Part shown: positions 1 to 51,105 of the stretch, one piece after another | How the letters are laid out: every line of letters begins with the position of its first letter | How positions within the stretch are numbered: position 1 is the stretch's first letter | Assembly (NCBI GenBank): GCA_964549385.1 | Contig: CAZJVI010000002.1 | Coordinates: 1-51,105 of the forward strand | Length of the DNA stretch: 51,105 bases | From: an uncultured Gammaproteobacteria bacterium | GTDB lineage: Bacteria; Patescibacteriota; Microgenomatia; Levybacterales; UBA12049 | Direction of reading: 5' to 3' | The notes under the pieces: generated by a model | What the model was told of the DNA's origin: nothing | Database searches by the model: none | Seen by the model: only the letters and a program-made list of their open reading frames with translations | Program-made: the position numbers and the translations under genes

Positions 1-60
1 TTAGGTTTTAGAAAAATATTTTCTCTTACCTATTACCTAGCACCTAAAACCTAATATCTA
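1..60. repeat. Family A heptad-phased palindromic intergenic element (TAGGTNN / NNACCTA arms), truncated at the window edge
   Basis: The sequence ttaggttttagaaaaatattttctcttacctattacctagcacctaaaaccta is nearly identical to the copies at 2867-2947 and 3848-3926. It ends a few nt before the ATG at 65. Confidence 0.8.
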
Positions 61-64
61 ATTT

Positions 65-778
65 ATGGTAATTGATCCTATTTCACTTATATTTCTTACT
101 GCAGCGGTGACAACACTCGCTATTCTTCTATTTTTTCTTACCAGAGCATACACTCATTCCGTACAACAGCTTCATCAAACAGAGAAAATTAATACTCAAT
201 TGCAAAATCAACTCTCAGAAAAACCTATAAAACTTCTTGAACACGCGCATGAACAAATGCAAGAAATTATTGATCAAGCAAATAGGAAAGCCGCGGAAAT
301 TCTGGCAAGCAGTAAAACATATGAAGATAATTCAAGCAAGGTGCTAAAAGACAAACTTGATGAACTTGAGAAGCAACAGGCAATGGTTTTTGCAAAAGCA
401 TCCGATGACATGAAAATTGCGTATCAAAATCTTATGACGCAAATCCAAGAGCAAGATATCAATACGTTAAAAAATATGACAAAAGATATCGAAACAGATG
501 TCGTCGCCGACTTTAGAGAATTCCGCGACGCACTGGAAAAAGAAACCATCAACTCCGAAAAGGTAGTTAAAGAAAAAATTGATGAAGAATATCTCGCGCT
601 TGAGAAAGATCTGAATGAATACAAGCAAAAGAAATATCAAAAAATTGATGACGATATTTATAAAATTCTTTATCGGGTTTCTGAAATGGTACTTAATGAA
701 GGAATCTCCTATGACAAACAAAAAGCTTTGGTCTTGGATGCACTTGAAACAGCAAAGAAAGAACAAGTGTTTCAATAG
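65..778 (+). CDS. atpF: F-type ATP synthase Fo subunit b-like
   Basis: Single N-terminal TM helix (ISLIFLTAAVTTLAILLFFL) followed by a long charged coiled coil. It lies directly upstream of the delta-alpha-gamma-beta-epsilon genes. Confidence 0.7.
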   Translation: MVIDPISLIFLTAAVTTLAILLFFLTRAYTHSVQQLHQTEKINTQLQNQLSEKPIKLLEHAHEQMQEIIDQANRKAAEILASSKTYEDNSSKVLKDKLDELEKQQAMVFAKASDDMKIAYQNLMTQIQEQDINTLKNMTKDIETDVVADFREFRDALEKETINSEKVVKEKIDEEYLALEKDLNEYKQKKYQKIDDDIYKILYRVSEMVLNEGISYDKQKALVLDALETAKKEQVFQ

Positions 779-789
779 TCCCTAAATAT

Positions 790-1293
790 ATGCAAGATTC
801 TGCCTTTTTTGATAACATAATTGCCAAACTCCGCACCACTGAGGAGTGTACACAAGTAATTGCTTGCCTTGTAGAATGTTCTGTTCCTACGTTCTTCTCT
901 CTGACAAACGCGCAAAAAGAACTCATTTTCAGAAAACTTCCTATTCAAACTATTCCATTTTTTATTGAAACATTTGGCAAAACATCTTTTACGGCTGAAG
1001 AACAAATCGTTATCAAACGTCAAATCAATGTTCTTTTGGATAAATTTCGCACGTGCAAAAGTATTAAATTAATACTAGCATTTCGACCCAATGAGGAAAC
1101 GATTTCTTTTTTCTCAGACTGGATCAAAAAAAATGTCAAAGCAGATCTTCTGATTGATTTACAGTTTGACAAATCAATCGTGGGAGGAGCACAGCTCATC
1201 GCAAATGGCATGTACAAAGATTATTCTGTCAAAAAAAAGCTCGCCGACAGATTCCAAATCCAACGGGAGGAAATTATGGCTCTTTTAAATTAG
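790..1293 (+). CDS. atpH: F-type ATP synthase subunit delta (OSCP)
   Basis: Size and C-terminal pattern (SIVGGAQLIANGMYKDYSVKKKL) are typical of OSCP/delta. It sits between the b and alpha genes. Confidence 0.75.
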   Translation: MQDSAFFDNIIAKLRTTEECTQVIACLVECSVPTFFSLTNAQKELIFRKLPIQTIPFFIETFGKTSFTAEEQIVIKRQINVLLDKFRTCKSIKLILAFRPNEETISFFSDWIKKNVKADLLIDLQFDKSIVGGAQLIANGMYKDYSVKKKLADRFQIQREEIMALLN

Positions 1294-1373
1294 GTGATAG
1301 GTACTAGGTGTCAGGTTCTAGAAAAAATATTTTCTATTACCTATTACCTAGCACCTAATCCCTAATACCTAAC
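1291..1373. repeat. Family A heptad-phased palindromic element
   Basis: taggtgataggtactaggtgtcaggttctagaaaaaatattttctattacctattacctagcacctaatccctaatacctaacc. The first TAG is the atpH stop codon, and the atpA ATG follows at 1376. Confidence 0.85.
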
Positions 1374-1375
1374 CT

Positions 1376-2869
1376 ATGAGGACTTTTCAGCAATATCTTA
1401 ACGCAACAGAAGAAATTGGATTTATCGAAGCATGCAATCAGTCTATAGTGTATGCAAGCGGTCTTCCTAACGCAACACTACAGGAGATTGTCATTTTTGA
1501 AAATGGTGAACTTGGTCTTATCCTCTCTATGAGTCGCGACCAAGTCGAGATACTACTCTTTTCACAAGCTTCTATTAAAGAAGGCCTCCGTGTTACCAGA
1601 ACAGGAGTTAAACAAGAAATACCCGTGGGGTTTGAGCTTCTTGGGAAATCCATTGATCCATTCGGTCAACCCCTTAACGCAAGTCAAACAATTACACCAC
1701 CCAAACTCTCCCGTCCGATTGACATCAGTCCAACGGGAATTAACACAAGAAAACGAATTGAACAACCTTTTGAAACAGGTGTTACCTTGGTTGATATGCT
1801 CATCCCTCTTGGCAAAGGACAACGAGAATTGGTGATCGGAGATAGAAAAACCGGAAAAACAAGTTTTTTATATCAAACTATACTCAAACAGGCAAGTATT
1901 GGAACAATTTGTATCTATGCTGGGATTGGGAAGAAAAAAACTGATATCAAAAAGATTGAAGCATTTTTCCAAGCGGCAGGAATTCAAAATAATACTGTCA
2001 TAATCGCCTCCAGTTCTGAAGATCCAGCAGGAGTTATCTATCTCACACCGTATGCGGCAATGACTCTTGCAGAGTATTTTCGAGATGAAGGGCATGATGT
2101 TCTCATCGTTATGGATGATCTTTTTACTCATGCGAAATTTTATCGAGAAATTATGTTGATCGGCAAACGCTTTCCCGGCAGAAACGCCTACCCTGCTGAC
2201 ATTTTTTACACGCATGCACGGCTGATTGAACGCGCTGGAAATTTTGTCCTCGCAGATGGCAGTGAACACGCAATTACGTGTTTGCCTGTTGTGGAATCCG
2301 TTGAAGGTGATATTGCAGGATTTATTCAAACCAATCTTATGTCAATGACTGATGGACACATTTATTTTGACGTTGATATGTTCGGCAAAGGCAACCGTCC
2401 GGCGATCAATCCATTCGTTTCAGTCAGTCGTGTTGGACGTCAAACACAAACGCCGCTTCGTTTGAGTATTAATCGTGAGTTAATCAGCTTTCTCACACTC
2501 TATAACAAACTTGAAAGTTACAGTCACTTCTCAGCAGAAGCTGGAAATGACATCAAAAGGACACTATCAGTTGCTGAAAGAATTTTTGGATTTTTTAATC
2601 AAGGTGCAAATGAAGTAAAAAATATTGACTTACAGATTATTATTTTCTGCCTCTTGTGGGCAGATTATTGGCAAGATATGATAAAAATGGAAAAAGACAT
2701 CATCGTGATAAATCAAACATACAAGTCAAGTGTTTCAGCACAGGCATTGGTAAAGGAACTAACAACGAGCGTTCAATCACTCAATGAACTGTTACAAGCA
2801 GTAAAAAAACAACAGGATAGAATTCTTAGAACATTCGGCGTTCAAGTGGTGACAGCAACGAATATCTAG
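1376..2869 (+). CDS. atpA: F-type ATP synthase subunit alpha
   Basis: Walker A GDRKTGKTS, conserved alpha core (VYLTPYAAMTLAEYFRDEGHDVLIVMDDL), and operon position. Confidence 0.93.
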   Translation: MRTFQQYLNATEEIGFIEACNQSIVYASGLPNATLQEIVIFENGELGLILSMSRDQVEILLFSQASIKEGLRVTRTGVKQEIPVGFELLGKSIDPFGQPLNASQTITPPKLSRPIDISPTGINTRKRIEQPFETGVTLVDMLIPLGKGQRELVIGDRKTGKTSFLYQTILKQASIGTICIYAGIGKKKTDIKKIEAFFQAAGIQNNTVIIASSSEDPAGVIYLTPYAAMTLAEYFRDEGHDVLIVMDDLFTHAKFYREIMLIGKRFPGRNAYPADIFYTHARLIERAGNFVLADGSEHAITCLPVVESVEGDIAGFIQTNLMSMTDGHIYFDVDMFGKGNRPAINPFVSVSRVGRQTQTPLRLSINRELISFLTLYNKLESYSHFSAEAGNDIKRTLSVAERIFGFFNQGANEVKNIDLQIIIFCLLWADYWQDMIKMEKDIIVINQTYKSSVSAQALVKELTTSVQSLNELLQAVKKQQDRILRTFGVQVVTATNI

Positions 2870-2947
2870 GTAATAGATACTAGGTGTTAGGTTCTAGAAA
2901 AATATTTTCTCTTACCTATTACCTAGCACCTAAAACCTAGTACCTAA
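2867..2947. repeat. Family A heptad-phased palindromic element
   Basis: taggtaatagatactaggtgttaggttctagaaaaatattttctcttacctattacctagcacctaaaacctagtacctaa. The first TAG is the atpA stop codon. Confidence 0.85.
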
Positions 2948-2950
2948 ACT

Positions 2951-3847
2951 ATGAATTACTTAAAAACTATTTTGGTACAAATGGAAGATTTAACAGGCAT
3001 CAAAGATATTTTTGGTGCATCTGAAGAAATCGCAAGTATGAAAATGCGCGGCATCCGCACTAAAGTATTGTTAAGCCGTGATATGAACGCGGAATTAACC
3101 GAGATTTATCGGGAAGTAAAAACGTCGTACAAAAATCAACTCATTCTCTTGACCCAAGAAAAAGGAGGAAAAAAAGTAACTAATTCTGCAAACGCAGAGG
3201 ATATTACGCTCAAGTCAGGAAATGGCAAAGGAGCTTGCGTCTTTCTGTCGGCAAATTCAGGCTTGTTCAGCAACATTCTTGAAAAAACATTTCAAGAATT
3301 CACTGAATATCTTGATAAACATAAAGAAGCAGATCCGATCGTCATTGGAGAATTTGGTAAAACACTTTTTAAGAATCATTATCCTGGCAGAGTTTTTATA
3401 TTTTATTCCCTTGCAGAAGGGAAAGCGACTGAAGACTCGCTAAGAAGAGTCACACAGGATCTTAGTTCTTACTCAAATGTTGTTATCTATTATGCACGTT
3501 TTGAGACAATGGCGCATCAGACGTCAACAATTCTTGATGTTTCAGGAGAAGAAGATAGCACCCCCCAAACTCCCGTCACGATGGCTCATTATCTCTTCGA
3601 GCCTTCACTTGAAAAAATTATTACGTTTTTTGAATCGGAAATTTTTGCCGGTATTATTCAGCAGACCGTCACTGAATCAGAACTTGCTCAATATGCATCG
3701 CGCATCACAACACTTGATATGGCACGGGAAAATATTAACAGACAGCTCAAGATAATTAATCTGCAAAAGCGTTTTGCAATGCACCGTCTTATGAATAAAA
3801 AACAAACAGAAGCACTAACAGGAATATCGTTATGGAAAGTTAGATAA
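2951..3847 (+). CDS. atpG: F-type ATP synthase subunit gamma
   Basis: About 300 aa, located between the alpha and beta genes, with helical N and C termini typical of gamma (N-terminal IKDIFGASEEIASMKMRGIR). Confidence 0.75.
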   Translation: MNYLKTILVQMEDLTGIKDIFGASEEIASMKMRGIRTKVLLSRDMNAELTEIYREVKTSYKNQLILLTQEKGGKKVTNSANAEDITLKSGNGKGACVFLSANSGLFSNILEKTFQEFTEYLDKHKEADPIVIGEFGKTLFKNHYPGRVFIFYSLAEGKATEDSLRRVTQDLSSYSNVVIYYARFETMAHQTSTILDVSGEEDSTPQTPVTMAHYLFEPSLEKIITFFESEIFAGIIQQTVTESELAQYASRITTLDMARENINRQLKIINLQKRFAMHRLMNKKQTEALTGISLWKVR

Positions 3848-3926
3848 GGTGATAGGTACTAGGTGTTAGGTTTTAGAAAAATATTTTCTCTTACCTATTA
3901 CCTAGCACCTAATCCCTAATACCTAA
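3848..3926. repeat. Family A heptad-phased palindromic element
   Basis: ggtgataggtactaggtgttaggttttagaaaaatattttctcttacctattacctagcacctaatccctaatacctaa. It lies between the atpG stop and the atpD ATG (3930). Confidence 0.85.
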
Positions 3927-3929
3927 TCT

Positions 3930-5307
<1,378 letters not shown>

Positions 5308-5311
5308 AAGA

Positions 5312-5401
5312 AGGTAATAGGTACTAGGTTTTAGGTAATAGAAAATAATTAATAAATAACTACTAGCACCTAGCACCTAGCACCTAGCACCTAGCACCTA
5401 A
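5312..5401. repeat. Family A element whose right arm is a perfect tandem (TAGCACC)x5
   Basis: Left arm aggtaataggtactaggttttaggtaatag. Five exact TAGCACC heptamers lie at 5364-5398, then taatct and the ATG at 5405. Confidence 0.9.
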
Positions 5402-5404
5402 TCT

Positions 5405-5707
5405 ATGGCAGATAACCAATCAAAAAATATCAATCAATCAACTAATGGATCAGGAGAAACGATTCATGTAATAATCCGCAACCGGACACAAATACTTTTT
5501 GATGATGAAGTAAAATCTGTCACGTCAAAAAACGACACAGGGATCTTTGATGTTCTACCGGAGCATACAAATTTTATCTCACTTATCACCAGTCCTCTCG
5601 TTCTTGGCAAAGTTGATGGACAAAAACAGGAAATTGTCTTTCAAAATGGCCTTATTAAAGTCAAAGACAATGCAGTTTTCTGCTATGTGGATCTGTTATC
5701 AAAGTAA
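5405..5707 (+). CDS. atpC: F-type ATP synthase subunit epsilon (short form, beta-sandwich domain only)
   Basis: Last gene of the atp cluster. The pattern IHVIIRNRTQILFDDEVKSVTSKNDTGIFDVLPEHTNFISLI matches the epsilon N-terminal domain. Confidence 0.75.
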   Translation: MADNQSKNINQSTNGSGETIHVIIRNRTQILFDDEVKSVTSKNDTGIFDVLPEHTNFISLITSPLVLGKVDGQKQEIVFQNGLIKVKDNAVFCYVDLLSK

Positions 5708-5708
5708 A

Positions 5709-5788
5709 TTAGGTAATAGGTACTAGGGATCAGGTAATAGAAAAATAACTGATAAATAATTGCTAGTACCTAGCACCTATTACCTAGT
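5709..5788. repeat. Family A heptad-phased palindromic element between convergent atpC and ndk
   Basis: ttaggtaataggtactagggatcaggtaatagaaaaataactgataaataattgctagtacctagcacctattacctagtaa. Confidence 0.8.
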
Positions 5789-5796
5789 AACTCTAC

Positions 5797-6264
5797 TCAC
5801 TTCTTCCGTTCGTCTTCGAGGTAGATGTGGACTTCATCAATTTTCTGCCAATCAAAAACCTCCTCAGAGGTAAAAATAATTTTTCTTTCTCTTTCAGCTG
5901 CCTCAATATTTTCTGAAGCATGGATCAAATTGTATTGCTGACTCATCGCAAAATCGCCACGAATCGTGCCAGGAGACGCTTCTCGAGCTTTGGTAATGCC
6001 AATCATCGTCCGAACCGTTGAGACAGCTTCAACGCCTTCCCACAGCATTGCGACAATCGGATATGATTTCATGTAGCTCTTAAGCCCTGGGAAAAACGGT
6101 TTATCTTTATGATGGACATACCATTCATCAAGAATAGCATCTGTCAATGAAACCATTTTGATTGAAGAAAGCTTGAGCCCTTTATGCTCAAAACGAGAAA
6201 TGATCTCACCAATAAGTCCTCTTTGTACGCCATCTGGTTTTACTAAAACAACTGTCTGTTCCAT
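5797..6264 (-). CDS. ndk: Nucleoside diphosphate kinase
   Basis: VVLVKPDGVQRGLIGEIISRFE, catalytic-His context NLIHASE, and a length of 155 aa. Confidence 0.9.
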   Translation of the reverse strand: MEQTVVLVKPDGVQRGLIGEIISRFEHKGLKLSSIKMVSLTDAILDEWYVHHKDKPFFPGLKSYMKSYPIVAMLWEGVEAVSTVRTMIGITKAREASPGTIRGDFAMSQQYNLIHASENIEAAERERKIIFTSEEVFDWQKIDEVHIYLEDERKK

Positions 6265-6276
6265 AATTTTTATTTT

Positions 6277-6339
6277 GAATAAAGAGTAATGAATACAGAA
6301 TAATGATCTTTACTCTTTAATCATTATTCTTTAATCTCT
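6277..6339. repeat. Family B heptad-phased palindromic element (GATTAAN / NTTAATC arms)
   Basis: Nine 7-nt units: gaataaa gagtaat gaataca gaataat gatcttt actcttt aatcatt attcttt aatctct. Confidence 0.8.
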
Positions 6340-7612
6340 ATAATTTTAACAATTCTTCTAATTTTTGTCCATCCTGAAAATTGCCGATAAGTGCAAGATT
6401 GAGTGTCTGTTCTTTGAAAAATTCTTTTCCGACAGCTTCAATATCTTCTTTGGTCACGTTATCAATCTGTTGGATAACTTCTTCTGGGGTTTCTATTTTT
6501 TCTTCAAGCAGTTCCTGATGCGCATAGAATCCAGACACTGACCTACTGTCTTCAAGATCCAAAACTAAATGACCTTTAAGAAATTCTTTTGAACGCGTAA
6601 TCTCTTCATCAGTCAACGCCATTTCCCCACGTGAGACTTTACTGTATTCCGCAACCATCACTTCAACCGCCTCAATCACCCTTTTTGGATCAATTCCTGC
6701 AGTCGTGGCAACTGTTCCTACATCGGCATATTCATCAGAACTCGTACGGACATAATATGCAAGTCCGCGTTTTTCTCTAATTTCATGGAATAATCTCGAA
6801 GACATCCCGCCACCCAAAATTGCTGACAAAATAGAAAGCGGATAGCGCTTGGGTGAGCTTATTGGTATTGTCCTCACACCAAGTGAGATATGGATCTGCT
6901 CTGTTTGTTTTTGTTTAACGAGTACTGCTGGTTTATTTTGCGCTTCATGCAATGGCTCAAACATCTTTGGCTGGAAATCTTTCATCTGACCAAAATATTT
7001 CTCAACCAACGTATACACTTCATCCGTGTCAATGCCACCTGCAATGACAACAGTTAAATTAGAAGCACTATATAATTCACTAAGATATGTCAAAAAATCT
7101 GTTCGTGTAATGCTTCGTATGATATCTTTATCCCCTGCTATGTCCCATCCCATCGGTGTATCGCCATAAAGCAATTGTTCGTAAATGTCACCGATTTTTC
7201 TTGCAGGCATGTCTTCATAAAGATTTATTTCTTCAATAATGACGCCTTTTTCTTTTTCAATTTCTTCAGGATCAAATTTAGAATGTAGGAGCATATCAGA
7301 GAGAACATCAATCGAAGTCTCAATCTTATCTTTGGCGGATTTTATGTAATAGCCGGTTGTCTCTTTGCCAGTAAATGCATTGAATTCCCCACCCATTCCA
7401 TCAATCAAACTTGAAATATCCATTGCAGTCGGCCGTTTTTCCGTTCCTTTGAATGCCATGTGTTCAAGAAAATGAGAAATTCCGCTGTTTTTTCGATTCT
7501 CATAGCGGCTCCCTGCTCCTGCCATGACAAGAACGGTAGCACTTTCAAACGAAGGCATGGGAACGGTAAGAACTCGAAGACCATTTGAAAAAACTTTGCG
7601 GTTATATGTCAT
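6338..7612 (-). CDS. M16 family (insulinase-like) zinc peptidase
   Basis: Inverted zinc motif HFLEHMAFKGT. The likely start is MTYNRKVFSNGLRVLTV at 7612, because the longer ORF that runs to 7699 passes through the family B repeat. Confidence 0.8.
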   Translation of the reverse strand: MTYNRKVFSNGLRVLTVPMPSFESATVLVMAGAGSRYENRKNSGISHFLEHMAFKGTEKRPTAMDISSLIDGMGGEFNAFTGKETTGYYIKSAKDKIETSIDVLSDMLLHSKFDPEEIEKEKGVIIEEINLYEDMPARKIGDIYEQLLYGDTPMGWDIAGDKDIIRSITRTDFLTYLSELYSASNLTVVIAGGIDTDEVYTLVEKYFGQMKDFQPKMFEPLHEAQNKPAVLVKQKQTEQIHISLGVRTIPISSPKRYPLSILSAILGGGMSSRLFHEIREKRGLAYYVRTSSDEYADVGTVATTAGIDPKRVIEAVEVMVAEYSKVSRGEMALTDEEITRSKEFLKGHLVLDLEDSRSVSGFYAHQELLEEKIETPEEVIQQIDNVTKEDIEAVGKEFFKEQTLNLALIGNFQDGQKLEELLKL

Positions 7613-7664
7613 AAGAAATCCATTGTAACACGTCACACGTGGTTTTCCAAATAAGATCTCTTGG

Positions 7665-7734
7665 GTTAAAGAATAATGATTAAAGATTAATGATAACAAA
7701 CTCTTTATTCTGTATTCATTAATCTTTAATCAAG
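7665..7734. repeat. Family B heptad-phased palindromic element
   Basis: Its reverse complement shares an exact 30-mer, gattaaagattaatgaatacagaataaaga, with the copy at 46158-46229. Confidence 0.85.
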
Positions 7735-7744
7735 ACTCAAGGGA

Positions 7745-9739
7745 TTACTGTCCACTTACATTGCTGAGCTCTCTGAGGAATAAGTTTAAATCATCTTGAT
7801 TGACAGCTCCGTCATCATTGAGATCTGATAACGCATTGTTTGTTGGATTGCAATTTGTTGCAGGGAACAAGTCACTGTAGCATCCCATGAGGACATTGTA
7901 GTCAAGAATATTGAGATTATTATTATTGTCCACATCTCCTGCAATAAGTCCGACATAAGGAAGGTTTGCCGGTTGGCCTGAAGTAATTGTCTGAATACCC
8001 GGGACAATTGCTGTTAAGAATTGATTTGTCGTCACTTTTACCGTATAGAGACCTGTCACAAAGTTCTGTCCGAGATCAACGGTGCCGGTGAACTTACCAG
8101 AGTTTGCATCATAGGTAATTACCCCCTGCGGATTTGCAACCGGTTGGTTTTGCGAATTTAAAACAGTTACAGTAATTGTCCTCTGCGGATGAAGAGGGTT
8201 CATAGTTCCATCGCAAGCAGAAGGAGGATTGACAACAGTGCAATCAGATAACGTGTTCGTTCTATTATCGCCAGCACTACCAATTCCATGCAAACCGACA
8301 TTCAAATTAACAATCGTATCTCCAGGAACAGGCGTTGCAATCGGAGACAGCATAGGTGTAGGCATTGTTGTTGGAGCAACAAAAGCAGTTGGAGCAGTTG
8401 TTGGTGCTGGAACTGAAGTTGGTTGTGGTGTTGGCATTGAAGTTGGAGGCAATAATGTCGGCTGTGTTGGTGCGACAGCAGGCAATAACGACACTCCTAT
8501 ATCATACCAATTGTCTGTCGAGCTATCTGACCAGCTAAGCGTAGTTGTTGATCCTGCGCTCGGTGCATAGGAAGAGGCAGAAGCGGGAGAAGCCATATCT
8601 TTATTCCACACTGCACTTTGTCCTGTACCCGAAGGCCTAATCCCTGTTGCAGCTGTCCAAGCAACCATATCAATCGGAAGCTGATTTGGGCCGCTTGGTA
8701 CATTATTAGTAAATGAGTTTGAGTTACCGGAAGTTGTATTAACTGTCCCAAAAGGCGTGGTTTGATTAACATTATAATAATCTGCTGCTCCGATAACATA
8801 CGTCGTGGTTCCTGTAAAATGAACCGTGACAGTATGATTGCCTGTCGCGGGGGCTACTAAATACCACAACTCATCATCTTCTTTTCCCGAATCGAATGTA
8901 GACGATTTCAGTTTGGTAAATGTCTGTGACCCCCACGTAGGAGGAGAGCTTGTGTTTACTGTTACTCCGCCAAGAGCATCATACAATCCTACACCTAAGA
9001 TGATTACCTCATTTGTATCCGAGTTGCTTACGGTCAAGTTTGTTACTGTCCCCGAAGTTGCAGCATTATTACCAGCGTCGTTCACTGCAGATGAATCTAT
9101 AGCAGGTGTTAAGTTACCAGACACCTGAGTTATTGGAGTGGAAGCAGTACCCGTTGAATAACTTACATTATCAATCCATACAGTTCCGGTAGCTGAGGCA
9201 AGGTTAAAACCAACGAATACATCTGAGTTTGATACCGGAGCAGTAAATGTGTAAGAATATTGCTGCCATGAGGTAGTAATGTTTGAGGAATTTTCACTAT
9301 ATACAGGATAAGGACTTGTATTAGATTGTACTACGCTGCCAATTTGTCTATTTGACGAAGCTTTCGCCCAGAAAGTAACTGTGTATGTTTGCCCGGCAGT
9401 CATTGGCAAATAAAGTTCCTGAAGTTGTACATACCAATTGTTGCTGTTGGCACTAGTAATATTTACCTGTGCAGCAGAAGCGCCATCTTCAGGATTGCTC
9501 GTCGTCGTGGTAAAATTTCCTGCGGCCGGAGAAGTTACAGCTAAATGCCAATTTGCTGTCCCGCTTTCAAAGGAAGGGTTGAGGAGAATATTTGTAGCAC
9601 TTGAAGCATGACTTGCAGATTTCTCTTGTTGCATAGCGCTATTGACGGTAAAAAATACAGCACCCATGAGGATAACGACAGCAAGGAGTGATAATTGTGA
9701 AGCGCGTGAGAATTTATGAATCTGAGGTATATTGTGCAT
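7745..9739 (-). CDS. Secreted surface protein: signal anchor, CBM-like domain, Pro/Thr linker and C-terminal dockerin-like repeats
   Basis: N-terminal hydrophobic anchor. LLNPSFESGTANWHL is typical of CBM4/9-like modules. PT-rich linker PTQPTLLPPTSMPTPQPTSVPAPTTAPT. The C terminus has GDVDNNNNLNILDYNVL and SDLNDDGAVNQDDLNLF, which are dockerin-type Ca-binding repeats. Confidence 0.6.
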   Translation of the reverse strand: MHNIPQIHKFSRASQLSLLAVVILMGAVFFTVNSAMQQEKSASHASSATNILLNPSFESGTANWHLAVTSPAAGNFTTTTSNPEDGASAAQVNITSANSNNWYVQLQELYLPMTAGQTYTVTFWAKASSNRQIGSVVQSNTSPYPVYSENSSNITTSWQQYSYTFTAPVSNSDVFVGFNLASATGTVWIDNVSYSTGTASTPITQVSGNLTPAIDSSAVNDAGNNAATSGTVTNLTVSNSDTNEVIILGVGLYDALGGVTVNTSSPPTWGSQTFTKLKSSTFDSGKEDDELWYLVAPATGNHTVTVHFTGTTTYVIGAADYYNVNQTTPFGTVNTTSGNSNSFTNNVPSGPNQLPIDMVAWTAATGIRPSGTGQSAVWNKDMASPASASSYAPSAGSTTTLSWSDSSTDNWYDIGVSLLPAVAPTQPTLLPPTSMPTPQPTSVPAPTTAPTAFVAPTTMPTPMLSPIATPVPGDTIVNLNVGLHGIGSAGDNRTNTLSDCTVVNPPSACDGTMNPLHPQRTITVTVLNSQNQPVANPQGVITYDANSGKFTGTVDLGQNFVTGLYTVKVTTNQFLTAIVPGIQTITSGQPANLPYVGLIAGDVDNNNNLNILDYNVLMGCYSDLFPATNCNPTNNALSDLNDDGAVNQDDLNLFLRELSNVSGQ

Positions 9740-9810
9740 ATATAAAAGTTCCCTCTAAAAAAGGAGAACTAATATTAGTAGATCAGATATGCTACAAGTT
9801 TGTCAAGAAG

Positions 9811-11631
9811 CTACATCTGTTCAGGTGCTTTTATTCCAAGGAGGCCTAAACCATTTTTGAGGATTTCCCCTGTTTTTGCAGTTAAATATAAGCGGAAATT
9901 CTTTATCTCTTCTTCGGATTTGAGAATCGGAAACTTCTGATAAAACAAATTGTATGCTTGGGACACTTCAAAAAGGTAGGTACACAATACATTTGGCGCA
10001 TAGCGTAGTGCCGCGTCTTCAACCACTTCAGGAAATCGTGAAAGCAAACGCAGCACATCCCGCTCTTCAACTTTAAGGGAATGGGGAGCAGGGAATGGAG
10101 AGTAGAGATTATTTTTGTGTTCCCTGTTCCCTAATATCTGTTCCCTAATATCTGTTCCCTTACGCAAAACGCTTTGCGTTCGAGCATAGGCATATTGCAA
10201 ATAGGGTCCAGAGTTGCCATCAAGAGAGACAGAACTCTCAATATCAAATGCCACGTCTTGTGTCGCACCAACTTTAAGAACCGAGTATTTCACAGCGCCA
10301 ATTGCAATTTGTTCAATTGTGCGCTCCCTCTCTTCTGATGAAATTCTCCCTTCCTCTACCACTTGCTCTATCCGCTCTTTTACCTGATCAAGTAACCAAT
10401 CAACAGTTAAGACATCACCTGTTCTTGAGCTCATTTTACGATCTTTTAACTGCACCATTCCCATTGAGAGATGTTCTTGTTTACCGGCAAATCTTTCAGG
10501 ATCGATAAGATCGAGCGCTTTAAAAATAACTTTAAAATAGCCAGCTTGTTCGTTTGCAACGACGTGAATTTTTTTATCAAACTGAAAGGCTTTATACTCC
10601 GTATATGCATTTGCCATTTCCTTACCCTCGTAAGTAGGATATCCTTTTGCAGTAATAAATACTCTCGTATGCAATCCATATTTTTCTCCAGGAAAAATAA
10701 CTGTATCTCCACTCTTTTCAAATACCTTACCGATATTTTCATTTACAATTCTTGGCCCCTCTGCAACCATTTCGCTCTCAAAAAACAGCCTTTTAAATTT
10801 TGTATAAAAACGTTCATAAAATTTATCATAATAATCGAGGCTCCATTGGCGTGTCTCTCTGTAAAGATTCCACACTTTTTCTTGTTCTTCTTTTCTTAAT
10901 GAAGATGTAATTTCTCCACCTGCACATTTTTGGTATAAAAACGCATTTACTTCATCTATCTCTTTTGCCAATTTTTCAGATTCATAAAGCTTTACTCCTT
11001 CTGCATATCCTCTTCCCAAAAAATGGGCCTTATCCTTGTTGTCCCATTTCATTATTTCTTCAAATATTTCATTGAAGCTCTTATTCTTTTCTTTCTCCAT
11101 ATTCCGCATCAACTCCTGAATGCCAAACATAGCTTTTGCCACATGTGGACCAATATCTCCTTGATAATTTGCTCTATAAACATCCGCTCCTACTGCTTCT
11201 AACAACCTTGATAACGATTCTCCTGTAATTAGTGTTCGCATATGGCCAATATGCATCTCTTTATGGGTATTCGGATGGGCAAACTCAACCATTATTTTTT
11301 TGCCACTTATTTCACTCTCATGCTTTTCTAAATGATTTAAACCATCTATTAATGCATCACTTGATACCCAAAAATTAATAAAACCAGGCTTTGCGACATG
11401 GATTTCATTAAATATCCCTATTCCCTGTTCCCTGTTCCCTAATTTCTCAACAATCTCTTCAGCAAGCTCCATCGGGTTCTTCCCTGCTTTTTTCGCAGCG
11501 ACGAGCGCAACATTGGTAGCATAATCTCCATGCGATGCATCCGTTGGATAGTCAACGGAAACATCCTCGAGTGGAATATCCAAATCATTTAGTGTATCTC
11601 TAAGCAAAGTTGTAATTTTCTTTTTCAGCAT
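9811..11631 (-). CDS. argS: Arginyl-tRNA synthetase
   Basis: HIGH motif context HPNTHKEMHIGHMRT, the C-terminal anticodon-binding region, and the typical terminal Met. It contains heptad-repeat segments (see findings). Confidence 0.92.
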   Translation of the reverse strand: MLKKKITTLLRDTLNDLDIPLEDVSVDYPTDASHGDYATNVALVAAKKAGKNPMELAEEIVEKLGNREQGIGIFNEIHVAKPGFINFWVSSDALIDGLNHLEKHESEISGKKIMVEFAHPNTHKEMHIGHMRTLITGESLSRLLEAVGADVYRANYQGDIGPHVAKAMFGIQELMRNMEKEKNKSFNEIFEEIMKWDNKDKAHFLGRGYAEGVKLYESEKLAKEIDEVNAFLYQKCAGGEITSSLRKEEQEKVWNLYRETRQWSLDYYDKFYERFYTKFKRLFFESEMVAEGPRIVNENIGKVFEKSGDTVIFPGEKYGLHTRVFITAKGYPTYEGKEMANAYTEYKAFQFDKKIHVVANEQAGYFKVIFKALDLIDPERFAGKQEHLSMGMVQLKDRKMSSRTGDVLTVDWLLDQVKERIEQVVEEGRISSEERERTIEQIAIGAVKYSVLKVGATQDVAFDIESSVSLDGNSGPYLQYAYARTQSVLRKGTDIREQILGNREHKNNLYSPFPAPHSLKVEERDVLRLLSRFPEVVEDAALRYAPNVLCTYLFEVSQAYNLFYQKFPILKSEEEIKNFRLYLTAKTGEILKNGLGLLGIKAPEQM

Positions 11632-11728
11632 ATGCGTAGTATAGCAAATTGCATGTAATTTTTATAAATACTAAAACATGGTTTACTCCTTGCAATTCCA
11701 GATAAATCCTGATACTTTTATGGTATCT

Positions 11729-12169
11729 ATGAAAATTCTTATCATTGATGATGATCAATTAACTTCCACAACCTGGTCGATGGGTTTGAAAAGCGCAGGG
11801 TTTGATGTCATTAACGCCACCAATGGACAGGATGGTATAAATCAGACAAAATCACAAAAACCTGATCTGGTACTTCTTGATCAAATTATGCCTGATATGC
11901 TCGGCAATGAGGTACTGACAACACTCAAACAAGACCCTGAAGTAAACAAAATCCCTATCATCTTGATCTCCAACTACAATGAAAGTCAGATGATGAAAGA
12001 TGCTATCGCGCAAGGCGCTGTTGATTATATCCTCAAATATCAAATTGAAACCAAAGATCTCGTCGATAAAGTGAAAAGCCTTCTTGGCGAATTGAACAAA
12101 ACAGATGCCGGTACAACACCAGCGCCTACAAATACGCCCGGTGAGAACAATCCTACCGGCTCCGCATAA
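11729..12169 (+). CDS. Response regulator, receiver domain only (CheY-like) with a Pro/Thr-rich tail
   Basis: MKILIIDDDQ..., KPDLVLLDQIMPDMLG and IPIILISN. The start was chosen at the MKILIID Met. Confidence 0.8.
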   Translation: MKILIIDDDQLTSTTWSMGLKSAGFDVINATNGQDGINQTKSQKPDLVLLDQIMPDMLGNEVLTTLKQDPEVNKIPIILISNYNESQMMKDAIAQGAVDYILKYQIETKDLVDKVKSLLGELNKTDAGTTPAPTNTPGENNPTGSA

Positions 12170-12174
12170 AAGCC

Positions 12175-12501
12175 ATGGATACTGCCCAGCTCTATCAAAA
12201 ACTTCTTAACGATGCAATTCGTAAACAAGTCATTATTCTTGGACGTCATATTGTGCTGATGAAAGTACGAAATATTTCAGGGGTAACAGTCAGTGATGAT
12301 GGTACTATCCTCGGAATGTCCGGTAAACCCGAAGATATTGTAACTCGTTTTGTTGAAGAGTTTCGAGAACTTTCCTCTCCCCTCGTAAAGAAAACAATGC
12401 AACCGCTATTGAGTGCATTAACTCCAGTAACACAACCGCAACCCATTCCAGAAGTTAAACAAGAACAAAACAACAAACAGGAACTAGTCCCTAGTCCCTA
12501 A
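12175..12501 (+). CDS. Hypothetical small protein between the response regulator and the histidine kinase
   Basis: The ORF is tightly packed between two-component genes and I recognised no motif. The 3' end runs into the heptads tagtccc tagtccc taattcc. Confidence 0.45.
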   Translation: MDTAQLYQKLLNDAIRKQVIILGRHIVLMKVRNISGVTVSDDGTILGMSGKPEDIVTRFVEEFRELSSPLVKKTMQPLLSALTPVTQPQPIPEVKQEQNNKQELVPSP

Positions 12502-12511
12502 TTCCAAATTT

Positions 12512-14236
12512 ATGTTAATTCTTATTTCAGCCATTGCTATTGTAGTAACAATCATTTTTGGCGTTATTGCCATTGTGTATTCTCTGCGCGAAGAAAAAGC
12601 AATTAAGAAACTCGTTGATAATGAACTTCAACAAAAACAAAGACTTTTTGAAATAACCATGATGAAAGAAATCCAGGATAGAATTGGTTATTCTCTCGAA
12701 ATTGGAAAAGTCGTTGATGTAATTATTGAAAGTCTTGATGCGTTAGTAAGCTACACAACAGTTTCATCCTTGGTACTACAGGATAATTTATTGCACTTCA
12801 CAATACACGTAAAAGAAGCAGTCAGCAAACAATATATTGAAACAATCAAGGAATCAATGTTTCAATCTTATACTGCGATGGAAGCAAACGCGATGAAGCT
12901 ACCTGAGGAGGAAAATATCATGGGAGCTGCGCTTGATGATCTCAATCACGCAACACCTTCATCTTTTTTTCATGTGCCGATTATTGTTAATAATCGAGTT
13001 GTGAGTATCCTAACTATTGCATCCACCAAACAAAATAATTTTACTGAAGCTGAAATGACAACGCTGTATAAAATTGCTGCGCAGGCATCAGAAGCACTTT
13101 CCCGACTCGAAAATATCCTTACCATAGAAGAAGGTAAACTGACTGCAATGATCAGTAGTCTTGCTGATGGACTTTTCATGGTCGATGTCAATGGCCAGCT
13201 GACTGTTATCAACGATGCAGCAAAAGATTTCTTAGGAATTCCGAAAGACAATCCTTCAACAATTGATCTTCTTAGCGCTTTGCCCAACAGTTATGATTTC
13301 TCAAATAAAATTGAACGTGCAATCAATCACAAACGAATCATAGAAGAAAAAGAAGTAACGTTTGGTGAGAAAGTTTTCCAAATTTTTATCACCCCTGTCT
13401 TTGATGTCAGTATAACAACGGAGAAAAAAGTTATCGGTGTATCAGTACTGCTGCACGACATCACCCTTGAGAAATCTATTGCAAAGATGAAAGAAGATTT
13501 TACCAATGTTATGGTACACGAACTACGAAGTCCATTGACTGCTATAAAGGCTAGTTCTGAACTTGTTATCAATCCTCCCGGCCCCCTGACTGAAGAAGAA
13601 AAGAATAAAATTCTTACCTTGATTGCCGGACAAGCGAGAAAGATGCTGGATGAAGTTGCACTGATTCTTGATGCAGCAAAATTGGAAGCAGGCCTCTTCA
13701 CCATTCAAAAAATACAAGGAGATCTCAAACAGCTTATTTCAGAACGTGTTCAAATTTTTCAAGCAACAGCTCATGAAAAATTTATCAATCTCATCGTTGA
13801 TGTGGATCCGTCAATCCCGGCTTTCAATTTCGATCCAATTCATATTGGACAAGTGGTCAACAATCTTCTTTCAAATAGTTTGAAATTTACTTCCTCCGGC
13901 GGCACGATAAAAATCAGCGCCAGACCAGCAATCGGAAGCGTAATGGTTTCGGTTTCGGATACTGGTGCTGGGATACCGAAAGAGAAACAGCACTTACTCT
14001 TCACTAAATTCACGCAGCTGAGTGGTGCGGACCATGGTAGTGTTGGAACAGGACTGGGTCTTTATATCGTCAAAGGCGTTGTTGAAGCACACGGTGGGAC
14101 AATAAATCTCGAATCAGAAGAAGGACGTGGAACAACAATTTCCTTCACATTGCCAATTGATAATGCAGCTGCAAAAGCACAAACCATGCAACATCCCGCG
14201 CTCATCTCTTCAGCAAAACCACGGCTGGTAAACTAA
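12512..14236 (+). CDS. Sensor histidine kinase (TM, sensory/PAS-like region, HisKA, HATPase_c)
   Basis: H-box MVHELRSPLTAIKAS, N-box NNLLSNSLKFT, and G-boxes DTGAGIP and GTGLGLYIVKGVVEAHGG. Confidence 0.9.
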   Translation: MLILISAIAIVVTIIFGVIAIVYSLREEKAIKKLVDNELQQKQRLFEITMMKEIQDRIGYSLEIGKVVDVIIESLDALVSYTTVSSLVLQDNLLHFTIHVKEAVSKQYIETIKESMFQSYTAMEANAMKLPEEENIMGAALDDLNHATPSSFFHVPIIVNNRVVSILTIASTKQNNFTEAEMTTLYKIAAQASEALSRLENILTIEEGKLTAMISSLADGLFMVDVNGQLTVINDAAKDFLGIPKDNPSTIDLLSALPNSYDFSNKIERAINHKRIIEEKEVTFGEKVFQIFITPVFDVSITTEKKVIGVSVLLHDITLEKSIAKMKEDFTNVMVHELRSPLTAIKASSELVINPPGPLTEEEKNKILTLIAGQARKMLDEVALILDAAKLEAGLFTIQKIQGDLKQLISERVQIFQATAHEKFINLIVDVDPSIPAFNFDPIHIGQVVNNLLSNSLKFTSSGGTIKISARPAIGSVMVSVSDTGAGIPKEKQHLLFTKFTQLSGADHGSVGTGLGLYIVKGVVEAHGGTINLESEEGRGTTISFTLPIDNAAAKAQTMQHPALISSAKPRLVN

Positions 14237-14281
14237 TTATTTTTCAACTGGATCTGCCAGTTTCCAAAGTTCTTCAAAAAT
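14226..14281. repeat. Direct repeat copy 1, a relic of the 3' end of a trmB-like gene
   Basis: tttttcaactggatctgccagtttccaaagttcttcaaaaat matches 15293-15334 with 4 mismatches in 42 nt. Read on the minus strand it still encodes IFEELWKLADPVEK followed by a stop. Confidence 0.75.
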
Positions 14282-14335
14282 TTACATTGCAATATTTAGA
14301 CTTGATTAAGTCATTAGATCATGTAAAATAACACT

Positions 14336-15238
14336 ATGAAAAAAATTACATCCCAAAATCTAGCAAAAAGTATTAAAAACATATTTCTTAATCAAGAGAA
14401 ATTTATTTTTGACAAGTACGTTCCAGAATTCACCTGGGAAGGAAAATTTTTTGGATATTACTATAACAGTATTATGATTGAACCACTCGGAGATAAGCCT
14501 CCGATTTTTTATCATAGCTTGAGCCCATTTGATATTGTCTCCCATAAAGCACCTGATCAAGCTGTTGTGTTTCAGGACGGAAAAGTGCTTCTCAATATAG
14601 ATTTTGCCAACTATGTTAATCAAAGAACAGGTATTATGGATGCATTGCTTCTACAAACTCTTGGAATTAAAACACTTACTAAGAAAAACATTTTATTTAT
14701 TGGCACAGGTAAAGTTGCGACATGCTCACTTACTTCATTAAAGGCTCTCTATCCTGATATGGAACTTGCTTATTTTCTCAATTCGCGAGGACATGCAGAA
14801 GAATTTGTTACCGTCGGTAAAGAAGTCGGTGTAGAAATAAAAGAAGGAAATCTTTCAGATATCAATGTCTATGACTTCATTTTTTGCCATGCTGATCCAA
14901 AGGAAATTATTCTTACAACTGATATGAAAAAGCAGATCAAAAAAGGTGCAGTCATCACATCATTTATTACAACAGCAGGTCAAGCAGAAGTTGCCGATGA
15001 TTATTTTGATACCGAAAATGCAAACGTCATAATCGACTGGGATAAAACATTAGAGACCGGAGCAGATATAAAAAGACTTGTTGAAAAAGGTATTCTACCT
15101 GCAGACAAAATGATCCGACTGAAGGATCTTTTTGCTGAAAAAACAAAGCTCAATTCTAATGCGCACTACACACTATATCGAAGCCACGGCACTCCAATGC
15201 AAAATCTTGCTATGCTTAAATTACTACTAGAAAAATAA
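14336..15238 (+). CDS. Ornithine cyclodeaminase / mu-crystallin family-like NAD(P)-binding protein
   Basis: Rossmann motif ILFIGTGKVATCS preceded by QRTGIMDALLLQTLG and a C-terminal YRSHGTPMQNLAMLKLL. Together these resemble the OCD family. Confidence 0.45.
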   Translation: MKKITSQNLAKSIKNIFLNQEKFIFDKYVPEFTWEGKFFGYYYNSIMIEPLGDKPPIFYHSLSPFDIVSHKAPDQAVVFQDGKVLLNIDFANYVNQRTGIMDALLLQTLGIKTLTKKNILFIGTGKVATCSLTSLKALYPDMELAYFLNSRGHAEEFVTVGKEVGVEIKEGNLSDINVYDFIFCHADPKEIILTTDMKKQIKKGAVITSFITTAGQAEVADDYFDTENANVIIDWDKTLETGADIKRLVEKGILPADKMIRLKDLFAEKTKLNSNAHYTLYRSHGTPMQNLAMLKLLLEK

Positions 15239-15267
15239 TGTTAAACAAATTTTTTGGTTAACGAGTG

Positions 15268-15334
15268 TGGTAAATTACCTATTTTCTAAATATTTTTCAA
15301 CCGGAGCTGACAGTTTCCACAGTTCTTCAAAAAT
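15268..15334. repeat. Direct repeat copy 2, overlapping the 3' end of the TrmB-family gene
   Basis: See copy 1. The two copies flank the 14336-15238 gene. Confidence 0.75.
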
Positions 15335-16108
15335 GCTTTTTTGCGTCTTTACTAATTCCGCATTTTCAATTTCGACTCCTACTATTTCGCCTTGTTGCCA
15401 ATAACAAACTGCAAAAACGTTGTTATAGATTGTTGTATCACCTGAGATATGAAGACGACTATTTGGCAAAATGCGGGTTATTTGATACTTGTCTCTACTT
15501 GCTTTTAATTTGTCATCAATTAAGTGAATCAGCATATGTTCTTCAGGATTGGTAATAACACGATCCTTGAGTTTGCGTTTTGCTATTTCTTCACTTTGCC
15601 ATCTTGCAAACTTTTCTCCAACTACGTCAACCCGACCAAATTGCGAATAACCAACGAGTTCTTTGTCTGCTGAAAGTGTGTTCCACATCATCTGCTGAAA
15701 ACCTTGTTTGCCGTGATAATATCTTACCTCGGTATTTGCTACAGGAAGAGATTGTTGTCGAAGTCTTTCTTCCAAATTTACCAAATTTGCCTGTAATCTA
15801 TCAACTTGTGACCTTTTTTTATCAATAAGATCTTGCAGAATCTTCAATGGATATGCTTGAAGTTGTTGACTTTTGTACCTAACGATTTTCTGCACCAATC
15901 CCTTTTCTGAAAGCTTCAGACTCGTATCATAGACCGACGTACGAGGGATATTGAGTTCTTTCGCAATCTCCAAAATTGATTTCGGCTGTTTATTAAGTAG
16001 ATGTAAATAAATTCTCGCTTCTAAACGATTAAGACCAAATTCTTCAAGCGCACTGAGCAGCTGATCATCCTGCATAATTACTGATGTGTCGGACATATCC
16101 GACGACAA
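15275..16108 (-). CDS. TrmB family transcriptional regulator
   Basis: N-terminal winged HTH LEEFGLNRLEARIYLHLLNKQPKSILEIAKELNIPRTSVYDTSLKLSEKGLV. Confidence 0.8.
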   Translation of the reverse strand: MSSDMSDTSVIMQDDQLLSALEEFGLNRLEARIYLHLLNKQPKSILEIAKELNIPRTSVYDTSLKLSEKGLVQKIVRYKSQQLQAYPLKILQDLIDKKRSQVDRLQANLVNLEERLRQQSLPVANTEVRYYHGKQGFQQMMWNTLSADKELVGYSQFGRVDVVGEKFARWQSEEIAKRKLKDRVITNPEEHMLIHLIDDKLKASRDKYQITRILPNSRLHISGDTTIYNNVFAVCYWQQGEIVGVEIENAELVKTQKSIFEELWKLSAPVEKYLENR

Positions 16109-16160
16109 GTATACAAAACATTGTTTTCAAGGTAAAGTATTTAATTATTATAGGTTATCT

Positions 16161-17054
16161 ATGCAAAAACCAAATTCTAATCAAAAAGGCGTTCTATTGC
16201 TCGTTTTATCGGCGTTTCTTTACAGCATCATGCCTGTATTGATACGACTACTTGGGAACAATGGGATACCTCCATTATCACAAGTTTCCTTAAGGTATGT
16301 TGTGGCGTTTGTTTGCGCATTGCTTTATTACAAATTCGTTGCCAAAGCGAAAATTGTTCTACCAAAAAAACATATACCAATTCTTCTTTCCGCAGGAATT
16401 GTTGGGTATGGATTGACCAATGTTTTTTATACGATTGCCATCCTTAATACATTAGTGAGTACAACGCTATTTCTTTTTTATATCTACGCCGTTGTTGCGC
16501 CAGTTCTCGGATTTATTTTGCTCAAAGATAAAATGAATAAATTCAATATCATTTCATTAATCCTAAGTTTTATTGCCCTTCTGCTACTCTTTCAACCCAC
16601 GGCATTTATAACATGGCAACTTGGTGGAGTATTTGCTTTTCTTTCTGCATTGACACAAGCTGGATACTTAATTGCACGAAAAAAATTACCAGAGTATCGT
16701 GCAAGCTATATGATGCTTGCAAATACACTCTTGGGTACTATTGTTGTTGGAGCAATAGGACTTTTCGTGGATCGTTCATTTTACTTTCACAATGGCATAA
16801 CTACTGTCTCGGCAACGACATGGATTGTTACAATCCTTTTTGGCATTGATAATTTTGCCGCTTGGATTGCAATGACCAAAGGCTTTGAATATTTCCACAC
16901 TACATCGGCAAGTATTATTCTTTTGTCAGAACTTGTCTTTGGTGTGTTCTTTGCCTTTCTCTTTTTCAATGAGATTCCGACAATTGCAACATTCATTGGC
17001 GGGATTTTCATCCTCACCGCATCAATTCTCGTCATCCTCAAAGGAGAAAGCTAA
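16161..17054 (+). CDS. EamA/DMT superfamily transporter
   Basis: About 10 predicted TM helices in two similar halves. The start was chosen at MQKPNSNQKG. Confidence 0.6.
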   Translation: MQKPNSNQKGVLLLVLSAFLYSIMPVLIRLLGNNGIPPLSQVSLRYVVAFVCALLYYKFVAKAKIVLPKKHIPILLSAGIVGYGLTNVFYTIAILNTLVSTTLFLFYIYAVVAPVLGFILLKDKMNKFNIISLILSFIALLLLFQPTAFITWQLGGVFAFLSALTQAGYLIARKKLPEYRASYMMLANTLLGTIVVGAIGLFVDRSFYFHNGITTVSATTWIVTILFGIDNFAAWIAMTKGFEYFHTTSASIILLSELVFGVFFAFLFFNEIPTIATFIGGIFILTASILVILKGES

Positions 17055-17066
17055 AACAAAGAATTT

Positions 17067-17345
17067 TTATGCTGCCAAAACGAGATCTTCCGGCTTAGTA
17101 TCAACTGTATCGCCAACAGCTTCTTCTAATCTAGCTTTTGCCTCTTCTTCATCTCCTGAATCAAGATCTGTTTCCACATCTCGTGTTAATTTATCTAATC
17201 TTTCTTTATCCTCAGGTGAATCTGCAACAAGTTGATCTGCACGGTTTTTTGCCTCTCTGAATGCTGCTAATTGCCTCTCTCTCTTCTGATCACGTTCCGA
17301 AACCTGTGTCTCTTGTCCTTCAACTTGATATGTTTCTTCTGTCAT
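17067..17345 (-). CDS. Hypothetical small acidic protein
   Basis: ORF with the likely start MTEETYQVEG. It is highly charged and I recognised no motif. Confidence 0.4.
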   Translation of the reverse strand: MTEETYQVEGQETQVSERDQKRERQLAAFREAKNRADQLVADSPEDKERLDKLTRDVETDLDSGDEEEAKARLEEAVGDTVDTKPEDLVLAA

Positions 17346-17438
17346 ATTCTCACCCCCTTTCAATAAGGATAGAGGCAGTATAGAGATAAACATACAACCA
17401 GACTTGATATCTACCTTATAAAAACTTAACACAATATT

Positions 17439-18710
17439 TTATAAATTCGCGCTCTGTATATTTCTTTTTATTATTCTCTTCTGAAAGAAAACCCATCCTC
17501 CAAGCAAACAATAATATCCGATCCAAATCTCAGGTGGAACATTATTTACCTGCAGCACCCAATCGCTTTGGCCAAAATATGAAACGACCGTTTGAAAATA
17601 CACAAGAGACGGCAGCATCGGATAAAGAAAAAGCTCTCCGATAAACGGAAAAACTAAACCGATAATTGCCGCGAGACTTCCGAAAATCATTAGAAGTGGT
17701 ATTGTCCAAAGAACTAACGCATTAACGAGAACTGAAAGCAAACCAATTTGTCCAAAAACGCCAAGGAGTATCGGCAACGTCCCGAGTTGCGCCGCAAAAG
17801 TTGTGGTTATTGTTTCTCCTCCTAATTCCCCTACTTTCCCTAATCGCTCTAACGGCTTATCCAACAACGGCTTGAGAAAAATAATTCCTAATGTCGCCAT
17901 GAAAGACAACTGAAAACCAACATCAAACAAAAAACTCGGCTGATACAACAGCAACAAATATCCGCTGACAAAAACTGCAAACGCTGCAACATTTTGCCTT
18001 CCCAATAAACTTGCACCAAATGCCAAAAGTCCCATGATGCTGGCACGAAGAATTGAAGCTTGAAACCCAACAAGAAATACATAAAAAATAATCCCAAAAC
18101 TTCCGATGATGATTGCAGTCTGGCGACGAAAAAATAATCCAAGTGTATACAACAGTGCCGCAGAGACAAAGGTCACATTCATCCCCGACGCGGCAATCAC
18201 ATGCAGGACGCCAACAGACTGCAAATCACTCCAGAAATTGTTCGGGAACTGCTCTTTCGCGCCAAAAACAATCCCCATCAAAAGATTCGCGGGAATCTGA
18301 GGCAGTGCATTATTGTAAAGGGTTTCTGTATGGAAACGTATATTATTGGCCAGCGCAGAAACGACATTGTCTGACTGTCTTTTCAGAACTATCTGAGGAT
18401 GATACAACCGCAAAATCATCGTCCCATCAGGAAATGTATATGACTGCAGTTGCCCATTGATTACTAAAACTTGTCCGTAATGATATGTGGGTGTTATATC
18501 TGTTGTTACGGAAATTAGCTGATTGGTCAGCGTCCGTATCGTAAACTTCTGCCCCCCACTCCCCATCGTTGGTTCCGCCTGAAGAGTAGTTATCAACGAA
18601 ATATGCTGCCCATCATGATAAGAAGGATTGGCATGATAGAACTGATAAAAACGAAAAATTAATAACGATAAAAAGAATATACAAATAGCAGTAATTTTTG
18701 CTTTGCTCAT
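17439..18710 (-). CDS. comEC: ComEC/Rec2 family DNA internalization channel (competence domain, no beta-lactamase domain)
   Basis: Polytopic membrane protein with GVLHVIAASGMNVTFV, matching the ComEC signature region. It lies downstream of comEA. Confidence 0.75.
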   Translation of the reverse strand: MSKAKITAICIFFLSLLIFRFYQFYHANPSYHDGQHISLITTLQAEPTMGSGGQKFTIRTLTNQLISVTTDITPTYHYGQVLVINGQLQSYTFPDGTMILRLYHPQIVLKRQSDNVVSALANNIRFHTETLYNNALPQIPANLLMGIVFGAKEQFPNNFWSDLQSVGVLHVIAASGMNVTFVSAALLYTLGLFFRRQTAIIIGSFGIIFYVFLVGFQASILRASIMGLLAFGASLLGRQNVAAFAVFVSGYLLLLYQPSFLFDVGFQLSFMATLGIIFLKPLLDKPLERLGKVGELGGETITTTFAAQLGTLPILLGVFGQIGLLSVLVNALVLWTIPLLMIFGSLAAIIGLVFPFIGELFLYPMLPSLVYFQTVVSYFGQSDWVLQVNNVPPEIWIGYYCLLGGWVFFQKRIIKRNIQSANL

Positions 18711-18721
18711 TTCGCTTTTGA

Positions 18722-18840
18722 GGGGTGGCACGGGCGAAGGGTTCCCGACAGCGCGCAGTTCGTTGAAGCAAACCTAAATTAAAACTTATAATGGCTTCAC
18801 TAGAACGAGCACTGACGGGAAGAGCCCGTGACAGGACCCC
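18722..18840. other. GC-rich imperfect long hairpin (candidate structured RNA) between comEA and comEC
   Basis: Nested pairings: ggggt/acccc, cacgggc/gcccgtg, ttcccg/cgggaa, cagt..tcgtt/aacga..actg and gaagc/gcttc, around a 24-nt AT-rich apex. Its composition stands out from the AT-rich flanks. Confidence 0.4.
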
Positions 18841-18847
18841 GACACTA

Positions 18848-19471
18848 TTAGTAAACGCTCACTTCATCTTTAATCTTTGTAAACTCACTCTGCCCTACCA
18901 CTTTTTTTTCCAACAAATCTTGAGCACTTTGGTAGGGTCTATTTGAAATAATTTTCTGTGCCGTCACCGGTCCAATCCCTGGTAACGCATCGAGTTCTTC
19001 TGCGCTTGCTTGATTGATATTAACTGTTGAAGATCCAGCAACAGTTCCAGATAAATTACTAGATGCATCGCCTGAGGTCTTCATTTGCTCTCCAACAGCC
19101 GGAATATATAATTTTGCTCCATCCGTCAATGGAGATGCCAAATTAAGATTTTGCGCCACTTGTTGACGATCAGCATTCTGAGATAATCCTCCCGCTGCCG
19201 CAAGCGCATCTTGGATTCGGCTGTCTACAGATATTTTATAAACACCTGGCTTTTGCACTGCTCCCTCAATATCAATCGTTATTTGTTTTGGCGTTGGCGA
19301 AACATTTACTGCTGATGCCGGCTGTATTGAAGGAAATTGCGGGTCATTTTTTTGTTGAGGATAAGATAGGTTGATCACGCCATATCCTATGCAAATAAGG
19401 CCAATTACGGCACACAGCAACGCAATCACATGTTCTCTGATAAACGGAAATATCTGCTCCTCCCAGTCCAT
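18848..19471 (-). CDS. comEA: ComEA family DNA-binding competence protein (TM, SLBB-like domain, helix-hairpin-helix)
   Basis: C-terminal INQASAEELDALPGIGPVTAQKIISNRPY HhH motif and an N-terminal TM anchor. Confidence 0.8.
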   Translation of the reverse strand: MDWEEQIFPFIREHVIALLCAVIGLICIGYGVINLSYPQQKNDPQFPSIQPASAVNVSPTPKQITIDIEGAVQKPGVYKISVDSRIQDALAAAGGLSQNADRQQVAQNLNLASPLTDGAKLYIPAVGEQMKTSGDASSNLSGTVAGSSTVNINQASAEELDALPGIGPVTAQKIISNRPYQSAQDLLEKKVVGQSEFTKIKDEVSVY

Positions 19472-19555
19472 AGCTCAACTATAAAATGTTTAAGCTCATC
19501 TGTAAAGAGGCAATAAAAATTGTTTTCCCTCTGTTTTTATGCTATCTTCCCCTCT

Positions 19556-20122
19556 ATGGTAGATATATTACATCATCCTGGAGTGGTTCATGAATTTATA
19601 CGGGAGGAGACGCCATTATCAATAAGAAGAAAAAGATACTGTTTGCCTGGTGATGATAGGCCCCGGCAACACTTAATAGGAACACCAGACCTCTTCAAAG
19701 AAACACCCTTTGTATCATTGTCTAAGGAAGAGAGACAGAGAAAGACTGATCTTTTTCTTACAGATTATGATTTGGCTGAGGCATGGGAGGAAGACTTAAA
19801 AGCAACACAACGAGCTGCTACAGCAGCTCTTAATGAAGGGCTTATAGGACAATATTTGCTACTGCAACACAGTGCGCAAGAAAACACTAAAAAACTCTTG
19901 AATGCAGACCCGGATGAGCTAAAAAACATGAGAAGGAGCTACTTTCCTAAATCTATTAAGAGTTTAATGGCAATAGAATCAGCAGAGATGAGAGATAGAA
20001 GACTGGAAGCAGCAAATAGACACCTAACCGAAAAGATTAATACTGCTAAAGAAGCCGCAGAGCGAGCTCGTCTTGCTAGTTCTTCAGACACAATAGTACA
20101 AATTTTTCAAAGAAAAAAATAA
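19556..20122 (+). CDS. Hypothetical protein
   Basis: ORF only. The C-terminal half is helical and charged. The start is uncertain, and the listed ORF begins at a TTG at 19520. Confidence 0.35.
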   Translation: MVDILHHPGVVHEFIREETPLSIRRKRYCLPGDDRPRQHLIGTPDLFKETPFVSLSKEERQRKTDLFLTDYDLAEAWEEDLKATQRAATAALNEGLIGQYLLLQHSAQENTKKLLNADPDELKNMRRSYFPKSIKSLMAIESAEMRDRRLEAANRHLTEKINTAKEAAERARLASSSDTIVQIFQRKK

Positions 20123-20132
20123 ATACTCACTT

Positions 20133-23100
20133 TCAATTGACCACAAAATTGAGTATCTTTCCGGGAACGAGGATAACTTTCTTTACGCCATTTTCCAAAA
20201 ACTTTTTCACATGCTCATCTTCTCTTGCTCTCTTCTCAAGCAATTCCTTATTACTTCCATCCGCTACTGACACATCCATTGTTACGCGCAATTTACCATT
20301 CACCTGAACGGCAATTGTCACACTATCTTTCTTCAAATATTTTTCATCATAAATTGGCCACTCACTAGTATGAATAGAATGGAACCCTGTTCCCCGTTCC
20401 CTATTCCCTATTCCCTGATACAACTCCTCCGTCATATGCGGCGCAAATGGTGCCAAAAGTTTTAAGTAAACTTCCACTTCTTCTCTACTCAAGCTTTCCT
20501 GTTTTGCCAAAAAATTATAGTACGTCATAAGCTTTGCAATCGAAGTATTAAACCGCAAATTCTCCATATCCTCAGTAATCCCTTTGATCGTTTCATGCAT
20601 CATCTTCAAACTTTCCCTATTCTCTAGTCCCTGTTCCCCGTTCCCTGCTCCCTGCAACAACTTCCACACTCTCTTCAAAAAGCGGCTCATACCATCAATT
20701 CCACTGTCTCTGAAATCGCCGCCTTGATTAAATGGTCCCAAAAACAAAAGATACGTTCTCAAAGTGTCAGCACCGTATTTGCGGATATAATCATCAGGAT
20801 TGATGACATTGCCTTTACTTTTACTCATCTTTGAACCGTCTTTGATAATCAAACCATGAGCATAGAACCTCGTGAACGGCTCTTCGAAATCAACATATCC
20901 CATGTCCTTCAGTGCCATCATGAGGAATCGTGAGTAAAGCAAATGCAGAACAGAATGCTCAGCTCCACCGATATATGAAGTCACTGGTAACCAAACTCTT
21001 CTCTTTTCAGCACTTTCAATTTCACCCTTTGTAGCGCCTTTAAATTCTTGAGCTTTTTCTTTTGGCATTGGGAATGGAATATGTTTCAAATCCGTTGCCA
21101 AGTACCGTAAGAAATACCATGCGGAATCCAAAAAGGTATCTGAAACATCAGTTTCTCGAATTGCTTTGCCACCACAGTGTGGACATGTCGTCTCATAAAA
21201 TTCTGGATGATTCGCAAGCGGTGCTTTGCCCGTACCAAGCGGCTTGAAATTTTTAATGTATGGCAATAACACTGGCAAATTCTCTTCTGGGTACCAGCCG
21301 AGATTGTGAACCTCAACTTCTGGAAATTCCTCAAGAATTGTTGGGAATTCAAGAATGCCAGCACCAGCATTGAAATGTCCATGCTTTTTGAAAACTTTTA
21401 CTCGCGGGTTCAAAACGGTATATGTCTTTTCAACAGACAACGGAATATATGGATCATCATCTGAGAGATACAAAACTGTCTGGTTCACTGATTTTGCAAC
21501 ATCGTTAAGTTTCGCAGTTGATTTATTGAATGTCTTAATCACCTTTTCAGCATGATAGTATCCAGCTTTTCGCAATACTTCCCAATTTTTCTCGCCTTGT
21601 TCTTTTGCAGTTGGTGCAACAAGAATCAATTTCTCAACCGATAATTTACTTTGTCGGATAAATTCAATAGCAGTTGGCGCACCGAGACTGTGTGCAACAA
21701 TCGATACAGTATCTTTTTTTGTGATGCCGAGTTTTTTTAACGCGCCAGTCCACTCTGCAAGCGTTGGTGTATCTGCATTAGGCAAATCAGGAATGATAAC
21801 ATCATATCCCTTTGTTTCGATGAGCTTTTTAAACCAAGGGAGCCAATTCTCTTCACTGTTGCCTCCTAGTCCATGAAGCAATAGAACCTTAGGTTTTCTC
21901 TTTGCACATTCCGCACAATAAATCATTGGAATTGGCGGCCCCCAATATCTTTGACGTGAAATCAACCAATCTCGCAAATGATAGGTCACTTCCCTTTTAC
22001 CATATCCTTCCTTTTCAATATGATCCATGATCACAACAGTTGCTTTATGAATATCCATACCGTTTAAGAAACCTGAGTTGATCATCTTTCCTTCTTCTTC
22101 CTGTACTTGCTCTATTTTTATAATGGGAGAATCATCGTCATCTTTGCCCACAACAACTCGAATAATTTCTAGACCAAACTTCGTCGCAAACTCAAAGTCT
22201 CTTTTATCATGTCCAGGAACTCCAACCAGTGCACCGGTCCCAAAACCACCAAGAACGAAATCAGAAACCCAAATCGGCATCTGATATCCGGTCAAAGGAT
22301 TCATTGCATATAATCCAGTAAAGACACCTGTCTTTTCTTTCCCTTCTGCTTGTCGTTCTATTTCCGACTTGTTCATCGCTTTATCAACATATTGTTGGAT
22401 TTTCTTCACTAATTGAGCATCAGTTTTGACTACACCTTTTAATATCTTTGAAACGAGTTCATGCTCAGGAGCAAGTGCGATAAATGTTGCACCGAAGTTA
22501 GTGTCAGGTCGTGTTGTAAAAATTGTAACAGTTTCATTACTATCGGCGATTTTATATGTTATGTTAATTCCTTCTTTCTTTCCTATCCAATTTTTCTGTG
22601 CAAGTCGCACCTTTTCACTCCAATTCAAATCTTTAATATTATTGAGCAAAGGTTCAGCGTACTTCGTGATTTTGAAAAACCATTGTTCAAGATCTCTCTT
22701 CTCAACAATACTGCCGCAGCGTTCACACTGCCCATCAATCACTTGTTCATCAGATAAAACGGTCTTACATGATGGGCAAAAATTAACCGGAGAGTTTTTC
22801 TTATAAGCCAAACCTGATTTAAAAAGTTGTACAAAGATCCATTGAGTCCAGCGGTAATATTCAGGATCATAAGTCTCCAATTTATTTTTCCAGGCAAAAG
22901 CATTTCCTGTTTCATGTAATTGTCTATAAAAGTTTTTCTCCGTCCTCTTTGCGTGATCTACAGGATGGTCATTTGTTTTGATTGCATGGTTCTCGGAGTG
23001 AATGCCAAACCCATCAAGACCCATTGGTTGGAAAACCTCATACCCCATCATCCTCTTAAATCGACCAAATGCATCAACTCCTCCTGAAGTGTAACTAAAT

Positions 23101-23348
23101 CCGACATGTAACCCTTCTGCTGATGGATATGGGAACATCATCAAATTATAATAAAGTGTGCGTGACCTTTTGCTCTTCTTTTTAGCCTCGTTTACTGAAG
23201 CCCTTGAAGCTGATGGAGCCTTAGCAGTATCGAAGTCAGGCTGATAGATACCCTCCTTCCCCCATTTAGCTTGCCATTTCGGCTCAATCGTTAAATGGTC
23301 ATAACTTTTTTTCTTAATATTTTTTGTTTTAGCTTTATTTGTGCTCAT
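20133..23348 (-). CDS. leuS: Leucyl-tRNA synthetase with a nested alpha/beta serine-hydrolase domain
   Basis: CP1 editing motif TTRPDTNFGATF, KMSKSKGN, RQRYWGPPIPM and RETDVSDTFLDSAWYFLRY. It is 1071 aa long because of insertions (see findings). Confidence 0.92.
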   Translation of the reverse strand: MSTNKAKTKNIKKKSYDHLTIEPKWQAKWGKEGIYQPDFDTAKAPSASRASVNEAKKKSKRSRTLYYNLMMFPYPSAEGLHVGFSYTSGGVDAFGRFKRMMGYEVFQPMGLDGFGIHSENHAIKTNDHPVDHAKRTEKNFYRQLHETGNAFAWKNKLETYDPEYYRWTQWIFVQLFKSGLAYKKNSPVNFCPSCKTVLSDEQVIDGQCERCGSIVEKRDLEQWFFKITKYAEPLLNNIKDLNWSEKVRLAQKNWIGKKEGINITYKIADSNETVTIFTTRPDTNFGATFIALAPEHELVSKILKGVVKTDAQLVKKIQQYVDKAMNKSEIERQAEGKEKTGVFTGLYAMNPLTGYQMPIWVSDFVLGGFGTGALVGVPGHDKRDFEFATKFGLEIIRVVVGKDDDDSPIIKIEQVQEEEGKMINSGFLNGMDIHKATVVIMDHIEKEGYGKREVTYHLRDWLISRQRYWGPPIPMIYCAECAKRKPKVLLLHGLGGNSEENWLPWFKKLIETKGYDVIIPDLPNADTPTLAEWTGALKKLGITKKDTVSIVAHSLGAPTAIEFIRQSKLSVEKLILVAPTAKEQGEKNWEVLRKAGYYHAEKVIKTFNKSTAKLNDVAKSVNQTVLYLSDDDPYIPLSVEKTYTVLNPRVKVFKKHGHFNAGAGILEFPTILEEFPEVEVHNLGWYPEENLPVLLPYIKNFKPLGTGKAPLANHPEFYETTCPHCGGKAIRETDVSDTFLDSAWYFLRYLATDLKHIPFPMPKEKAQEFKGATKGEIESAEKRRVWLPVTSYIGGAEHSVLHLLYSRFLMMALKDMGYVDFEEPFTRFYAHGLIIKDGSKMSKSKGNVINPDDYIRKYGADTLRTYLLFLGPFNQGGDFRDSGIDGMSRFLKRVWKLLQGAGNGEQGLENRESLKMMHETIKGITEDMENLRFNTSIAKLMTYYNFLAKQESLSREEVEVYLKLLAPFAPHMTEELYQGIGNRERGTGFHSIHTSEWPIYDEKYLKKDSVTIAVQVNGKLRVTMDVSVADGSNKELLEKRAREDEHVKKFLENGVKKVILVPGKILNFVVN

Positions 23349-23704
23349 AAATAGAAGTATATCATACTCCTCTTTTCGGAAAAAGATGAATATTACATGC
23401 GTAAAAACTTATTTAGTAAATTAAATCAATATCCTGTAGCATAATTTACCTCCTGAGGCTGATTTATTTTCACAAAAAATGATATATTATGATATCCTTA
23501 ATTGAGGCGTGAAAACTACAATATTTTTTAATTTAAAATAAATTCCTGGTGAGTCTCAAGATTTAAGTCCTGTAACTATACATAGTTGTCCCTTTGCGAA
23601 TTTTAAAAATCATTACTTTTATAAAATAACCATTAAGCAACCTAAGAATTATTTGCAGTAACATTGTCTTTTTAACAAAAATAAACTACCATGGAGGAAG
23701 AAAA

Positions 23705-24460
23705 ATGAATACCCTAAGAATTCCAAAAAACAGTTCTTATCAATTAGTACCCCATACAATTATTATTTGTTTATTTGCTTATTTGTTTATTTGTTTATTC
23801 CCAACGCATGCGTTGGGTGATACTCTTTCGAATGGCAGTTATTCTATTAATGTCGGAAATATCGATACCAATCCCCAACCAACACAAAGACCAAAACAAA
23901 CATCTCAAGTTCTTGGAACTTCAGCACCTCAACCGGAATTCACTACCGGACCCAATTATACCGTAAACACTTCCAATGATTCGCTGTCAATAAATACGTC
24001 ACAAAATACCATTGACTATGGCATCCTTTCTTCTACAAATCCTGTTACCAGAATATCCAACATTTCATTTTCGAATTCGCAATTTGGCGCTGAAATACTT
24101 ACCTATGAAAATCGTCCATTGGAAACAATAAAAAATGATATTATTCAAAATACCAGTTGTGATGATGGCGATTGTTCTTCCTTTACAGCTGCTGTCTGGA
24201 CTAACACTTTGACTTATGGATTCGGATATCGTTGCGACAGTCAAGACTCGACACTTTGTGATCCACAATTTGCAAATGCAGATTATTTTAAGCAATATCC
24301 TGAAGATTCACTAGATGAGCTTGCCGAACCATTATTAATCAGTAATCATAGCAGTCATACAAACAAAGCCGTCGTAACATATAAAGTTAACATCCCAGGC
24401 ACACAAAAACCCGGCGCATACTATAATAGTATAACGTATCTAGCAGTGCCGGGATTCTAA
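23705..24460 (+). CDS. Secreted protein with a WxL-like C terminus (tentative)
   Basis: GGAGG precedes the ATG. Signal peptide ...ICLFPTHALG. The C-terminal GAYYNSITYLAVPGF resembles the distal WxL motif region of Firmicutes surface proteins. Confidence 0.4.
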   Translation: MNTLRIPKNSSYQLVPHTIIICLFAYLFICLFPTHALGDTLSNGSYSINVGNIDTNPQPTQRPKQTSQVLGTSAPQPEFTTGPNYTVNTSNDSLSINTSQNTIDYGILSSTNPVTRISNISFSNSQFGAEILTYENRPLETIKNDIIQNTSCDDGDCSSFTAAVWTNTLTYGFGYRCDSQDSTLCDPQFANADYFKQYPEDSLDELAEPLLISNHSSHTNKAVVTYKVNIPGTQKPGAYYNSITYLAVPGF

Positions 24461-24486
24461 GATAAAAAATAAATCGTGATGTATCT

Positions 24487-25599
24487 ATGAAAACGCAAAA
24501 ATACCCATTCGACAAGCTCAGGATCCTGAGTCAACCGAAAGACACTTCATCATACAAAAATAATAAATTTCCTCTACTCTTTTCTTCATTTGCCATTTGC
24601 CTTACCCTCTACTTCTCACTTCCGACTTTACAATTCACACCGCCTATTTATGCAGATGGAACATCTATCGAGGTTTCTCCATCTGTTTTGAAAATACAAG
24701 CCAAACCTCCGACAGATGTTTGGGCGCCTTTCATAATTAAAAATCAAAGTGATCAACAAGTTGAGCTGACAATTGGATATAAGGCAATTGATCCGCAGGC
24801 ATCTCAAAATGGCGCTGTTGTATTTCTAAAAAATGGAGAACCGGTTTCAGGTCAAGACAAAAAAATTTTTCAAAAAATGCAAATTGTCGATAACAACAAC
24901 ACTTCCCAAAATACACTCTTGCTCGGACCAAAACAATCCACCCGTCTAAGGTTACATATCATTCTTCCTGCCAATGAGCCAAGCAGTGATTACTATTTTT
25001 CTTTAATCTTTCTTCAAAACACCTCGGAAATTAATCAAAATATTACAAATAAAAACAATAGTGATCAATCTAGTATCTCAATACTTCAAACAGGGATTGC
25101 ATTAAATGTTTTGCTGGCTGTTGGAGATCAAGAAAATGCTCAAGGAACTATCAATACATTCAGTACTCCGTTCCTCCGAGAAGCAGGTCCTGTTCCCTTC
25201 GATCTTACTGTTTTTAACAGCGGTGCACATTTTATCTCCCCACATGGTCAAATACTCGTAAAAAACATGTTTGGACAAGCTATCGGCAAAATTACAATTC
25301 CTTCAACTACTATCCTTGCAGGTACAGGAAGAACCCTTACCAATAATGTCTTTGCCAATCCTTCTTTATATGGTTCATCTAACGCCTCTTTACAGAATTC
25401 AACCACATTGATCTGGCCTGAAAATTTTCTTTTGGGCAGGTATACAGCCACGCTATCACTTACTCTTTCATCAAATGGCCCAACATATACAAGAACAATT
25501 CAATTCTTTGCGCTTCCTGTTAATTATTTATTGAATATTAGCATTGGACTAGTAATCCTTTTACTCATCTATTTGAGGTTAAAGAAAAAAATGTCATGA
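24487..25599 (+). CDS. DUF916/DUF3324-like cell-surface protein with a C-terminal TM anchor (tentative)
   Basis: Signal sequence, Ig-like region SIEVSPSVLKIQAKPPTDVWAPFIIKNQSDQQVELTIGY, and C-terminal TM helix LLNISIGLVILLLIYLRLKKK. The pairing with a WxL-like gene mirrors WxL loci. Confidence 0.4.
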   Translation: MKTQKYPFDKLRILSQPKDTSSYKNNKFPLLFSSFAICLTLYFSLPTLQFTPPIYADGTSIEVSPSVLKIQAKPPTDVWAPFIIKNQSDQQVELTIGYKAIDPQASQNGAVVFLKNGEPVSGQDKKIFQKMQIVDNNNTSQNTLLLGPKQSTRLRLHIILPANEPSSDYYFSLIFLQNTSEINQNITNKNNSDQSSISILQTGIALNVLLAVGDQENAQGTINTFSTPFLREAGPVPFDLTVFNSGAHFISPHGQILVKNMFGQAIGKITIPSTTILAGTGRTLTNNVFANPSLYGSSNASLQNSTTLIWPENFLLGRYTATLSLTLSSNGPTYTRTIQFFALPVNYLLNISIGLVILLLIYLRLKKKMS

Positions 25600-27025
25600 G
25601 GCTTACAAACAAGATTAGCTTTGAATAAACCTAATTTTCTATTTATAGTTATTACAATAACATTACTAATAAGATATAAACAGGCCTTCTAGCTCAAATA
25701 AAAGGCATCTTTGCTGTTTTAGCCTCAAAAACTAGTGTTTAGATTGTAAAATCAATATTTTTTTCACTTATCACTAGCAAACATAATTTGCTAATATTTT
25801 CCTTCTTTATGCCTACTTTGTTTCAATTCACTAAATAGTTAATTTGCTATAGTTATATCCAGCAAGATATCATAAATACATCAGGTAATATATAAAAATA
25901 TATCATTACGGAAAATAAAATTCATAATCCCTTTTCCTCGTTGCTAAATCAAAATTCCACTTCATTTAAACATGAAACAACCTCTAATTTCTAATTAAGA
26001 ACTATTATGCTTTTTATTAGGATAGCAATTCATTGGCTACGCTATTTCCAAGCAATTAAAAGATTATGATTGCTAAAATTCGTGCAAGTATATCAAACTA
26101 TAGACGAATAAAGTATAATTATCACTTATTAGCTCATTCGGTAATTAAATACAAGATATTTTTATTAACCGAATTAGCTATCGTTTATTTAAACTATAGG
26201 AAAATAGTCCTTTATGAAATAATTTTCTCTTTTTACATTAATTCCTGACAAAAAAACTGTCATCTTATGACTCATATTTGAGGCTAAGAGTTTTAAGTAA
26301 GTAAAAAAGTACTCCTATCTTCAAATTATTTTTCACAAGCTAAAAAATACGACGGTATAGTCTATTTTTTGGATATAGTATGTATTTGTAATACTTCTTA
26401 TATTAAATATAGGTATATCTGCTGCTTCTTGATGCTATTTATTTTTCTGCGAAACAAGCTAACGGCTCACCCATCATCTGTGCTAAAAATCTAAGCTTTA
26501 CACTGTTATATCAATACAAATGAGCTTTTCTATATGCTAGCATAAGAACCTTATCTGTGCCAATTTAGCACATCACTCTATATTACTTATTATAAAGAGA
26601 ATAAATCGCACCTATATGCAAAAAATCTATTACTTTTTACATTGCACAATAAATACCCCATATCTTTTAGACTTTATAAATAAAAAAATTATCTTAATGC
26701 AAAAACTTAATAAAAAAATTATTTAGCCTCAAAAATGTCTTATATAATAGAAAAATATATGAACATTTTTGTTTTCACAACCCTATCTTATGTTTTCATG
26801 AGCTTTTCACAGTGAATAATGAGGAGGAATCATTTTTTTATTATTTCAAATAATATCACACTGTATCAATTCAGTTTTTCCTGGCTTGACAATGTGTATG
26901 CAAGTTTTATATCCTGGAATTAATAAAGATAAACTCTATTGATAATCGGTATAATCAGTATAATCTCGAAGCTATACGAAATTTTCCAAGTGTAAAATTA
27001 ATAGACTTTTCACAGAGGTAAAAAC

Positions 27026-30000
27026 ATGGATATAGTAAAAGAATTTAAAAATCATTTACTGACACAAAAAAATCCGCCCAGTCATCTAACGATAAAGAAT
27101 TATCTTTCTGATGTAAGAAGGTTCTTTAATTGGTTTGAAAATACTTATCAAACACCTTTTAATCCGCAATGGCTTAACAAAGAAGTCATTTGTCGCTATC
27201 AGAATGAAATCCAATTAACAGGACAGAGTTCTCTCTCAGCAGCCAGTTCGATAAAACGATATCTTTCTTCTCTTCGCAAATTCACAAGCTTTCTAGAAGA
27301 ATCTGGAGCCATAAATACCAACCCGTTTTCACTCCTTCAACAAGTAGAGCCTCAAACTGATCCATTTTTCTTTAAAGAATTTAAAAATTATCTTTTCACC
27401 GAACACGCAAGCAGGCTAACAATAAAAAATTACCTTGCAGATCTTAGACAATTTATTGACTGGCTAGAACAAGTAACGAGTAAAGGTAATTCTGAAGCTA
27501 ATCAGCCTCAAAATAGCAATCTACTGCAATCGATTGATAATTACGTTTTGGAACAGTATAAGACAAGGCTCCTGAACGAAGCCAAACTCTCCCCTATATC
27601 CATTAACCGTAAACTTTCATCACTACGGAGATACGTACGATGGTTGAATGAAAAAGGAATACTCGAAGATATTCTTATCCAGCCATACTCAGAACCTGAA
27701 AATAAAAAAGTCGAAATCAAAGAAGAAAATCCGCCTGTTCAAGTGCAAATGCCTGAATTACCGTTAACGGTTTTGCAGGGAATGTCTGAAGAAGACGAAA
27801 AAATTAAAACCAATTATTCACGGTTTGCCCCTTTCAGATTGATGCAAAAAACTACAAAAGCTATCAATCTAGGTACTGATTTGCTATTTTTTGGTCCTAT
27901 AGCCCATGTTGCCGAAGCTATTCATTATTCAATCTGGAAAAGCGGAAAAAAAACAATTTTTGCGCCAGTAAAGACTATTCTTAAGACTTCTTCATATATT
28001 CCTACAGGAGTATCAGTCAAAACAATTATCCCAAAAGCATCAAGCATTATGCCACCACGATCTGCTAATTTAGCTTCGGTTTTGGACAAAATACAACAAT
28101 ATCGAATAGCTTCCAAGCCTGAAACAGTTCATAACTTTGCCAAAGCTCTCTATGCTCCTTTAAAACTTTCGACTCAAAGCATGGACTGGAAGCAAAAAGT
28201 TCTTTATCACATTCGATACACTAGACCAAACTGGTACAGAAACTATCATTCTTTTGCTTTTGTCCATTACTTACATATCGGCATTCTGATAATGGCAACA
28301 GTTATTTCAGGAGCTACTTTATTTATAACCTGGTATGGAACAGGCTCAAGCCAAAAACAAGCAGTTCTCGCAGCTCAAGACACTGCGCCACCACGGACAC
28401 TATCCTTCCAAGGAAGACTACTCGATAACACCGACACACCCATAACCGCAGAGACACCTCTGCGGTTTGCTCTGTATAATAGCCCCGCTGCATCAGGTGC
28501 TGCACTTCTTTGGCAAGAAACTCAAGATATCAAACCGGATCAAAACGGACACTTCACTGCAACTCTCGGTGAAAGAAATCGATTAGATCAAAATGTCTTC
28601 ACCAATAATCCTTCGCTTTATATTGGACTCACCGTAGGGAACAATCAAGAACTCACGCCTAGACAACAAATTCCAACGACCGAATATGCTGCTAATTCGC
28701 AAACTGTTGAAGGGCTCCCGCCTATCACTGATAATCCTGATGTAGCTCAAAATGTGCTTCTTGCCCTTGATTCTTCTGGCAATTTAACTATAGGTGGAAA
28801 CTCAAGCCATACCTTCCAGGCAACTGGAGGCCAATTTAGTATAATCGGTCAAACACTATCGCTTACTACAAACTCTGGATCAAATGGCGATATAAAAATT
28901 GCTCCTGACGGATCGGGAATTATTGATCTTGAAAAACCTATTCAAAATATATCAAACTATACCGGACCATCAGGTATCCCAGGTGCCCTGGAGGTCGATG
29001 ATTTACTGTCAGTTTTTGCTACCTCAAGTAGTCAATCAGCCCTTACTGTCAACCAAAACGGTACAGGCGAAATCATTAGCGGAAAGAGTCATGGAACTGA
29101 TAAATTCACCATTGATACCAATGGTAATGAGTTTATAAAGGGTAATCTTATCCTCGATGGTGATACTATAAACACTAATTCGACAGTCTTTGATATAGCA
29201 GGATCTAGTGTCAGGAGCCTTAGCATCGGCGATCATGCGTCTATTATTTCTTTGGGAGGATCAAGCGGCATCACATCAATCAATAATAGTTTGTCCGTTC
29301 AAGGATCTGTTACTGCCAATGGACTCATTACTGCTAATGCAGGACTAACTATCAGCTCGGGACAAAAATTAACACTTCCCGACTTTAGCCCGAATGGCAT
29401 TCCTTTCATCAATGGCAATAATCAAATGGTTCAAGATGCAGGAAGCTTTTCATGGGACGATGCAAATAAAATATTAAATGTTTTTGGAACGATGTGTGTT
29501 CAAGACAGCTCTACTACCTGTAATGCAAGCCCAGGAACAATTTATGCAGCTTCTTATCAAGCCGCACCTGCTGACCTTGCTGAGAATTATGTCTCATCAC
29601 AACAGCTTCAACCAGGCAATGTCGTCACTCTTGAAGGGCAAGGAAACACTGAAGCAATTCGTGAATCGACAACGCCTTACCAGAAAGAGCTTATCGGAAT
29701 CATATCAACTAAACCTGGAATTACTTTAAATTCTGATGCTAAAGCTGACTCGACTCATCTTTATGTTTATCCTGTCGCGCTCCAAGGGAGAGTCCCGGTG
29801 AAAATTTCAAGCATTAACGGTGCTATCAAAGCCGGAGATAATATCACCTCTTCTTCAATTCCTGGTGTTGCTATGGATGCAAGCGGCTCTGGACAAATCA
29901 TCGGTAAAGCTCTTGAATCCTATACTGATCCAAACCCTAACGATGTGGGTCAGATAATGGTTTTTGTGAACCTCTCCTCTCAAACATCTCCAACTGCAAT

Positions 30001-31405
30001 CACTGATAGTGGAAATATCATGGCTGCTAGCGAATCGGCAACAGTAAATGATAACACTACCCAAACCATGAATCAACCCATGAATTCAACCAATCTTGCA
30101 GAATTCCTCTCAAATATTGCAGGAACCATTCAATTGGGTGCAGTGCAAGTTCAAACACTAACAACACAGTCGCTTTCCGTCGCGACAGATAATATAACAA
30201 TCGGCGGTGAAACGCTTAAGGATTACATTACGCAGATTGTCGATCAGATAGTAGAACAGCGACTCAACAAACATCTAGCACAGATCCCTCAAAAGCCTCA
30301 GATTCTTAGCCCTGTTGCAAGTAATTCTGCTCAATTAGCAGATCAAAACATATCGCAATCGATAATACCAACGCAAAACGCCAGTCAAAGTGCTGCCGTA
30401 CAAACTGCAAACAATGGAAACGCAAGCCCCGCAGCGACCGTTGTATATAATATATATAATAGTATAGCGACACAAAGCGCAGAGGCAGCCACTATTTCTG
30501 CAACGCCGACCATTAGTCCAATACCAACGGCAGACGATACACAACTTCAGGCAAGTGATTCTGGAAATATCGACTCAGAAAATATTGATACCAATACTTT
30601 TGAGCCTGCCGCGAGTTTAAGTGGCCAATTACAAAATGTCCCAAATCTTCAAGCAAGCTTCGGCACATTCAATCAAGGGCTCGTGGCACTCGGCCCAACG
30701 AGCCTGACAGATGTCGGAGTACAAGGGACTATTTCAGTGAATAATAATTTAAAAATTACGGCTGACGCAATAAACACCATCGGCTCAAATCTCAATATCG
30801 AGCCGCTTCGTCAAGGCAATATTCTTTTCATGGGAGGATTAGTGGCAATTGACACGCAAGGCAACCTTCAGGTCAACGGCAATGCAGTCTTCTCACATAA
30901 CGTAGCTGTCAAAGGTGAGCTTGCCGCAGGCATTATCGCGCCTATTCCGAATAATGATCTTATTATCAACTTGAAAAATAAGGCAGACAAAACAGCTTCT
31001 TCACTTATTATTACCAATGCAACAGGCAGTGGCGTTTTGCAAATTAATCAATCTGGAGATCTGACTTCTTCAGGTGATGCGAAATTTAATTCTGTTGCAA
31101 GCAATGGCTTCTCAATTATCCGTGGTGCACAAGCTGATACTTCGATGACCGAAACTGTGGCTAATGGATCTGCAGGAACAGGAGTCATCAGTGCTTATGA
31201 GACGCAACGAACCATTATCACACAATTTGTAACTGCTCATTCACTTATTTATATTACGCCAACTTCAAATACTGATACTGTCACGCCCTATCTTGCCAGA
31301 CAAACAATTCAAGATCCAAACAATGGATCGCAAGGCTCGTTTACCGTTGAAATACCAACGAGCATAACAAAAGATATTGGATTTAATTGGTGGATAGTAA
31401 ATTAG
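27026..31405 (+). CDS. Giant single-pass membrane protein: two N-terminal integrase-type SAM-like (core-binding) domains, a TM helix and a roughly 1000-aa extracellular fibre/beta-helix-like region
   Basis: Repeated TIKNYLSDVRRFFNWFE...SIKRYLSSLRKF and TIKNYLADLRQFIDWLE...SINRKLSSLRRYVRWL. TM helix FVHYLHIGILIMATVISGATLFITWYG (about 28250-28336). Ser/Thr/Gly/Asn-rich exodomain with ADLAENY...GNVV. No tyrosine-recombinase catalytic domain. Confidence 0.55.
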   Translation: MDIVKEFKNHLLTQKNPPSHLTIKNYLSDVRRFFNWFENTYQTPFNPQWLNKEVICRYQNEIQLTGQSSLSAASSIKRYLSSLRKFTSFLEESGAINTNPFSLLQQVEPQTDPFFFKEFKNYLFTEHASRLTIKNYLADLRQFIDWLEQVTSKGNSEANQPQNSNLLQSIDNYVLEQYKTRLLNEAKLSPISINRKLSSLRRYVRWLNEKGILEDILIQPYSEPENKKVEIKEENPPVQVQMPELPLTVLQGMSEEDEKIKTNYSRFAPFRLMQKTTKAINLGTDLLFFGPIAHVAEAIHYSIWKSGKKTIFAPVKTILKTSSYIPTGVSVKTIIPKASSIMPPRSANLASVLDKIQQYRIASKPETVHNFAKALYAPLKLSTQSMDWKQKVLYHIRYTRPNWYRNYHSFAFVHYLHIGILIMATVISGATLFITWYGTGSSQKQAVLAAQDTAPPRTLSFQGRLLDNTDTPITAETPLRFALYNSPAASGAALLWQETQDIKPDQNGHFTATLGERNRLDQNVFTNNPSLYIGLTVGNNQELTPRQQIPTTEYAANSQTVEGLPPITDNPDVAQNVLLALDSSGNLTIGGNSSHTFQATGGQFSIIGQTLSLTTNSGSNGDIKIAPDGSGIIDLEKPIQNISNYTGPSGIPGALEVDDLLSVFATSSSQSALTVNQNGTGEIISGKSHGTDKFTIDTNGNEFIKGNLILDGDTINTNSTVFDIAGSSVRSLSIGDHASIISLGGSSGITSINNSLSVQGSVTANGLITANAGLTISSGQKLTLPDFSPNGIPFINGNNQMVQDAGSFSWDDANKILNVFGTMCVQDSSTTCNASPGTIYAASYQAAPADLAENYVSSQQLQPGNVVTLEGQGNTEAIRESTTPYQKELIGIISTKPGITLNSDAKADSTHLYVYPVALQGRVPVKISSINGAIKAGDNITSSSIPGVAMDASGSGQIIGKALESYTDPNPNDVGQIMVFVNLSSQTSPTAITDSGNIMAASESATVNDNTTQTMNQPMNSTNLAEFLSNIAGTIQLGAVQVQTLTTQSLSVATDNITIGGETLKDYITQIVDQIVEQRLNKHLAQIPQKPQILSPVASNSAQLADQNISQSIIPTQNASQSAAVQTANNGNASPAATVVYNIYNSIATQSAEAATISATPTISPIPTADDTQLQASDSGNIDSENIDTNTFEPAASLSGQLQNVPNLQASFGTFNQGLVALGPTSLTDVGVQGTISVNNNLKITADAINTIGSNLNIEPLRQGNILFMGGLVAIDTQGNLQVNGNAVFSHNVAVKGELAAGIIAPIPNNDLIINLKNKADKTASSLIITNATGSGVLQINQSGDLTSSGDAKFNSVASNGFSIIRGAQADTSMTETVANGSAGTGVISAYETQRTIITQFVTAHSLIYITPTSNTDTVTPYLARQTIQDPNNGSQGSFTVEIPTSITKDIGFNWWIVN

Positions 31406-31497
31406 ATTTAAGATTAATGATTAATGATTGAAGATATTCTTTACTCTTCAATCCTTAATCTGCCTGCCGGAAAGCAATTCTTTAATCTATTTTTGCT
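31405..31497. repeat. Family B element with an embedded ctgcctgccgg (family D) core
   Basis: gatttaagattaatgattaatgattgaagatattctttactcttcaatccttaatc, then ctgcctgccgg, then aaagcaattctttaatc. Confidence 0.7.
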
Positions 31498-31566
31498 ATA
31501 GTAAAGTTATCCTTGACATTATACAAAAAGAGTTGGTACAGTGGAAAGAGGTTTGTATTCCCTATT

Positions 31567-33762
31567 ATGCCTGAACGTAAGAAAAATTTTTCATCCTATT
31601 TAGAAAACGTAAGCCTTCTCATCGTTGGGATACTTTTTGTTCTTTTCCCAATCTTATTTCTTAGTACAACCACCGACGCATTTGTTGAACCAAAAGAATT
31701 CCTTCTCATCGCATTAAGCTCACTCGCTCTTCTTATCTTTGGCATTAAAACAATTGTTGAAGGACGATTACGATTGAGAAATTCACCATTTGGCCTTCCA
31801 ATGTTCTTATTTATTCTCATAACACTAGCTTCTGCAATCTTTAGCACCAACAAAGCTGATGCTTTAACAGCATTTGCCCCGATTCTCTTTGTAGGATTCC
31901 TCTATTTTGTCATTATTAATGTCGTAAGCAATCAAAAACAACTGCTCTTCCTGCTTGGCACACTTACCATTGGCGCAGTAGTTTCTTCACTGTTTACTCT
32001 CTTTTCATTCTTTAAGGTATATCTTTTGCCTTTTGCATACACGCATGCAACCTACTTCACCACGTTTGGTTCTCTTCTCGATCAAGCAATCTATTACGCA
32101 CTTATATTACCAATTGCAGGTTATTTCGGCTATGAATATATCAATCATATGAGTGATTCGAAAAGGTCAAATGGTTCACCGTTTTCAACTGAAGGAACTG
32201 CTCACCACAAAAAAGCTCCAATGTCCATGGGATTATTTGGTATCGGCTTTCTTATTATTGCAGTCGGACTTGGGCTTACTGTTTACATGCTCTTTACCAC
32301 TCAAAAGCCGTTGATTCTTCCTTTTGATATTGGTTTACAAACTGCTTTTGCGGCAATTTCACAAAACAACGTATTTAAGAGCCTGCTTCTTGGAAGTGGT
32401 TATGGCACATATCTTAATGATTTCACCATGTTTAAATCCGCAAGTTATAATGCCAACGATGCTTTATGGGCATTTACCTTTTTCCGCTCAAGCAGTTTTG
32501 CATTGGAACTTTTAGCAACAACAGGAATTCTTGGCATAGCTGTTTACGGAATGATCATCTACCGCGTGATAAAAGAAAAGAATTTCTTTCTTCCTCTCAT
32601 GTTGGCTCTGCTTGCTTCATTGGCACTCCCTTTTTCATTCACGCTTACAGGGCTTCTTTTTATTCTTTTATCTCTCTTTGCCGTTGTTTGTATACAAAAT
32701 AACCCGCAAAAATTCGGCGAAGCGGAATTCTCATTATTTGCTATAAAAAGAGGTCTTTTCTCTGCAGGATCGAGTGTCCATGCTCAACAAAATCCAACAG
32801 AGCGCAAAATTAGCAGAATCTTTCCCGTCATATTCTTCATTATTATACTAATAGTCTTGGCAGTACCATTGTACTTTTCAACAAGATTTATACTGTCTGA
32901 TGTTACTTTCCAACAGTCACTTGTCGCAGAATCGGAGAATAACGGCCTTGCAACATACCAACTGCAGACAGCTGCGATTACTATGTTTCCCTATAGAGAC
33001 ATTTACTATCGTTCTTTCTCTGACACCAATCTTGCACTTGCAAATGCTTTAGCGGTAAACCAGCCAAAGAATTCTTCTCCTAGTGCTCAGACACAAAAAG
33101 ACATCTTAACTCTTATTCAACAATCAATCAATGCAGGAAGAGCAGCTGTGACAATCGCACCAAACACCTCATTTGATTGGAATAATCTTTCATCTATTTA
33201 TAGAAGCCTTATCGGATTTGGTCAGAACGCAGACCAGTTCGCTGTTCTTACGCTAAACCAAGCAATTGCTCTCGATTCAAATAATCCGCAACAGTATATT
33301 AATTTAGGAGGGGTATATTATCAATTAGGTCAATATGATAATGCTATTCGTGAATTCACTATTGCTGTTAATCTCAAACCCAATTATGCAAATGCCTACT
33401 ACAATTTAGGACATGCTTATGCTCAAGAGGGACAATATACAAATGCCCTAACAGCATTCCAGACAGTAAAACAACTTGTTACCGGAGACGCAACAAATAC
33501 TAAACTGATTAATAATGATATAACTGCATTAAATAACCAAATTGCCGCTTCCAAAAATGGCAACAGTCAACCTGGTAAAAGCCCACAAGTAAGTCCTGTT
33601 CCGCAGAATGAACAACAACCAATTACGGTAAACAAATCCGGAACGACATTGCCTCCACACAATCCTAAAGAGAAAATCCCTGCACCAACCGTTTCAGTTC
33701 AAGGACCTACTCCATCAACAGCAACTACTACTCCAGCAGTTAGTCCAGCTCCAACTAAATAG
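31567..33762 (+). CDS. O-antigen ligase (Wzy_C)-like polytopic membrane protein with C-terminal TPR repeats
   Basis: At least 10 TM helices. TPR repeats YINLGGVYYQLGQYDNAIREFTIAVNLKPNYANAYYNLGHAYAQEGQYTNALTAF. The start is uncertain: TTG at 31513 or ATG at 31567. Confidence 0.55.
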   Translation: MPERKKNFSSYLENVSLLIVGILFVLFPILFLSTTTDAFVEPKEFLLIALSSLALLIFGIKTIVEGRLRLRNSPFGLPMFLFILITLASAIFSTNKADALTAFAPILFVGFLYFVIINVVSNQKQLLFLLGTLTIGAVVSSLFTLFSFFKVYLLPFAYTHATYFTTFGSLLDQAIYYALILPIAGYFGYEYINHMSDSKRSNGSPFSTEGTAHHKKAPMSMGLFGIGFLIIAVGLGLTVYMLFTTQKPLILPFDIGLQTAFAAISQNNVFKSLLLGSGYGTYLNDFTMFKSASYNANDALWAFTFFRSSSFALELLATTGILGIAVYGMIIYRVIKEKNFFLPLMLALLASLALPFSFTLTGLLFILLSLFAVVCIQNNPQKFGEAEFSLFAIKRGLFSAGSSVHAQQNPTERKISRIFPVIFFIIILIVLAVPLYFSTRFILSDVTFQQSLVAESENNGLATYQLQTAAITMFPYRDIYYRSFSDTNLALANALAVNQPKNSSPSAQTQKDILTLIQQSINAGRAAVTIAPNTSFDWNNLSSIYRSLIGFGQNADQFAVLTLNQAIALDSNNPQQYINLGGVYYQLGQYDNAIREFTIAVNLKPNYANAYYNLGHAYAQEGQYTNALTAFQTVKQLVTGDATNTKLINNDITALNNQIAASKNGNSQPGKSPQVSPVPQNEQQPITVNKSGTTLPPHNPKEKIPAPTVSVQGPTPSTATTTPAVSPAPTK

Positions 33763-33922
33763 TTAACAAAAATACAACAGATTAATTGAGTTAGTCTTCA
33801 ATTAAAGAATATTTCACAATACAGTTCTGAAGAATATCAAAGGAGGAATGTTAAGATATCAATATATATATTAATATATATATCTATAAATTAATATGTA
33901 CATAAACATCACTAATATCTCA

Positions 33923-34030
33923 GTAACACAACAAACGCCCCGCTGAGAAAGCTAGGCTTTCTTTTACCACGTTAAACGTGGTAAGCGAGGCGTCAAAACA
34001 TGCAGTGAAGCATGAATTAGTGTTGTTATT
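33923..34030. other. Multi-hairpin structured element abutting the stop codon of the zinc-ribbon gene
   Basis: Outer pairing taaca/tgtta. acgcc-cgct/agcg-ggcgt encloses the hairpins gaaagc-tag-gctttc and taccacgtt-aa-acgtggta. A further hairpin is catgc-agtga-gcatg. Confidence 0.35.
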
Positions 34031-34322
34031 GCTCTCTTTGCTTTCTAAAGCAATCACGACAAAGCACCGGTCTATCGCCTTTAGGCTCAAACGGTACTGT
34101 ATCTTGCTTTCCACACTGAGAACATGTTATTGGAAATGATTGTCGTTGTCCACGATCTCCTCCTCCTTGGCCGTTGTTGAAGTTTGCACGAGCTTTCACT
34201 CGGCATTCTTTACAACGTAATGGAGCATTAAAGCCTTTTTCTTGATAAAAAGCTTGTTCGTCTTCGGTCCAAACGAAATCTTTGCCGCAGTCTTTACACT
34301 GAATTGTCTTATCTTTTGCCAC
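34026..34322 (-). CDS. Zinc-ribbon protein (two CxxC...CxxC modules)
   Basis: CKDCGKDF...CKECR and CSQCGKQ...CRDCF. The duplicated probable zinc-binding module has a conserved F..E.gf and RP..Crdc pattern. Confidence 0.6.
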   Translation of the reverse strand: MAKDKTIQCKDCGKDFVWTEDEQAFYQEKGFNAPLRCKECRVKARANFNNGQGGGDRGQRQSFPITCSQCGKQDTVPFEPKGDRPVLCRDCFRKQREQ

Positions 34323-34505
34323 TTAGGATTCACCCCCTTTGTCTTCCATATTTGTAATCCTAAATGACTAGACGTGAGGTTGAAACCTGTAAACGTTGTC
34401 CTAGAATCTCTGGAATTACTAGTTCAAGCCTACCTGCAGGCAGGTTGTACTAGTATATACTATTGGCATTATACCAAATACCTCATACAAAATACAGATA
34501 CTAAC

Positions 34506-35264
34506 CTATTTTCCTAAAATAACAAGCAAATCGGCACCTGTTGCCTTCTGTTCACCTGAGGGTAACTTACCTACTTTTCCATTAAGTATTTTTGAAAGTT
34601 CTGCGGCCTCTGTAGCGTCTTTACCGGCATGGCCTGCATTGTCGGCAGACAAGTCAATGACAATGGTTGATGTATATGTTGATTTTACGGCATTTTTTCT
34701 CTCTACGACAACTACATTGGGCATTTTTATCTTCAATTTCTGAGCAATAGTCTCCGTTAAACCAATGGTTGTTGTCCCATTATAGAGCGCTACATTAACT
34801 GGTACGGCTGTTGGGGTAACACTTTCTGTTGGAGTAACTTGCGTTAAAGCAATTGGCCCTACTGCAACTATCTTATTTGCAACCGGATCATAGAGAATCG
34901 CCTCTTGCGCTTTTGAATAGATTAAGACCTTATCACCATTTCTAGCATTTATAAAGAAAGACTGACCTTTCAATTTGTTTATGTCCGAAACAGTCGCTAT
35001 TTCTGGTTGTTCATTAGACGGCAAAACAATCAACTTGCCTACTTCATTTATCAACGCTGCCTGTTCATTTGATTGAGTCGATCTGTTGAGCTGTATTTGT
35101 GTCTGTTGATATTGGATATAAAAATAGATGGCGAATCCAATTGCAGCTATCAATAGGATACCAAAAGCTATAATGATTATGAGTGATCGAGATGAAAATC
35201 CAAGTTGTGCTGTCTGTCCGGTCTTTTTGATGTCCTTAAATAGATTCTGCGTAACGTGGAACAT
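34506..35264 (-). CDS. Membrane-anchored LytR_C-like domain protein
   Basis: One TM helix (IIIAFGILLIAAIGFAIYFYI). The C-terminal VALYNGTTTIGLTETIAQKLK...STIVIDLS resembles the LytR/CpsA/Psr C-terminal domain. The ATG start at 35264 was chosen. Confidence 0.45.
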   Translation of the reverse strand: MFHVTQNLFKDIKKTGQTAQLGFSSRSLIIIIAFGILLIAAIGFAIYFYIQYQQTQIQLNRSTQSNEQAALINEVGKLIVLPSNEQPEIATVSDINKLKGQSFFINARNGDKVLIYSKAQEAILYDPVANKIVAVGPIALTQVTPTESVTPTAVPVNVALYNGTTTIGLTETIAQKLKIKMPNVVVVERKNAVKSTYTSTIVIDLSADNAGHAGKDATEAAELSKILNGKVGKLPSGEQKATGADLLVILGK

Positions 35265-35494
35265 AGTAGCATTATTATGAAGGACAGCCAAAATACTTGT
35301 CAAGCCAAACACTGATCAATCAACATCAAATAGGCTCCTGGTCTTATATTTCTCCTTATCACTTTGTTTACGATAAGAAGAAATATCACTGCCTAGCCCA
35401 AATGGACATGCTATCTAATAAACAGGTGCCGCAAATAAGATTCTAATATCGTTAAACAATTCTTGTAATCGATTCTTTATTAATGTCATGTTAG

Positions 35495-36046
35495 TCACCT
35501 CCTTTCTATAAAACTATTCATTAGATTTTCTTCATGAAGAAGAGAGAACTCGCCCAGATATTCTCTCTTCTCATGAGTCTCATGAGAGAAAAATAATTGT
35601 GTATTTTCAATAAAGAACCCTGTAGTTGTTGTCAACATTACTGAATGAGAATCATTCAAGAAATTCATGCTTGAAATATTCGTCGAAAAACTATTTCTTC
35701 CTAATTCAACAATGTTTTCCGTTGCTAGCAAACTTATGACAGTATTGCCAGTTGAAGCAGATTTTTTTGTTATACAGAAAGTTTCTCTTTCAAAATAGCT
35801 TGATAAAGCTATCTTTTTTTCGGTTATAGTATGAGTTCCAGTTTGTGCTACGCGAGGAAACAATGATATTTTATTGAGAGAATTAGCCTCAAAAGATAAA
35901 ACACCATCATTCTGACTAAAAAGAGCTTCCTTTACCAATTGAAGCCATGGCTCGATTAAACCATTATAAAGAAATATGTTTCTTATTATCTCTTGCAGTA
36001 TCATATGTCCTTTATTACTATAGAGGACTGTGAAAAGATATGTCAA
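35495..36046 (-). CDS. Hypothetical protein
   Basis: ORF only and no recognised motif. Confidence 0.35.
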   Translation of the reverse strand: MTYLFTVLYSNKGHMILQEIIRNIFLYNGLIEPWLQLVKEALFSQNDGVLSFEANSLNKISLFPRVAQTGTHTITEKKIALSSYFERETFCITKKSASTGNTVISLLATENIVELGRNSFSTNISSMNFLNDSHSVMLTTTTGFFIENTQLFFSHETHEKREYLGEFSLLHEENLMNSFIERR

Positions 36047-36162
36047 ATGTTTTCACATTTTATATATTATTGCTTATGATTGCATAATATTGTATATTTA
36101 AATTAGTTATAAAAACGTATACTTTACTCTGATCATCAGAGGATTTATGATATACATGCTTT

Positions 36163-36441
36163 ATGAATAACCTACTCAGCGTCAAACAAGTAGCTTTCAT
36201 CTTACGCGTACATCCTTTAACCGTTAGGCGCTATATTCGCGACAAGCGATTAAAAGCAGTTAAAGTTGGTGGCAATATCCGAGTCGATGAAAACGCATTG
36301 CAGGATTTTCACAAAGAAGTTACTATTACCGAACAAAAACCGAAAATTTTTAAAAATACCCGATTAATGGATAAGCAATTTACCCGAGACGATCCCTTCC
36401 TTCGTTTGCAAGGAAGAGGAGCAGGGTTGGACTTGAAATGA
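36163..36441 (+). CDS. Excisionase-family (MerR-like) HTH DNA-binding protein, putative antitoxin
   Basis: LLSVKQVAFILRVHPLTVRRYIRDKRLKAVKVGGNIRVDENAL matches the excisionase-type HTH pattern. A PIN-like ORF follows it. Confidence 0.6.
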   Translation: MNNLLSVKQVAFILRVHPLTVRRYIRDKRLKAVKVGGNIRVDENALQDFHKEVTITEQKPKIFKNTRLMDKQFTRDDPFLRLQGRGAGLDLK

Positions 36442-36493
36442 GATTTAAGGCCTGTCTTTTTGAAAAGACGTATCATTTGTCATCTAAAAAACT

Positions 36494-36913
36494 ATGGTAA
36501 GTAAAAAAGTTTATATCGCATCTGATGGCTTTATGTCCTTTATTGATCGTGTCAATAAAAAACATGTTCAAGCAACTGCATTCTTTCGATATTTTGCACA
36601 GGAGCAATATCAACTCTACACCAACCCTCTCACTGTCAATGAAACATATATGAACATTTACAACACCATAAGCCCTTCCCTAGCAAGAGATTTTCTTCGA
36701 GCACTCGATCTAAGTGGTATCAATATAATTTCCCCGGAAAATGCAGATATTAAAGCAGCTATCAAAATTATTGAAACTGGTAACTCAGTTGATCTCACCT
36801 TCTCCAAAGCGCTTATGGCAGTGATGTGTAATAAAAAGAGTATTCCACAGATTATGACATATGAATTTCTCCATGCGTTGTACGGACTGCAGTTATTTTA
36901 TTTACCAGTCTAG
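36494..36913 (+). CDS. PIN-like domain protein with degenerate acidic residues, putative toxin partner
   Basis: Size, the N-terminal VYIASDGFMSFID strand and the C-terminal KSIPQIMTYEFLHA pattern resemble VapC-type PIN, but the last conserved Asp positions are not obvious. Confidence 0.35.
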   Translation: MVSKKVYIASDGFMSFIDRVNKKHVQATAFFRYFAQEQYQLYTNPLTVNETYMNIYNTISPSLARDFLRALDLSGINIISPENADIKAAIKIIETGNSVDLTFSKALMAVMCNKKSIPQIMTYEFLHALYGLQLFYLPV

Positions 36914-37008
36914 AGACTATAACTAAATATTTTTTACTATATAATAAGGAGTCTAAGTATCACTGCTTTCTTTATTCTTTAATCATTTTTCTTAAATCTA
37001 TTCGTGTG

Positions 37009-37092
37009 TGGACCTACCGAGAATCGAACTCGGGACTGTGCAACCTGCCTGCCGGCAGGCAGGTGCGAATGTCGAAGATGTCGCCCACTTTG
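37009..37092 (-). pseudogene. tRNA-like remnant: intact T-arm plus 3' acceptor strand, with no matching 5' half. It contains a 20-nt perfect palindrome.
   Basis: The minus-strand reading ...ccgagttcgattctcgg taggtcc a gives a T-arm and acceptor 3' strand, but no complementary GGACCTA 5' strand and no canonical anticodon or D arm. The palindrome cctgcctgccggcaggcagg lies at 37044-37063. Confidence 0.45.
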
Positions 37093-37165
37093 TGGACCGA
37101 AGGAGACTCGAACTCCCCACCTCAGCAATGCGAATGCTGCGCTCTACCAGATGAGCTATCGGCCC
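37093..37165 (-). tRNA. tRNA-Ala (anticodon CGC)
   Basis: Hand-folded cloverleaf GGGCCGA UA GCUC AUCUGGUA GAGC G CAGCA UUCGCAU UGCUG AGGUG GGGAG UUCGAGU CUCCU UCGGUCC A. It has the G3:U70 identity pair. CCA is not encoded. Confidence 0.85.
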
Positions 37166-37304
37166 TAATTATATATTTTTATAAAATAAAACATCTGACT
37201 TTCACTCAATATGAACAGATGAACATATAATTTTATAGAGTCACACTCGACTACCTCGTCATTCTCTGCTTCTTAAATATAAGCTAGCGAAGCCGAGAAT
37301 GACT

Positions 37305-37378
37305 TGGTGGACCCGAAGGGAATCGAACCCTCTATTTCGCTATGCCATAGCGATGTGTTACCGGTATACCACGGGCCC
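37305..37378 (-). tRNA. tRNA-Ala (anticodon GGC), CCA encoded
   Basis: Acceptor GGGCCCG/CGGGUCC with G3:U70, anticodon arm UCGCU AUGGCAU AGCGA, and T-arm GAGGG UUCGAUU CCCUU. There is one A-C mismatch in the D stem. Confidence 0.8.
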
Positions 37379-38068
37379 TTAAGTTAGCTGATTATATACT
37401 AAGCTCGCAAGAGATTCCAATTCATAACGCACATTATAATCAAAATAATCAATTCTCAAAACTCCTTTATAATTGCTTTTTTTTGTTGCTTTTCCAATTG
37501 TCCTTTTATCCACCCGAGTTTTATAAAACAATTCTTTTGGTATGCTTGTTGTCTCTCTCCAAAATTTTTCTAGTGCCTGAATATCTTGATCGGCTCTACA
37601 TTGAACTGTACATCTTACTTTTTTAAGATCAAAATTATAACATGCCTTAAGCAGCTCAAGAAATAAAACAATAGTTTTTGGATCGGAATTTCCAAAATAA
37701 AAAGATGAACTGTGTCCTGATTTTGATGCTTCACCTAAGCAAAGCATAGCTAAAGCTATTTTAGCAGTATTTTTATTTAATATTGTTTGTGCAACAGGAA
37801 TATTCATCTCATTAATTTTTTTCAGATATTGTTCCCTTCTTATCTTATTAGCTTCACGAGCTAGGTAACGTACTTTGCTAAGATGAACTCCATTCAAATC
37901 GATAATCTTTTGCCGATAGTACTCTGGAAGCTTGATATCTTTAAACCAAGAAGAAAAAGTACTTTTAGGAATATCTGCTTGTAGTGTTAGTTTAATTTCA
38001 GTATACGTTTTCCCCAAACTTCTCAGTTCGCGAGCCTTCTCTATTATCTGGTGAGTATACCTTTGCAT
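37379..38068 (-). CDS. Free-standing LAGLIDADG-type homing-endonuclease-like protein with an N-terminal HTH
   Basis: Single LAGLIDADG-like motif ALAMLCLGEASKSGHSSSFYFGNSD with the following LFLELLKACYNF pattern. N-terminal HTH LRSLGKTYTEIKLTL. The stop codon abuts the 5' end of tRNA-Ala(GGC). Confidence 0.5.
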   Translation of the reverse strand: MQRYTHQIIEKARELRSLGKTYTEIKLTLQADIPKSTFSSWFKDIKLPEYYRQKIIDLNGVHLSKVRYLAREANKIRREQYLKKINEMNIPVAQTILNKNTAKIALAMLCLGEASKSGHSSSFYFGNSDPKTIVLFLELLKACYNFDLKKVRCTVQCRADQDIQALEKFWRETTSIPKELFYKTRVDKRTIGKATKKSNYKGVLRIDYFDYNVRYELESLASLVYNQLT

Positions 38069-38156
38069 TATATTAATTGTACCTTAGACAAATACAATGT
38101 TGCAATAGGACATAGTTATAAATTTCTTACTTCACGGCTAAATTCTTTGTTTTATA

Positions 38157-39284
38157 CTATTGCAGATATGGGAGTGGATTCACTAATTGACCGTTTACCT
38201 GGATTTCGAAATGGACATGAGGACCTGTTGTATTACCAGTCACACCGATCCAACCGATGACTGTCTGTCCACCCGTAACATGTTCACCAACAGAAACATT
38301 AACTGATTCCATATGTGCATAGTGATATCGAACTCCATCTCCTTTGTTTACCCAAACATTGTTACCATATCCCGTATCATACGTTCCTACACTTACATAA
38401 TCTACGGTGCCGCTGCTTGCCGCAATAAGTGGTGTCCCAATTGGTGCCGCAATATCAAGCGCCACATGATAGAAAGAAGCAAACTGAGTAATAATACCTT
38501 GTGTCGGCCACGTAAATCCATCATTAGTAACAGGTATAGGACCAGTTGCCACAACGACGTATGGTTTTACTGTCTCTTGTGCTGAAGGTTCAATACCGTT
38601 AGGAACAATAAGTGTTTCCCCTGTTACTAACCCAAACTTTACTCCATTACCAGCAAATTCATTAAACGGATAATCAACAATATTTTGCGGATCAATGTTA
38701 TATTTCTTTGCAACTGTGTAAACAGTATCGCCACTTTGCACTTTATAGGCGATTCCAGTTACGGGCAATATCTGAAGTGACTGACCAACAGTTAATGTAT
38801 CAGTGTTGAGATTGTTTGCCCAACGGATAGTATTTGCTGAAATATTAAATTTGTTTGCAACTGTTCCTAAGGTATCTCCCCGCTCAACTTGATAGATAAT
38901 AATTTTATCTCTAGGTTTGCTTGAGATATTGGTTTGGAAAACTTCTTCGCCAGTAAGCGCTGATTGTTTTTCAGCTGATGAGGAAGCTAAAGATAAATTA
39001 TTCGTTTGATCAGCAAAAATGGGGTATGTTTCAGCCAAAAAAGGCGCAATCAGAACTCCTATTCCGAGAACGCCCATGGTGGTCAAATGTAAAAACGGCC
39101 TGTTGTAGCGGCCGCGTTTCATAAGAAAAAATTTAACAAGGGTATTCTTATTCTTTTCAAAGCGGACGGAAAAATTAATCAGCTTTTTTTTGCCGTAATA
39201 AAATAGAAATTCAGAGAATTCTTTTGTTTCCTTTGTGATATTTGCAACCAACAAAGCAAATTTGTGAGAAGACCTTCTATGCAT
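38157..39284 (-). CDS. LysM-domain M23 family metallopeptidase
   Basis: Two LysM repeats (YQVERGDTLGTVANKFNISANTIRWANNL and YKVQSGDTVYTVAKKYNIDPQNI). M23 motifs YAHMESV and GNTTGPHVHFEI. The true start may be the internal MKRGRYN at 39122. Confidence 0.85.
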   Translation of the reverse strand: MHRRSSHKFALLVANITKETKEFSEFLFYYGKKKLINFSVRFEKNKNTLVKFFLMKRGRYNRPFLHLTTMGVLGIGVLIAPFLAETYPIFADQTNNLSLASSSAEKQSALTGEEVFQTNISSKPRDKIIIYQVERGDTLGTVANKFNISANTIRWANNLNTDTLTVGQSLQILPVTGIAYKVQSGDTVYTVAKKYNIDPQNIVDYPFNEFAGNGVKFGLVTGETLIVPNGIEPSAQETVKPYVVVATGPIPVTNDGFTWPTQGIITQFASFYHVALDIAAPIGTPLIAASSGTVDYVSVGTYDTGYGNNVWVNKGDGVRYHYAHMESVNVSVGEHVTGGQTVIGWIGVTGNTTGPHVHFEIQVNGQLVNPLPYLQ

Positions 39285-39415
39285 ATGCAGATTTCGGTAA
39301 CAGCACAGTAAAGCTCATACTGGTCCCGACCAAATCGGGAAAGGGACAGTGCCGGTTTCAAAGGATGATAGTACCAAATTTGACCTTTTGAGTCAAATTT
39401 TGAGGCTAAAAACCA

Positions 39416-40762
39416 TTATGATTTACCCAAAGTTTCGAGGAATTCGTCGTTTGATTTTGCTTTGCCAAGACGCTCAACAAAAATACTTGTCCGCTCATCT
39501 GCTCCAAGCATATCCATCATGCGGCGCATCGTTACAATCTTCTTGTAGGCATCTTCCGCAAGGATTCGCTCTTCTCCACGAGTTCCGGATCGTTCTATAT
39601 TGATTGCAGGGAAAATACGTCGCTCTGCCAAACGTCGATCCAAATGCAATTCCATATTACCGGTTCCTTTGAATTCTTCATAAATTAAATCATCCATTCG
39701 AGAGCCTGTCTCAATAAGTGCAGTCCCAATGATTGTTAAGCTGCCACCTTCTTGGCAATTGCGTGCCGCGCCGAAGAAACGTTTTGCCGGATGCAGTGCT
39801 GCTGGATCAAATCCTCCCGAAAGTGTTCTTCCACTTGGCTCAACGGCAAGATTGTATGCTCGAGCAAGTCTCGTAATTGAATCAAGCAGGATAACAACGT
39901 CTTTGCCTAATTCAACCAATCGCTTTGCACGATCTAAGGTAATCTCAGCAACACGTGTTTGATTTTCAGGTGGTTCATCAAAATTGCTTGCAACAACTTC
40001 TCCACGGACTGACATGCTAATATCAGTTACCTCTTCCGGCCGCTCGCCAATAAGTGCTGCCATCAAATGCACATCAGGGAAATTCTTTGAAATACCCGCA
40101 GCGATATCTTTCAAAATTGTTGTCTTTCCCGCTTTTGGTGGAGAGACAATCATTCCGCGCTGACCAAATCCAATTGGCGCAATGAGATCAATCATTCTTG
40201 TTGACAAGGGCGTTGTATCAGTTGCTAATAATACTTGCTTGTTAGGATAAATTGGTGTCAAATCGTCAAAATATGGTCGTCTGACAGCATCATCTGCGGC
40301 AATACCATTTACTTTTTCAACTTTGAGGAGACCATAATATCGCTCGGTGTCTTTTGGCGGACGAGCAATCCCTTCTACCAAATCGCCAGGTCTAAGCATG
40401 AAACGTCGTATTTGAGATTGTGAAATATAAATATCACGATTTGAATGAATAAATTTAGGTCGTAAAAATCCATGACCTTCAGGCTGTGTGTCAAGAAAAC
40501 CCTTCACTTCTTCAGTTGGGGTGTTTTGCTGATTTTGATAATGACCATATGATTGCTGAGAAGACGAACCATTATCTCCTGCTCTGTCACCGCCAATATG
40601 AATTCTATGAGGTCGTGCAGGTGCTTCTTCAACTTTTTCAGAAGGTGCATCAGCAATTGCAACATCAGACGTTGTTTCTTTTTTTTCTTCAGCAACCGTG
40701 TCTAACTCAGGTTTGCCAATAAGCTCATCAATTGTTTTGGATTGTGTTTTTTTAGTTGTCAT
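39416..40762 (-). CDS. rho: Transcription termination factor Rho
   Basis: Walker A SPPKAGKTTIL, RNA-binding region GFLRPKF...IYISQSQIRRFMLRPGDLVEG, and a disordered N-terminal extension. Confidence 0.93.
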   Translation of the reverse strand: MTTKKTQSKTIDELIGKPELDTVAEEKKETTSDVAIADAPSEKVEEAPARPHRIHIGGDRAGDNGSSSQQSYGHYQNQQNTPTEEVKGFLDTQPEGHGFLRPKFIHSNRDIYISQSQIRRFMLRPGDLVEGIARPPKDTERYYGLLKVEKVNGIAADDAVRRPYFDDLTPIYPNKQVLLATDTTPLSTRMIDLIAPIGFGQRGMIVSPPKAGKTTILKDIAAGISKNFPDVHLMAALIGERPEEVTDISMSVRGEVVASNFDEPPENQTRVAEITLDRAKRLVELGKDVVILLDSITRLARAYNLAVEPSGRTLSGGFDPAALHPAKRFFGAARNCQEGGSLTIIGTALIETGSRMDDLIYEEFKGTGNMELHLDRRLAERRIFPAINIERSGTRGEERILAEDAYKKIVTMRRMMDMLGADERTSIFVERLGKAKSNDEFLETLGKS

Positions 40763-40939
40763 AGACGTTTATTGTTATATGGAAACTGATAAATGGAAAA
40801 TATGAATTAAATTAACTTAACCATTGTTACGGGAAAACTATATAAAGAAGCTTCGGACGCGTAATTATGCATGTATTACATCATATTTTGTTTTTTTTGT
40901 CAAGTCGCGTCTGATACGATCAAGCGCAACGCGAATAAA

Positions 40940-41335
40940 TCAATTCCCATAAAGTTTTGGAATCTTTAATGATGATAGCCCATTCCCTGTAAAAAAGACA
41001 AGTACGGTGTTGACGATAAAAAATCCCAATAAAGAAATAACCAGTCCGATTATTGCTGCGAATAATCTCCCCCGTGCGGCTGCAACTTTTTGTTTATCGC
41101 CGCCAGATGTAATATATTGTACGCCGCCCCATACAAGGAAAATTAAGCAAATGAGAATCGCAATAATGAGAAGTAATTGGACAACAGCACCTACGATACC
41201 TCCTGCATGATTGGCATTTATATTGCACAAACTACTCCATGTCCCCGTCGGACAAAGTGGCTCATCTGCAAAAGCTGTTTGAGCAAAGCTCATTGTGGAA
41301 ACAATAATAGATAGACTGGCTGCAAACTTTTTCAT
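40940..41335 (-). CDS. Small membrane protein resembling TrbC/VirB2-type (T4SS-like) pilins
   Basis: Signal peptide ending AFA, two TM helices, and the motif WGGVQYITSGGDKQKVAAARGRLFAAIIGLVI that recurs in pilin-like proteins of small-genome bacteria. Confidence 0.45.
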   Translation of the reverse strand: MKKFAASLSIIVSTMSFAQTAFADEPLCPTGTWSSLCNINANHAGGIVGAVVQLLLIIAILICLIFLVWGGVQYITSGGDKQKVAAARGRLFAAIIGLVISLLGFFIVNTVLVFFTGNGLSSLKIPKLYGN

Positions 41336-41437
41336 TCTCTTCTTTTATAGTAATAACTTGCCTATGCTAATGTCAAGAAAGGATTTAAAATACTATTGAC
41401 ATTTTTTACCTAGTCATGTAGAGTAGCAACAAGCTCT

Positions 41438-41764
41438 ATGAAGATATTTTTAGTCATACTATGTACAATTGTTGTCTTTTGTTTGTGCCCACAGCAGATA
41501 TTTGCTGATGGGAGCTGTTTTACGCTTAATAACGGTGGAACAACGACACAGCAGCTTTGCATAACCCCAACAGTTTGGCCAACTCCAGCACCTTTTATTG
41601 AGAATATCCCATCGCAAAATGCAAATCCGGTATACTCTCCAGTAAAGACAAAAACTACTCCAGATACAGGACCAGCGGATTGGACATTACCGAGCTTAGT
41701 GCTTCTTGCAGCATTAGGATTTTTATTGAGAGGCAAAACGAAACTTCCACTCAAAACCCACTAA
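41438..41764 (+). CDS. Small secreted protein with an LPXTG-like sorting signal
   Basis: Signal peptide MKIFLVILCTIVVFCLCPQQIFA. C-terminal TPDTG followed by a hydrophobic stretch (LPSLVLLAALGFLL) and basic RGKTK. It is preferred over the fully overlapping antisense ORF at 41410-41754. Confidence 0.45.
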   Translation: MKIFLVILCTIVVFCLCPQQIFADGSCFTLNNGGTTTQQLCITPTVWPTPAPFIENIPSQNANPVYSPVKTKTTPDTGPADWTLPSLVLLAALGFLLRGKTKLPLKTH

Positions 41765-41932
41765 AAAGAGTCTACCAAAAAATTCAACGATAAAACCATA
41801 TGACCATTTTGACCATTTTTTGTGCCTAAAACTTGACAAGAAAAACAAAATTGTGTAGGATTGCCTCTCCTGCCATGAAATAAAACAGACAAAAATTCTT
41901 CTGCCCTTCGTGAGCTCTACAAAAATACCCAT

Positions 41933-42700
41933 ATGAAATTCAAAGATTCTGTTGTCACTGTTATTCTACCTGTTTATAATGCAAGTAAATATTTGCCGGA
42001 TTGTCTGTCAAGTCTCGAATTGCAAACTCATCGAGATCTACAGATTATTGCAATTGATGACCACTCACGTGACGATTCATTAAAAGTCCTTCGACAGTAT
42101 AAGAAAAATTTTGATAATTTTGAAATTTATTCTAATAAAAAGCGTTATGGATTAGCAGTCTGCTATAACCGAGCGATTAAACGCGCACGAGGGAAATTTG
42201 TTGCCTTTATGAATCCCCATGATATTAACGCAATAAGCCGCTTCAAACGCCAAGTAAACTTCTTACTGAACAATCCGAGAACAGTTGCCGTTGGCACTCA
42301 GTACACCAGGATTGATGACTCAAATAAACGGCTTGAGAAAAGTGATCTTCCTGAAGAGCATGAAACGATCTATGATACACTCATTCACACATCTTCTCTT
42401 CAACCTGAAACAGTCATGATCAACCGAACACTCCTCCCGAAAGATTTGCTTTATTTTAGAAACAATAAATATCCATTTATTTATACTGAAGTTTTTGTCA
42501 AATTCTTCCAATATGGCAAGATAGCAAACATTAAACAGTCACTTTACTTCCATCGTGAAGGGATAAAACGTGCAGGAAGAAAAGCATCAAGACTAAATAA
42601 AACGATATCAATGATCAAACTCTGGCTCTCCTCACGCTCAAATTACGACTACAAGCCATCAGTCAAATCCATGCTACCGCAGTTGGTGAAGGGAGTATAA
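41933..42700 (+). CDS. Family 2 glycosyltransferase
   Basis: VTVILPVYNASKYLPDCLSSLELQTHRDLQIIAIDDHSRDDS is the canonical GT2 N terminus with a DDxS motif. Confidence 0.8.
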   Translation: MKFKDSVVTVILPVYNASKYLPDCLSSLELQTHRDLQIIAIDDHSRDDSLKVLRQYKKNFDNFEIYSNKKRYGLAVCYNRAIKRARGKFVAFMNPHDINAISRFKRQVNFLLNNPRTVAVGTQYTRIDDSNKRLEKSDLPEEHETIYDTLIHTSSLQPETVMINRTLLPKDLLYFRNNKYPFIYTEVFVKFFQYGKIANIKQSLYFHREGIKRAGRKASRLNKTISMIKLWLSSRSNYDYKPSVKSMLPQLVKGV

Positions 42701-42910
42701 AATAGTAAAGCTTTTTTAAACAGACTTCTCTTGTTTGAATTCAGTATTTCCTTTACATTTTGAACATCGGTTTTAAAATGAGACAATATCTTCTACAGCT
42801 TCTTCCTTTACTCTACCTGCTTGCATGCATTTTCCGAAATGTATCGTAACTTATTCAATATTCCAAACTTAAATAAAGTATACTCTAATTTTTTATCTAT
42901 TGTTCACTAC

Positions 42911-44422
42911 TTACTTAAGCTGATCATCGGTAATCTCAAATTTTTGCATAAGAGCCTGAACATACCTGTTATGTTCCCCTTCGGGTGAGAAACACTCTAC
43001 AGCTTTTGTCAAAGCTTTTAAATTTTTAACATGTCTTACATTTATTTCTTTCATGGCTTGCTTATAGTACGGAGACGATTCACTACAAGCCTGCATAATT
43101 TGAGTATAATCTGCGCCCTTTAAATCAAAAAAAGCAGGGACTTTTTCTACTAATATATTCGCCAACAATTCCGGTGTTAACTCTGGCTGATCTCCAATAC
43201 CAAGTTCGTCTAATAAATCCTTTGACTTGTCAATATAGTTTCTGAATGACCGCATATGATTTGTATCACTTATCGTTACCTCTCCTGTAGGGTAATTGAT
43301 CATAATCTGATCTTCAGGAATAAGTCCTTCTCTTCTCATCATGTCTTCATAAATTTTAATATATGCTATAACTTCGGGTTTGAGTCCTGGTGTAGAAGGC
43401 GGTATTTCGTATTTGGAACTGTATAGTTTCCATAATTCTAATTTTTCTCCTGAAATTTTTTCCTGAACCATAACATATTCTCGATCCGGAATCACAGACA
43501 AACCTTCCGGATCTGGATCTCCGAAATTAGTATCAGTAATTACAAACTCTGTATATGGTATAAACCTCCTGCCAAAGTAGCTTTCTAAAAGTTCGTGTTC
43601 TTTATAAAGATCATTCCAATAATCGTCTATTGATCGCTCACCTTGTCTATCTGTTCTTTTACCTGCCTGTAATCTTTTGATGACTATATCATCATGATCA
43701 ACCATTTCATTTACTAACAGTGTCAATCCTACTCCCAGAGCTTTTTTATTTACCGCTTTATCTTTCAATGAAGATATCAATATTTGTTTGAAATTATCGT
43801 CGGCTTCTTCGAGAGATGGTGCATTTAATTCTTCATAACTCTCAACTTGTGAAATAACAAATTCAGCAACTTTATTTCCAAAAAAATTGTTATTTAATGT
43901 TTCTTCTGTTGACTTCCTATGATAAGTAGCGGCAGCTATATCGACAGCTGTTTTTTGTAAAGTAGTAACTTCTGCAGAGTCACCGACTAAGTCTATACCC
44001 GATGCAACTTGAGCTTGTCTACCAAGATGATTAACAGGCCCCCCAACTTCTGTTAGTTCCCCTTCATTTTGTAGCCCCGTAAAACTTTGTACAACTGATT
44101 CTCTTGGAGCTTCTGCAGCAGTCCATTCTTCTGGTACATATAATTCTGCCGTGTCTGGTTCTTGGGAAGATTTTCTTCCTCCAAAAAATCTTCCTCTCAA
44201 ACCTCTTAGTCTAGTTGCACCTTCTTGTCTAGAGTCATCTCCTTGCAAATCTTCTGGAGTTTTTGCTTGTAAAGCTCTGGCAGACTTCAGGCGATTAAAA
44301 ACACCTCGCACTTTTTGCTCTATTACTGCCCTTCTGCTTTGCCTTGCAGATTGTGTAGTGTCTGAATCTTCAGTGGCAGTTTGATCTTCATATGTGGGTT
44401 TAGCTTTTTCTAGAACGTCCAT
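42911..44422 (-). CDS. Hypothetical 503-aa protein (disordered N terminus, possible kinase-like core)
   Basis: Long ORF. The only weak resemblance is YVMVQEKISGEKL (hinge-like) and GEVTISDTNHM (catalytic-loop-like). This is not a confident call. Confidence 0.4.
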   Translation of the reverse strand: MDVLEKAKPTYEDQTATEDSDTTQSARQSRRAVIEQKVRGVFNRLKSARALQAKTPEDLQGDDSRQEGATRLRGLRGRFFGGRKSSQEPDTAELYVPEEWTAAEAPRESVVQSFTGLQNEGELTEVGGPVNHLGRQAQVASGIDLVGDSAEVTTLQKTAVDIAAATYHRKSTEETLNNNFFGNKVAEFVISQVESYEELNAPSLEEADDNFKQILISSLKDKAVNKKALGVGLTLLVNEMVDHDDIVIKRLQAGKRTDRQGERSIDDYWNDLYKEHELLESYFGRRFIPYTEFVITDTNFGDPDPEGLSVIPDREYVMVQEKISGEKLELWKLYSSKYEIPPSTPGLKPEVIAYIKIYEDMMRREGLIPEDQIMINYPTGEVTISDTNHMRSFRNYIDKSKDLLDELGIGDQPELTPELLANILVEKVPAFFDLKGADYTQIMQACSESSPYYKQAMKEINVRHVKNLKALTKAVECFSPEGEHNRYVQALMQKFEITDDQLK

Positions 44423-44619
44423 TAATTATCCTCTTCTCCCTCAAGGATATCACAACTATTCAAACTTTAGCTGTTACAAACTTCAACAGAAACGTCTTTT
44501 TTCTTTTCCCAAAGTTATCCACATCAATGTTTAAAACTTTAAATGGATTGGTATATCAGTCTATTTTGTCTATATAAAACTATGAGCTTATGATATTTTT
44601 TGATGAAAAATATTATAGG

Positions 44620-44648
44620 TTGACAGGGATGATTTGTTGTGCTAGTAT
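44620..44648 (+). promoter_or_regulatory. Sigma-70-like promoter candidate
   Basis: TTGACA (44620-44625), a 17-nt spacer, then TAGTAT (44643-44648), 12 nt upstream of the small ORF ATG. Confidence 0.3.
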
Positions 44649-44660
44649 TTAGGAACAATT

Positions 44661-44813
44661 ATGGAATTGCTCTTATCATTGCTTGGAAAAAAGAAAAATG
44701 AAGAACCAAAAACGCTTGCTGATTTTCAGCGAGAAGCTTTAGTAAGACAAGGAAAAGAGCAATTTCAAAAAATAATGGAATTAGGGCTCAGAGCCCCAGT
44801 TCAACTGGCGTAG
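44661..44813 (+). CDS. Small ORF, 50 aa: MELLLSLLGKKKNEEPKTLADFQREALVRQGKEQFQKIMELGLRAPVQLA
   Basis: It falls below the ORF-track length cutoff. It is preceded by the promoter-like element and an AGGAA 6 nt upstream. No homology recognised. Confidence 0.3.
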   Translation: MELLLSLLGKKKNEEPKTLADFQREALVRQGKEQFQKIMELGLRAPVQLA

Positions 44814-45168
44814 GTACTTTAACAGAAGAATAATCGCGGAAACAAACGGAACAATACGCTAAAAAACGCAGAAGAGGGTAACTTGCTTAATTCAGCGTAA
44901 GGTTCTGCATTGTTCAGCGATTTTCAAACAAAAAAAAGAGCATCACTTTCGTTACTCAAAAAATAAGTTCAGGTACGATAAGCAATGCTCTTAGGGTAAA
45001 CGGCTATTAGTCATTCAGGCAGGAATAAAACTAATTACCGAAATAAAAATACAAGAAATCAACGATGTTGTCAAGAAAAATAGACGAAGCTAAAAATAGA
45101 TTATTTTCTTGACAGATCAAGATTTTTCATGAAAACAGTTTTCACGTAATACTGCTAGTAAGATGCAT

Positions 45169-45240
45169 GCTCGTCTTTTTTGACGAGGTAGGGGCTTTGG
45201 GCAGGAGCTCTTACCTCTTCAGAGGAGACGAGCCTTTTTT
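45169..45240 (+). terminator. Compound hairpin ending in a T-run (intrinsic-terminator-like)
   Basis: gctcgtc (45169-45175) can pair with gacgag (45182-45187) or with gacgagc (45227-45233). The latter is followed by cttttttA. The inner hairpin is cctcttcagagg. Confidence 0.35.
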
Positions 45241-45250
45241 ATGAGGTCCC

Positions 45251-45330
45251 AGGTAAATAGGTTCTAGGTGCTAGTATAATATTATTTTTAGATATTTACC
45301 TATTACCTAGCCCCTAACACCTATTACCTA
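45251..45330. repeat. Family A heptad-phased palindromic element
   Basis: aggtaaataggttctaggtgctagtataatattatttttagatatttacctattacctagcccctaacacctattaccta, directly 3' of the yacL-like gene. Confidence 0.8.
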
Positions 45331-45332
45331 AA

Positions 45333-46145
45333 TCAAATCTTCTTTGCAAACAATATTCTTCCCGTTGCTTTTTGAATAATTCTTGCGACAACGACATCAA
45401 GCTCTTTGCCAAGAGCATCACTTGCCTCTTCAACAACAATCATTGTCCCATCATCAAGATAACCAACTCCTTGATCTTTATCTTTTCCAAGATGCGCAAT
45501 TTTAACATGCAAAGATTCACCTGGTACAGCAACTGCCTTGAGACAATTTGCAAGAGCATTCATATTCACTGCCACGACATTTTCAATACTTGCCTTTTTT
45601 TCCAAGTTATAATCACACGTAATAATTTTCCCTTTATGATATTTTGCGGTTTTAATAAGTCGCTCGTCTACTTCAATCCGCTCTGTTGATTGCGGTGTTT
45701 TTTCTTCAGGCATAACCATTACTCTTATCTGCTTTGCTTTACGCAATTTTTCTAGTGCCTCAAGACCTTTTCGACCGCGAACTCGTTTTACCGTATTTTG
45801 CGTATCGGCAAGATGCTTGAGTTCCAAAAGAATATGTGGCGTAATAACAACAATGCCGTTAAGAAGTCCCAAGTAGATAACATCAAAGATACGGCCATCA
45901 ATAATAGCAGAGGTATCCAAAAAAATCGCATTTTCTATTTTTTGGGTTTTCTTTACTGTCTTTTTCCGACTTCGCGATCGCATCATACTAGGTAAGCGGC
46001 TAATCAAAGTTTTTGAAACTTCATCTGCGATCGCTCCAATTAACCCCGGTGTAAGGGTTGATCTTTTTTCAACATCTGTTTTTTCAGGAATCACTTCTTC
46101 TTTTACCAGGGTTGCCGGTACTGATTTGTTTTTTTCTTTTTCCAT
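45333..46145 (-). CDS. PIN and TRAM domain protein (YacL-like)
   Basis: PIN N-terminal strand IFLDTSAIIDGRI and C-terminal TRAM-like GESLHVKIAHLGKDKDQGVGYLDDGTMIVVEEA. It is adjacent to radA, as in many bacteria. Confidence 0.7.
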   Translation of the reverse strand: MEKEKNKSVPATLVKEEVIPEKTDVEKRSTLTPGLIGAIADEVSKTLISRLPSMMRSRSRKKTVKKTQKIENAIFLDTSAIIDGRIFDVIYLGLLNGIVVITPHILLELKHLADTQNTVKRVRGRKGLEALEKLRKAKQIRVMVMPEEKTPQSTERIEVDERLIKTAKYHKGKIITCDYNLEKKASIENVVAVNMNALANCLKAVAVPGESLHVKIAHLGKDKDQGVGYLDDGTMIVVEEASDALGKELDVVVARIIQKATGRILFAKKI

Positions 46146-46157
46146 ATCTTGTCCGTG

Positions 46158-46229
46158 AGATTAAAGATTAATGAATACAGAATAAAGATCTTTAATCATT
46201 AATCGTTATTCTTTAATCTTATTTAATAC
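46158..46229. repeat. Family B heptad-phased palindromic element overlapping the radA stop codon
   Basis: Units gattaaa gattaat gaataca gaataaa gatcttt aatcatt aatcgtt attcttt aatctta. The last radA codons (KIKE, stop) are encoded by the right arm. Confidence 0.85.
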
Positions 46230-47615
46230 TTCTCGCAAACTCTTATATTTCTTTGCCGTAATGATATTTTTGAAACCCAACTTCTCTGCTTCTTTACTTC
46301 GCTTTTCCAGTCCAGCAACCATACGCAATTCACCCAATAAGCCTACCTCAGCAATCCCAACCGTTTTTGGCAAAGCGATATTTTTGAAACTTGAATACAC
46401 CGCAAGACAAATTCCCAAATCAATTCCTGGATCCGCAATCTTCATTCCACCAGCGACATTGACAAACACATCCATTGTATCCAACGGGAGATGACAATGC
46501 TTTTGCAAAACAGCAAGAAGTAATTCAACTCGTCTTGCATCAATACCGGATACTACTCGACGTGGCATAGGAAGTCGTGTAGTGACCGCCAGTGCTTGTA
46601 ATTCCACCAAAAAGGCTCGTGACCCCTCAAGTGTTGAAACAAGGACACTCCCTGGCACTTGTTCGCCACTTTGCGTCAAGAATAACTGCTCAGGATTGTT
46701 CGCTTCCTGCATCCCATTTTCTTCCATTAAAAAAATTCCCACTTCATCAACAGGACCAAATCGATTTTTTAAACTCCTGAGAATTCTTGTTTTGGCAAAT
46801 TTTTCCCCTTCCAAAAAAAGCACAGTATCTACCATATGAGATAGAACCATCGGACCAGCCACCATTCCTTCCTTTGTCACATGGCCGACAATCACTACAG
46901 GGATATTATATTGCTTTGCCGTTCTGATAAATTGCAATGCGGCATAACGAACTTGACCGACGGATCCTGATAACCCTGATACATTCTGTGATTCCATTGT
47001 CTGAATGGAGTCAATAATTACAAGATCAGGTTTCATCTCTACAATTTGCTCTACTATAGCATCTGCATCTGTTAAGGAAAGGAGATACAAATTCTTTTCC
47101 GAATCAGGAATCATGAATGATGAATCATGGTTTTGTTTTTTCCCTAGTCCCTGATCCCTAGTCCCTGATTCCTGTTGCTGAATCCTATCGGCTCGCATCT
47201 TCACTTGATCTACAGACTCCTCTCCAGAGATATACAGGACTTTTTTTTCAAAAGACAAACTAATCGCCAACTGTAAAAGCAATGTCGACTTTCCAACTCC
47301 CGGATCACCAGCAATCAATGTCGCGGATCCATTTACAATTCCCCCACCAAGAACGTTATTCAATTCTTCATATTTTGTTTGAATTCTCGATGTTTTTTGA
47401 TACGCAATTTCTTGGATTTTTTGCGGTTTACTTTGCACTAAATTATTACTCACAGCATTTTTGGCTCCCTCTGCAACACGTGATATTTTGAACTCTTTCA
47501 TAGAATTCCAACTACCGCATTCGGGACATTTTCCAAGCCATTGAGGACTATCATAGCCGCATTCTTGACAGACAAAATTTATCGTAGGTTTCTTAGCCAT
47601 ACTATTATTATACAC
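46206..47615 (-). CDS. radA: DNA repair protein RadA/Sms
   Basis: Zinc ribbon CQECGYDSPQWLGKCPECGSWNS, Walker A GDPGVGKST, KNRFG motif, and a Lon-like C-terminal domain. Confidence 0.93.
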   Translation of the reverse strand: MYNNSMAKKPTINFVCQECGYDSPQWLGKCPECGSWNSMKEFKISRVAEGAKNAVSNNLVQSKPQKIQEIAYQKTSRIQTKYEELNNVLGGGIVNGSATLIAGDPGVGKSTLLLQLAISLSFEKKVLYISGEESVDQVKMRADRIQQQESGTRDQGLGKKQNHDSSFMIPDSEKNLYLLSLTDADAIVEQIVEMKPDLVIIDSIQTMESQNVSGLSGSVGQVRYAALQFIRTAKQYNIPVVIVGHVTKEGMVAGPMVLSHMVDTVLFLEGEKFAKTRILRSLKNRFGPVDEVGIFLMEENGMQEANNPEQLFLTQSGEQVPGSVLVSTLEGSRAFLVELQALAVTTRLPMPRRVVSGIDARRVELLLAVLQKHCHLPLDTMDVFVNVAGGMKIADPGIDLGICLAVYSSFKNIALPKTVGIAEVGLLGELRMVAGLEKRSKEAEKLGFKNIITAKKYKSLREVLNKIKE

Positions 47616-47647
47616 TCTTAGGCAGAGGAATAAAAAAACTGAACCTT

Positions 47648-47718
47648 TAATTCAGATTAAAGAATGAAGATTAATGATTAAAGATCTTTATTCGTTAATC
47701 ATTATTCATTAATCTTAA
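47648..47718. repeat. Family B heptad-phased palindromic element
   Basis: taattcagattaaagaatgaagattaatgattaaagatctttattcgttaatcattattcattaatctta, between the radA start and the S1-protein stop. Confidence 0.8.
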
Positions 47719-47720
47719 AT

Positions 47721-48812
47721 TTAGCGGTAGCCCATTGGCTTTTCAAGAAGTACCGGACTAACGAGGATACGGTGTTTGCGCTTGTCATGATCAGCAATCG
47801 TGAGATTTACAGCTTGGCCTTCAGAATAACTTGTCCCAGGTGCAATTTTATCTTTCTTCAATACGCCTTCTGCTCCTTCACCAAAAGAGAAAATAACATC
47901 ACCATCAATAATTCCAGTCACCGTGCCCTTTACTTTGGTATCAACTGGATATTTTTCAATTAATGTTTCAAATGGATCCGCAGTCAAACGCTTGATTGAA
48001 AGACTAACTCGACGCGTCTCAGTATCAGTTCTTGTCAAAACAGCCTCGATTTCCTGTCCTGGAGTAAAAAGCTCATTAAGATCAGCTACTTTGTCCCAGG
48101 AGGTTTCGGAAATATGGATAAAACCTTCCAGTTCAGTTGTTTCTTTCTTCTTGGGAAGTGCAACATAAATACCAAAAGGCGTTATTGTCGTAACAGTCAC
48201 CTTAAGCGTTTCCCCTACTTTATATTGCTTGGTCAATGTTTCAAATTCTTCTGCGGAGAGTGACTGTTTTTGAGAGAAAATAACTTTGTTGTCAATACGA
48301 TTTAATTCTAAAACTCTTGCTTTTACTGTCTGTCCACCTGACAAACCATCAGAAGAAAATGCAACATGCGATTGAGGCAAAAATCCTGAGACTCCGAATG
48401 CCGTATCAACGACGTATCCTGCTTTACTTGCATCTTTTATCGTGATTTCAAGCTGTTCTGACTTTTTTTGCAATTCTTCAAGTTTTTCCCATGCCAAATT
48501 CCCAAGATATCGTCGCAGTGAAACAACCGACTGACCATTTTCAGCTTCAGGATTGAGGACATTGACTTCCACCGTATCACCGACTTTGAATAGCTTCATA
48601 ATTGTCTGGACAATACGCTTATCACGCTCAAGAACAATTGCTTCGGTTTTTGTGCCAGCATCAACGACGATTTCATTGGGAGTCAATTTAGTAATCTTTG
48701 CCTTAATACTCTCACCTTTTTTAAGTGTGACAAACTTATTCTGGTGTTTTGCAAGAAGTTGTCCCATGGGACTAGATTGATTTGAATTAGATTTTGAAGT
48801 ATATTTTGCCAT
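47721..48812 (-). CDS. rpsA: S1 RNA-binding domain protein (ribosomal protein S1-like, about 4 S1 repeats)
   Basis: Repeated S1/OB motifs such as GESIKAKITKLTPNEIVVDAG, GDTVEVNVL, GQTVKARVLELN, GETLKVTVTTITPFGIYVAL and VKGTVTGIIDGDVIFSFG. Confidence 0.7.
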   Translation of the reverse strand: MAKYTSKSNSNQSSPMGQLLAKHQNKFVTLKKGESIKAKITKLTPNEIVVDAGTKTEAIVLERDKRIVQTIMKLFKVGDTVEVNVLNPEAENGQSVVSLRRYLGNLAWEKLEELQKKSEQLEITIKDASKAGYVVDTAFGVSGFLPQSHVAFSSDGLSGGQTVKARVLELNRIDNKVIFSQKQSLSAEEFETLTKQYKVGETLKVTVTTITPFGIYVALPKKKETTELEGFIHISETSWDKVADLNELFTPGQEIEAVLTRTDTETRRVSLSIKRLTADPFETLIEKYPVDTKVKGTVTGIIDGDVIFSFGEGAEGVLKKDKIAPGTSYSEGQAVNLTIADHDKRKHRILVSPVLLEKPMGYR

Positions 48813-48980
48813 TCATCATGCTACCTTTCAAAAAAGATATGGTAAGTATATCACTATAGCAAGTGATGCGCAATTCTCAATTTTGAATTTACGTATTATA
48901 ACCAAAAAACTGCTCTTATTTATCCTATGAAGTTTAAGAGAAAGAGAACTAGCCGTTCTTTAAATACGAAAAAGATAACT

Positions 48981-49478
48981 TTAAAACGTCACAATGTTTC
49001 TCATATCTGGATTATACTTTGTGACTATTTCTATAGTGCGTAATCTGCTTAAATTATCAATATCAAGAGATTCCCTCAAATGAGGATATCTATCAAGAAA
49101 ATCCCAACCGACTTCTCTATCAAACAAGTCAGCCCTTTGAAGTGAACCAAACCTACTGAGTCTTACGCTACTAAATAACCTCTCTCTTTGAGCATCGCTA
49201 GATAATAATCCTAAGCGTAAATAGTTAGGTTCATATTGCCCTTTAATTGTCACAGGAACTCCTTCTGTAAGTGTAACTGCACCTAGCGGAATATCTTCTT
49301 CAATGAGCGTGTTTCTGCCTTTTTCCAACGGACCCGCAATAATTGCATGACACAGTCCAGTCACACCTGGAAGTAAACCCAAACCATCTGGAGAATCAAA
49401 AGCAGAGATAGTTTCCCTTCCTGAAAAATCGATTACTGTAAGGCTGTCATCTATACGTCGAGACCTTCTTTCTGTCAT
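48981..49478 (-). CDS. Hypothetical protein
   Basis: ORF only and no recognised motif. Confidence 0.4.
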   Translation of the reverse strand: MTERRSRRIDDSLTVIDFSGRETISAFDSPDGLGLLPGVTGLCHAIIAGPLEKGRNTLIEEDIPLGAVTLTEGVPVTIKGQYEPNYLRLGLLSSDAQRERLFSSVRLSRFGSLQRADLFDREVGWDFLDRYPHLRESLDIDNLSRLRTIEIVTKYNPDMRNIVTF

Positions 49479-49505
49479 AATATTTAATAACTCTATATCT
49501 ATTAC

Positions 49506-49535
49506 AAAAAAAGCTCCCTTACTGGAGCTTTTTTT
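49506..49535 (-). terminator. Bidirectional intrinsic terminator downstream of the 5S rRNA
   Basis: aaaaaaa gctcc cttact ggagc ttttttt: a 5-bp GC stem flanked by an A-run and a T-run. Confidence 0.65.
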
Positions 49536-49562
49536 GATTTATTCTCATTACTAACAAAAATA

Positions 49563-49675
49563 TCCTGGCGATGACCTATTTTCCCACTAAAAAGCAGTAT
49601 CGTGAGCGCTGTTACGTTTCACTTCTCTGTTCGGAATGGGAAGAGGTGGTGCCATAACGCTTCAATCACCAGAAA
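49563..49675 (-). rRNA. rrf: 5S ribosomal RNA
   Basis: The minus-strand reading contains cccattccgaacagagaagtgaaacg, matching the conserved 5S loop. Helix I pairs ctggtgat with atcgccag. Ends are approximate to within a few nt. Confidence 0.85.
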
Positions 49676-49705
49676 GTTTTTGTTAGTAATGTTAATGAGC
49701 AAGAA

Positions 49706-49773
49706 CTAGGTAATTAGGTGTCAGGTGCTAGGTTCTAGAAAATATTTTTTCTAATACCTAGTCCCTATAACCT
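49706..49773. repeat. Family A heptad-phased palindromic element in the 23S-5S spacer
   Basis: ctaggtaattaggtgtcaggtgctaggttctagaaaatattttttctaatacctagtccctataacctag, followed by the perfect hairpin tagcgagc-ata-gctcgcta. Confidence 0.8.
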
Positions 49774-49819
49774 AGCGAGCATAGCTCGCTAAAAAGTGAA
49801 GAGATAGTCTTTAAAAATT

Positions 49820-51105
<1,286 letters not shown>

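Follow-up and report, generated by a model that had tools for sequence, protein, structure and literature searches.

The 80-nt palindromic elements of the ATP synthase (atp) operon in an uncultured, small-genome, Levybacteria-like member of the CPR/Patescibacteria are probably local members of a genome-wide, STRR/LSSR-like class of inverted-pair heptanucleotide repeats, which arise by slippage and copying and persist where they are harmless to translation. A preliminary description of the 51,105-nt stretch analysed here (hereafter the window) had implied a system of the ATP synthase operon, but these heptad elements are a fast-changing repeat class that is not specific to it; heptad families also occur at unrelated gene junctions, in an rRNA spacer and within open reading frames (ORFs), and close relatives of the host have overlapping genes or a different family at the same junctions. 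The class of heptanucleotide repeats is already known, and our best reading is that the elements described here belong to it in an inverted-pair form.

Family A elements in the atp operon and elsewhere

Eight elements, found where the preliminary description had placed them and with the TAGGTNN left arms and NNACCTA right arms it had reported, make up family A. Each is composed of a G-rich, stop-bearing 5' arm of 4-5 TAGGTNN heptads, an AT-rich loop, and a C-rich, G-poor 3' arm of 4-6 NNACCTA heptads that are complementary to those of the 5' arm. Subfamily A1 comprises the elements upstream of atpF (1-60; truncated in its left arm at the edge of the window and complete in same-species contigs) and at the atpH-atpA (1291-1373; predicted dG -34.1, z -6.9), atpA-atpG (2867-2947) and atpG-atpD (3845-3926) junctions, and subfamily A2 comprises those at the atpD-atpC junction (5308-5401) and between the convergent genes atpC and ndk (5709-5788). 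A diverged family A copy lies 3' of the PIN-TRAM (yacL-like) gene (45251-45330). The element at 49706-49773 is assigned to the 23S-5S spacer because Rfam matches at the gathering score to 5S (49563-49673) and 23S rRNA (49813-51105), both on the minus strand, flank it, and it must be transcribed through. The same scan of the window returned the rRNAs and two tRNAs only, with no family match for the heptad elements.

As had been reported, the stop codons of atpH and atpA (1291-1293 and 2867-2869) are the opening TAG of their elements, that of atpH falling in the first heptad, and the downstream ATGs of the atp elements lie about 3 nt past the final ACCTAA. The claim that every intercistronic gap is filled needs qualification: the elements are real, but the atpF-atpH gap (779-789, 11 nt) holds none, and the element at 5709-5788, being situated between convergent genes, is not intercistronic. 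Similarly, the central palindrome tctagaaaaatattttct, given in the preliminary description for each of the six gap elements, is confined to subfamily A1, and the elements at 5312-5401 and 5709-5788 have another AT-rich loop. Copies inside one genome are near-identical, their "variable" positions and loop included. Pairwise identity among the four A1 copies is 88-94%, and copies 1-67, 2887-2953 and 3866-3932 are 93-94% identical. The right-arm array at 5363-5400 is a perfect (CTAGCAC)x5.4, with 100% matches.

Other heptad families and their enrichment

The earlier list was incomplete, having missed families B and C as well as the arrays within coding genes. The window contains at least three heptad families, which occupy numerous gene junctions and the 23S-5S spacer and also lie in frame within ArgRS, LeuRS and RadA. 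Family B (GATTAAA.../...TTTAATC) is found at the M16 peptidase-ndk junction (6277-6337), at the start of the M16 peptidase gene (7657-7731, with the mechanically predicted TTG start inside the element), after a 1459-aa ORF (31403-31460), at the RadA/PIN-TRAM gene junction (46158-46220), and at the junction of the S1-domain gene with RadA (47654-47715); a B-type single arm at 36968-36999 consists of direct heptads only. Family C, on the minus strand, is represented by an inverted heptad element (AGGGAAY/RTTCCCT) in frame within ArgRS (10076-10167), where about 11 aa are added in a hypervariable linker, and by direct heptad arrays within ArgRS (11415-11447, encoding GNREQGIG) and LeuRS (20385-20419 and 20614-20656). 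RadA contains partly inverted GAATCAK/TCCCTRR arrays (47100-47173, minus strand), and a (CTAGTCC)n array (12484-12506, plus strand) contains the stop codon of the ORF at 12175-12501. Across the clade there are at least 6-8 unrelated heptad cores, including TAGGT, GATTAAA, AGGGAAC, GTGACGA, AGAGTTG and CTAGC.

These sequences are strongly enriched above chance. The motif ACCTANNACCTA occurs 28 times against an expectation of 0.02, and a window-wide scan returned 24 lag-7 arrays compared with 0.7 in shuffles, period 7 alone being enriched among lags 3-13 (0-5 arrays at each of the others). TRF reports period 7/14 arrays at all elements. Non-coding DNA, which makes up 16% of the window, holds 17 of the 24 lag-7 arrays. 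At related loci, the share of array DNA is 0.5-4.2%, and it is 0% at locus L127.

Variation among strains and related species

Strains were compared through seven assemblies of one species (the window and six others, 99.3-99.8% identical), and the comparison across species covered relatives with 74-96% AtpA identity. Among strains, array lengths differ only by multiples of 7 nt, and single heptads are also replaced. The right arm at the atpD-atpC junction is (TAGCACC)x5 in the window and x3, x4 or x5 among the seven assemblies, the CTAGTCC array varies by one unit, and in strain L121 a unit AATATCT is swapped for GTTCCCT, one heptad being replaced in the ArgRS element at 10076-10167. Other strains carry a +7 nt variant at 12483 with no change to the upstream protein, since the following heptad provides a stop in the shifted frame. 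We give virtually no credence to the notion that the arrays are artefacts produced when low-complexity repeats were sequenced or assembled. The window does have an 11-nt deletion in atpD that is missing from the six other assemblies, so its assembly is not flawless, but the notion is refuted by independent assemblies: identical elements, with heptad copy number as the sole difference, are present in at least six of them, the six other assemblies of the species deriving from ENA and JGI samples, and homologous elements occur in several related species.

Among the relatives, the same stop-start junctions are bimodal, with either an ATGA overlap or a gap of at most 26 nt on the one hand and a heptad filling of about 75-135 nt on the other, and the filling belongs to one or another heptad family depending on the species. 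Protein termini are exactly conserved whether an element is present or absent. At the atpA-atpG junction, where five related species have an ATGA overlap, the empty site reads AATAT/ATGAAT, and in three species one of two different families occupies it; one relative (L131) has no element at atpA-atpG and carries family C at other places that family A occupies in the window. A relative at 92% identity has no elements, and the 13.5 kb of the L127 locus contain 0 lag-7 arrays. The spacers of closely related genomes are in part unrelated, which the preliminary description had named as counting against its proposal. Because the junctions of relatives overlap or hold other families, and because the relative at 92% identity has none, the heptad elements are, on the evidence of these sequence comparisons, dispensable and quick to turn over. 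Family A elements of the window and of a second species (L128) are nevertheless 81-88% identical despite 4-fold sites in atpA that are saturated at 40% identity, and subfamily A2 occupies the atpD-atpC junction in both. This likeness points to constraint on the sequence, to a trans-acting factor that recognises it, or to recent exchange, and would count against pure neutral slippage.

Predicted RNA structure, polarity and translation context

In agreement with the preliminary description, family A elements are predicted to form stable but imperfect hairpins (dG about -28 to -34 kcal/mol, z -3.5 to -6.9). Pairing involves the TAGG core in 91-98% of heptads, and N6/N7 pair in 41-50%. The base of the stem contains the stop codon, and 0-21 nt separate the stem's 3' end from the AUG. 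The sense strand has no folding advantage: it folds better than the antisense in 12 of 31 cases (mean +1.6 kcal/mol) and shows no enrichment of G-U pairs (58 vs 75). No covariation was found within family A. Neither promoters nor terminators are enriched at the elements. A function as intrinsic terminators is rejected, as terminator-like sites are at chance level in the window, the single one touching an element being on the minus strand, and as one copy lies inside the 23S-5S transcript.

The arrays have a pronounced orientation. In 35 of 36 elements, belonging to at least 8 families, the G-rich, stop-rich arm is 5' and the C-rich, G-poor arm is 3' and adjoins the ATG; of the arrays that stand ahead of start codons across phyla, 25 are of the ACCTA type and 6 have the TAGGT orientation. 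Such a polarity with respect to translation suggests that the arrays act at the RNA or translation level, or at least that they have passed a strong selective filter. It had also been pointed out that the atp elements leave no room for a Shine-Dalgarno (SD) sequence, which is true but not special, given that an SD-like sequence lies upstream of only 6-8 of the 41 genes in the window.

Comparison with known repeat systems

Two analogies had been proposed, with the STRR repeats of cyanobacteria, reportedly described by Mazel in 1990, and with REP/BIME elements. The first is apt. As in STRR/LSSR repeats, the elements repeat a 7-nt unit in tandem, and the core of the unit is conserved while other positions vary; they are strongly over-represented, dispersed, mostly intergenic and variable in unit steps, and the known repeats also sometimes form inverted pairs capable of a stem-loop. 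The differences are that the host here belongs to the CPR, that the inverted-pair hairpin is the rule here and the exception there, that the elements here span exactly the distance from stop codon to start codon and replace overlapping junctions, and that several families coexist and arrays are translated within essential genes. None of the STRR1-3 units (CCCCAGT, TTGGTCA and CAACAGT), nor TAACTGA, GGGAATC or GGGGATT, occurs in tandem in the window. As there are no STRR1-3 tandem units and the host is a CPR bacterium, the elements are assigned to the general heptanucleotide class only and not to the named STRR families. In the accounts of Mrazek (2007) given in two later papers (PMC4679880, PMC4692102), long SSRs of prokaryotes are most often heptanucleotide repeats, and their proposed cause is polymerase slippage. 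Inverted heptamer pairs are on record for Xanthomonas and Nostoc (PMC4692102), and family C (GGGAAYN) resembles the GGGAATC repeats of the former and the GGGGAYT repeats of the latter. The TAACTGA direct repeats of marine Beggiatoaceae, some cyanobacteria and Bacteroidetes (PMC4679880) are likewise G-poor heptamer arrays directly upstream of starts in SD-rare genomes, are found in ribosomal and other essential operons, and are patchy among close relatives; however, they are direct repeats of a single heptamer, with one indirect repeat reported, whereas the arrays here are complementary inverted pairs of several families.

The second analogy does not hold. REP/BIME/REPIN sequences (PMC3116915) are similarly short extragenic hairpin repeats, dispersed at gene junctions, cotranscribed and near-identical within a genome, and two inverted units form one long hairpin, as here (dG -28 to -34 kcal/mol, z down to -6.9). 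Yet REP units are themselves imperfect palindromes of 20-40 nt and are tied to a RAYT transposase (PMC3116915), whereas the arms here are direct 7-nt arrays, some of them in ORFs, that are complementary only as a pair, and no RAYT (IS200/IS605-like) gene is present among the 40 ORFs of the 51-kb window. As for MITEs of the Correia/RUP type, which have terminal inverted repeats, a target-site duplication and a defined length, the arms here act as inverted repeats, element length varies from 60 to 135 nt, and a comparison of filled with empty sites reveals no target-site duplication. Rickettsia palindromic elements are also palindromic repeats of a small genome, located between genes and in frame within conserved protein genes; they are 100-150 nt long, have a fixed sequence and no heptad periodicity, and belong to an unrelated lineage.

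Proposed origin and alternative explanations

In the explanation that we favour, the elements would grow as DNA-level repeats by replication slippage, would be copied between junctions via gene conversion or some mobilising activity, and would survive only where and how translation is unharmed. Their persistence is, in our best reading, due to translation being undisturbed: stops in all three frames would meet any incoming ORF, the leader before the next ATG would be G-poor and largely unpaired, and the stem may hold the stop and start codons near each other. On mRNA they would act as read-through stem-loops and not as terminators; in replacing the direct stop/start overlap they may modulate coupling or stability, and ATP synthase expression would not require them.

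There is some chance that the elements are instead non-autonomous, REPIN- or MITE-like mobile elements whose hairpin is recognised by a transposase encoded elsewhere in the genome, which insert and excise seamlessly at gene junctions and whose heptad periodicity is secondary, having arisen by slippage after insertion. The identity of within-genome copies even in loop and spacer positions would fit such a history, but gene conversion between copies 1-1.5 kb apart could give equal homogeneity. Mobility would also accord with the sharing of families A and B by species with saturated synonymous sites, with seamless presence or absence that leaves protein ends intact (the AATAT/ATGAAT site being filled in three species by two families), with the lack of lag-7 arrays over 13.5 kb of L127, as expected after loss of a trans factor, and with the REPIN precedent (PMC3116915). 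Against it, neither a transposase nor a RAYT is found among the 40 window ORFs scanned, filled and empty sites reveal no target-site duplication, neither arm is palindromic by itself, the elements show continuous variation in length and in the make-up of their arms, and single-arm and in-ORF arrays exist too.

It is quite unlikely that the elements are adaptive intercistronic RNA devices, in which stem-loops protect or process mRNA segments, or couple translation, and so set subunit stoichiometry in a host that rarely uses SD sequences. For coupling, a ribosome terminating at the stem-base stop would melt the basal helix and free the region before the next AUG. The positions of the stop codon and AUG relative to the stem, the G-poor leader, the polarity rule that is valid in the clade and across phyla, the conservation of family A above neutral expectation, and the rarity of SD-like sequences in the window are all consistent with such devices. 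In the E. coli atp operon, moreover, atpH-atpA coupling is controlled by mRNA structure. A translational action has been proposed for TAACTGA repeats, which abut start codons (PMC4679880). However, the relative at 92% identity lacks the elements and many others have overlapping genes at individual junctions, unrelated heptad families are interchangeable at one junction, sense RNA is no stabler than antisense nor richer in G-U pairs, family A lacks covariation, and elements also occupy the rRNA spacer, convergent gene ends and ORFs. We consider it very improbable that the heptads are phased binding sites of an oligomeric or multi-domain RNA- or DNA-binding protein, for which HutP-like (UAG-N4-UAG), TRAP-like, S1 and Csp proteins are candidates. 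Family A left arms do read UAG-N4-UAG-N4-UAG, the spacing of HutP sites, and the window encodes an S1-domain protein (47721-48812). Proposed binders of TAACTGA repeats are S1, Csp and CsrA (PMC4679880). Yet a HutP-type antiterminator site is rejected, since only the family A left arms fit it, the cores of families B, C, D and E differ, and no window ORF matches the HutP family, nor does any match TRAP. The arrays are, furthermore, dispensable, and the clade has at least 6-8 unrelated cores; with several unrelated families, one sequence-specific binding protein for all arrays is unlikely.

Implications

We think it unlikely, too, that inverted heptad arrays have evolved throughout the lineage to take the place of overlapping stop/start junctions and of SD-led initiation. 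In that case, the stem would bring the upstream stop and downstream AUG within a few nucleotides, and either a terminating ribosome would open the basal helix and resume initiation on the far side of the hairpin, or a double-strand-specific RNase would cut the stem and yield near-leaderless mRNAs. If this were true, the polarity rule, with TAG-bearing, G-rich arrays after stop codons and C-rich, G-poor arrays before starts, would mark across phyla a general, undescribed translation signal in SD-poor bacteria.

To our knowledge, the origin and function of heptanucleotide repeats have been unexplained since 1990. This CPR clade constitutes an unusually clean comparative system, in which the same essential operon has overlapping junctions or interchangeable heptad-family hairpins, both junction states are found in species a few per cent apart, and unit-step variation is present within a species. 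It opens to testing the contributions of slippage vs mobilisation, of neutrality vs translational function, and the G-first, C-before-start polarity. For the annotation of CPR genomes, the arrays matter in that they supply stop codons, shift predicted starts, and add translated inserts to aminoacyl-tRNA synthetases and RadA.

Host and gene content

The window (38% G+C) is assigned to an uncultured CPR bacterium on the basis of its nearest named AtpA and ArgRS homologues, which belong to MAGs labelled Levybacteria/Levyibacteriota or 'Patescibacteria group'. The same species is represented in six more assemblies from separate ENA and JGI samples (loci L121-L126, 99.3-99.8% identical). The atpF-H-A-G-D-C operon occupies 65-5707 on the plus strand and is followed by the minus-strand genes ndk, an M16 peptidase gene and ArgRS; farther along lie LeuRS, Rho, RadA, an S1-domain protein gene and then rRNA genes, with 5S at 49563-49673 and the 3' part of 23S at 49813-51105, both on the minus strand. 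Because a thioredoxin-reductase-like gene, and no intervening 16S gene, directly precedes the 23S-5S unit (window 49563-51105; 5584-10000 of L135, a contig carrying this unit), the rRNA genes of this species appear to be unlinked.

Several other features of the window merit record. LeuRS (20133-23348, minus strand; 1071 aa) has an unusual architecture, in that a Ser_hydrolase/alpha-beta-hydrolase domain (Pfam E = 1e-18) at residues 488-673 is inserted behind the editing domain. A 1.4-kb stretch at 25600-27025 (27% G+C, no ORF above 60 aa, no Rfam match) is found upstream of an ORF of 1459 aa, in which Pfam matches only N-terminal phage-integrase SAM-like domains. The 910 nt at 44423-45332, between a 503-aa ORF of no assigned function and the family A heptad element at 45251-45330, contain no ORF reaching 70 aa. 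One possible gene-fragment duplication is a 49-nt direct repeat (14233-14281 and 15286-15334, 90% identical): one copy lies just past a histidine-kinase stop codon, the other within the 3' end of a minus-strand TrmB-like gene.

Heptad arrays within and beyond the atp operon

The preliminary description had placed six palindromic elements in the atp operon and two outside it, and all eight were found where it had located them, their left arms made of TAGGTNN and their right arms of NNACCTA heptads (family A). The motif ACCTANNACCTA occurs 28 times in the window against 0.02 expected. The right-arm array described as perfect is returned by TRF as a perfect period-7 array of 5.4 copies at 5363-5400, the stop codons of atpH and atpA are indeed the first TAG of their respective elements, and each ATG lies about 3 nt past the last ACCTAA. 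The proposed lag-7 autocorrelation yielded 13 strict and 24 relaxed period-7 arrays, compared with 0.02 and 0.7 in shuffles, and every other lag from 3 to 13 gave 0-5 arrays. An assembly artefact is ruled out, since the elements are present in every independent assembly of the species.

Other parts of that description require revision. Elements do not fill every gap of the operon, the 11-nt atpF-atpH gap having none, and the element at 5709-5788 is not intercistronic in the sense intended but sits between convergent genes. The tctagaaaaatattttct centre is confined to subfamily A1. The lack of Shine-Dalgarno (SD) sequences is real but not peculiar to the elements: it is a genome-wide trait, as SD-like sequence accompanies only 6-8 of the 41 window genes when scored against the canonical anti-SD. 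Nor are the elements specific to atp genes, because other junctions, the rRNA spacer and ORF interiors also carry heptad arrays; they do not constitute a new regulatory system of the atp genes.

Family B (GATTAAA.../...TTTAATC) occupies junctions at 6277-6337, 7657-7731, 31403-31460, 46158-46220 and 47654-47715, with a B-type single arm at 36968-36999. Family C (AGGGAAY/RTTCCCT) is located within coding genes, namely ArgRS (an inverted pair at 10076-10167, and 11415-11447), LeuRS (20385-20419 and 20614-20656) and RadA (47100-47173), where its arrays are translated in frame into GNREQG-like peptides; the inverted element of ArgRS contributes about 11 extra residues to a hypervariable linker, as judged against an 80%-identical homologue. 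Non-coding DNA makes up 16% of the window yet holds 17 of the 24 arrays. The sole strong array of another period is an 8-nt tandem repeat, (TTATTTGT)x4.6 with 93% matches, at 23763-23799 within the ORF at 23705-24460. ArgRS length ranges from 555 to 659 aa in the clade, the variation falling in the array-bearing linkers.

Variation within the species

Seven assemblies were compared over 12.9 kb. The number of TAGCACC units at 5363-5376 is five, four or three, some assemblies have one additional CTAGTCC unit at 12483, and in the ArgRS of L121 the heptad AATATCT is swapped for the adjacent unit GTTCCCT. These unit-step length changes and heptad replacements between strains indicate that the arrays evolve by whole units. 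A 1-nt change within the A-run of a loop was also seen. With the additional 7 nt at 12483, the next heptad supplies a stop in the new frame, so that the upstream protein stays unaltered.

Two further differences concern atpD and ArgRS. An 11-nt segment (AGATTATTGGC) is missing at 4243 of the window atpD (3930-5307) and present in all six other assemblies, which encode an intact 462-aa beta subunit; its loss splits the gene into ORFs at 3930-4274 and 4426-5307 and points either to an error of assembly or to a pseudogene specific to this strain. Clustered SNPs within ArgRS (9975-10200 and 11326-11364, relative to L121/L124), with up to 9 changes per 40 nt, suggest recombination tracts from a diverged lineage.

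Turnover at junctions among species

When the same gaps are compared across the atp loci of eight relatives, whose AtpA proteins are 96-74% identical to that of the window, heptad elements recur but are often absent or of another family. Junctions are bimodal, consisting either of an ATGA overlap or gap of at most 26 nt, or of a heptad hairpin of about 75-135 nt; partial elements occupy a few gaps of 35-60 nt. In L131 (AtpA 96%), family C stands at atpH-atpA in place of the window's family A, atpA and atpG overlap, and the atpF-atpH gap, empty in the window, carries an element. The operon of L127 (92%) lacks elements altogether, with zero lag-7 arrays across 13.5 kb; on the same contig, ArgRS is only 57% identical to that of the window although AtpA is 92%. 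In L128 (84%), family A occupies the four junctions that it also occupies in the window; L129 (83%) carries family B' plus family D (GTGACGA/TCACTNN), and L130 (74%) has one element only, of still another family. In all cases the upstream protein keeps its last residue and the downstream protein its first residues. Such presence, absence and family swaps imply that the elements are probably dispensable for ATP synthase expression and turn over more quickly than a few percent of protein divergence. A metagenome scan for the 20-mer TACCTATTACCTAGCACCTA returned 10 loci, and only L139 and L140, from the atpG-atpD junction of another relative, are clearly homologous.

Polarity and signs of constraint

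Family A elements of the window and L128 are 81-88% identical, despite saturation at the 4-fold sites of atpA (40% identity), and the atpD-atpC junction carries subfamily A2 in both. Within one genome, copies are homogenised to 88-94% identity. Each of the approximately eight heptad families has complementary arm cores, and 35 of 36 elements combine a G-rich 5' half with a C-rich 3' half (binomial p ~1e-9 counted per element, 0.008 per family). A C-first palindrome would be equally possible. As stop codons contain no C, the G-first order places stops first on either strand of entry and also provides a G-poor leader ahead of the next ATG.

Across phyla the polarity is the same, with C-rich (NNACCTA)n before starts and G-rich (TAGGTNN)n after stops. 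The pattern (ACCTANN)x3-ACCTA is matched by at least 120 loci, among them loci of cyanobacteria, Bacteroidota and CPR, the source genome not being among the matches listed. Among these, the array before a start codon is ACCTA-oriented in 25 cases and TAGGT-oriented in 6 (p = 0.0009), and the array after a stop codon is TAGGT-oriented in 41 cases against 14 (p = 0.0004), the latter contrast being partly definitional because the array itself may supply the stop. GCACCTA and TTACCTA heptads recur, among the matches listed, in CPR, cyanobacteria, Burkholderiales and Chromatiales.

Predicted RNA structure and rival explanations

As RNA, family A elements are predicted to fold into imperfect hairpins (-28 to -34 kcal/mol, z -3.5 to -6.9), and family B hairpins are weaker (-15 to -27 kcal/mol). 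In 15 family A elements, drawn from four species, heptads are paired at the TAGG core in 91-98% of cases, at position 5 in 72% and at the two spacer positions in 41-50%, broadly matching the short helices of 5 bp, separated by internal loops at 7-nt intervals, that had been envisaged. The left arms contain AGGUGA motifs. The predicted fold places the stop codon in the stem base, and the 3' arm is usually longer than the 5' arm by at least one heptad, a surplus that leaves 0-21 nt, including the ATG, unpaired. An Rfam search of the window returned no family matching the elements.

That the elements are an adaptive device acting on RNA, for translational coupling or processing, we consider improbable. 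The sense strand is more stable than the antisense in only 12 of 31 comparisons (mean difference +1.6 kcal/mol) and G-U pairs are not enriched in it (58 vs 75), so that the folding models lend no support to selection on the mRNA strand. RNAalifold of 13 family A copies likewise detects no covariation, since the paired core never varies (double change in 1 of 17 pairs, covariation term +0.63), although so little variation is scarcely informative. A scan found promoter-like and terminator-like sites no more often than expected by chance, the copy inside the 23S-5S spacer must be transcribed through, and the absence of SD sequences belongs to the genome and not to the elements. A Pfam search of the 40 window ORFs found no transposase, RAYT or HutP. 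The main rival is a REPIN/MITE-like mobile element, which would account well for the seamless difference between filled and empty sites and for the conservation of family sequence across species, and we regard it as unlikely but worth keeping in mind. An array of protein-binding sites seems very improbable.

Interpretation

The best-supported reading is that the elements are the CPR version of heptanucleotide long simple-sequence repeats, comparable to those of cyanobacteria (STRR), Xanthomonas, Nostoc and Beggiatoaceae. Long simple-sequence repeats most commonly have a heptamer as their unit, for which polymerase slippage is the proposed cause (Mrazek 2007, as cited in PMC4679880 and PMC4692102). 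Xanthomonas and Nostoc are known to contain inverted heptamer pairs (PMC4692102), and G-poor TAACTGA arrays adjoin start codons in an SD-poor genome (PMC4679880). The arrays described here undergo unit-step slippage, unit replacement, homogenisation within a genome, and gain, loss or swap at fixed junctions. Copying between sites might proceed by gene conversion or some mobilising activity, and selection may let elements persist only in a translation-neutral form, in which stops would come first in all frames, the leader would be G-poor and mostly unpaired, and the stem would hold stop and start codons near each other.

Repeats of this kind are already known, and the literature searched yielded no description of such elements in CPR. 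What is new is the inverted-pair hairpin as the rule, spanning from stop codon to start codon in place of overlapping junctions, together with coexisting families, arrays translated within essential genes, and a clear polarity. The elements thus offer a good comparative handle on the old question of heptanucleotide repeats.

Follow-up and report, generated by a model that had tools for sequence, protein, structure and literature searches.

A complete leucyl-tRNA synthetase (LeuRS) gene of 1071 codons was found to host a second enzyme within its single, uninterrupted reading frame: a YdeN/RBBP9-type serine hydrolase of 197 residues, inserted at a surface turn of the synthetase directly after the first CxxC of its second zinc knuckle. 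The gene occupies positions 20133-23348 of the 51,105-nucleotide stretch of DNA that was analysed (hereafter the window); it lies on the minus strand, as do all features whose coordinates are given below. The host belongs to the CPR bacteria, with Levybacteria/Microgenomates as its relatives, and the partnership between this hydrolase subfamily and LeuRS recurs among ultra-small bacteria and archaea. Few enzymes have been studied as thoroughly as the aminoacyl-tRNA synthetases, whose accessory and editing domains define the accuracy of translation. The hosts considered here have minimal genomes, in which each retained domain is likely to be needed. The finding gives a concrete starting point for working out what the widespread YdeN/RBBP9 family does physiologically and raises the possibility of a new activity in proofreading or by-product clearing, while CPR and DPANN LeuRS that host several house-cleaning enzymes offer a testable model for quality control in streamlined cells.

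The host synthetase and its insertion point

The protein scores 847.2 bits against the bacterial LeuRS equivalog model TIGR00396 (leuS_bact; trusted cut-off 548.4), with the match falling into two stretches that break at residue 483, where they are split by the insert. It shares the domain order of bacterial LeuRS (TIGR00396; 1h3n, 2bte, 4aq7), i.e., Rossmann core, ZN1, CP1 editing domain, second zinc knuckle, KMSKS, anticodon-binding and C-terminal domains. The N-terminal half of the class I Rossmann catalytic domain (PF00133) covers residues 65-250 (22599-23156), the CP1 editing domain (PF13603, E=1.7e-62) residues 252-444 (22017-22595), the KMSKS catalytic loop, kept in all relatives, residues 840-844 (20817-20831), and the anticodon-binding domain (PF08264, E=2.7e-19) residues 911-1027 (20268-20618). 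In the full-length AF2 model (pLDDT 86, pTM 0.79) the blocks at the junctions exceed 80, and the modelled LeuRS body superposes on 2bte, 4aq7 and 5omw with TM values of 0.81-0.85. Differently from standard bacterial LeuRS, the window protein carries the 197-residue enzyme after C478-x-x-C481, its HIGH signature reads HVGF, and it is devoid of the leucine-specific domain, about three residues standing where Thermus thermophilus has about 57. The neighbours of the gene are ComEA, ComEC and unannotated ORFs.

The sequence-only reading had described the CP1 editing motifs and KMSKS as intact. This holds for TTRPDT, GHD and KMSKS, but the HIGH motif (LHVGF, residues 80-84) lacks its fourth-position His. 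Since HVG[FSNG] variants are common to fused and unfused relatives across the lineage, HVGF is presumably functional, and a tie between this oddity and the insert is ruled out. The CP1 motifs TTRPDT and GHD, the latter part of PGHDKRD in the window protein, are likewise identical between fused and unfused relatives, which rules out the hydrolase as a substitute for a decayed editing site.

Within the one ORF, RQRYWGPPIPMIYCAECAKRKP (residues 465-486) and GWYPEENLPVLLPYIKNF (residues 684-701) flank the nested domain (residues 487-683; 21300-21890), in good agreement with the insertion of about 200 residues proposed at 21297-21900. The first CxxC of the zinc knuckle, C478-x-x-C481 (21906-21917), lies immediately upstream of the insertion, and its partner is C722-P-H-C725 (21174-21185). 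These residues align with C439/C442 and C484/C487 of T. thermophilus LeuRS, respectively, and are kept in 125-127 of 130 relatives. The usual spacing of the two flanking motifs had been put at about 10-20 residues, a figure that fits neither T. thermophilus LeuRS, where only about 3-4 residues separate the CxxC knuckle from PVPEE, nor the closest unfused relatives, which have a variable, low-complexity loop of 22-45 residues at this point (site III). The junction residues of the insert are KRKP/KVLLL and VHNL/GWY (the slash marking the boundary), and the same junction is seen in all site-III fused homologues.

It is exceedingly improbable that this gene represents an artefact or a selfish element, be it a chimeric assembly, a frameshifted gene pair, or an intein or mobile insertion. 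An argument in favour comes from the related contig L001, where the fused gene is broken over several frames; the ArgRS gene on that contig is also fragmented, which points to indel sequencing errors behind the broken frames. On the other side, intact single-frame fused genes are present on loci L007, L008 and L009. A chimera, which had been named as one possible refutation of the original observation, is ruled out by an identical 1071-residue protein on seven public contigs from four sources (NCBI, JGI, Logan and ENA), by dozens of independent fused homologues and by a GC content that is continuous over both insert junctions. An intein signature (N-terminal Cys/Ser, C-terminal His-Asn followed by Cys/Ser/Thr, Hint blocks) was sought at the junctions and is absent there, as had been read from the letters. 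The 'HN' at the C-terminal junction precedes Leu-Gly and is unconserved in homologues (DNNGW in L008, ENAGW in P0021). With the wrong residues at its junctions and a hydrolase fold that accounts for the whole insert, an intein or mobile element is also ruled out.

Fold, catalytic triad and pocket of the nested domain

The assignment of the insert to the YdeN/RBBP9-type serine hydrolases, including the expected Pfam family, was recovered by sequence and structure comparison alike. PF06821 (Ser_hydrolase) covers residues 488-673 (21330-21887) with E=1.3e-18 and 67.9 bits (cut-off 22), the match spanning profile positions 1-168 of 172. PDB sequence searches returned YdeN (1uxo) and RBBP9, and a profile of the subfamily retrieved 1uxo at 5.5e-32 and RBBP9 at 4e-20. 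The AF2 model of the insert has a pLDDT of 94.1 and a pTM of 0.90, and its top seven Foldseek matches in the PDB are entries 1uxo, 7oex, 9fcr and 2qs9 (TM 0.71-0.82, target-normalised), with YdeN as the best match (0.82) and RBBP9 next (0.71-0.76). The insert thus has the same compact fold of about 190 residues as Bacillus subtilis YdeN (1uxo) and human RBBP9 (2qs9/7oex), both of the PF06821 (= DUF1234) family, with Ser, Asp and His at the same positions and the same HG, GHSxG, DDP and GHF motifs; whereas YdeN and RBBP9 are free-standing and have no lid, the window copy is nested, carries a lid and has changed RBBP9 specificity residues. Pfam and NCBIfam scans of the insert gave alpha/beta-hydrolase families only, and no homology to CP1, INS/YbaK, AlaX or DTD was seen in them; if the insert is an editing module at all, it would be of a new structural type.

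The nucleophile elbow and the later Asp and His that had been noticed at the outset are found at the residues predicted for the triad. The predicted nucleophile Ser554 (21687-21689), in AHSLG, aligns with Ser75 of RBBP9 and with the YdeN nucleophile; the predicted Asp632 (21453-21455), the third D of DDDPY, aligns with Asp138 of RBBP9; and the predicted His658 (21375-21377), in HGHF, aligns with its His165. All the motifs first quoted are present, HSLG at residues 553-556, DDDPY at 630-634 and HGHF at 656-659, in addition to the KMSKS loop located above. Ser, Asp and His are each invariant (46/46 nested domains), and in these 46 copies, whose identity goes down to about 30%, the HG oxyanion motif and the GxSxG elbow vary little or not at all. 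The nested hydrolase is complete and apparently catalytically active. Accessory domains of synthetases are often non-catalytic, and the junctions are modelled as well ordered, both of which would suit a hydrolase-derived appendage that serves in structure or tRNA binding; such an appendage is nevertheless highly improbable, as the (near-)invariance of triad, HG and GxSxG would be unexpected if catalysis had been lost.

The substrate pocket was compared by aligning 179 domains with RBBP9 and YdeN. A subfamily-specific lid at about residues 586-601 (EKNWEVLRKAGYYHAE; 21546-21593) is absent from both reference proteins. Lids of about 15-20 residues (EKNW[ED]xL[RK]...) are common to most LeuRS-nested copies and to the free LeuRS-adjacent copies, and in the alignment they fall within the region of the RBBP9 pocket residues. 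RBBP9, an aromatic aminopeptidase, acts only where the alpha-amine is free, Leu and Ile being among the residues trapped; its aromatic cage and alpha-amine anchor consist of Tyr99, Leu103, Glu108, Phe140 and Leu141 (PMC8866121). In the subfamily, Tyr99 is replaced by Thr, Val or Ala, Leu103 mostly by Gln, and Glu108 has no conserved counterpart; Phe140 and Leu141 correspond to hydrophobic residues, which in the window protein are Tyr and Ile. Given the lack of conservation of Tyr99, Leu103 and Glu108 and the added lid, we do not class the domain as an RBBP9 orthologue. The type of substrate is hence not transferable from RBBP9 and its general chemistry alone is borrowed here, as the best available model, by analogy, for how the nested domain may act. 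For YdeN we know of no substrate.

Distribution and recurrent pairing with LeuRS

The fusion is passed on by descent, and purifying selection acts on the insert. Among the 120 closest LeuRS relatives, a survey of orthologues that had been suggested at the start, about 29 carry the insert at the same junction; the divergence of insert and body is correlated among fused LeuRS (r=0.87), and the pN of the insert, 0.20-0.24 with pS saturated at about 0.7, resembles that of the LeuRS body. The nearest unfused LeuRS relatives bear the names Levybacteria/Patescibacteria, on which the affiliation given for the host is based. Fused and unfused LeuRS are interleaved even at 80% identity or more, and in a neighbour-joining tree the nested hydrolases fall into about five sub-lineages, each with free-standing relatives, so that a single origin of all nested copies is unsupported; these are quick distance trees, and the number of capture events is approximate. 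Capture by one and the same host on about five independent occasions would point to selection for the hydrolase-LeuRS pairing. When the best 150 of 1890 relatives were searched for long proteins, the 15 examined were LeuRS or LeuRS fragments in 14 cases and IleRS in one. No fused LeuRS was found in GTDB species genomes, which yielded four distant free-standing relatives only (25-37% identity).

The window gene is one case of a much wider pattern, which takes in several points of insertion, further nested enzymes and free-standing genes next to LeuRS. Nested copies of this hydrolase subfamily occur at three LeuRS sites, one of which (site II) is a variable CP1 loop, and once in IleRS; the IleRS insertion is not at a homologous site and represents a fourth topology. 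Some related LeuRS also carry nested NUDIX or Ham1 domains, direct Ser_hydrolase-NUDIX fusions occur among the relatives, and the LeuRS hot-spots additionally hold His_Phos_1 and unknown modules of about 110 residues. Free-standing relatives adjoin the LeuRS gene in all four genomic contexts recovered, in different orientations and in distant CPR and archaeal-looking lineages: upstream of LeuRS (L002), downstream of it, twice (L011), starting 2 nt after the LeuRS stop (L023-25), and upstream of a LeuRS that itself carries a nested copy (L027/28). More distant free-standing members (25-39% identity; L003-L006, L010, L013, L015-L019) have no LeuRS within 6 kb. Repeated fusion and gene adjacency constitute strong comparative evidence for what would be a functional partnership of the hydrolase with LeuRS.

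The same observations bear on a more neutral explanation, in which an independent house-keeping esterase was captured in permissive loops of an essential, highly expressed gene, gaining co-expression and retention in a streamlined genome without any catalytic cross-talk with LeuRS. All insertion points are indeed variable surface loops (the 22-45-residue loop at site III, the CP1 loop at site II), unrelated small hydrolases and other modules share these hot-spots, the position of insertion varies among lineages, and the patchiness of the trait, interleaved at identities of at least 80%, implies that LeuRS works without the hydrolase. However, tolerance of insertions leaves the LeuRS-adjacent free genes in four distant lineages, in different orientations, unexplained. 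It also does not account for LeuRS being the host in 14 of the 15 long proteins from the best 150 relatives, although other large essential proteins were available, and the approximately five captures by one host suggest a selected pairing. We thus regard a mere passenger as unlikely, if well short of negligible.

Possible functions of the nested domain

The reading that we tentatively prefer, and to which we would give somewhat less than an even chance, is that of an aminoacyl-X hydrolase tethered to LeuRS, where it would remove aminoacyl products that are not wanted. The nested domain would be catalytically active and work together with LeuRS; as in RBBP9, its Ser would target the carbonyl group of a single amino acid whose alpha-amine is free, forming an aminoacyl-enzyme from which the free amino acid would then be released. 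The substrates would most likely be unwanted aminoacyl products of the host synthetase, candidates being aminoacyl-tRNA(Leu) esters that are mis-made or in surplus, aminoacyl-adenylate that has been released, and reactive by-products of editing, e.g., homocysteine thiolactone. The domain may thereby serve as an extra hydrolytic clean-up module beside the intact CP1 editing site, in a role that would parallel that of the house-cleaning NUDIX and Ham1 domains found inside related LeuRS.

Several lines of evidence count for this clean-up role: the triad kept in 46/46 copies, the purifying selection, the chemistry of RBBP9, including its activation of the aminoacyl ester valacyclovir (see below), and the fusions and gene neighbourhoods. 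The speculation, made from the sequence alone, that an embedded esterase might act on aminoacyl esters stays speculative but gains indirect support from the published RBBP9 chemistry and from the strong evidence of fusions and gene neighbours. Homocysteine is edited by LeuRS and IleRS among other synthetases (PMC5370406), and BPHL, another alpha/beta hydrolase acting on valacyclovir, is an efficient homocysteine thiolactonase (PMC4198189). BPHL is a functional analogy only: this serine hydrolase, specific for alpha-amino-acid esters and homocysteine thiolactone (PMC4198189), cleaves aminoacyl esters of nucleoside analogues as well as a reactive by-product of class I synthetase editing (PMC5370406), but it comes from another alpha/beta-hydrolase family, has a larger size and has no association with a synthetase. 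The pattern of free and embedded forms also counts for a clean-up role. Hydrolytic editing modules include CP1 of Leu/Ile/ValRS, INS of ProRS with the free YbaK/ProX, and the AlaRS domain with the free AlaX, so that bona fide modules (INS/YbaK/ProX, AlaX) occur both free-standing and synthetase-embedded. The insert resembles INS/YbaK and AlaX in this respect, as well as in having its free-standing gene often near that of the synthetase and in the aminoacyl-ester hydrolysis proposed for it. Yet none of these editing modules is an alpha/beta serine hydrolase, the insert is unrelated to them in sequence, its deacylase role is putative and CP1 is still present.

Other observations count against a clean-up role. 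With CP1 motifs intact in fused and unfused LeuRS there is no obvious editing gap for the hydrolase to fill, and an insertion point that differs among lineages argues against a single precise geometry relative to the tRNA 3' end. A passenger with generic house-cleaning duties would account equally well for the NUDIX and Ham1 domains nested alongside, the RBBP9 pocket is unconserved, and the distant free members lie apart from LeuRS.

A leucine-supplying aminopeptidase was considered as well. In this metabolic-channelling fusion, the hydrolase would cut N-terminal Leu or Ile from scavenged peptides and hand it to the LeuRS active site, which would be useful to amino-acid-auxotrophic CPR and DPANN cells. 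RBBP9, the only characterised member of the family, needs a free alpha-amine and traps Leu/Ile (PMC8866121); the hosts LeuRS and IleRS both serve hydrophobic amino acids, Rosetta-stone logic for consecutive enzymes and the adjacency in 4/4 contexts are in line with the proposal, and an intact CP1 is no objection to it. Nevertheless, this supply route is unlikely. The pocket and alpha-amine anchor of RBBP9 are unconserved, co-nested NUDIX/Ham1 and Ser_hydrolase-NUDIX fusions have no place in amino-acid supply, no precedent for a peptidase-aaRS fusion was found in the literature searched, and a benefit from channelling appears doubtful, as leucine diffuses freely.

It is quite improbable that the domain affords self-protection, the hydrolase (and NUDIX in relatives) cleaving LeuRS-directed leucyl-adenylate or aminoacyl-nucleoside mimics at their target. 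Valacyclovir, the L-valyl ester of a nucleoside analogue, is activated by RBBP9, according to Shenoy 2020 as cited in PMC7730578, which shows cleavage of this type of ester within the family. LeuRS is known to be targeted by a mimic of leucyl-adenylate, 3zgz (with the agrocin 84 moiety TM84) is among the fold matches, and strain-level patchiness would be typical of defence or resistance traits. The case is purely analogical, though, and no resistance-type context was seen around the window's LeuRS (ComEA, ComEC, unannotated ORFs). Moreover, stable sulfamoyl or phosphoramidate mimics are not ester substrates.

Beyond the preferred clean-up role, a broader reading in two joined parts is possible but on balance doubtful. 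In its first part, the domain would found a new, alpha/beta-serine-hydrolase class of synthetase quality control, acting in cis from within LeuRS and in trans from an adjacent gene, as a LeuRS-dedicated aminoacyl-X hydrolase, i.e., an aminoacyl-tRNA/aminoacyl-adenylate deacylase or a thiolactonase. In its second part, CPR/DPANN-like LeuRS would act as a hub onto which Ser_hydrolase, NUDIX and Ham1 were repeatedly and independently grafted at three hot-spots. We know of no alpha/beta serine hydrolase in an editing or accessory role in a synthetase.

The sequence-only reading knew of no described LeuRS with this architecture. No published description was found in the literature searched, nor a curated model among the NCBIfam models scanned, but the architecture is present on other contigs and is reflected in automatic JGI product names, some of which read 'leucyl-tRNA synthetase/predicted alpha/beta hydrolase family esterase'. 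A curated counterpart is NF040702, 'isoleucine--tRNA ligase, N-acetyltransferase domain-containing', also a class Ia synthetase with an extra catalytic domain, in which the guest is a GNAT and the host IleRS, whereas in the window the guest is a serine hydrolase and the host LeuRS.

A serine hydrolase domain nested in LeuRS

The ORF list of the window contains a single unbroken frame of 1071 aa at 20133..23348 of the minus strand, in which Pfam recognises the catalytic core of leucyl-tRNA synthetase (LeuRS), the CP1 editing domain (E=1.7e-62) and the anticodon-binding domain. Between the LeuRS parts, at aa 488-673, lies a match to the Ser_hydrolase family PF06821 (E=1.3e-18; 67.9 bits, the cut-off being 22 bits) that spans profile positions 1-168 of 172. 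The NCBIfam equivalog model (847 bits, in two stretches with a break at aa 483) places the host among the bacterial LeuRS, despite a non-canonical HIGH motif. The LeuRS motifs between which the sequence-only reading had placed an insert of about 200 aa are found at aa 465-486 and 684-701; the 197 residues separating them (aa 487-683, window 21300-21890, minus strand) bear out that claim far beyond chance in both Pfam and NCBIfam. GC content is unbroken across this segment.

The probability that the insert is an assembly artefact or an intein is negligible. The identical 1071-aa protein is encoded on seven contigs, the longest of 57.7 kb (NCBI, JGI/IMG, Logan, ENA), and PF06821 is present in ~29 of the best 120 LeuRS relatives (identity 51-82%, length 1006-1115 aa, four sources). 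Three metagenome loci have the fused gene intact in a single frame: L007 at 75% identity, L009 at 71% and L008 at only ~44%. Chimeric assembly is ruled out by the seven identical copies together with these independent fused homologues, all of which share the junction ...YC-x-x-C-x-x-K-P | K-[VI]-L-x-x-H-G ... | G-W-x-P-[VE]-P-E-x-x-L-P. On a related contig, L001, the fused gene is scattered over several frames, which we attribute to indel sequencing error because the ArgRS gene there is likewise broken up. As had also been proposed from the sequence, the insert junctions contain no intein residues; an 'HN' before the C-terminal junction precedes Leu-Gly and is not conserved.

The best PDB sequence match of the domain is Bacillus subtilis YdeN (1uxo; 7e-13 for the sequence alone, 5.5e-32 once a subfamily profile is used); next comes human RBBP9 (4e-20, subfamily profile). 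Modelled with AlphaFold2 from an alignment of 31 sequences, aa 480-690 adopt a six-stranded alpha/beta architecture (pLDDT 94.1, pTM 0.90), for which Foldseek against the PDB returns 1uxo as the best match (target-normalised TM 0.82, RMSD 2.5 Å), the rest of the first seven matches being the RBBP9 entries 7oex, 9fcr and 2qs9 (TM 0.71-0.76). Ser554, Asp632 and His658 align with Ser75, Asp138 and His165 of RBBP9, and in an alignment of 179 domains Ser, Asp and His occupy the triad columns in 46/46 synthetase-nested copies, nearly all of which also keep the HG and GxSxG motifs. Profile, predicted fold and triad all place the insert in PF06821, in agreement with the initial identification of a YdeN/RBBP9-type alpha/beta hydrolase with HSLG, a later Asp and a later His. 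A non-catalytic appendage is contradicted by this triad conservation and appears most improbable. Of the RBBP9 pocket, Tyr99, Leu103 and Glu108 show no conservation in the aligned subfamily, to which a specific lid (EKNW[ED]xL[RK]...) has been added; judged by these residues, the insert does not qualify as an RBBP9 orthologue. Comparison of the window with L007/L009 finds saturation at synonymous sites (pS ~0.7) and a non-synonymous divergence of 0.20-0.24 in the insert, comparable with 0.12-0.20 in the LeuRS body. These values indicate purifying selection on the insert.

The host synthetase and the site of insertion

In the full-length model (pLDDT 86, pTM 0.79) the insert scores 91-97 and the junction blocks >80, and solved bacterial LeuRS-tRNA complexes match the LeuRS body at TM 0.81-0.85. 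The TTRPDT, GHD and KMSKS motifs are the same as in unfused relatives, a comparison that upholds the sequence-only reading of intact CP1 editing motifs and KMSKS. The HIGH signature reads HVGF (aa 80-83, window 23100-23111) and in relatives HVGS, HVGN or HVGG; the second His of HVG[FSNG] is absent across the Microgenomates-like LeuRS lineage, both fused and unfused, and a tie between this variant and the insert is ruled out by its lineage-wide distribution. The leucine-specific domain is also absent, ~3 residues (aa ~833-839, window ~20830-20850) corresponding to residues 579-635 of Thermus thermophilus LeuRS, and an extra segment of ~19 aa, MPKEKAQEFKGATKGEIESAE, lies upstream of IGGAEH (aa ~756-776, window ~21020-21080).

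The hydrolase is inserted in the turn directly after the equivalent of C439-x-x-C442 of T. thermophilus LeuRS (C478/C481 in the window), the partner knuckle C484-x-x-C487 aligning with C722/C725. These four cysteines, which in the Thermus enzyme presumably make up the second zinc site, are kept in 125-127/130 relatives. At this position (site III) compact LeuRS have only C-x-x-C-G-x-x-P-V-P-E, whereas the closest unfused LeuRS (P0022, P0024-P0030, P0033-P0048) have a variable loop of 22-45 aa starting with G[ED]SWF[TS]TKE; because unfused relatives differ there in this way, site III is an insertion-tolerant surface loop. This short variable loop could be a deletion remnant, as its 'WF..TKEG' has a faint likeness to the N-terminal 'PWFKKLIETKG' of the hydrolase. 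Note also that two site-III fused proteins of a distant clade, P0142 and P0242, have lost the first CxxC (IWKERTNPDK and IYKELDKEEQ) and yet carry the hydrolase in the same place; thus, the zinc site is not needed to host the insert.

Nested and adjacent hydrolases in related lineages

When 1.84 billion representatives were searched exhaustively with the insert (phmmer), 1890 relatives emerged, most of them free-standing and of ~190 aa. The 15 long proteins examined among the best 150 of these 1890 are 14 LeuRS and one IleRS (or fragments of them), all of class Ia. Mapped onto a compact reference LeuRS, the insertions fall into three hot-spots: site I, immediately ahead of TTRPDT, hosts Ser_hydrolase or Ham1 (ITPase) domains; site II, inside CP1 after GHD, hosts Ser_hydrolase or NUDIX domains; and site III, the zinc knuckle used in the window, hosts Ser_hydrolase. 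The nested-hydrolase LeuRS is a considerably wider phenomenon than the single gene of the window.

Other nested enzymes occur in the related CPR LeuRS P0128, P0134, P0135, P0140, P0142, P0148, P0177 and P0206, and in the first five of these proteins NUDIX (site II) and/or Ham1 (site I) accompany the hydrolase. The nested NUDIX domains show clear Nudix boxes, NUDIX/Ham1 often co-occur with Ser_hydrolase, and P0128 carries two tandem hydrolases plus a NUDIX domain. Modules of ~110 aa without a clear Pfam match were seen at site II (P0080 aa 374-498, P0108 aa 350-476, L008 aa ~426-540) and at site III (P0130 aa 373-493, ASCH/PUA-like by eye). The IleRS-like P0212 (1394 aa) has a Ser_hydrolase between the core motifs DCWFESGSMPY and EGLDQTRGWFY, a fourth topological position, and a histidine phosphatase (His_Phos_1) nested after KMSKS. 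P0208 (369 aa) and P0232 (337 aa) are Ser_hydrolase-NUDIX two-domain proteins, in either order and without LeuRS, which suggests that these two enzymes are functionally linked to each other too.

Those free-standing relatives that are nearest to the nested copies adjoin LeuRS in every recovered context. A normal LeuRS of 841 aa on locus L002 has the hydrolase 41 bp upstream; this hydrolase is 52% identical to the window insert, the LeuRS bodies being only 39-43% identical. On L023-25 the hydrolase gene follows LeuRS, beginning 2 nt past its stop codon. L027/28 have a bacterial-type LeuRS with one hydrolase nested at site I and another, free-standing, 28 bp upstream of the gene. The order on L011 is LeuRS, a small alpha/beta-hydrolase-like ORF, hydrolase, membrane ORF and a second hydrolase. 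No LeuRS was found within 6 kb of more distant free-standing family members. As for the hosts, L011 (Ga0208544_10000360) appears Gracilibacteria/Absconditabacteria-like because its long ORFs exist only under genetic code 25 (UGA = Gly); its 164-aa ORF between LeuRS and the first Ser_hydrolase has the look of a small alpha/beta hydrolase (GFSFG elbow, GVGH). L027 and L028 (Ga0114946_10005870 and ERZ27245627 k141_1213696) carry archaeal markers, ribosomal protein S17e and a tRNA-intron endonuclease, which suggests a DPANN-like archaeon with a bacterial-type LeuRS.

Since fusion and conserved adjacency span distant lineages, they constitute strong comparative evidence that the hydrolase subfamily works together with LeuRS. 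The hydrolase could also be a passenger, lodged in a permissive loop and co-expressed with its host. This would fit the variability of the sites and the mixture of cargo domains, but leaves unexplained both why free genes adjoin LeuRS and why the hosts are so specific; we consider it possible, though rather doubtful.

In a distance tree the nested hydrolases form about five sub-lineages, each with free-standing relatives, and fused LeuRS are mixed among unfused ones even at a body identity of at least 80%. Because insert and body divergence correlate within the window-type group (r=0.87), mostly vertical inheritance is suggested there, with losses or allele replacement. L008 (Ga0247841_10021159) is an outlier, its insert being 53-56% identical to that of the window and its LeuRS body only 45-46%; inserts of P0148, of the same body clade, are only ~32% identical. 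The L008 insert could reflect lateral transfer or independent capture from a similar donor.

Candidate functions and other features of the window

These comparisons show a catalytically competent-looking serine hydrolase covalently joined to a functional-looking LeuRS, a pairing that has been selected repeatedly. The 3' end of an aminoacyl-tRNA is chemically an aminoacyl ester on a nucleoside. RBBP9, the only characterised member of the family, forms acyl-enzyme adducts with single hydrophobic residues (Leu/Ile, Phe, Tyr, Trp), requires a free alpha-amine and is described to cleave such residues from an amide, ester or thioester linkage (PMC8866121); it activates valacyclovir, the L-valyl ester of a nucleoside analogue, according to the statement in PMC7730578 that cites Shenoy et al. 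(2020). Five synthetases, LeuRS and IleRS among them, edit homocysteine to a reactive thiolactone (PMC5370406), and BPHL, another valacyclovir-hydrolysing alpha/beta hydrolase, is an efficient homocysteine thiolactonase (PMC4198189). Because of RBBP9 chemistry, the aminoacyl-ester likeness, homocysteine editing and the BPHL precedent, we tentatively prefer to view the insert as a LeuRS-tethered aminoacyl-X hydrolase, whose substrate is surmised from these analogies. It would remove aminoacyl-tRNA, adenylate that has been released, or thiolactone when these arise as unwanted products of the synthetase, in parallel to the NUDIX and Ham1 clean-up domains grafted onto related LeuRS. Against this clean-up role stand the intact CP1, the changed RBBP9 pocket with its added lid, and an insertion site that differs between lineages. 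The insert might instead be an aminopeptidase supplying leucine, which we consider unlikely, or might serve antibiotic self-protection, which we judge very unlikely.

Hydrolytic editing domains embedded in synthetases are already known. NCBIfam NF040702 (IleRS + GNAT) is a curated case of a synthetase with an unrelated nested enzyme, differing from the LeuRS and serine hydrolase of the window. No paper describing an alpha/beta serine hydrolase nested in LeuRS was found in the literature searched; the architecture is visible only in automatic product names, such as JGI's 'leucyl-tRNA synthetase/predicted alpha/beta hydrolase family esterase' for some of the proteins. Should a deacylase or clean-up function prove true, the module itself would represent a new type of quality-control enzyme associated with synthetases.

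Elsewhere in the window, a 200-aa ORF with a TTG start and without a Pfam match (19520-20122, plus strand) occupies, on the opposite strand, the 660 nt between LeuRS and ComEA and may be no real gene; on L001 LeuRS and ComEA are only ~280 nt apart. The only Pfam matches of a 1459-aa ORF (27026-31405, plus strand) are N-terminal phage-integrase SAM-like domains at aa ~69-210, with no catalytic domain recognisable by Pfam; a similar pair, of 416 aa (same SAM-like domains) and 1047 aa, lies near LeuRS on L001, and a TPR protein comes next in both. Ribosomal RNA genes are a 5S at 49563-49673 and the 3' part of a 23S (49813-51105, minus strand). The latter covers model positions 1923-2925 (1003 positions) over 1293 nt, so that ~290 nt are extra, possibly an insertion or an intron such as CPR rRNA genes are reported to contain.

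Follow-up and report, generated by a model that had tools for sequence, protein, structure and literature searches.

A Levybacteria membrane protein with tandem Xer-type core-binding domains and a phage-tail-fibre-like exodomain

One gene in the window (the whole 51,105-nucleotide stretch of DNA analysed) encodes a 1459-residue protein. It most likely serves as a fibre, probably trimeric, that is anchored in the membrane and binds a host or surface. Its architecture, to which a high degree of confidence can be attached, topology included, consists of two Xer-type core-binding domains (CBx2) inside the cell, a single transmembrane (TM) helix and a phage-tail-fibre-like fibre on the surface (Table 1). 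The best explanation of the protein as a whole, held at slightly better than even confidence, is a membrane-anchored fibre with a DNA-binding cytoplasmic tail. No published description of the CBx2-TM-fibre architecture was found in the searchable literature, and it may still fairly be called unexplained.

Table 1. Features of the fibre gene and its surroundings, in positions of the window
Feature	Residues	Positions	Strand	Evidence or remarks
Neighbour p251, secreted, remote relative of CPR Pam-pilus pilin		23705..24460	+	NF058581
Neighbour p370, signal peptide, ~300 aa, then C-terminal TM anchor		24487..25599	+	upstream in 54/59 loci
AT-rich upstream non-coding region		25600..27025	+	26.5% GC; 1.4 kb
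Whole gene	1459 aa	27026..31405	+	bitopic, type II (N-in/C-out), with CBx2, linker, TM and fibre in this order
Core-binding (SAM-like) domain 1	1-105	27026..27340	+	Pfam PF02899; pLDDT >90; Foldseek XerA/IntI/XerD; family median pI 9.7
Core-binding (SAM-like) domain 2	113-215	27362..27670	+	Pfam, AlphaFold2, Foldseek; internal duplicate of domain 1
Acidic disordered linker	216-262	27671..27811	+	pLDDT <50; 7-30% identity; pI 4.5
Basic juxtamembrane cytoplasmic region	263-408	27812..28249	+	conserved; net +14; dN/dS 0.075
Single TM helix	409-438	28250..28339	+	hydropathy; helix 411-437 at pLDDT 85-95
Membrane-proximal beta-sandwich base domain	~456-555	28391..28690	+	NF053851; pLDDT 77-90
Conserved proximal shaft	556-700	28691..29125	+	51-75% identity family-wide; low monomer pLDDT
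Variable distal shaft	701-848	29126..29569	+	20-55% identity, 12-23% gaps
Intramolecular-chaperone domain, phi29 gp12 D4 / Peptidase_G2 type	849-985	29570..29980	+	Foldseek 3gqh; profile vs PDB; weak PF11962
Post-chaperone segment	986-1235	29981..30730	+	helices predicted ~1023-1037, 1064-1085; then low-complexity S/T/A/P/Q-rich spacer
Conserved C-terminal beta-rich region	1236-1459	30731..31402	+	40-76% identity
Downstream neighbour, ~9-10-TM membrane domain and C-terminal TPR repeats		31513..33762	+	conserved downstream in L003, L005, L086

Gene integrity and family

The open reading frame is intact, with a ribosome-binding site (AGAGG) 7 nt 5′ of the ATG. Contigs obtained independently, from ENA and from JGI, encode an identical 1459-residue protein, DNA of the gene is present in at least 20 rhizosphere DNA runs and the same architecture is found in more than 100 full-length homologues; consequently, the frame is not an assembly fusion. 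A survey of the fusion's phylogenetic distribution, as proposed in an earlier, sequence-only reading of this DNA, returned a family of ~185 clusters in 237 species genomes, where all informative names are those of Levybacteria or Patescibacteria. The gene is conserved across the ultrasmall Levybacteria (CPR/Patescibacteria), gene order is conserved among relatives, and dN/dS values of 0.08–0.16 in every region (0.13 in the core-binding domains) indicate that it is under purifying selection.

Cytoplasmic module and topology

Phage_int_SAM_1 matched the N-terminal 225 residues with an E value of 4e-22 (cutoff 22.3 bits) and was placed twice, at residues 4–92 and 117–210, together with SAM_4 and SAM_5, as the sequence-only reading had expected. 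The NCBIfam models for XerC, XerD and XerA matched over the first ~100 positions only. Both domains were modelled by AlphaFold2 with pLDDT above 90 and resemble, in Foldseek searches, the core-binding domains of XerA, IntI, XerD, lambda Int and Cre. When the two are aligned, 39 of 115 columns are identical, with invariant polar and basic residues that match in position between the repeats (T-x-K-N-Y and N-R-K-L-S-S-L-R); those invariant in domain 2 are N194, R195, K196, S198 and R201. The catalytic Phage_integrase domain of Pfam had no match in the protein even at E ≤ 1, in line with the earlier reading. The protein is not the ‘integrase’ of its database label, nor any other recombinase.

Hydropathy revealed exactly one strong TM segment, at the place given before (~28250–28336) and extending to 28339, and no N-terminal signal peptide was found. 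The loop preceding the helix carries, as a mean of 103 homologues, 16.2 Lys and Arg residues versus 3.9 Asp and Glu, and the first 100 residues past it are acidic, from which the N-terminal 408 residues are assigned to the cytoplasm by the positive-inside rule. With SAM-like domains supported, the N terminus predicted to lie inside and no fusion in the assembly, the sequence-only reading stands on all three counts. A second, weaker hydrophobic segment at residues 277–300, stronger in some homologues, has a charge context that favours an in-plane or amphipathic helix, and the juxtamembrane region contains a long amphipathic helix (268–306) and the invariant motif R400-P-x-W-Y-x-x-Y-H408.

Both core-binding domains are basic, with family median pI values of 9.7 and 9.6 and a pI above 8 in 95–99% of members. 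Whether they bind DNA appears evenly balanced. Core-binding domains normally clamp DNA together with a catalytic domain, and we know of no case in which they act as an autonomous regulator. The protein could instead be an anchored adhesin and nothing more, in which CBx2 has lost nucleic-acid binding and now forms a cytoplasmic protein-protein platform for oligomerisation, for docking an export or assembly factor, or for polar localisation. A precedent is bitopic RodZ, where the HTH domain binds MreB and not DNA. Consistent with such a platform, no stand-alone regulatory DNA binders are known among core-binding domains, a search upstream of the gene in relatives gave no conserved operator-like motif, and the conserved, basic juxtamembrane region with its invariant motif suggests a specific membrane-proximal interaction; moreover, across the ~185 clusters the cytoplasmic module is constant and always N-terminal while the exodomain ranges from ~1.3 to 6 kaa, which fits a generic role in anchoring or assembly. 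However, the basic character of both domains in nearly all members, the polar and basic residues retained in the helices with the family-defining Xer core-binding motifs, and a long, acidic and flexible tether of ~45 residues between them and the membrane, as expected for a domain that reaches a cytoplasmic ligand, speak against the platform, and the adhesin-only reading is on balance rather unlikely.

Fibre exodomain and predicted processing

The exodomain of ~1020 residues is rich in Ser (10.7%), Thr (10.4%), Asn (9.1%) and Gly (8.7%), as already remarked from the sequence, with a net charge of −43. Its suspected tail-fibre character was borne out by 77 matches to viral tail, fibre or appendage structural proteins at E ≤ 1e-3 and by a gp12-type chaperone domain. 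The base domain is a remote relative of the N-domain of Bdellovibrio MAT fibres, the architecture of which served for comparison (PMC10769870); NF053851 was matched by 24 of 27 members with a best E value of 2.4e-10, below cutoff. The exodomain is a fibre of the phage-tail or Bdellovibrio MAT-like kind, for which a fibre or adhesin role is likely. The AlphaFold monomer model is poor except for three domains (mean pLDDT 57.7). The proximal shaft carries the motif LALDSSGNLTIGG...FQATGG..., and the distal shaft, the most variable folded segment, sits directly N-terminal to a predicted cleavage site and is a candidate for the receptor-binding tip. Longer members insert other modules upstream of the chaperone domain, such as the ConA-like lectin domains found there in one giant member.

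The chaperone domain was matched by Foldseek to gp12 D4 (3gqh), and its profile identified gp12 in the PDB with an E value of 3.9e-8. The invariant catalytic motif D850-x-A-E-x-Y (D850, A852, E853 and Y855) aligns exactly with DFAEYF, the start of the post-cleavage crystal fragment 3gqh, and this alignment makes autocleavage between A849 and D850 (nt 29570–29575) a reasonably probable prediction. In gp12, D4 serves as an autochaperone on which trimerisation depends, and the mature virion lacks it (bioRxiv 10.1101/216911; PMC9863714), and the intramolecular chaperones of both gp12 and S74 proteins are discarded after folding (PMC10769870; PMC9863714). Whereas the chaperone is C-terminal in those proteins, here it is internal with a conserved region of ~470 residues behind it, so that the processing logic may differ. 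In some homologues an S74 chaperone (PF13884) replaces the G2 type, and in homologue P0192 it ends ~510 residues from the C terminus, similar to the present protein. The chain closes with a beta-sandwich at residues 1375–1459 (...FNWWIVN; pLDDT 84–90 over the last ~85 residues), and no significant match to region 1236–1459 was found in Pfam or the PDB.

A conserved autoproteolytic motif inside the exodomain, and not at its end, would also suit contact-gated release of the Notch or RsgI kind. The autocleaved fragments would stay non-covalently joined until a pull by the host stripped off the C-terminal one, and intramembrane proteolysis of the stub would then free CBx2 as a soluble DNA-binding factor. 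A sequence of extracellular autoproteolysis and then regulated intramembrane proteolysis is established in RsgI/sigma-I, Notch and adhesion GPCRs; the region past the cleavage site is conserved, and so likely kept for a purpose, and the cytoplasmic tether is flexible. Nevertheless, release of this kind is improbable, since the locus shows neither a site-2 protease nor a partner, the scheme is conjectural throughout, its second cleavage included, and the gp12 and S74 precedents involve simple disposal of the chaperone.

Genomic context and proposed function

The 1.4-kb non-coding region noted earlier upstream of the gene is real and its size is maintained in close relatives. It includes conserved blocks at 26086–26227 and 26720–27025 and a promoter-like core at 26939–26986 (TTGATA...TATAAT). 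A search ahead of the gene in relatives gave no consistent DNA motif. The 11-mer TTAGCCTCAAA recurs, and these genomes are enriched in it, but without positional tie to the gene. Further upstream, p251 matched NF058581 across the full model (E 8e-8, below cutoff), as did 5 of 5 orthologues, and a gene of this type precedes the fibre gene in 47 of 59 loci. Its neighbour p370 is a putative chaperone from architecture and position alone, PamC and PamD chaperones of similar architecture having been described (bioRxiv 10.64898/2026.03.03.709456); profiles gave no support for p370 as a chaperone. A tail fibre-like protein has been remarked to co-localise with pam operons (same preprint). The downstream gene, taken for an O-antigen ligase in the sequence-only reading, gave no O-antigen-ligase or Wzy signal and encodes the TPR membrane protein of Table 1. 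That reading had not included the autoproteolytic intramolecular chaperone, the MAT-like base, the conserved C-terminal module or the adjacent Pam-pilus-like pilin and chaperone.

It had suggested that contact at the surface might be linked to the capture of DNA, in a region with ComEA and ComEC, and both of these do lie ~4–8 kb upstream, in the window as in relatives. The com genes are, however, on the opposite strand with leuS between them and the cluster, and their proximity is not specific, since the region as a whole, with unrelated genes far downstream (LytR_C, LysM/M23, Rho), keeps its gene order across Levybacteria. DNA taken up through ComEC reaches the cytoplasm as a single strand, whereas duplex DNA is the ligand of core-binding domains, and those found here are cytoplasmic modules of the double-strand type. 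The directly adjacent same-strand genes, those of the Pam-like pilin and chaperone, are of pilus and not competence type and offer the more relevant context; a role in DNA capture or uptake is very improbable. Finally, a mis-assembled or decaying frame in which an integrase gene is joined to a prophage tail-fibre gene, suggested by the phage-like exodomain and by database names such as ‘site-specific integrase’, ‘XerD’ and ‘tail fiber domain-containing protein’, is, like a mobile-element remnant, refuted by the identical gene in independent assemblies and runs, its fixed genomic position, a dN/dS of ~0.1 throughout, the family-wide architecture and the lack of any catalytic-domain remnant.

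Taken together, the protein is no recombinase; it would be the anchor and fibre component, specific to Levybacteria, of a locus for a cell-surface appendage. By analogy with homologous systems, the chaperone domain would drive trimerisation outside the cell and then cut the chain at A849|D850, leaving a membrane-anchored trimeric fibre (1–849), the variable distal end of which would bind a host or surface receptor, and a C-terminal fragment (850–1459) that would be released or retained as a cap. The fibre would act together with the Pam-like pilin and the putative chaperone encoded next to it. The most economical reading of the anchored fibre with a DNA-binding tail would be a membrane-tethered DNA-binding protein of ToxR/CadC type, its working mode being likened to that of these one-component transmembrane regulators. 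Depending on how far the exodomain is assembled or occupied, the cytoplasmic domains might cluster, and so bind DNA, differently, although such regulatory coupling is a tentative proposal. With less confidence than for the fibre itself, the six core-binding domains of each trimer may bind DNA and would thereby tie the appendage to the nucleoid, physically or informationally.

Cytoplasmic module and membrane topology

The open reading frame is intact, with a ribosome-binding site (AGAGG) 7 nt 5′ of its ATG, and encodes a protein of 1459 residues. A Pfam search with the first 225 residues matched Phage_int_SAM_1 (PF02899) twice, at residues 4–92 and 117–210 (E 4e-22), with SAM_4 and SAM_5 as further matches in the same region. 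Alignment to the NCBIfam models XerC, XerD and XerA is limited to approximately their first 100 positions, those of XerC and XerD being covered from ∼2 to 100 of ∼295 positions, with 61–74 bits against cutoffs of about 330 bits. The catalytic domain (PF00589), which carries the R-K-H-R-H/W-Y active site, had no hit in the protein at E ≤ 1 in the Pfam and NCBIfam profile searches. The protein is therefore not a recombinase, and on this profile evidence the pipeline names "site-specific integrase" and "XerD" borne by many family members are wrong, because the catalytic domain is absent.

Both N-terminal domains, here called the core-binding domains, were modelled by AlphaFold2 from a 56-sequence alignment with pLDDT >90, and their structural matches in Foldseek are the core-binding domains of XerA, the integron integrase (IntI), XerD, lambda Int and Cre. 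The tandem SAM-like domains described in the sequence-only reading, and the missing catalytic domain, are thereby borne out. One of the two domains is an internal duplicate of the other, identical in 39 of 115 alignment columns, and polar and basic residues (T-x-K-N-Y and N-R-K-L-S-S-L-R) are conserved in both repeats. Family-wide, the median pI is 9.7 for domain 1, 9.6 for domain 2 and 4.5 for the linker, and net charge is +14 in the juxtamembrane region and −7 at the base of the ectodomain.

The Porphyromonas gingivalis ribosome-associated "RaiA" (PDB 9i5v chain 14, about 400 residues), which also has an N-terminal Xer-type SAM-like domain, matched the profile of the present family with an E-value of 1.6e-6 and is another core-binding domain joined to a non-recombinase partner. 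As a clue to the function of the core-binding domains this hit was rejected, being a 400-residue fusion with 34 residues modelled in the structure.

Hydropathy revealed one strong transmembrane segment (residues 409–438), in agreement with the single helix proposed earlier. The N terminus is hydrophilic and includes no signal peptide, and a cytoplasmic region of 408 residues precedes the transmembrane signal-anchor. In 103 homologues, the loop that leads from a weaker hydrophobic segment (residues ∼260–300) to the main helix contains a mean of 16.2 Lys + Arg versus 3.9 Asp + Glu, and the first 100 residues beyond the helix are net acidic. This charge bias places the N terminus in the cytoplasm, and the predicted topology is N-in/C-out, a classic signal-anchor arrangement. 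The segment at residues 277–300, which lies within one long modelled helix (residues 268–306), was considered as a second, topology-flipping transmembrane helix and rejected, as its hydropathy is <1.3, it is amphipathic and the loop that follows is strongly Lys/Arg-rich family-wide; it is provisionally read as an in-plane or peripheral helix.

Contigs from ENA and JGI both encode this protein with identical sequence, which removes the earlier concern of an assembly fusion of two genes, and near-identical DNA was found in at least 20 rhizosphere metagenome runs. A word-indexed search returned 201 homologues, many of them full length, with identity down to 34%, and an exhaustive search with the cytoplasmic 445 residues returned 185 clusters at E ≤ 1e-30. 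In these clusters the module of two core-binding domains and transmembrane helix is always N-terminal, in proteins of about 1,300 to 6,048 residues. Giant members with the same N terminus include P0177 (6048 residues), P0206 (5432), P0192 (4991), P0233 (4391) and P0167 (4036). Relatives are encoded in 237 species-representative genomes, including closed chromosomes of 1.1–1.6 Mb, and the informative names among these are exclusively Levybacteria, Levyibacteriota or Patescibacteria. Relative to an 82%-identical orthologue, dN/dS is 0.08–0.16 in every region and 0.13 in the core-binding domains. Taken together, the independent assemblies, metagenome runs, clusters, genomes and dN/dS values rule out an assembly chimera or a prophage remnant. 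The locus was present in no RNA run searched, and no account of this architecture turned up in searches of the literature.

The exodomain and its internal chaperone

The ∼1020 residues beyond the membrane are Ser/Thr/Asn/Gly-rich with a net charge of −43. Compared with predicted structures, the model of this exodomain had 77 hits at E ≤ 1e-3 among Caudovirales tail, fibre, pre-neck-appendage and Mtd-N proteins; both composition and matches uphold the tail fibre-like character first noticed in the sequence. The exodomain was modelled as a monomer, with low pLDDT in the shaft; to judge from its chaperone domain and its similarity to viral fibres, the fibre would be trimeric. At its base, residues ∼456–555 form a confidently modelled β-sandwich. 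The Bdello_MAT_N model (NF053851), from the mosaic adhesive trimer (MAT) fibres of Bdellovibrio, is matched by 24 of 27 diverse family members (best E 2.4e-10), the matches spanning just model positions ∼7–78 of 162 and all falling below the 60-bit NCBI curated cutoff.

Residues ∼845–985, modelled at pLDDT 82–93, match the C-terminal fragment of phi29 gp12 (PDB code 3gqh) in Foldseek with an E-value of 3e-4, a probability of 1.0 and a TM-score (target) of 0.57. β-Tulip capsid decoration proteins are also matched, and the tandem β-tulip fold of gp12 domain D4 is present. A profile of this domain alone, searched against the PDB, matched gp12 with an E-value of 3.9e-8; the Dpo31 tailspike was a further hit, through its chaperone domain. 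PF11962 scores 18.5 bits on the protein (E 1.4e-3), below the gathering threshold of 25, and a precomputed PF11962 hit is present in many homologues. In phi29, D4 is an autochaperone that is needed for trimerisation and absent from the virion (bioRxiv 10.1101/216911; PMC9863714). The motif [AG]-D-x-A-E-x-[YF], invariant in the family and represented here by Asp850, Ala852, Glu853 and Tyr855, aligns with DFAEYF, the first residues of the crystallised post-cleavage fragment 3gqh, and autocleavage is accordingly predicted by homology at the Ala849–Asp850 bond.

The domain thus shares with phi29 gp12 (D4/Peptidase_G2; 3gqh, 3suc) its fold, a detectable sequence homology, a location C-terminal to a fibre or spike region and an invariant D-x-A-E-Y/F motif at the exact autocleavage position. 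It differs in that the chaperone is not C-terminal, the host protein is cellular and membrane-anchored, and cleavage is a prediction. In other family members an S74 chaperone replaces the G2 type; that of P0192, at residues 4425–4478, ends ∼510 residues before the C terminus. Such swapping of analogous modules speaks for a functional need for trimerisation and cleavage in that part of the protein. An internal, interchangeable (G2 or S74) chaperone followed by a conserved module departs from the tailspike rule of a C-terminal chaperone that is discarded.

Residues 701–848, directly before the predicted cleavage site, are the least conserved folded part of the protein (20–55% identity, with gaps), and in P0192 two ConA-like lectin domains precede the S74 domain. 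A receptor-binding tip would be expected to look like this, and the region is a candidate for one. After the chaperone follow predicted helices, a low-complexity Ser/Thr/Ala/Pro/Gln spacer and a well conserved β-rich region, ending in a confidently modelled β-sandwich with the sequence …FNWWIVN. No significant Pfam or PDB match was found for this C-terminal region. It was rejected as a T4 gp34 repeat (E 0.14, non-significant) and as pilin-like (hhalign probability of 0.05 against the neighbouring pilin).

Genomic setting

Gene order is kept in relatives at 37–82% identity, with ComEC, ComEA and leucyl-tRNA synthetase on the minus strand followed by a plus-strand cluster of p251, p370, a non-coding gap, the fibre gene and a polytopic TPR protein. 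Of 59 species loci, 54 have a p370 homologue upstream of the fibre gene on its own strand, and 47 have one of p251. ComEA and ComEC, noted earlier as neighbours of possible relevance to the fibre protein, lie on the opposite strand, beyond leuS. The collinearity of the region in the lineage extends well past the cluster, which makes their nearness unspecific. The leucyl-tRNA synthetase carries an α/β-hydrolase insert (residues ∼487–672; PF06821 Ser_hydrolase, E 1e-18) after its editing domain; some orthologues have the insert (those of L005 and L086), others lack it (the 903-residue enzyme of L003 and the 871-residue enzyme of L004).

Coordinates of features in the window
Feature	Position (nt)	Strand	Description
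Leucyl-tRNA synthetase	20133–23348	−	1071 aa
p251	23705–24460	+	secreted neighbour
p370	24487–25599	+	neighbour with C-terminal transmembrane helix
p251 and p370	23705–25599	+	putative Pam-like pilus gene pair
Upstream gap	25600–27025		26.5% GC
Conserved block (island, approximate limits)	26086–26227		143 nt
Conserved block	26720–27025		
49-nt core	26939–26986		TTGATA...TATAAT
11-mer TTAGCCTCAAA	25719, 26277(−), 26723, 35883, 39399(−)		
Fibre gene	27026–31405	+	1459 aa
TPR membrane protein	31513–33762	+	conserved downstream
tRNA-Ala genes	37092–37378		two, adjacent
Small T4SS-pilin/Mbov_0395-like conjugal pilin gene	40940–41335	−	
23S (partial) and 5S rRNA pair	49563–51105	−	end of the window

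The product of p251 is secreted and has six cysteines, four of which are invariant in its family. Together with four of four orthologues it matches CPR_Pam_pilin_C (NF058581), from the Pam pilus system of CPR bacteria, with E-values between 8e-8 and 0.023, the alignments generally spanning the whole model and always scoring below the 55-bit cutoff. The p370 product has a signal peptide and a C-terminal transmembrane helix with a basic tail, and had no profile or PDB sequence match; its architecture is that of PamC and PamD, which are membrane-anchored PapD-like chaperones (Troman et al., bioRxiv 10.64898/2026.03.03.709456). By these profile and architectural similarities, the two genes resemble a minimal pair of Pam-like pilus genes in Levybacteria. 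A "tail fibre-like protein" is consistently co-localised with pam operons in the same preprint, where it is uncharacterised and integrase-like domains are unmentioned (bioRxiv 10.64898/2026.03.03.709456). The present gene is comparably placed, directly downstream of a Pam-pilin-like gene and a gene of PamC/D architecture; the comparison is one of gene neighbourhood, the protein of the preprint being from Saccharimonadia and the present family from Levybacteria.

The downstream neighbour has ∼9–10 transmembrane segments and TPR repeats. Its description as a TPR membrane protein stands, whereas the O-antigen-ligase label attached to it in the sequence-only reading was dropped, as no O-antigen-ligase signal was detected. 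The membrane part had no match in Pfam, NCBIfam or PDB sequences. Speculatively, this protein might modify the Ser/Thr-rich fibre, for example by glycosylation.

The gap before the fibre gene, singled out as unusual in the sequence-only reading, keeps a size of 1.4–1.6 kb in close relatives and contains two conserved blocks. The first of these, an island with 82% identity to the closest relative, above that of its flanks, overlaps a 60-residue ORF whose reading frame is not conserved. The small ORFs called in the gap (60, 66 and 72 residues) are not homologous between relatives, and Rfam gave no hit in the gap at E ≤ 1; possibly the island is an RNA or a regulatory element not yet described. 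Within the second block, the 49-nt core is still recognisable in a relative at 45% protein identity.

The 11-mer TTAGCCTCAAA is enriched in the window, with eight matches (≤1 mismatch) versus 1.8 expected, three of them exact and within the gap, and 13 exact matches occur in 11 of the other Levybacteria loci compared (L003–L078). In those loci it is scattered, with no fixed position relative to the fibre gene, and it was rejected as an autoregulatory operator; a lineage-specific signal in regulation, termination or uptake is conceivable. No conserved operator upstream of the fibre gene was found across relatives, nor any evidence for the gap as a target of the fibre protein itself. Most simply, the gap is a large promoter, leader or regulatory region.

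Relation to known systems and functional models

The fibres most comparable to this protein are the MATs of Bdellovibrio, in which a conserved β-rich domain of ∼130 residues after the signal peptide is believed to lie at the cell surface, beneath a trimeric mosaic fibre (Caulton et al. 2024; PMC10769870). A conserved, cell-proximal, β-rich base domain is probably common to both (a remote but family-wide likeness, in 24 of 27 members and always below the NCBI cutoff). Both also have a long fibre of phage-like type whose distal part is mosaic and swappable, an intramolecular chaperone, which in many homologues is likewise S74, and a proposed recognition of another cell's surface. In contrast, MATs have a cleavable signal peptide and no cytoplasmic part, where the present protein has a 408-residue cytoplasmic module and a transmembrane anchor. 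Its chaperone is internal, followed by a conserved region of ∼470 residues, and is of the G2 (gp12) type rather than the S74 of the MAT comparison, and the host is a monoderm-type CPR bacterium rather than Bdellovibrio.

On the cytoplasmic side, each N-terminal domain is a bona fide core-binding bundle of four to five helices, with XerC and XerD as the best profiles; unlike XerC, XerD and XerA, the protein lacks a catalytic domain, carries two core-binding domains in tandem and has them tethered to the membrane. Bitopic regulators of the ToxR, CadC and TcpP type have an N-terminal cytoplasmic domain of DNA-binding type, a single transmembrane helix and a C-terminal extracytoplasmic domain. The present protein has the same layout, by analogy and not by membership, with a core-binding fold versus their winged helix and a fibre of more than 1000 residues versus their small sensor domain. 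DNA binding and transcriptional control by the protein are putative.

Starting from the domain composition, the charge-biased topology, the chaperone homology with its kept cleavage motif, the pattern of conservation, the distribution and the synteny, the following mechanism can be proposed. The exodomain would be exported via the signal-anchor, would trimerise with guidance from the chaperone domain and would be cut at Ala849–Asp850. Cleavage would leave a membrane-anchored fibre whose variable distal end may bind a host or surface ligand, while the conserved C-terminal fragment might be released, kept as a cap or engaged with the Pam-like pilus. Six basic core-binding domains would be presented on flexible acidic tethers at the cytoplasmic side.

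For these domains a membrane-tethered DNA-binding role is favoured, though unproven, either like that of a ToxR-type regulator or as a nucleoid tether, because the conserved charge, the polar and basic residues conserved in both repeats and the purifying selection are consistent with DNA binding having been retained. In the main rival reading, the core-binding domains have been re-used as a protein-interaction platform. Far less probable, and the most novel of the readings compatible with the data, is a contact- or force-gated transmembrane signalling device with Notch/RsgI-like release, which would be without precedent in bacteria. Here the fibre tip would bind a host cell, the autocleaved C-terminal fragment would be a removable cap, and either its removal or a pull on the fibre would alter the clustering of the six core-binding domains or lead to proteolytic release. 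The tandem domains would act as a single-chain XerC-XerD pair on a bipartite, possibly dif-like, chromosomal site, such that attachment would reprogram transcription or a defined region of the chromosome would be tethered to the attachment site.

Tail-fibre or MAT-like fibres, G2 or S74 chaperones and bitopic DNA-binding membrane proteins are all known kinds. What is new is the fusion of tandem recombinase core-binding domains lacking a catalytic domain to a fibre, the internal position of the chaperone before a conserved module, and a conserved Levybacteria gene family beside Pam-like pilus genes; no report was found of recombinase core-binding domains without a catalytic domain that are duplicated and membrane-tethered under a fibre. 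The names "site-specific integrase" and "XerD" inflate the counts of mobile elements and recombinases in CPR genomes, and a correction is due.

A large part of bacterial diversity, for the most part uncultured, belongs to the CPR/Patescibacteria, which are believed to live in attachment to other cells. The family described here is a lineage-wide conserved Levybacteria surface fibre beside genes that resemble those of the newly described Pam-type pilus, and provides a concrete molecular target for the surface biology of an uncultured lineage. If its core-binding domains bind DNA, it would constitute a new class of membrane-tethered DNA-binding protein, in which an external appendage is linked directly to the chromosome.

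Follow-up and report, generated by a model that had tools for sequence, protein, structure and literature searches.

A heptanucleotide-repeat quasi-palindrome in the radA coding sequence of a Levybacteria genome, probably evolved in place

Heptanucleotide repeats are the most abundant long-unit simple sequence repeats (SSRs) in many bacteria, and polymerase slippage has been proposed for them (PMC4679880, PMC4692102, citing Mrazek 2007). Arrays of GGGAATC in Xanthomonas and of GGGGAYT in Nostoc are found alone or in inverted pairs (Rehm et al. 2015, PMC4692102), mostly between co-directional genes, with about 7–30% of them intragenic (PMC4692102). Rickettsia palindromic elements (RPEs) are dispersed repeats of about 100–150 bp, each family having its own consensus sequence and a conserved encoded peptide (PMC10969869). 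Our literature searches on heptad repeats in CPR bacteria found nothing specific, and an analysis of in-frame stop purging was not found in the heptad-repeat papers cited here.

Other systems approach the locus described below from different sides. Cyanobacterial small dispersed repeats (SDRs) lie within heptamer arrays and have conserved 21–27-nt cores that include an 8-nt inverted repeat. Elhai and colleagues reportedly described them in 2008 (as cited in PMC3116915) as very short repeats that accompany heptamer arrays and hairpins, and are said to have proposed a copy mechanism with no known enzyme. Quasipalindrome template switching and slipped-strand mispairing are established replication-error mechanisms in Escherichia coli. 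The "byp" palindromes of yeast mitochondria and the hop in T4 gene 60 are bypassed during translation and can include stop codons. PARCEL repeats are translated tandem repeats within genes, and their DNA shows dyad symmetry.

The window, the whole 51,105-nt stretch of DNA analyzed here, belongs to a CPR bacterium whose nearest RadA and arginyl-tRNA synthetase (ArgRS) homologues are encoded in Candidatus Levybacteria/Patescibacteria metagenome-assembled genomes. Its RadA/Sms protein has an N-terminal zinc ribbon, a RecA-like ATPase (Walker A, KNRFG) and a C-terminal Lon-like domain (Zn_ribbon_LapB, AAA_25/KaiC/DnaB_C and ChlI in a Pfam scan), and it matches Streptococcus pneumoniae RadA (5lkm/8rxc) over its full length (E = 6e-113 to 1e-112). 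All columns invariant in 62 RadA homologues are kept, including GDPGVGKST (Walker A loop) and KNRFG. The original prediction placed an RPE-like mobile palindrome, built of inverted heptads, in frame within this gene. The features concerned are the following:

46206..47600, minus strand: radA/sms coding sequence, 464 aa from the ATG of public gene calls; the mechanical ORF (46206..47615) has its upstream limit at a GTG at 47615.
47094..47180, minus strand: hypervariable linker codons, 29 aa, QQQESGTRDQGLGKKQNHDSSFMIPDSEK, flanked by KMRADRI and NLYLLS.
47141..47172, minus strand: sense-strand 5′ arm, GGAATCA GGGACTA GGGATCA GGGACTA GGGA, G-rich, Tandem Repeats Finder (TRF) period 7/14.
47131..47140, minus strand: A/T-rich hairpin loop in the sense-strand AAAAAACAAAA region, from sequence, inverted-repeat search and folding.
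47101..47130, minus strand: sense-strand 3′ arm, CC ATGATTC ATCATTC ATGATTC CTGATTC, TRF period 7.
47142..47165, minus (coding) strand: canonical G-quadruplex motif (G3N4)3G3, an in-silico call.

The two heptad arrays, 47101–47130 and 47141–47172, form an imperfect inverted repeat of ~73 nt. TRF reports period 7 with 4.1 copies and 86% matches at 47101–47129 (unit GAATCAT), and period 7 with 3.7 copies or period 14 with 2.4 copies, 94%, at 47141–47173 (TCCCTAGTCCCTGA). The inverted-repeat search returns arms of 34 nt each, 47097–47130 and 47149–47182, that are 71% complementary across an 18-nt spacer. The heptads had been quoted correctly in the original prediction, and both programs bear the arrays out. 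The arms described there as inverted are indeed palindromic, but true complementarity is confined to the heptads at the two outer ends (GGAATCAGG / CCTGATTCC); further in, the arms have diverged, with GGGACTA/GGGATCA in one and ATGATTC/ATCATTC in the other. The best period-7 stretch in radA has 19/24 matches and was equalled in 1/1000 dinucleotide shuffles, and the arrays carry a 7-nt unit in tandem in at least three copies, as heptanucleotide SSRs do. The hairpin is moderately stable, with an MFE of −22.2 kcal/mol (z = −3.1) for the sense RNA and −17.8 (z = −1.9) for the antisense.

The minus-strand ORF 46206..47615 reads through the insert without a stop, and the other five frames all have stops. 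A (GGGACTA)n array encodes GTRD*GLG and a (TCATGAT)n array encodes HDS*FMI; the insert reads GTRDQGLG ... HDSSFMIPDS, which is the exact translation of the two arrays with the single in-frame stop of each substituted. In the 5′ arm, the unit due to place TAG in frame is GGGATCA, not GGGACTA (GAC TAG to GAT CAG), and in the 3′ arm the unit due to place TGA in frame is TCATCAT, not TCATGAT (TGA to TCA). This exact correspondence therefore indicates a repeat-array origin together with selection for translatability. An insert that is open only in the radA frame, its stops removed, points to ordinary translation, and the stop purging suggests that the insert is indeed translated; its predicted tryptic peptides would be IQQQESGTR, DQGLGK and QNHDSSFMIPDSEK. 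The byp palindromes and the gene 60 hop are likewise short palindromic insertions within coding sequence, yet the radA insert differs from them in just these respects. An intein, an intron or bypass was rejected on the size of the insert (~73 nt), its open frame and the purging of stops.

That the segment is an addition to RadA, as originally claimed, is borne out by alignment. The window linker is ~24 aa longer than that of S. pneumoniae RadA, with a 24-residue alignment gap at exactly the place of the insert; it exceeds the linker of distant Levybacteria by 21–23 aa and that of the closest relatives by 13–14 aa. It lies in the RecA-like ATPase domain, after the helix that follows the catalytic "SGEES" strand and before the next β-strand. 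AlphaFold2 gives a pLDDT below 50 at model residues 148–167, between a confident helix (130–146) and strand (171–175), in keeping with the surface loop that the original prediction had proposed to look for. The insert product is thus modeled as a hydrophilic loop of 20–25 residues at the surface, probably disordered and tolerated by RadA.

Across Levybacteria (120 homologues, ~60 loci with DNA) the same linker ranges from 6 to 41 aa, with 6–8 aa in distant Levybacteria, 10–22 aa in most and 15–16 aa in the 86–88% identical sisters. Orthologue alignment accordingly delimits the insert and shows that it is not an ancestral conserved region; alleles lacking the long insert, for which the original prediction had proposed a search, are those of the sisters. 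Linkers of 25–41 aa occur in scattered lineages of the RadA tree, each with short-linker sisters. Five of six folded long linkers are clearly palindromic (sense-strand z = −3.1 to −5.7 against dinucleotide shuffles); L045 gives z = −1.4 on the sense and −3.2 on the antisense strand. The linkers of L034, L047, L048, L056 and L045 are built of 8–9-nt TCAGAAAA-type units, whereas the window radA uses 7-nt units, and L060 has a 41-aa non-repeat linker with z = −2.1 against mononucleotide shuffles only. Both strands of the six long inserts fold about equally well, so palindromy is a property of the DNA. Among relatives the arms of the long hairpins differ by unit indels, which prevents a reliable alignment of them. 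A structure specific to the sense RNA, suggested by G·U pairs seen by eye, was rejected when the six inserts folded both ways gave no consistent strand bias.

The site was palindromic before the present insert. A small palindrome (GAAAACTCAGA / TCTGAGTTTTC) was already there in the ancestor of the clade, and its apex grew and shrank repeatedly in different lineages. The outer stem is common to the clade, the window keeping the homologous 3′ flank TCGGAAAA, and the inner sequence of the window insert is unrelated to that of the 86–88% identical sisters. Relatives also carry single-arm heptad arrays at this site: (GGGGAAA)4 in L029, GGGTAAG/GGGGAAA in L005 and (AAGAATY)n in L052 and L006.

The radA arrays are part of a pattern that runs through the window, which holds 44 period-7 arrays where shuffles give 2.6; no similar enrichment is seen for periods of 5, 6 or 8. 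The copies of most interest are these:

46158..46220, no strand assigned: family B intergenic heptad hairpin of period-7 repeats, AAGATTAATGA type, center AGATCT.
47654..47714, no strand assigned: family B intergenic heptad hairpin between an S1-domain gene and radA.
10076..10160, minus strand: full in-frame heptad hairpin in ArgRS, RKGTDIREQILGNREHKNNLYSPFPAPHSLK.
11415..11440, minus strand: in-frame (GGGAACA)n array in ArgRS, LGNREQGIG.
20385..20416, minus strand: in-frame (GGGAAYA)n array in LeuRS, GIGNRERGTG, +7 aa relative to Thermus thermophilus LeuRS.
20628..20655, minus strand: in-frame G-rich heptad array in LeuRS, GAGNGEQGLENRE.

Same-genome spacers thus carry heptad hairpins in the style of the radA arms, as first proposed. 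Family B occupies five to six loci in the genome, and its hairpin at 46158..46220 contributes the end of radA, both its last codons (N K I K E) and its stop. Family A copies are intergenic, 92–95% identical over 86–96 nt with the loop included, and lie in four ATP-synthase spacers; looser copies are found at 45296–45330 and in the 5S–23S spacer. Units of the GGGAAYA/GGGACTA type occur at six coding sites in the window, and the two ArgRS and two LeuRS array sites are linkers that vary in relatives or relative to solved structures. Several unrelated heptad units coexist in the one genome (TAGGTAA, AAGATTA and GGGAACA among them). A strong period-7 signal is present in 14/30 non-divergent spacers versus 0/5 divergent ones.

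These properties bring the arrays closest to the STRR repeats of cyanobacteria and the GGGAATC repeats of Xanthomonas. Both have tandem G-rich 7-nt units (GGGAATC / GGGGACT there, GGAATCA / GGGACTA here), placed singly or in inverted pairs in co-directional or convergent spacers, rarely in divergent ones and in a minority of cases within genes, and this is the placement found in the window. As in the STRRs of Nostoc, Anabaena and Calothrix, copy number differs between close strains, here at two arrays outside radA, and the four G-tracts would be compatible with a G-quadruplex. The differences lie in the host, a CPR bacterium of 38% G+C; in the many unrelated units rather than one dominant unit; in hairpins that take up an intercistronic spacer entirely, from the stop of one gene to the ATG of the next; and in coding copies that sit in essential housekeeping enzymes with their in-frame stops explicitly purged. 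PARCEL repeats resemble the radA insert in the respects named above but have conserved motifs of 25 residues (75 nt), accessory or membrane proteins as hosts and horizontal transfer; radA has a 7-nt unit, an incidental peptide and core enzymes as its setting.

Strains reveal how such arrays change. Two strains that share 99.35% identity over 21.6 kb are separated by three indels, of which two comprise whole heptads, one of 14 nt in a spacer array (5363–5376) and one of 7 nt in an array at 12483. The ArgRS hairpin differs by one whole unit converted from GATATTA to GGGAACA, together with a T/C change in the opposite arm, and the MFE shifts from −31.6 to −42.9. Unit gain and loss, unit conversion and change in the opposite arm are of the kinds that quasipalindrome template switching and slippage explain, although these are mechanisms rather than an element family, and alone they leave the 7-nt preference and the lineage-wide abundance unexplained. 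Separately, atpD carries an 11-nt frameshifting deletion relative to a sister strain. For radA itself, no array polymorphism was found among available contigs, in a look-up that retrieves identical proteins only; its 90%-identity cluster has one other member, and the sole difference between the two RadA alleles, K463N, lies outside the insert and within the family B hairpin at 46158..46220.

We consider it probable that the radA segment is a coding-embedded heptanucleotide SSR quasi-palindrome that evolves locally, not a discrete transposed element. The best reading is a repeat of the cyanobacterial STRR or Xanthomonas GGGAATC kind, tolerated in a disordered loop. In this lineage of Levybacteria, 7-nt tandem arrays, mostly in inverted pairs, would continually arise and turn over in intergenic spacers between co-directional or convergent genes and in protein linkers whose structure permits them. 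They may be altered by replication slippage in whole 7-nt units, as the whole-unit indels between strains at two non-radA arrays suggest, and also by unit-to-unit conversion, seen once, in the ArgRS hairpin, together with one change in the opposite arm; templated correction from arm to arm may accompany it. Such a template switch is postulated from established quasipalindrome biology; the polymerase would presumably slip, and a loss of mismatch repair might favor slippage or template switching. At the radA linker, the small palindrome of the clade ancestor would have had its inner part replaced or expanded in the window species to ~73 nt of GGGACTA-type and GAATCAT-type heptads, after which selection would have retained only frame-preserving variants without in-frame stops. 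We infer no benefit to RadA from the loop, and effects of the hairpin or G-quadruplex on DNA or mRNA are possible as side effects. Three observations weigh against this account: the palindromy of radA is modest, the identical-protein look-up gave no polymorphism in the radA array, and unit families recur at unlinked loci of one genome. Local slippage acting on random seeds fails to account for this recurrence, so that some copying between loci, or strong convergent selection on units, must also act.

We regard as unlikely the transposition into radA of a small, mobile palindrome (RPE-, MITE- or REPIN-like) from the intergenic-hairpin family, one that survived because its insertion by chance kept the reading frame and fell in a surface loop. 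It would account for the near-identical dispersed copies of families A and B, for one G-rich unit type at six coding sites and for sisters without the long insert, and RPEs offer a precedent for in-frame translated palindromes (PMC10969869). Like an RPE, the radA palindrome lies in frame in an essential gene, at a site the fold permits, and its translation is suggested by our analysis. RPEs, however, form dispersed families with a shared consensus and peptide in Rickettsia (Rickettsiales), and the radA segment, with homologues in Levybacteria/Patescibacteria, is shorter, has 7-nt periodicity and no second copy, and occupies a site of graded length variation. A search at up to two mismatches through the window and about 90 other loci found no further copy of its arms; the short core pattern of family B is too unspecific to inform such a search. 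No direct repeat flanks the insert as a target-site duplication, and no terminal repeats exist beyond the hairpin itself. Pfam scans of ~33 window ORFs (27026–31405 being among the few unscanned) found no transposase, RAYT or integrase catalytic domain, so neither of the marks of MITEs and REPINs (terminal inverted repeats with a duplication, or a transposase/RAYT) was found at the insert or among the ORFs scanned in the 51-kb window. The radA loop region and the other window elements share no conserved core, in contrast to SDRs as defined above. Moreover, the arms are made of different heptads, the palindrome pre-existed, and strains differ through slippage and conversion of units, with no insertion or excision event among the observed changes. 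With no second arm copy, target-site duplication or transposase, a locally evolving repeat is therefore the best reading, and the discrete RPE-like mobile palindrome of the original prediction is less likely and not supported. The outcome at radA looks RPE-like, palindromic DNA translated within an essential gene; the process looks like SSR dynamics.

A broader proposal, which we think quite unlikely, is that Levybacteria, and perhaps other CPR bacteria, actively write and homogenize 7-nt-periodic hairpins at gene ends, with spillover into the disordered linkers of essential proteins. Such a process could be independent of unit sequence and specific for the 7-nt period, as a property of the replisome or of repair or through a dedicated enzyme. 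If this were true, the gene-end hairpins would be intercistronic punctuation, that is, terminator or mRNA-processing structures giving stops in all frames, and the radA, ArgRS and LeuRS copies would be an undescribed, ongoing source of protein-loop innovation and of G-quadruplex/hairpin regulation within core genes.

It is unlikely that the hairpin, the G-quadruplex or both are a selected cis-acting signal in radA (for internal pausing or attenuation of transcription, for RNase processing or for slowing translation, or as an R-loop/G4 switch), or that the loop has a role at the protein level. Selection on such a signal would maintain palindromy at the site, and palindromes of differing sequence do recur at this one RadA site in several lineages, as do heptad hairpins in the orthologous spacers upstream of radA, built of unrelated units in each species. 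The window holds four (G3N4)3G3 motifs against 0.03 expected from dinucleotide shuffles, all on the sense strand (ArgRS, LeuRS twice and RadA), with exactly four G-tracts in all four coding G-rich arrays; G4-forming heptamers are likewise reported to favor four units (PMC4692102). Both arms differ between the ArgRS alleles, too, and one allele pairs better. Against such a signal, most relatives, including the nearest, lack a hairpin at the site in an otherwise conserved RadA, folding has no sense-strand bias, and the window hairpin is weak (z about −3) with decaying arms. The insert and its surroundings contain neither a tRNA nor a known RNA family at Rfam gathering thresholds, there is no terminator-like tail, and consensus scans for promoters and intrinsic terminators give nothing at 47090–47190 or at the flanking hairpins, their counts matching shuffles.

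An assembly artifact (chimeric join or collapsed repeat) or a decaying radA pseudogene is virtually untenable and already contradicted: hairpins and repeats are classic sources of misassembly, and atpD is frameshifted, but the same 464-aa RadA is encoded on 14 contigs (different ENA and JGI samples, different assemblers) with identical insert DNA in 8/8 loci read, so the insert is no misassembly, and only the radA frame is open, with stop-avoiding substitutions, and with all domains, invariant columns and the full-length S. pneumoniae match intact.

The local-repeat reading means that the SSR dynamics of a reduced CPR genome reach the coding sequence of core enzymes (RadA, ArgRS and LeuRS) without breaking the genes. 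Arrays of 7 bases, which would be expected to shift the frame, persist because selection eliminates each array's single in-frame stop and maintains a net length compatible with the frame, and the outcome is lineage-specific, fast-evolving surface loops. Indel-rich linkers of CPR proteins can thus owe their presence to repeats and not to a function; such segments can be recognized by the peptide signature G-x-G-N-R-E-Q-G and related ones, and heptad sites are usable as strain-resolving length markers. Between genes, heptad hairpins fill many non-divergent spacers from stop to start, and their position is kept between species while their sequence is not. The pattern revives the question of why bacteria favor a 7-nt unit, one that could well be addressed in a phylum whose repair machinery is minimal.

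The radA product carries a complete RadA/Sms domain set by Pfam (zinc ribbon, RecA-like ATPase, and Lon-like domain) and aligns end to end with S. pneumoniae RadA, a solved structure (E = 1e-112).

46206-47600, minus strand: radA, 464 aa by public gene calls; the mechanical ORF extends as far as a GTG at 47615

In the segment separating the KMRADRI codons from the NLYLLS codons, the plus-strand sequence is GAATCAG GAATCAT GAATGAT GAATCAT GG, then a middle segment, TTTTGTTTTTT, and a second array, CCCTAG TCCCTGA TCCCTAG TCCCTGA TTCC. Tandem Repeats Finder assigned period 7 to both arrays (4.1 and 3.7 copies) and also period 14 at 94% to the second, while a repeat search returned inverted arms of 34 nt each, 18 nt apart and 71% complementary. 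Array strength was matched by one of 1000 dinucleotide shuffles of radA. The insert translates as QQQESGTRDQGLGKKQNHDSSFMIPDSEK, with stops in all five other frames. The arrays, arms, and open frame thus confirm the observation and translation of the original prediction. Misassembly, a concern raised there, is excluded because 14 contigs, drawn from several ENA and JGI samples, encode the identical RadA protein and the insert DNA is identical in all eight loci read. The hairpin itself is only moderately stable (sense strand, −22.2 kcal/mol, z = −3.1; antisense, z = −1.9).

Translation of ideal arrays yields GTRD*GLGTRD* from (GGGACTA)n and HDS*FMIHDS* from (TCATGAT)n, whereas the actual insert peptide reads ...GTRDQGLG...HDSSFMIPDS.... 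In each arm, a variant is found in the single unit whose phase would give an in-frame stop: a GGGATCA unit supplies GAT CAG in place of GAC TAG, and a TCATCAT unit in the other arm supplies TCA in place of TGA. Such units should be the expected product of selection acting on a translated repeat, and their presence in both arms argues against bypass or splicing of the insert. In an AlphaFold2 model using 62 homologues (mean pLDDT 66.9), the insert (residues 148-167) falls below a pLDDT of 50. In the ATPase core it is flanked by a helix modelled with confidence (130-146) and by the strand that follows (171-175), and it is therefore predicted to be a disordered loop linking these two core elements.

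S. pneumoniae RadA is shorter by 24 residues exactly at this position. The linker was compared in 120 homologues and, at the DNA level, in about 60 distinct loci. It is shortest in distant Levybacteria, at 6-8 aa (SKNDKNN, LGKKKESE); most homologues have 10-22 aa, and a scattered minority have 25-41 aa. In a neighbor-joining tree from which the linker was excluded, long versions turn up in scattered places, each beside short-linker sisters; the nearest relatives, proteins P0002 and P0004 (86-88% identical), have 15-16 aa (AESSENQHSKLSKSPD in P0004). Six long repeat-built linkers, from the window and relatives' loci L034, L047, L056, L048, and L045, were folded and compared with dinucleotide shuffles. 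Five reached −22 to −49 kcal/mol on the sense strand (z = −3.1 to −5.7), and L045 was weaker (−19.2 kcal/mol; z = −1.4 sense, −3.2 antisense). The 41-aa linker of L060 has no repeat units, and its z of −2.1 places it only mildly below mononucleotide shuffles. The repeat-built inserts other than the window's use 8-9-nt units of the TCAGAAAA type rather than heptads, and their clade shares an outer stem, GAAAACTCAGA / TCTGAGTTTTC, encoding ENSE...SEFSE; the window retains the homologous 3' flank, TCGGAAAA, around unrelated inner sequence. Single-arm heptad arrays occupy the same site in other relatives, as (GGGGAAA)4 in L029 and (AAGAATY)n in L052 and L006. Together, the scattered long linkers, the clade's stem, and the single-arm arrays indicate that the site has long been a hotspot where short-period repeats and palindromes recur. 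It is not a one-off insertion, nor is it an ancestral conserved RadA region, an alternative entertained in the original prediction and contradicted by the short linkers of distant Levybacteria. A second hotspot lies between the zinc ribbon and ATPase (about residues 40-70, pLDDT also below 50), with in-frame heptad arrays in L013 (3115-3151), L014 (3111-3147), L070 (1573-1604), and L025 (3528-3561).

The window holds 44 period-7 arrays versus 2.6 in shuffles, about 17 times more, and periods 5, 6, and 8 have no comparable excess. Many spacers are filled by a radA-like architecture of purine-rich heptad arm, short A/T loop, and pyrimidine-rich arm. Fourteen spacers show a strong period-7 signal, all of them among the 30 with co-directional or convergent flanking genes; the five divergent spacers lack it. 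Two intergenic hairpin families, Fam A and Fam B, and a G-rich family were distinguished.

Fam A, TAGGTNN / loop AGAAAAATATTTTCT / NNACCTA: four consecutive ATP-synthase gene pairs
Fam B, AAGATTAATGA type: both sides of radA and three to four other loci
11415-11440: G-rich heptads in ArgRS, LGNREQGIG, in frame
10076-10160: G-rich heptads in ArgRS, full in-frame hairpin
20385-20416: G-rich heptads in LeuRS, GIGNRERGTG, 7 aa more than T. thermophilus
20628-20655: G-rich heptads in LeuRS, in frame
End of ORF 12175-12501: G-rich heptads, C-rich strand

The Fam A copies of the delta-alpha, alpha-gamma, gamma-beta, and beta-epsilon spacers (window 1-5800) are about 85 nt long, span stop codon to ATG, and are 92-95% identical, loop included; no classical Shine-Dalgarno is visible before the ATP-synthase ATGs in this region (...CCTAATCTATG). 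Additional copies precede the first ORF and follow the epsilon gene. A looser one lies downstream of the PIN/TRAM gene, and another, a Fam A-type hairpin at 49716-49790, is in the 5S-23S spacer of the rRNA operon. The Fam B copy downstream of radA encodes the last five RadA residues and the stop. GGGAAYA/GGGACTA units sit in frame, within coding sequence or at its end. Stop codons are present in Fam A and Fam B units and absent from the G-rich family, a simple filter explaining which family appears in genes.

Strain L094, 99.35% identical to the window over 21.6 kb, differs from it by three indels. Two are whole heptads: 14 nt (two units) in the spacer array at 5363-5376 and 7 nt (one unit) in the array ending ORF 12175-12501. 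There, L094 has one more (CTAGTCC)n unit (window 12484-12500), yet the protein keeps its length and last residues: whichever frame is read, the unit supplies a TAG, so the array is a frame-independent stop. The ArgRS hairpins of the two strains differ by one whole unit (GATATTA versus GGGAACA, 4 nt), a conversion that changes IL to GT at residues 499-500, and by a T/C difference in the other arm that improves pairing (MFE −31.6 to −42.9 kcal/mol). Whole-unit slippage, unit conversion, and coordinated two-arm change are thus observed between strains, though not in the radA copy.

The third indel, unrelated to heptads, is 11 nt (AGATTATTGGC, after 4243) lacking from window atpD (3930-5307, plus strand; ATP synthase beta), which is frameshift-split at 4225-4250; L094 atpD is intact (462 aa), and the frameshift could be a strain-specific pseudogene or an assembly error. 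Substitutions are patchy (19362-19428, 11326-11364, 9980-10006), with 18 differences inside 67 nt of a comEA-like gene (18848-19471), a distribution suggestive of recombination tracts or local conversion, not of uniform divergence.

For both RadA and ArgRS, the nearest homologues belong to Candidatus Levybacteria/Levyibacteriota and other Patescibacteria metagenome-assembled genomes (MAGs); window G+C is 38%. In most of about 90 Levybacteria loci, period-7 arrays exceed those of periods 5, 6, and 8 in number, with units differing by genome. Spacers orthologous to those beside radA carry heptad hairpins of unrelated sequence, and both ArgRS array sites are variable linkers in homologues, rich in peptides of the sort that translated 7-nt arrays give (LGNRERGTG, from a protein 53% identical; KIKNQKSKI; EIRNTKSEANTKYKIQNTKY). 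Many contigs whose RadA is 50-79% identical come from MAGs titled 'uncultured Gammaproteobacteria', 'Candidatus Sulfotelmatobacter', 'Methylomirabilota', and 'Saccharimonadales' (L004, L007-L011, L013, L016, L017, L019-L021, L025, L026), probably mislabelled or contaminated bins. A rumen 'Bacteroidaceae' MAG outside the CPR (L028; RadA 43% identical) has (GTTGAGA)5 inside an ORF (6002-6042) and four further period-7 arrays close by, so coding heptad arrays may not be confined to Levybacteria. LeuRS (20133-23348, minus strand, 1071 aa) contains an alpha/beta-hydrolase domain at about residues 505-690 (LLLHGLGGNSEENW...; precomputed hits to PF06821 Ser_hydrolase and PF00561) inside its synthetase domains. 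The 23S rRNA gene (49813-51105, minus strand) spends 1293 nt on Rfam model positions 1923-2925 (1003 positions); the roughly 290 extra bases suggest an insertion or intron, both common in rRNA genes of the CPR radiation.

We consider it likely that the radA segment is a locally evolving heptanucleotide-repeat quasi-palindrome in a permissive linker of long-standing variability, where slippage, conversion, or template switching would shape the arrays and selection would remove frameshifts and stops. According to PMC4679880 and PMC4692102, both of which cite Mrazek 2007, heptanucleotide repeats reportedly outnumber other long-unit simple-sequence repeats in many bacteria, and polymerase slippage has been proposed for them. 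The window's G-rich units are nearly the same words as Xanthomonas GGGAATC and Nostoc GGGGAYT, whose arrays occur singly or as inverted pairs, chiefly between co-directional genes (about 7-30% intragenic), prefer four units, and form G-quadruplexes (G4) in vitro (PMC4692102).

The original prediction invoked a mobile insertion like that of Rickettsia palindromic elements (RPEs), the classic palindromes inserted in frame (PMC10969869); PARCELs are likewise translated palindromic repeats (PMC2996958). Unit families recurring at unlinked loci of one genome and Fam A copies near-identical down to their loop imply that some copying between loci must exist, and this observation alone lends a mobile origin some remaining weight. 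The outcome in radA fits such transposition, but its arms recur neither in the window nor in the other loci searched (about 90 in all), the element lacks defined ends, a Pfam scan of about 33 window ORFs gave no mobilising enzyme, and linker variation among relatives is graded; we regard this origin as unlikely, and the mechanism is probably a different one. Canonical (G3N1-7)3G3 motifs number four in the window versus 0.03 expected, all on the sense strand of radA, ArgRS, or LeuRS; a selected cis-regulatory or G4 role for the radA hairpin is possible but unsupported, and we hold it less probable still.

A literature search for this kind of heptad repeat in CPR bacteria (Patescibacteria) returned no report, which does not prove that none exists. 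With the locally evolving repeat as the preferred reading, the radA heptads represent heptamer repeats of the cyanobacterial STRR type in a new phylum, saturating gene ends and lying in frame, with stops purged, in core enzymes.
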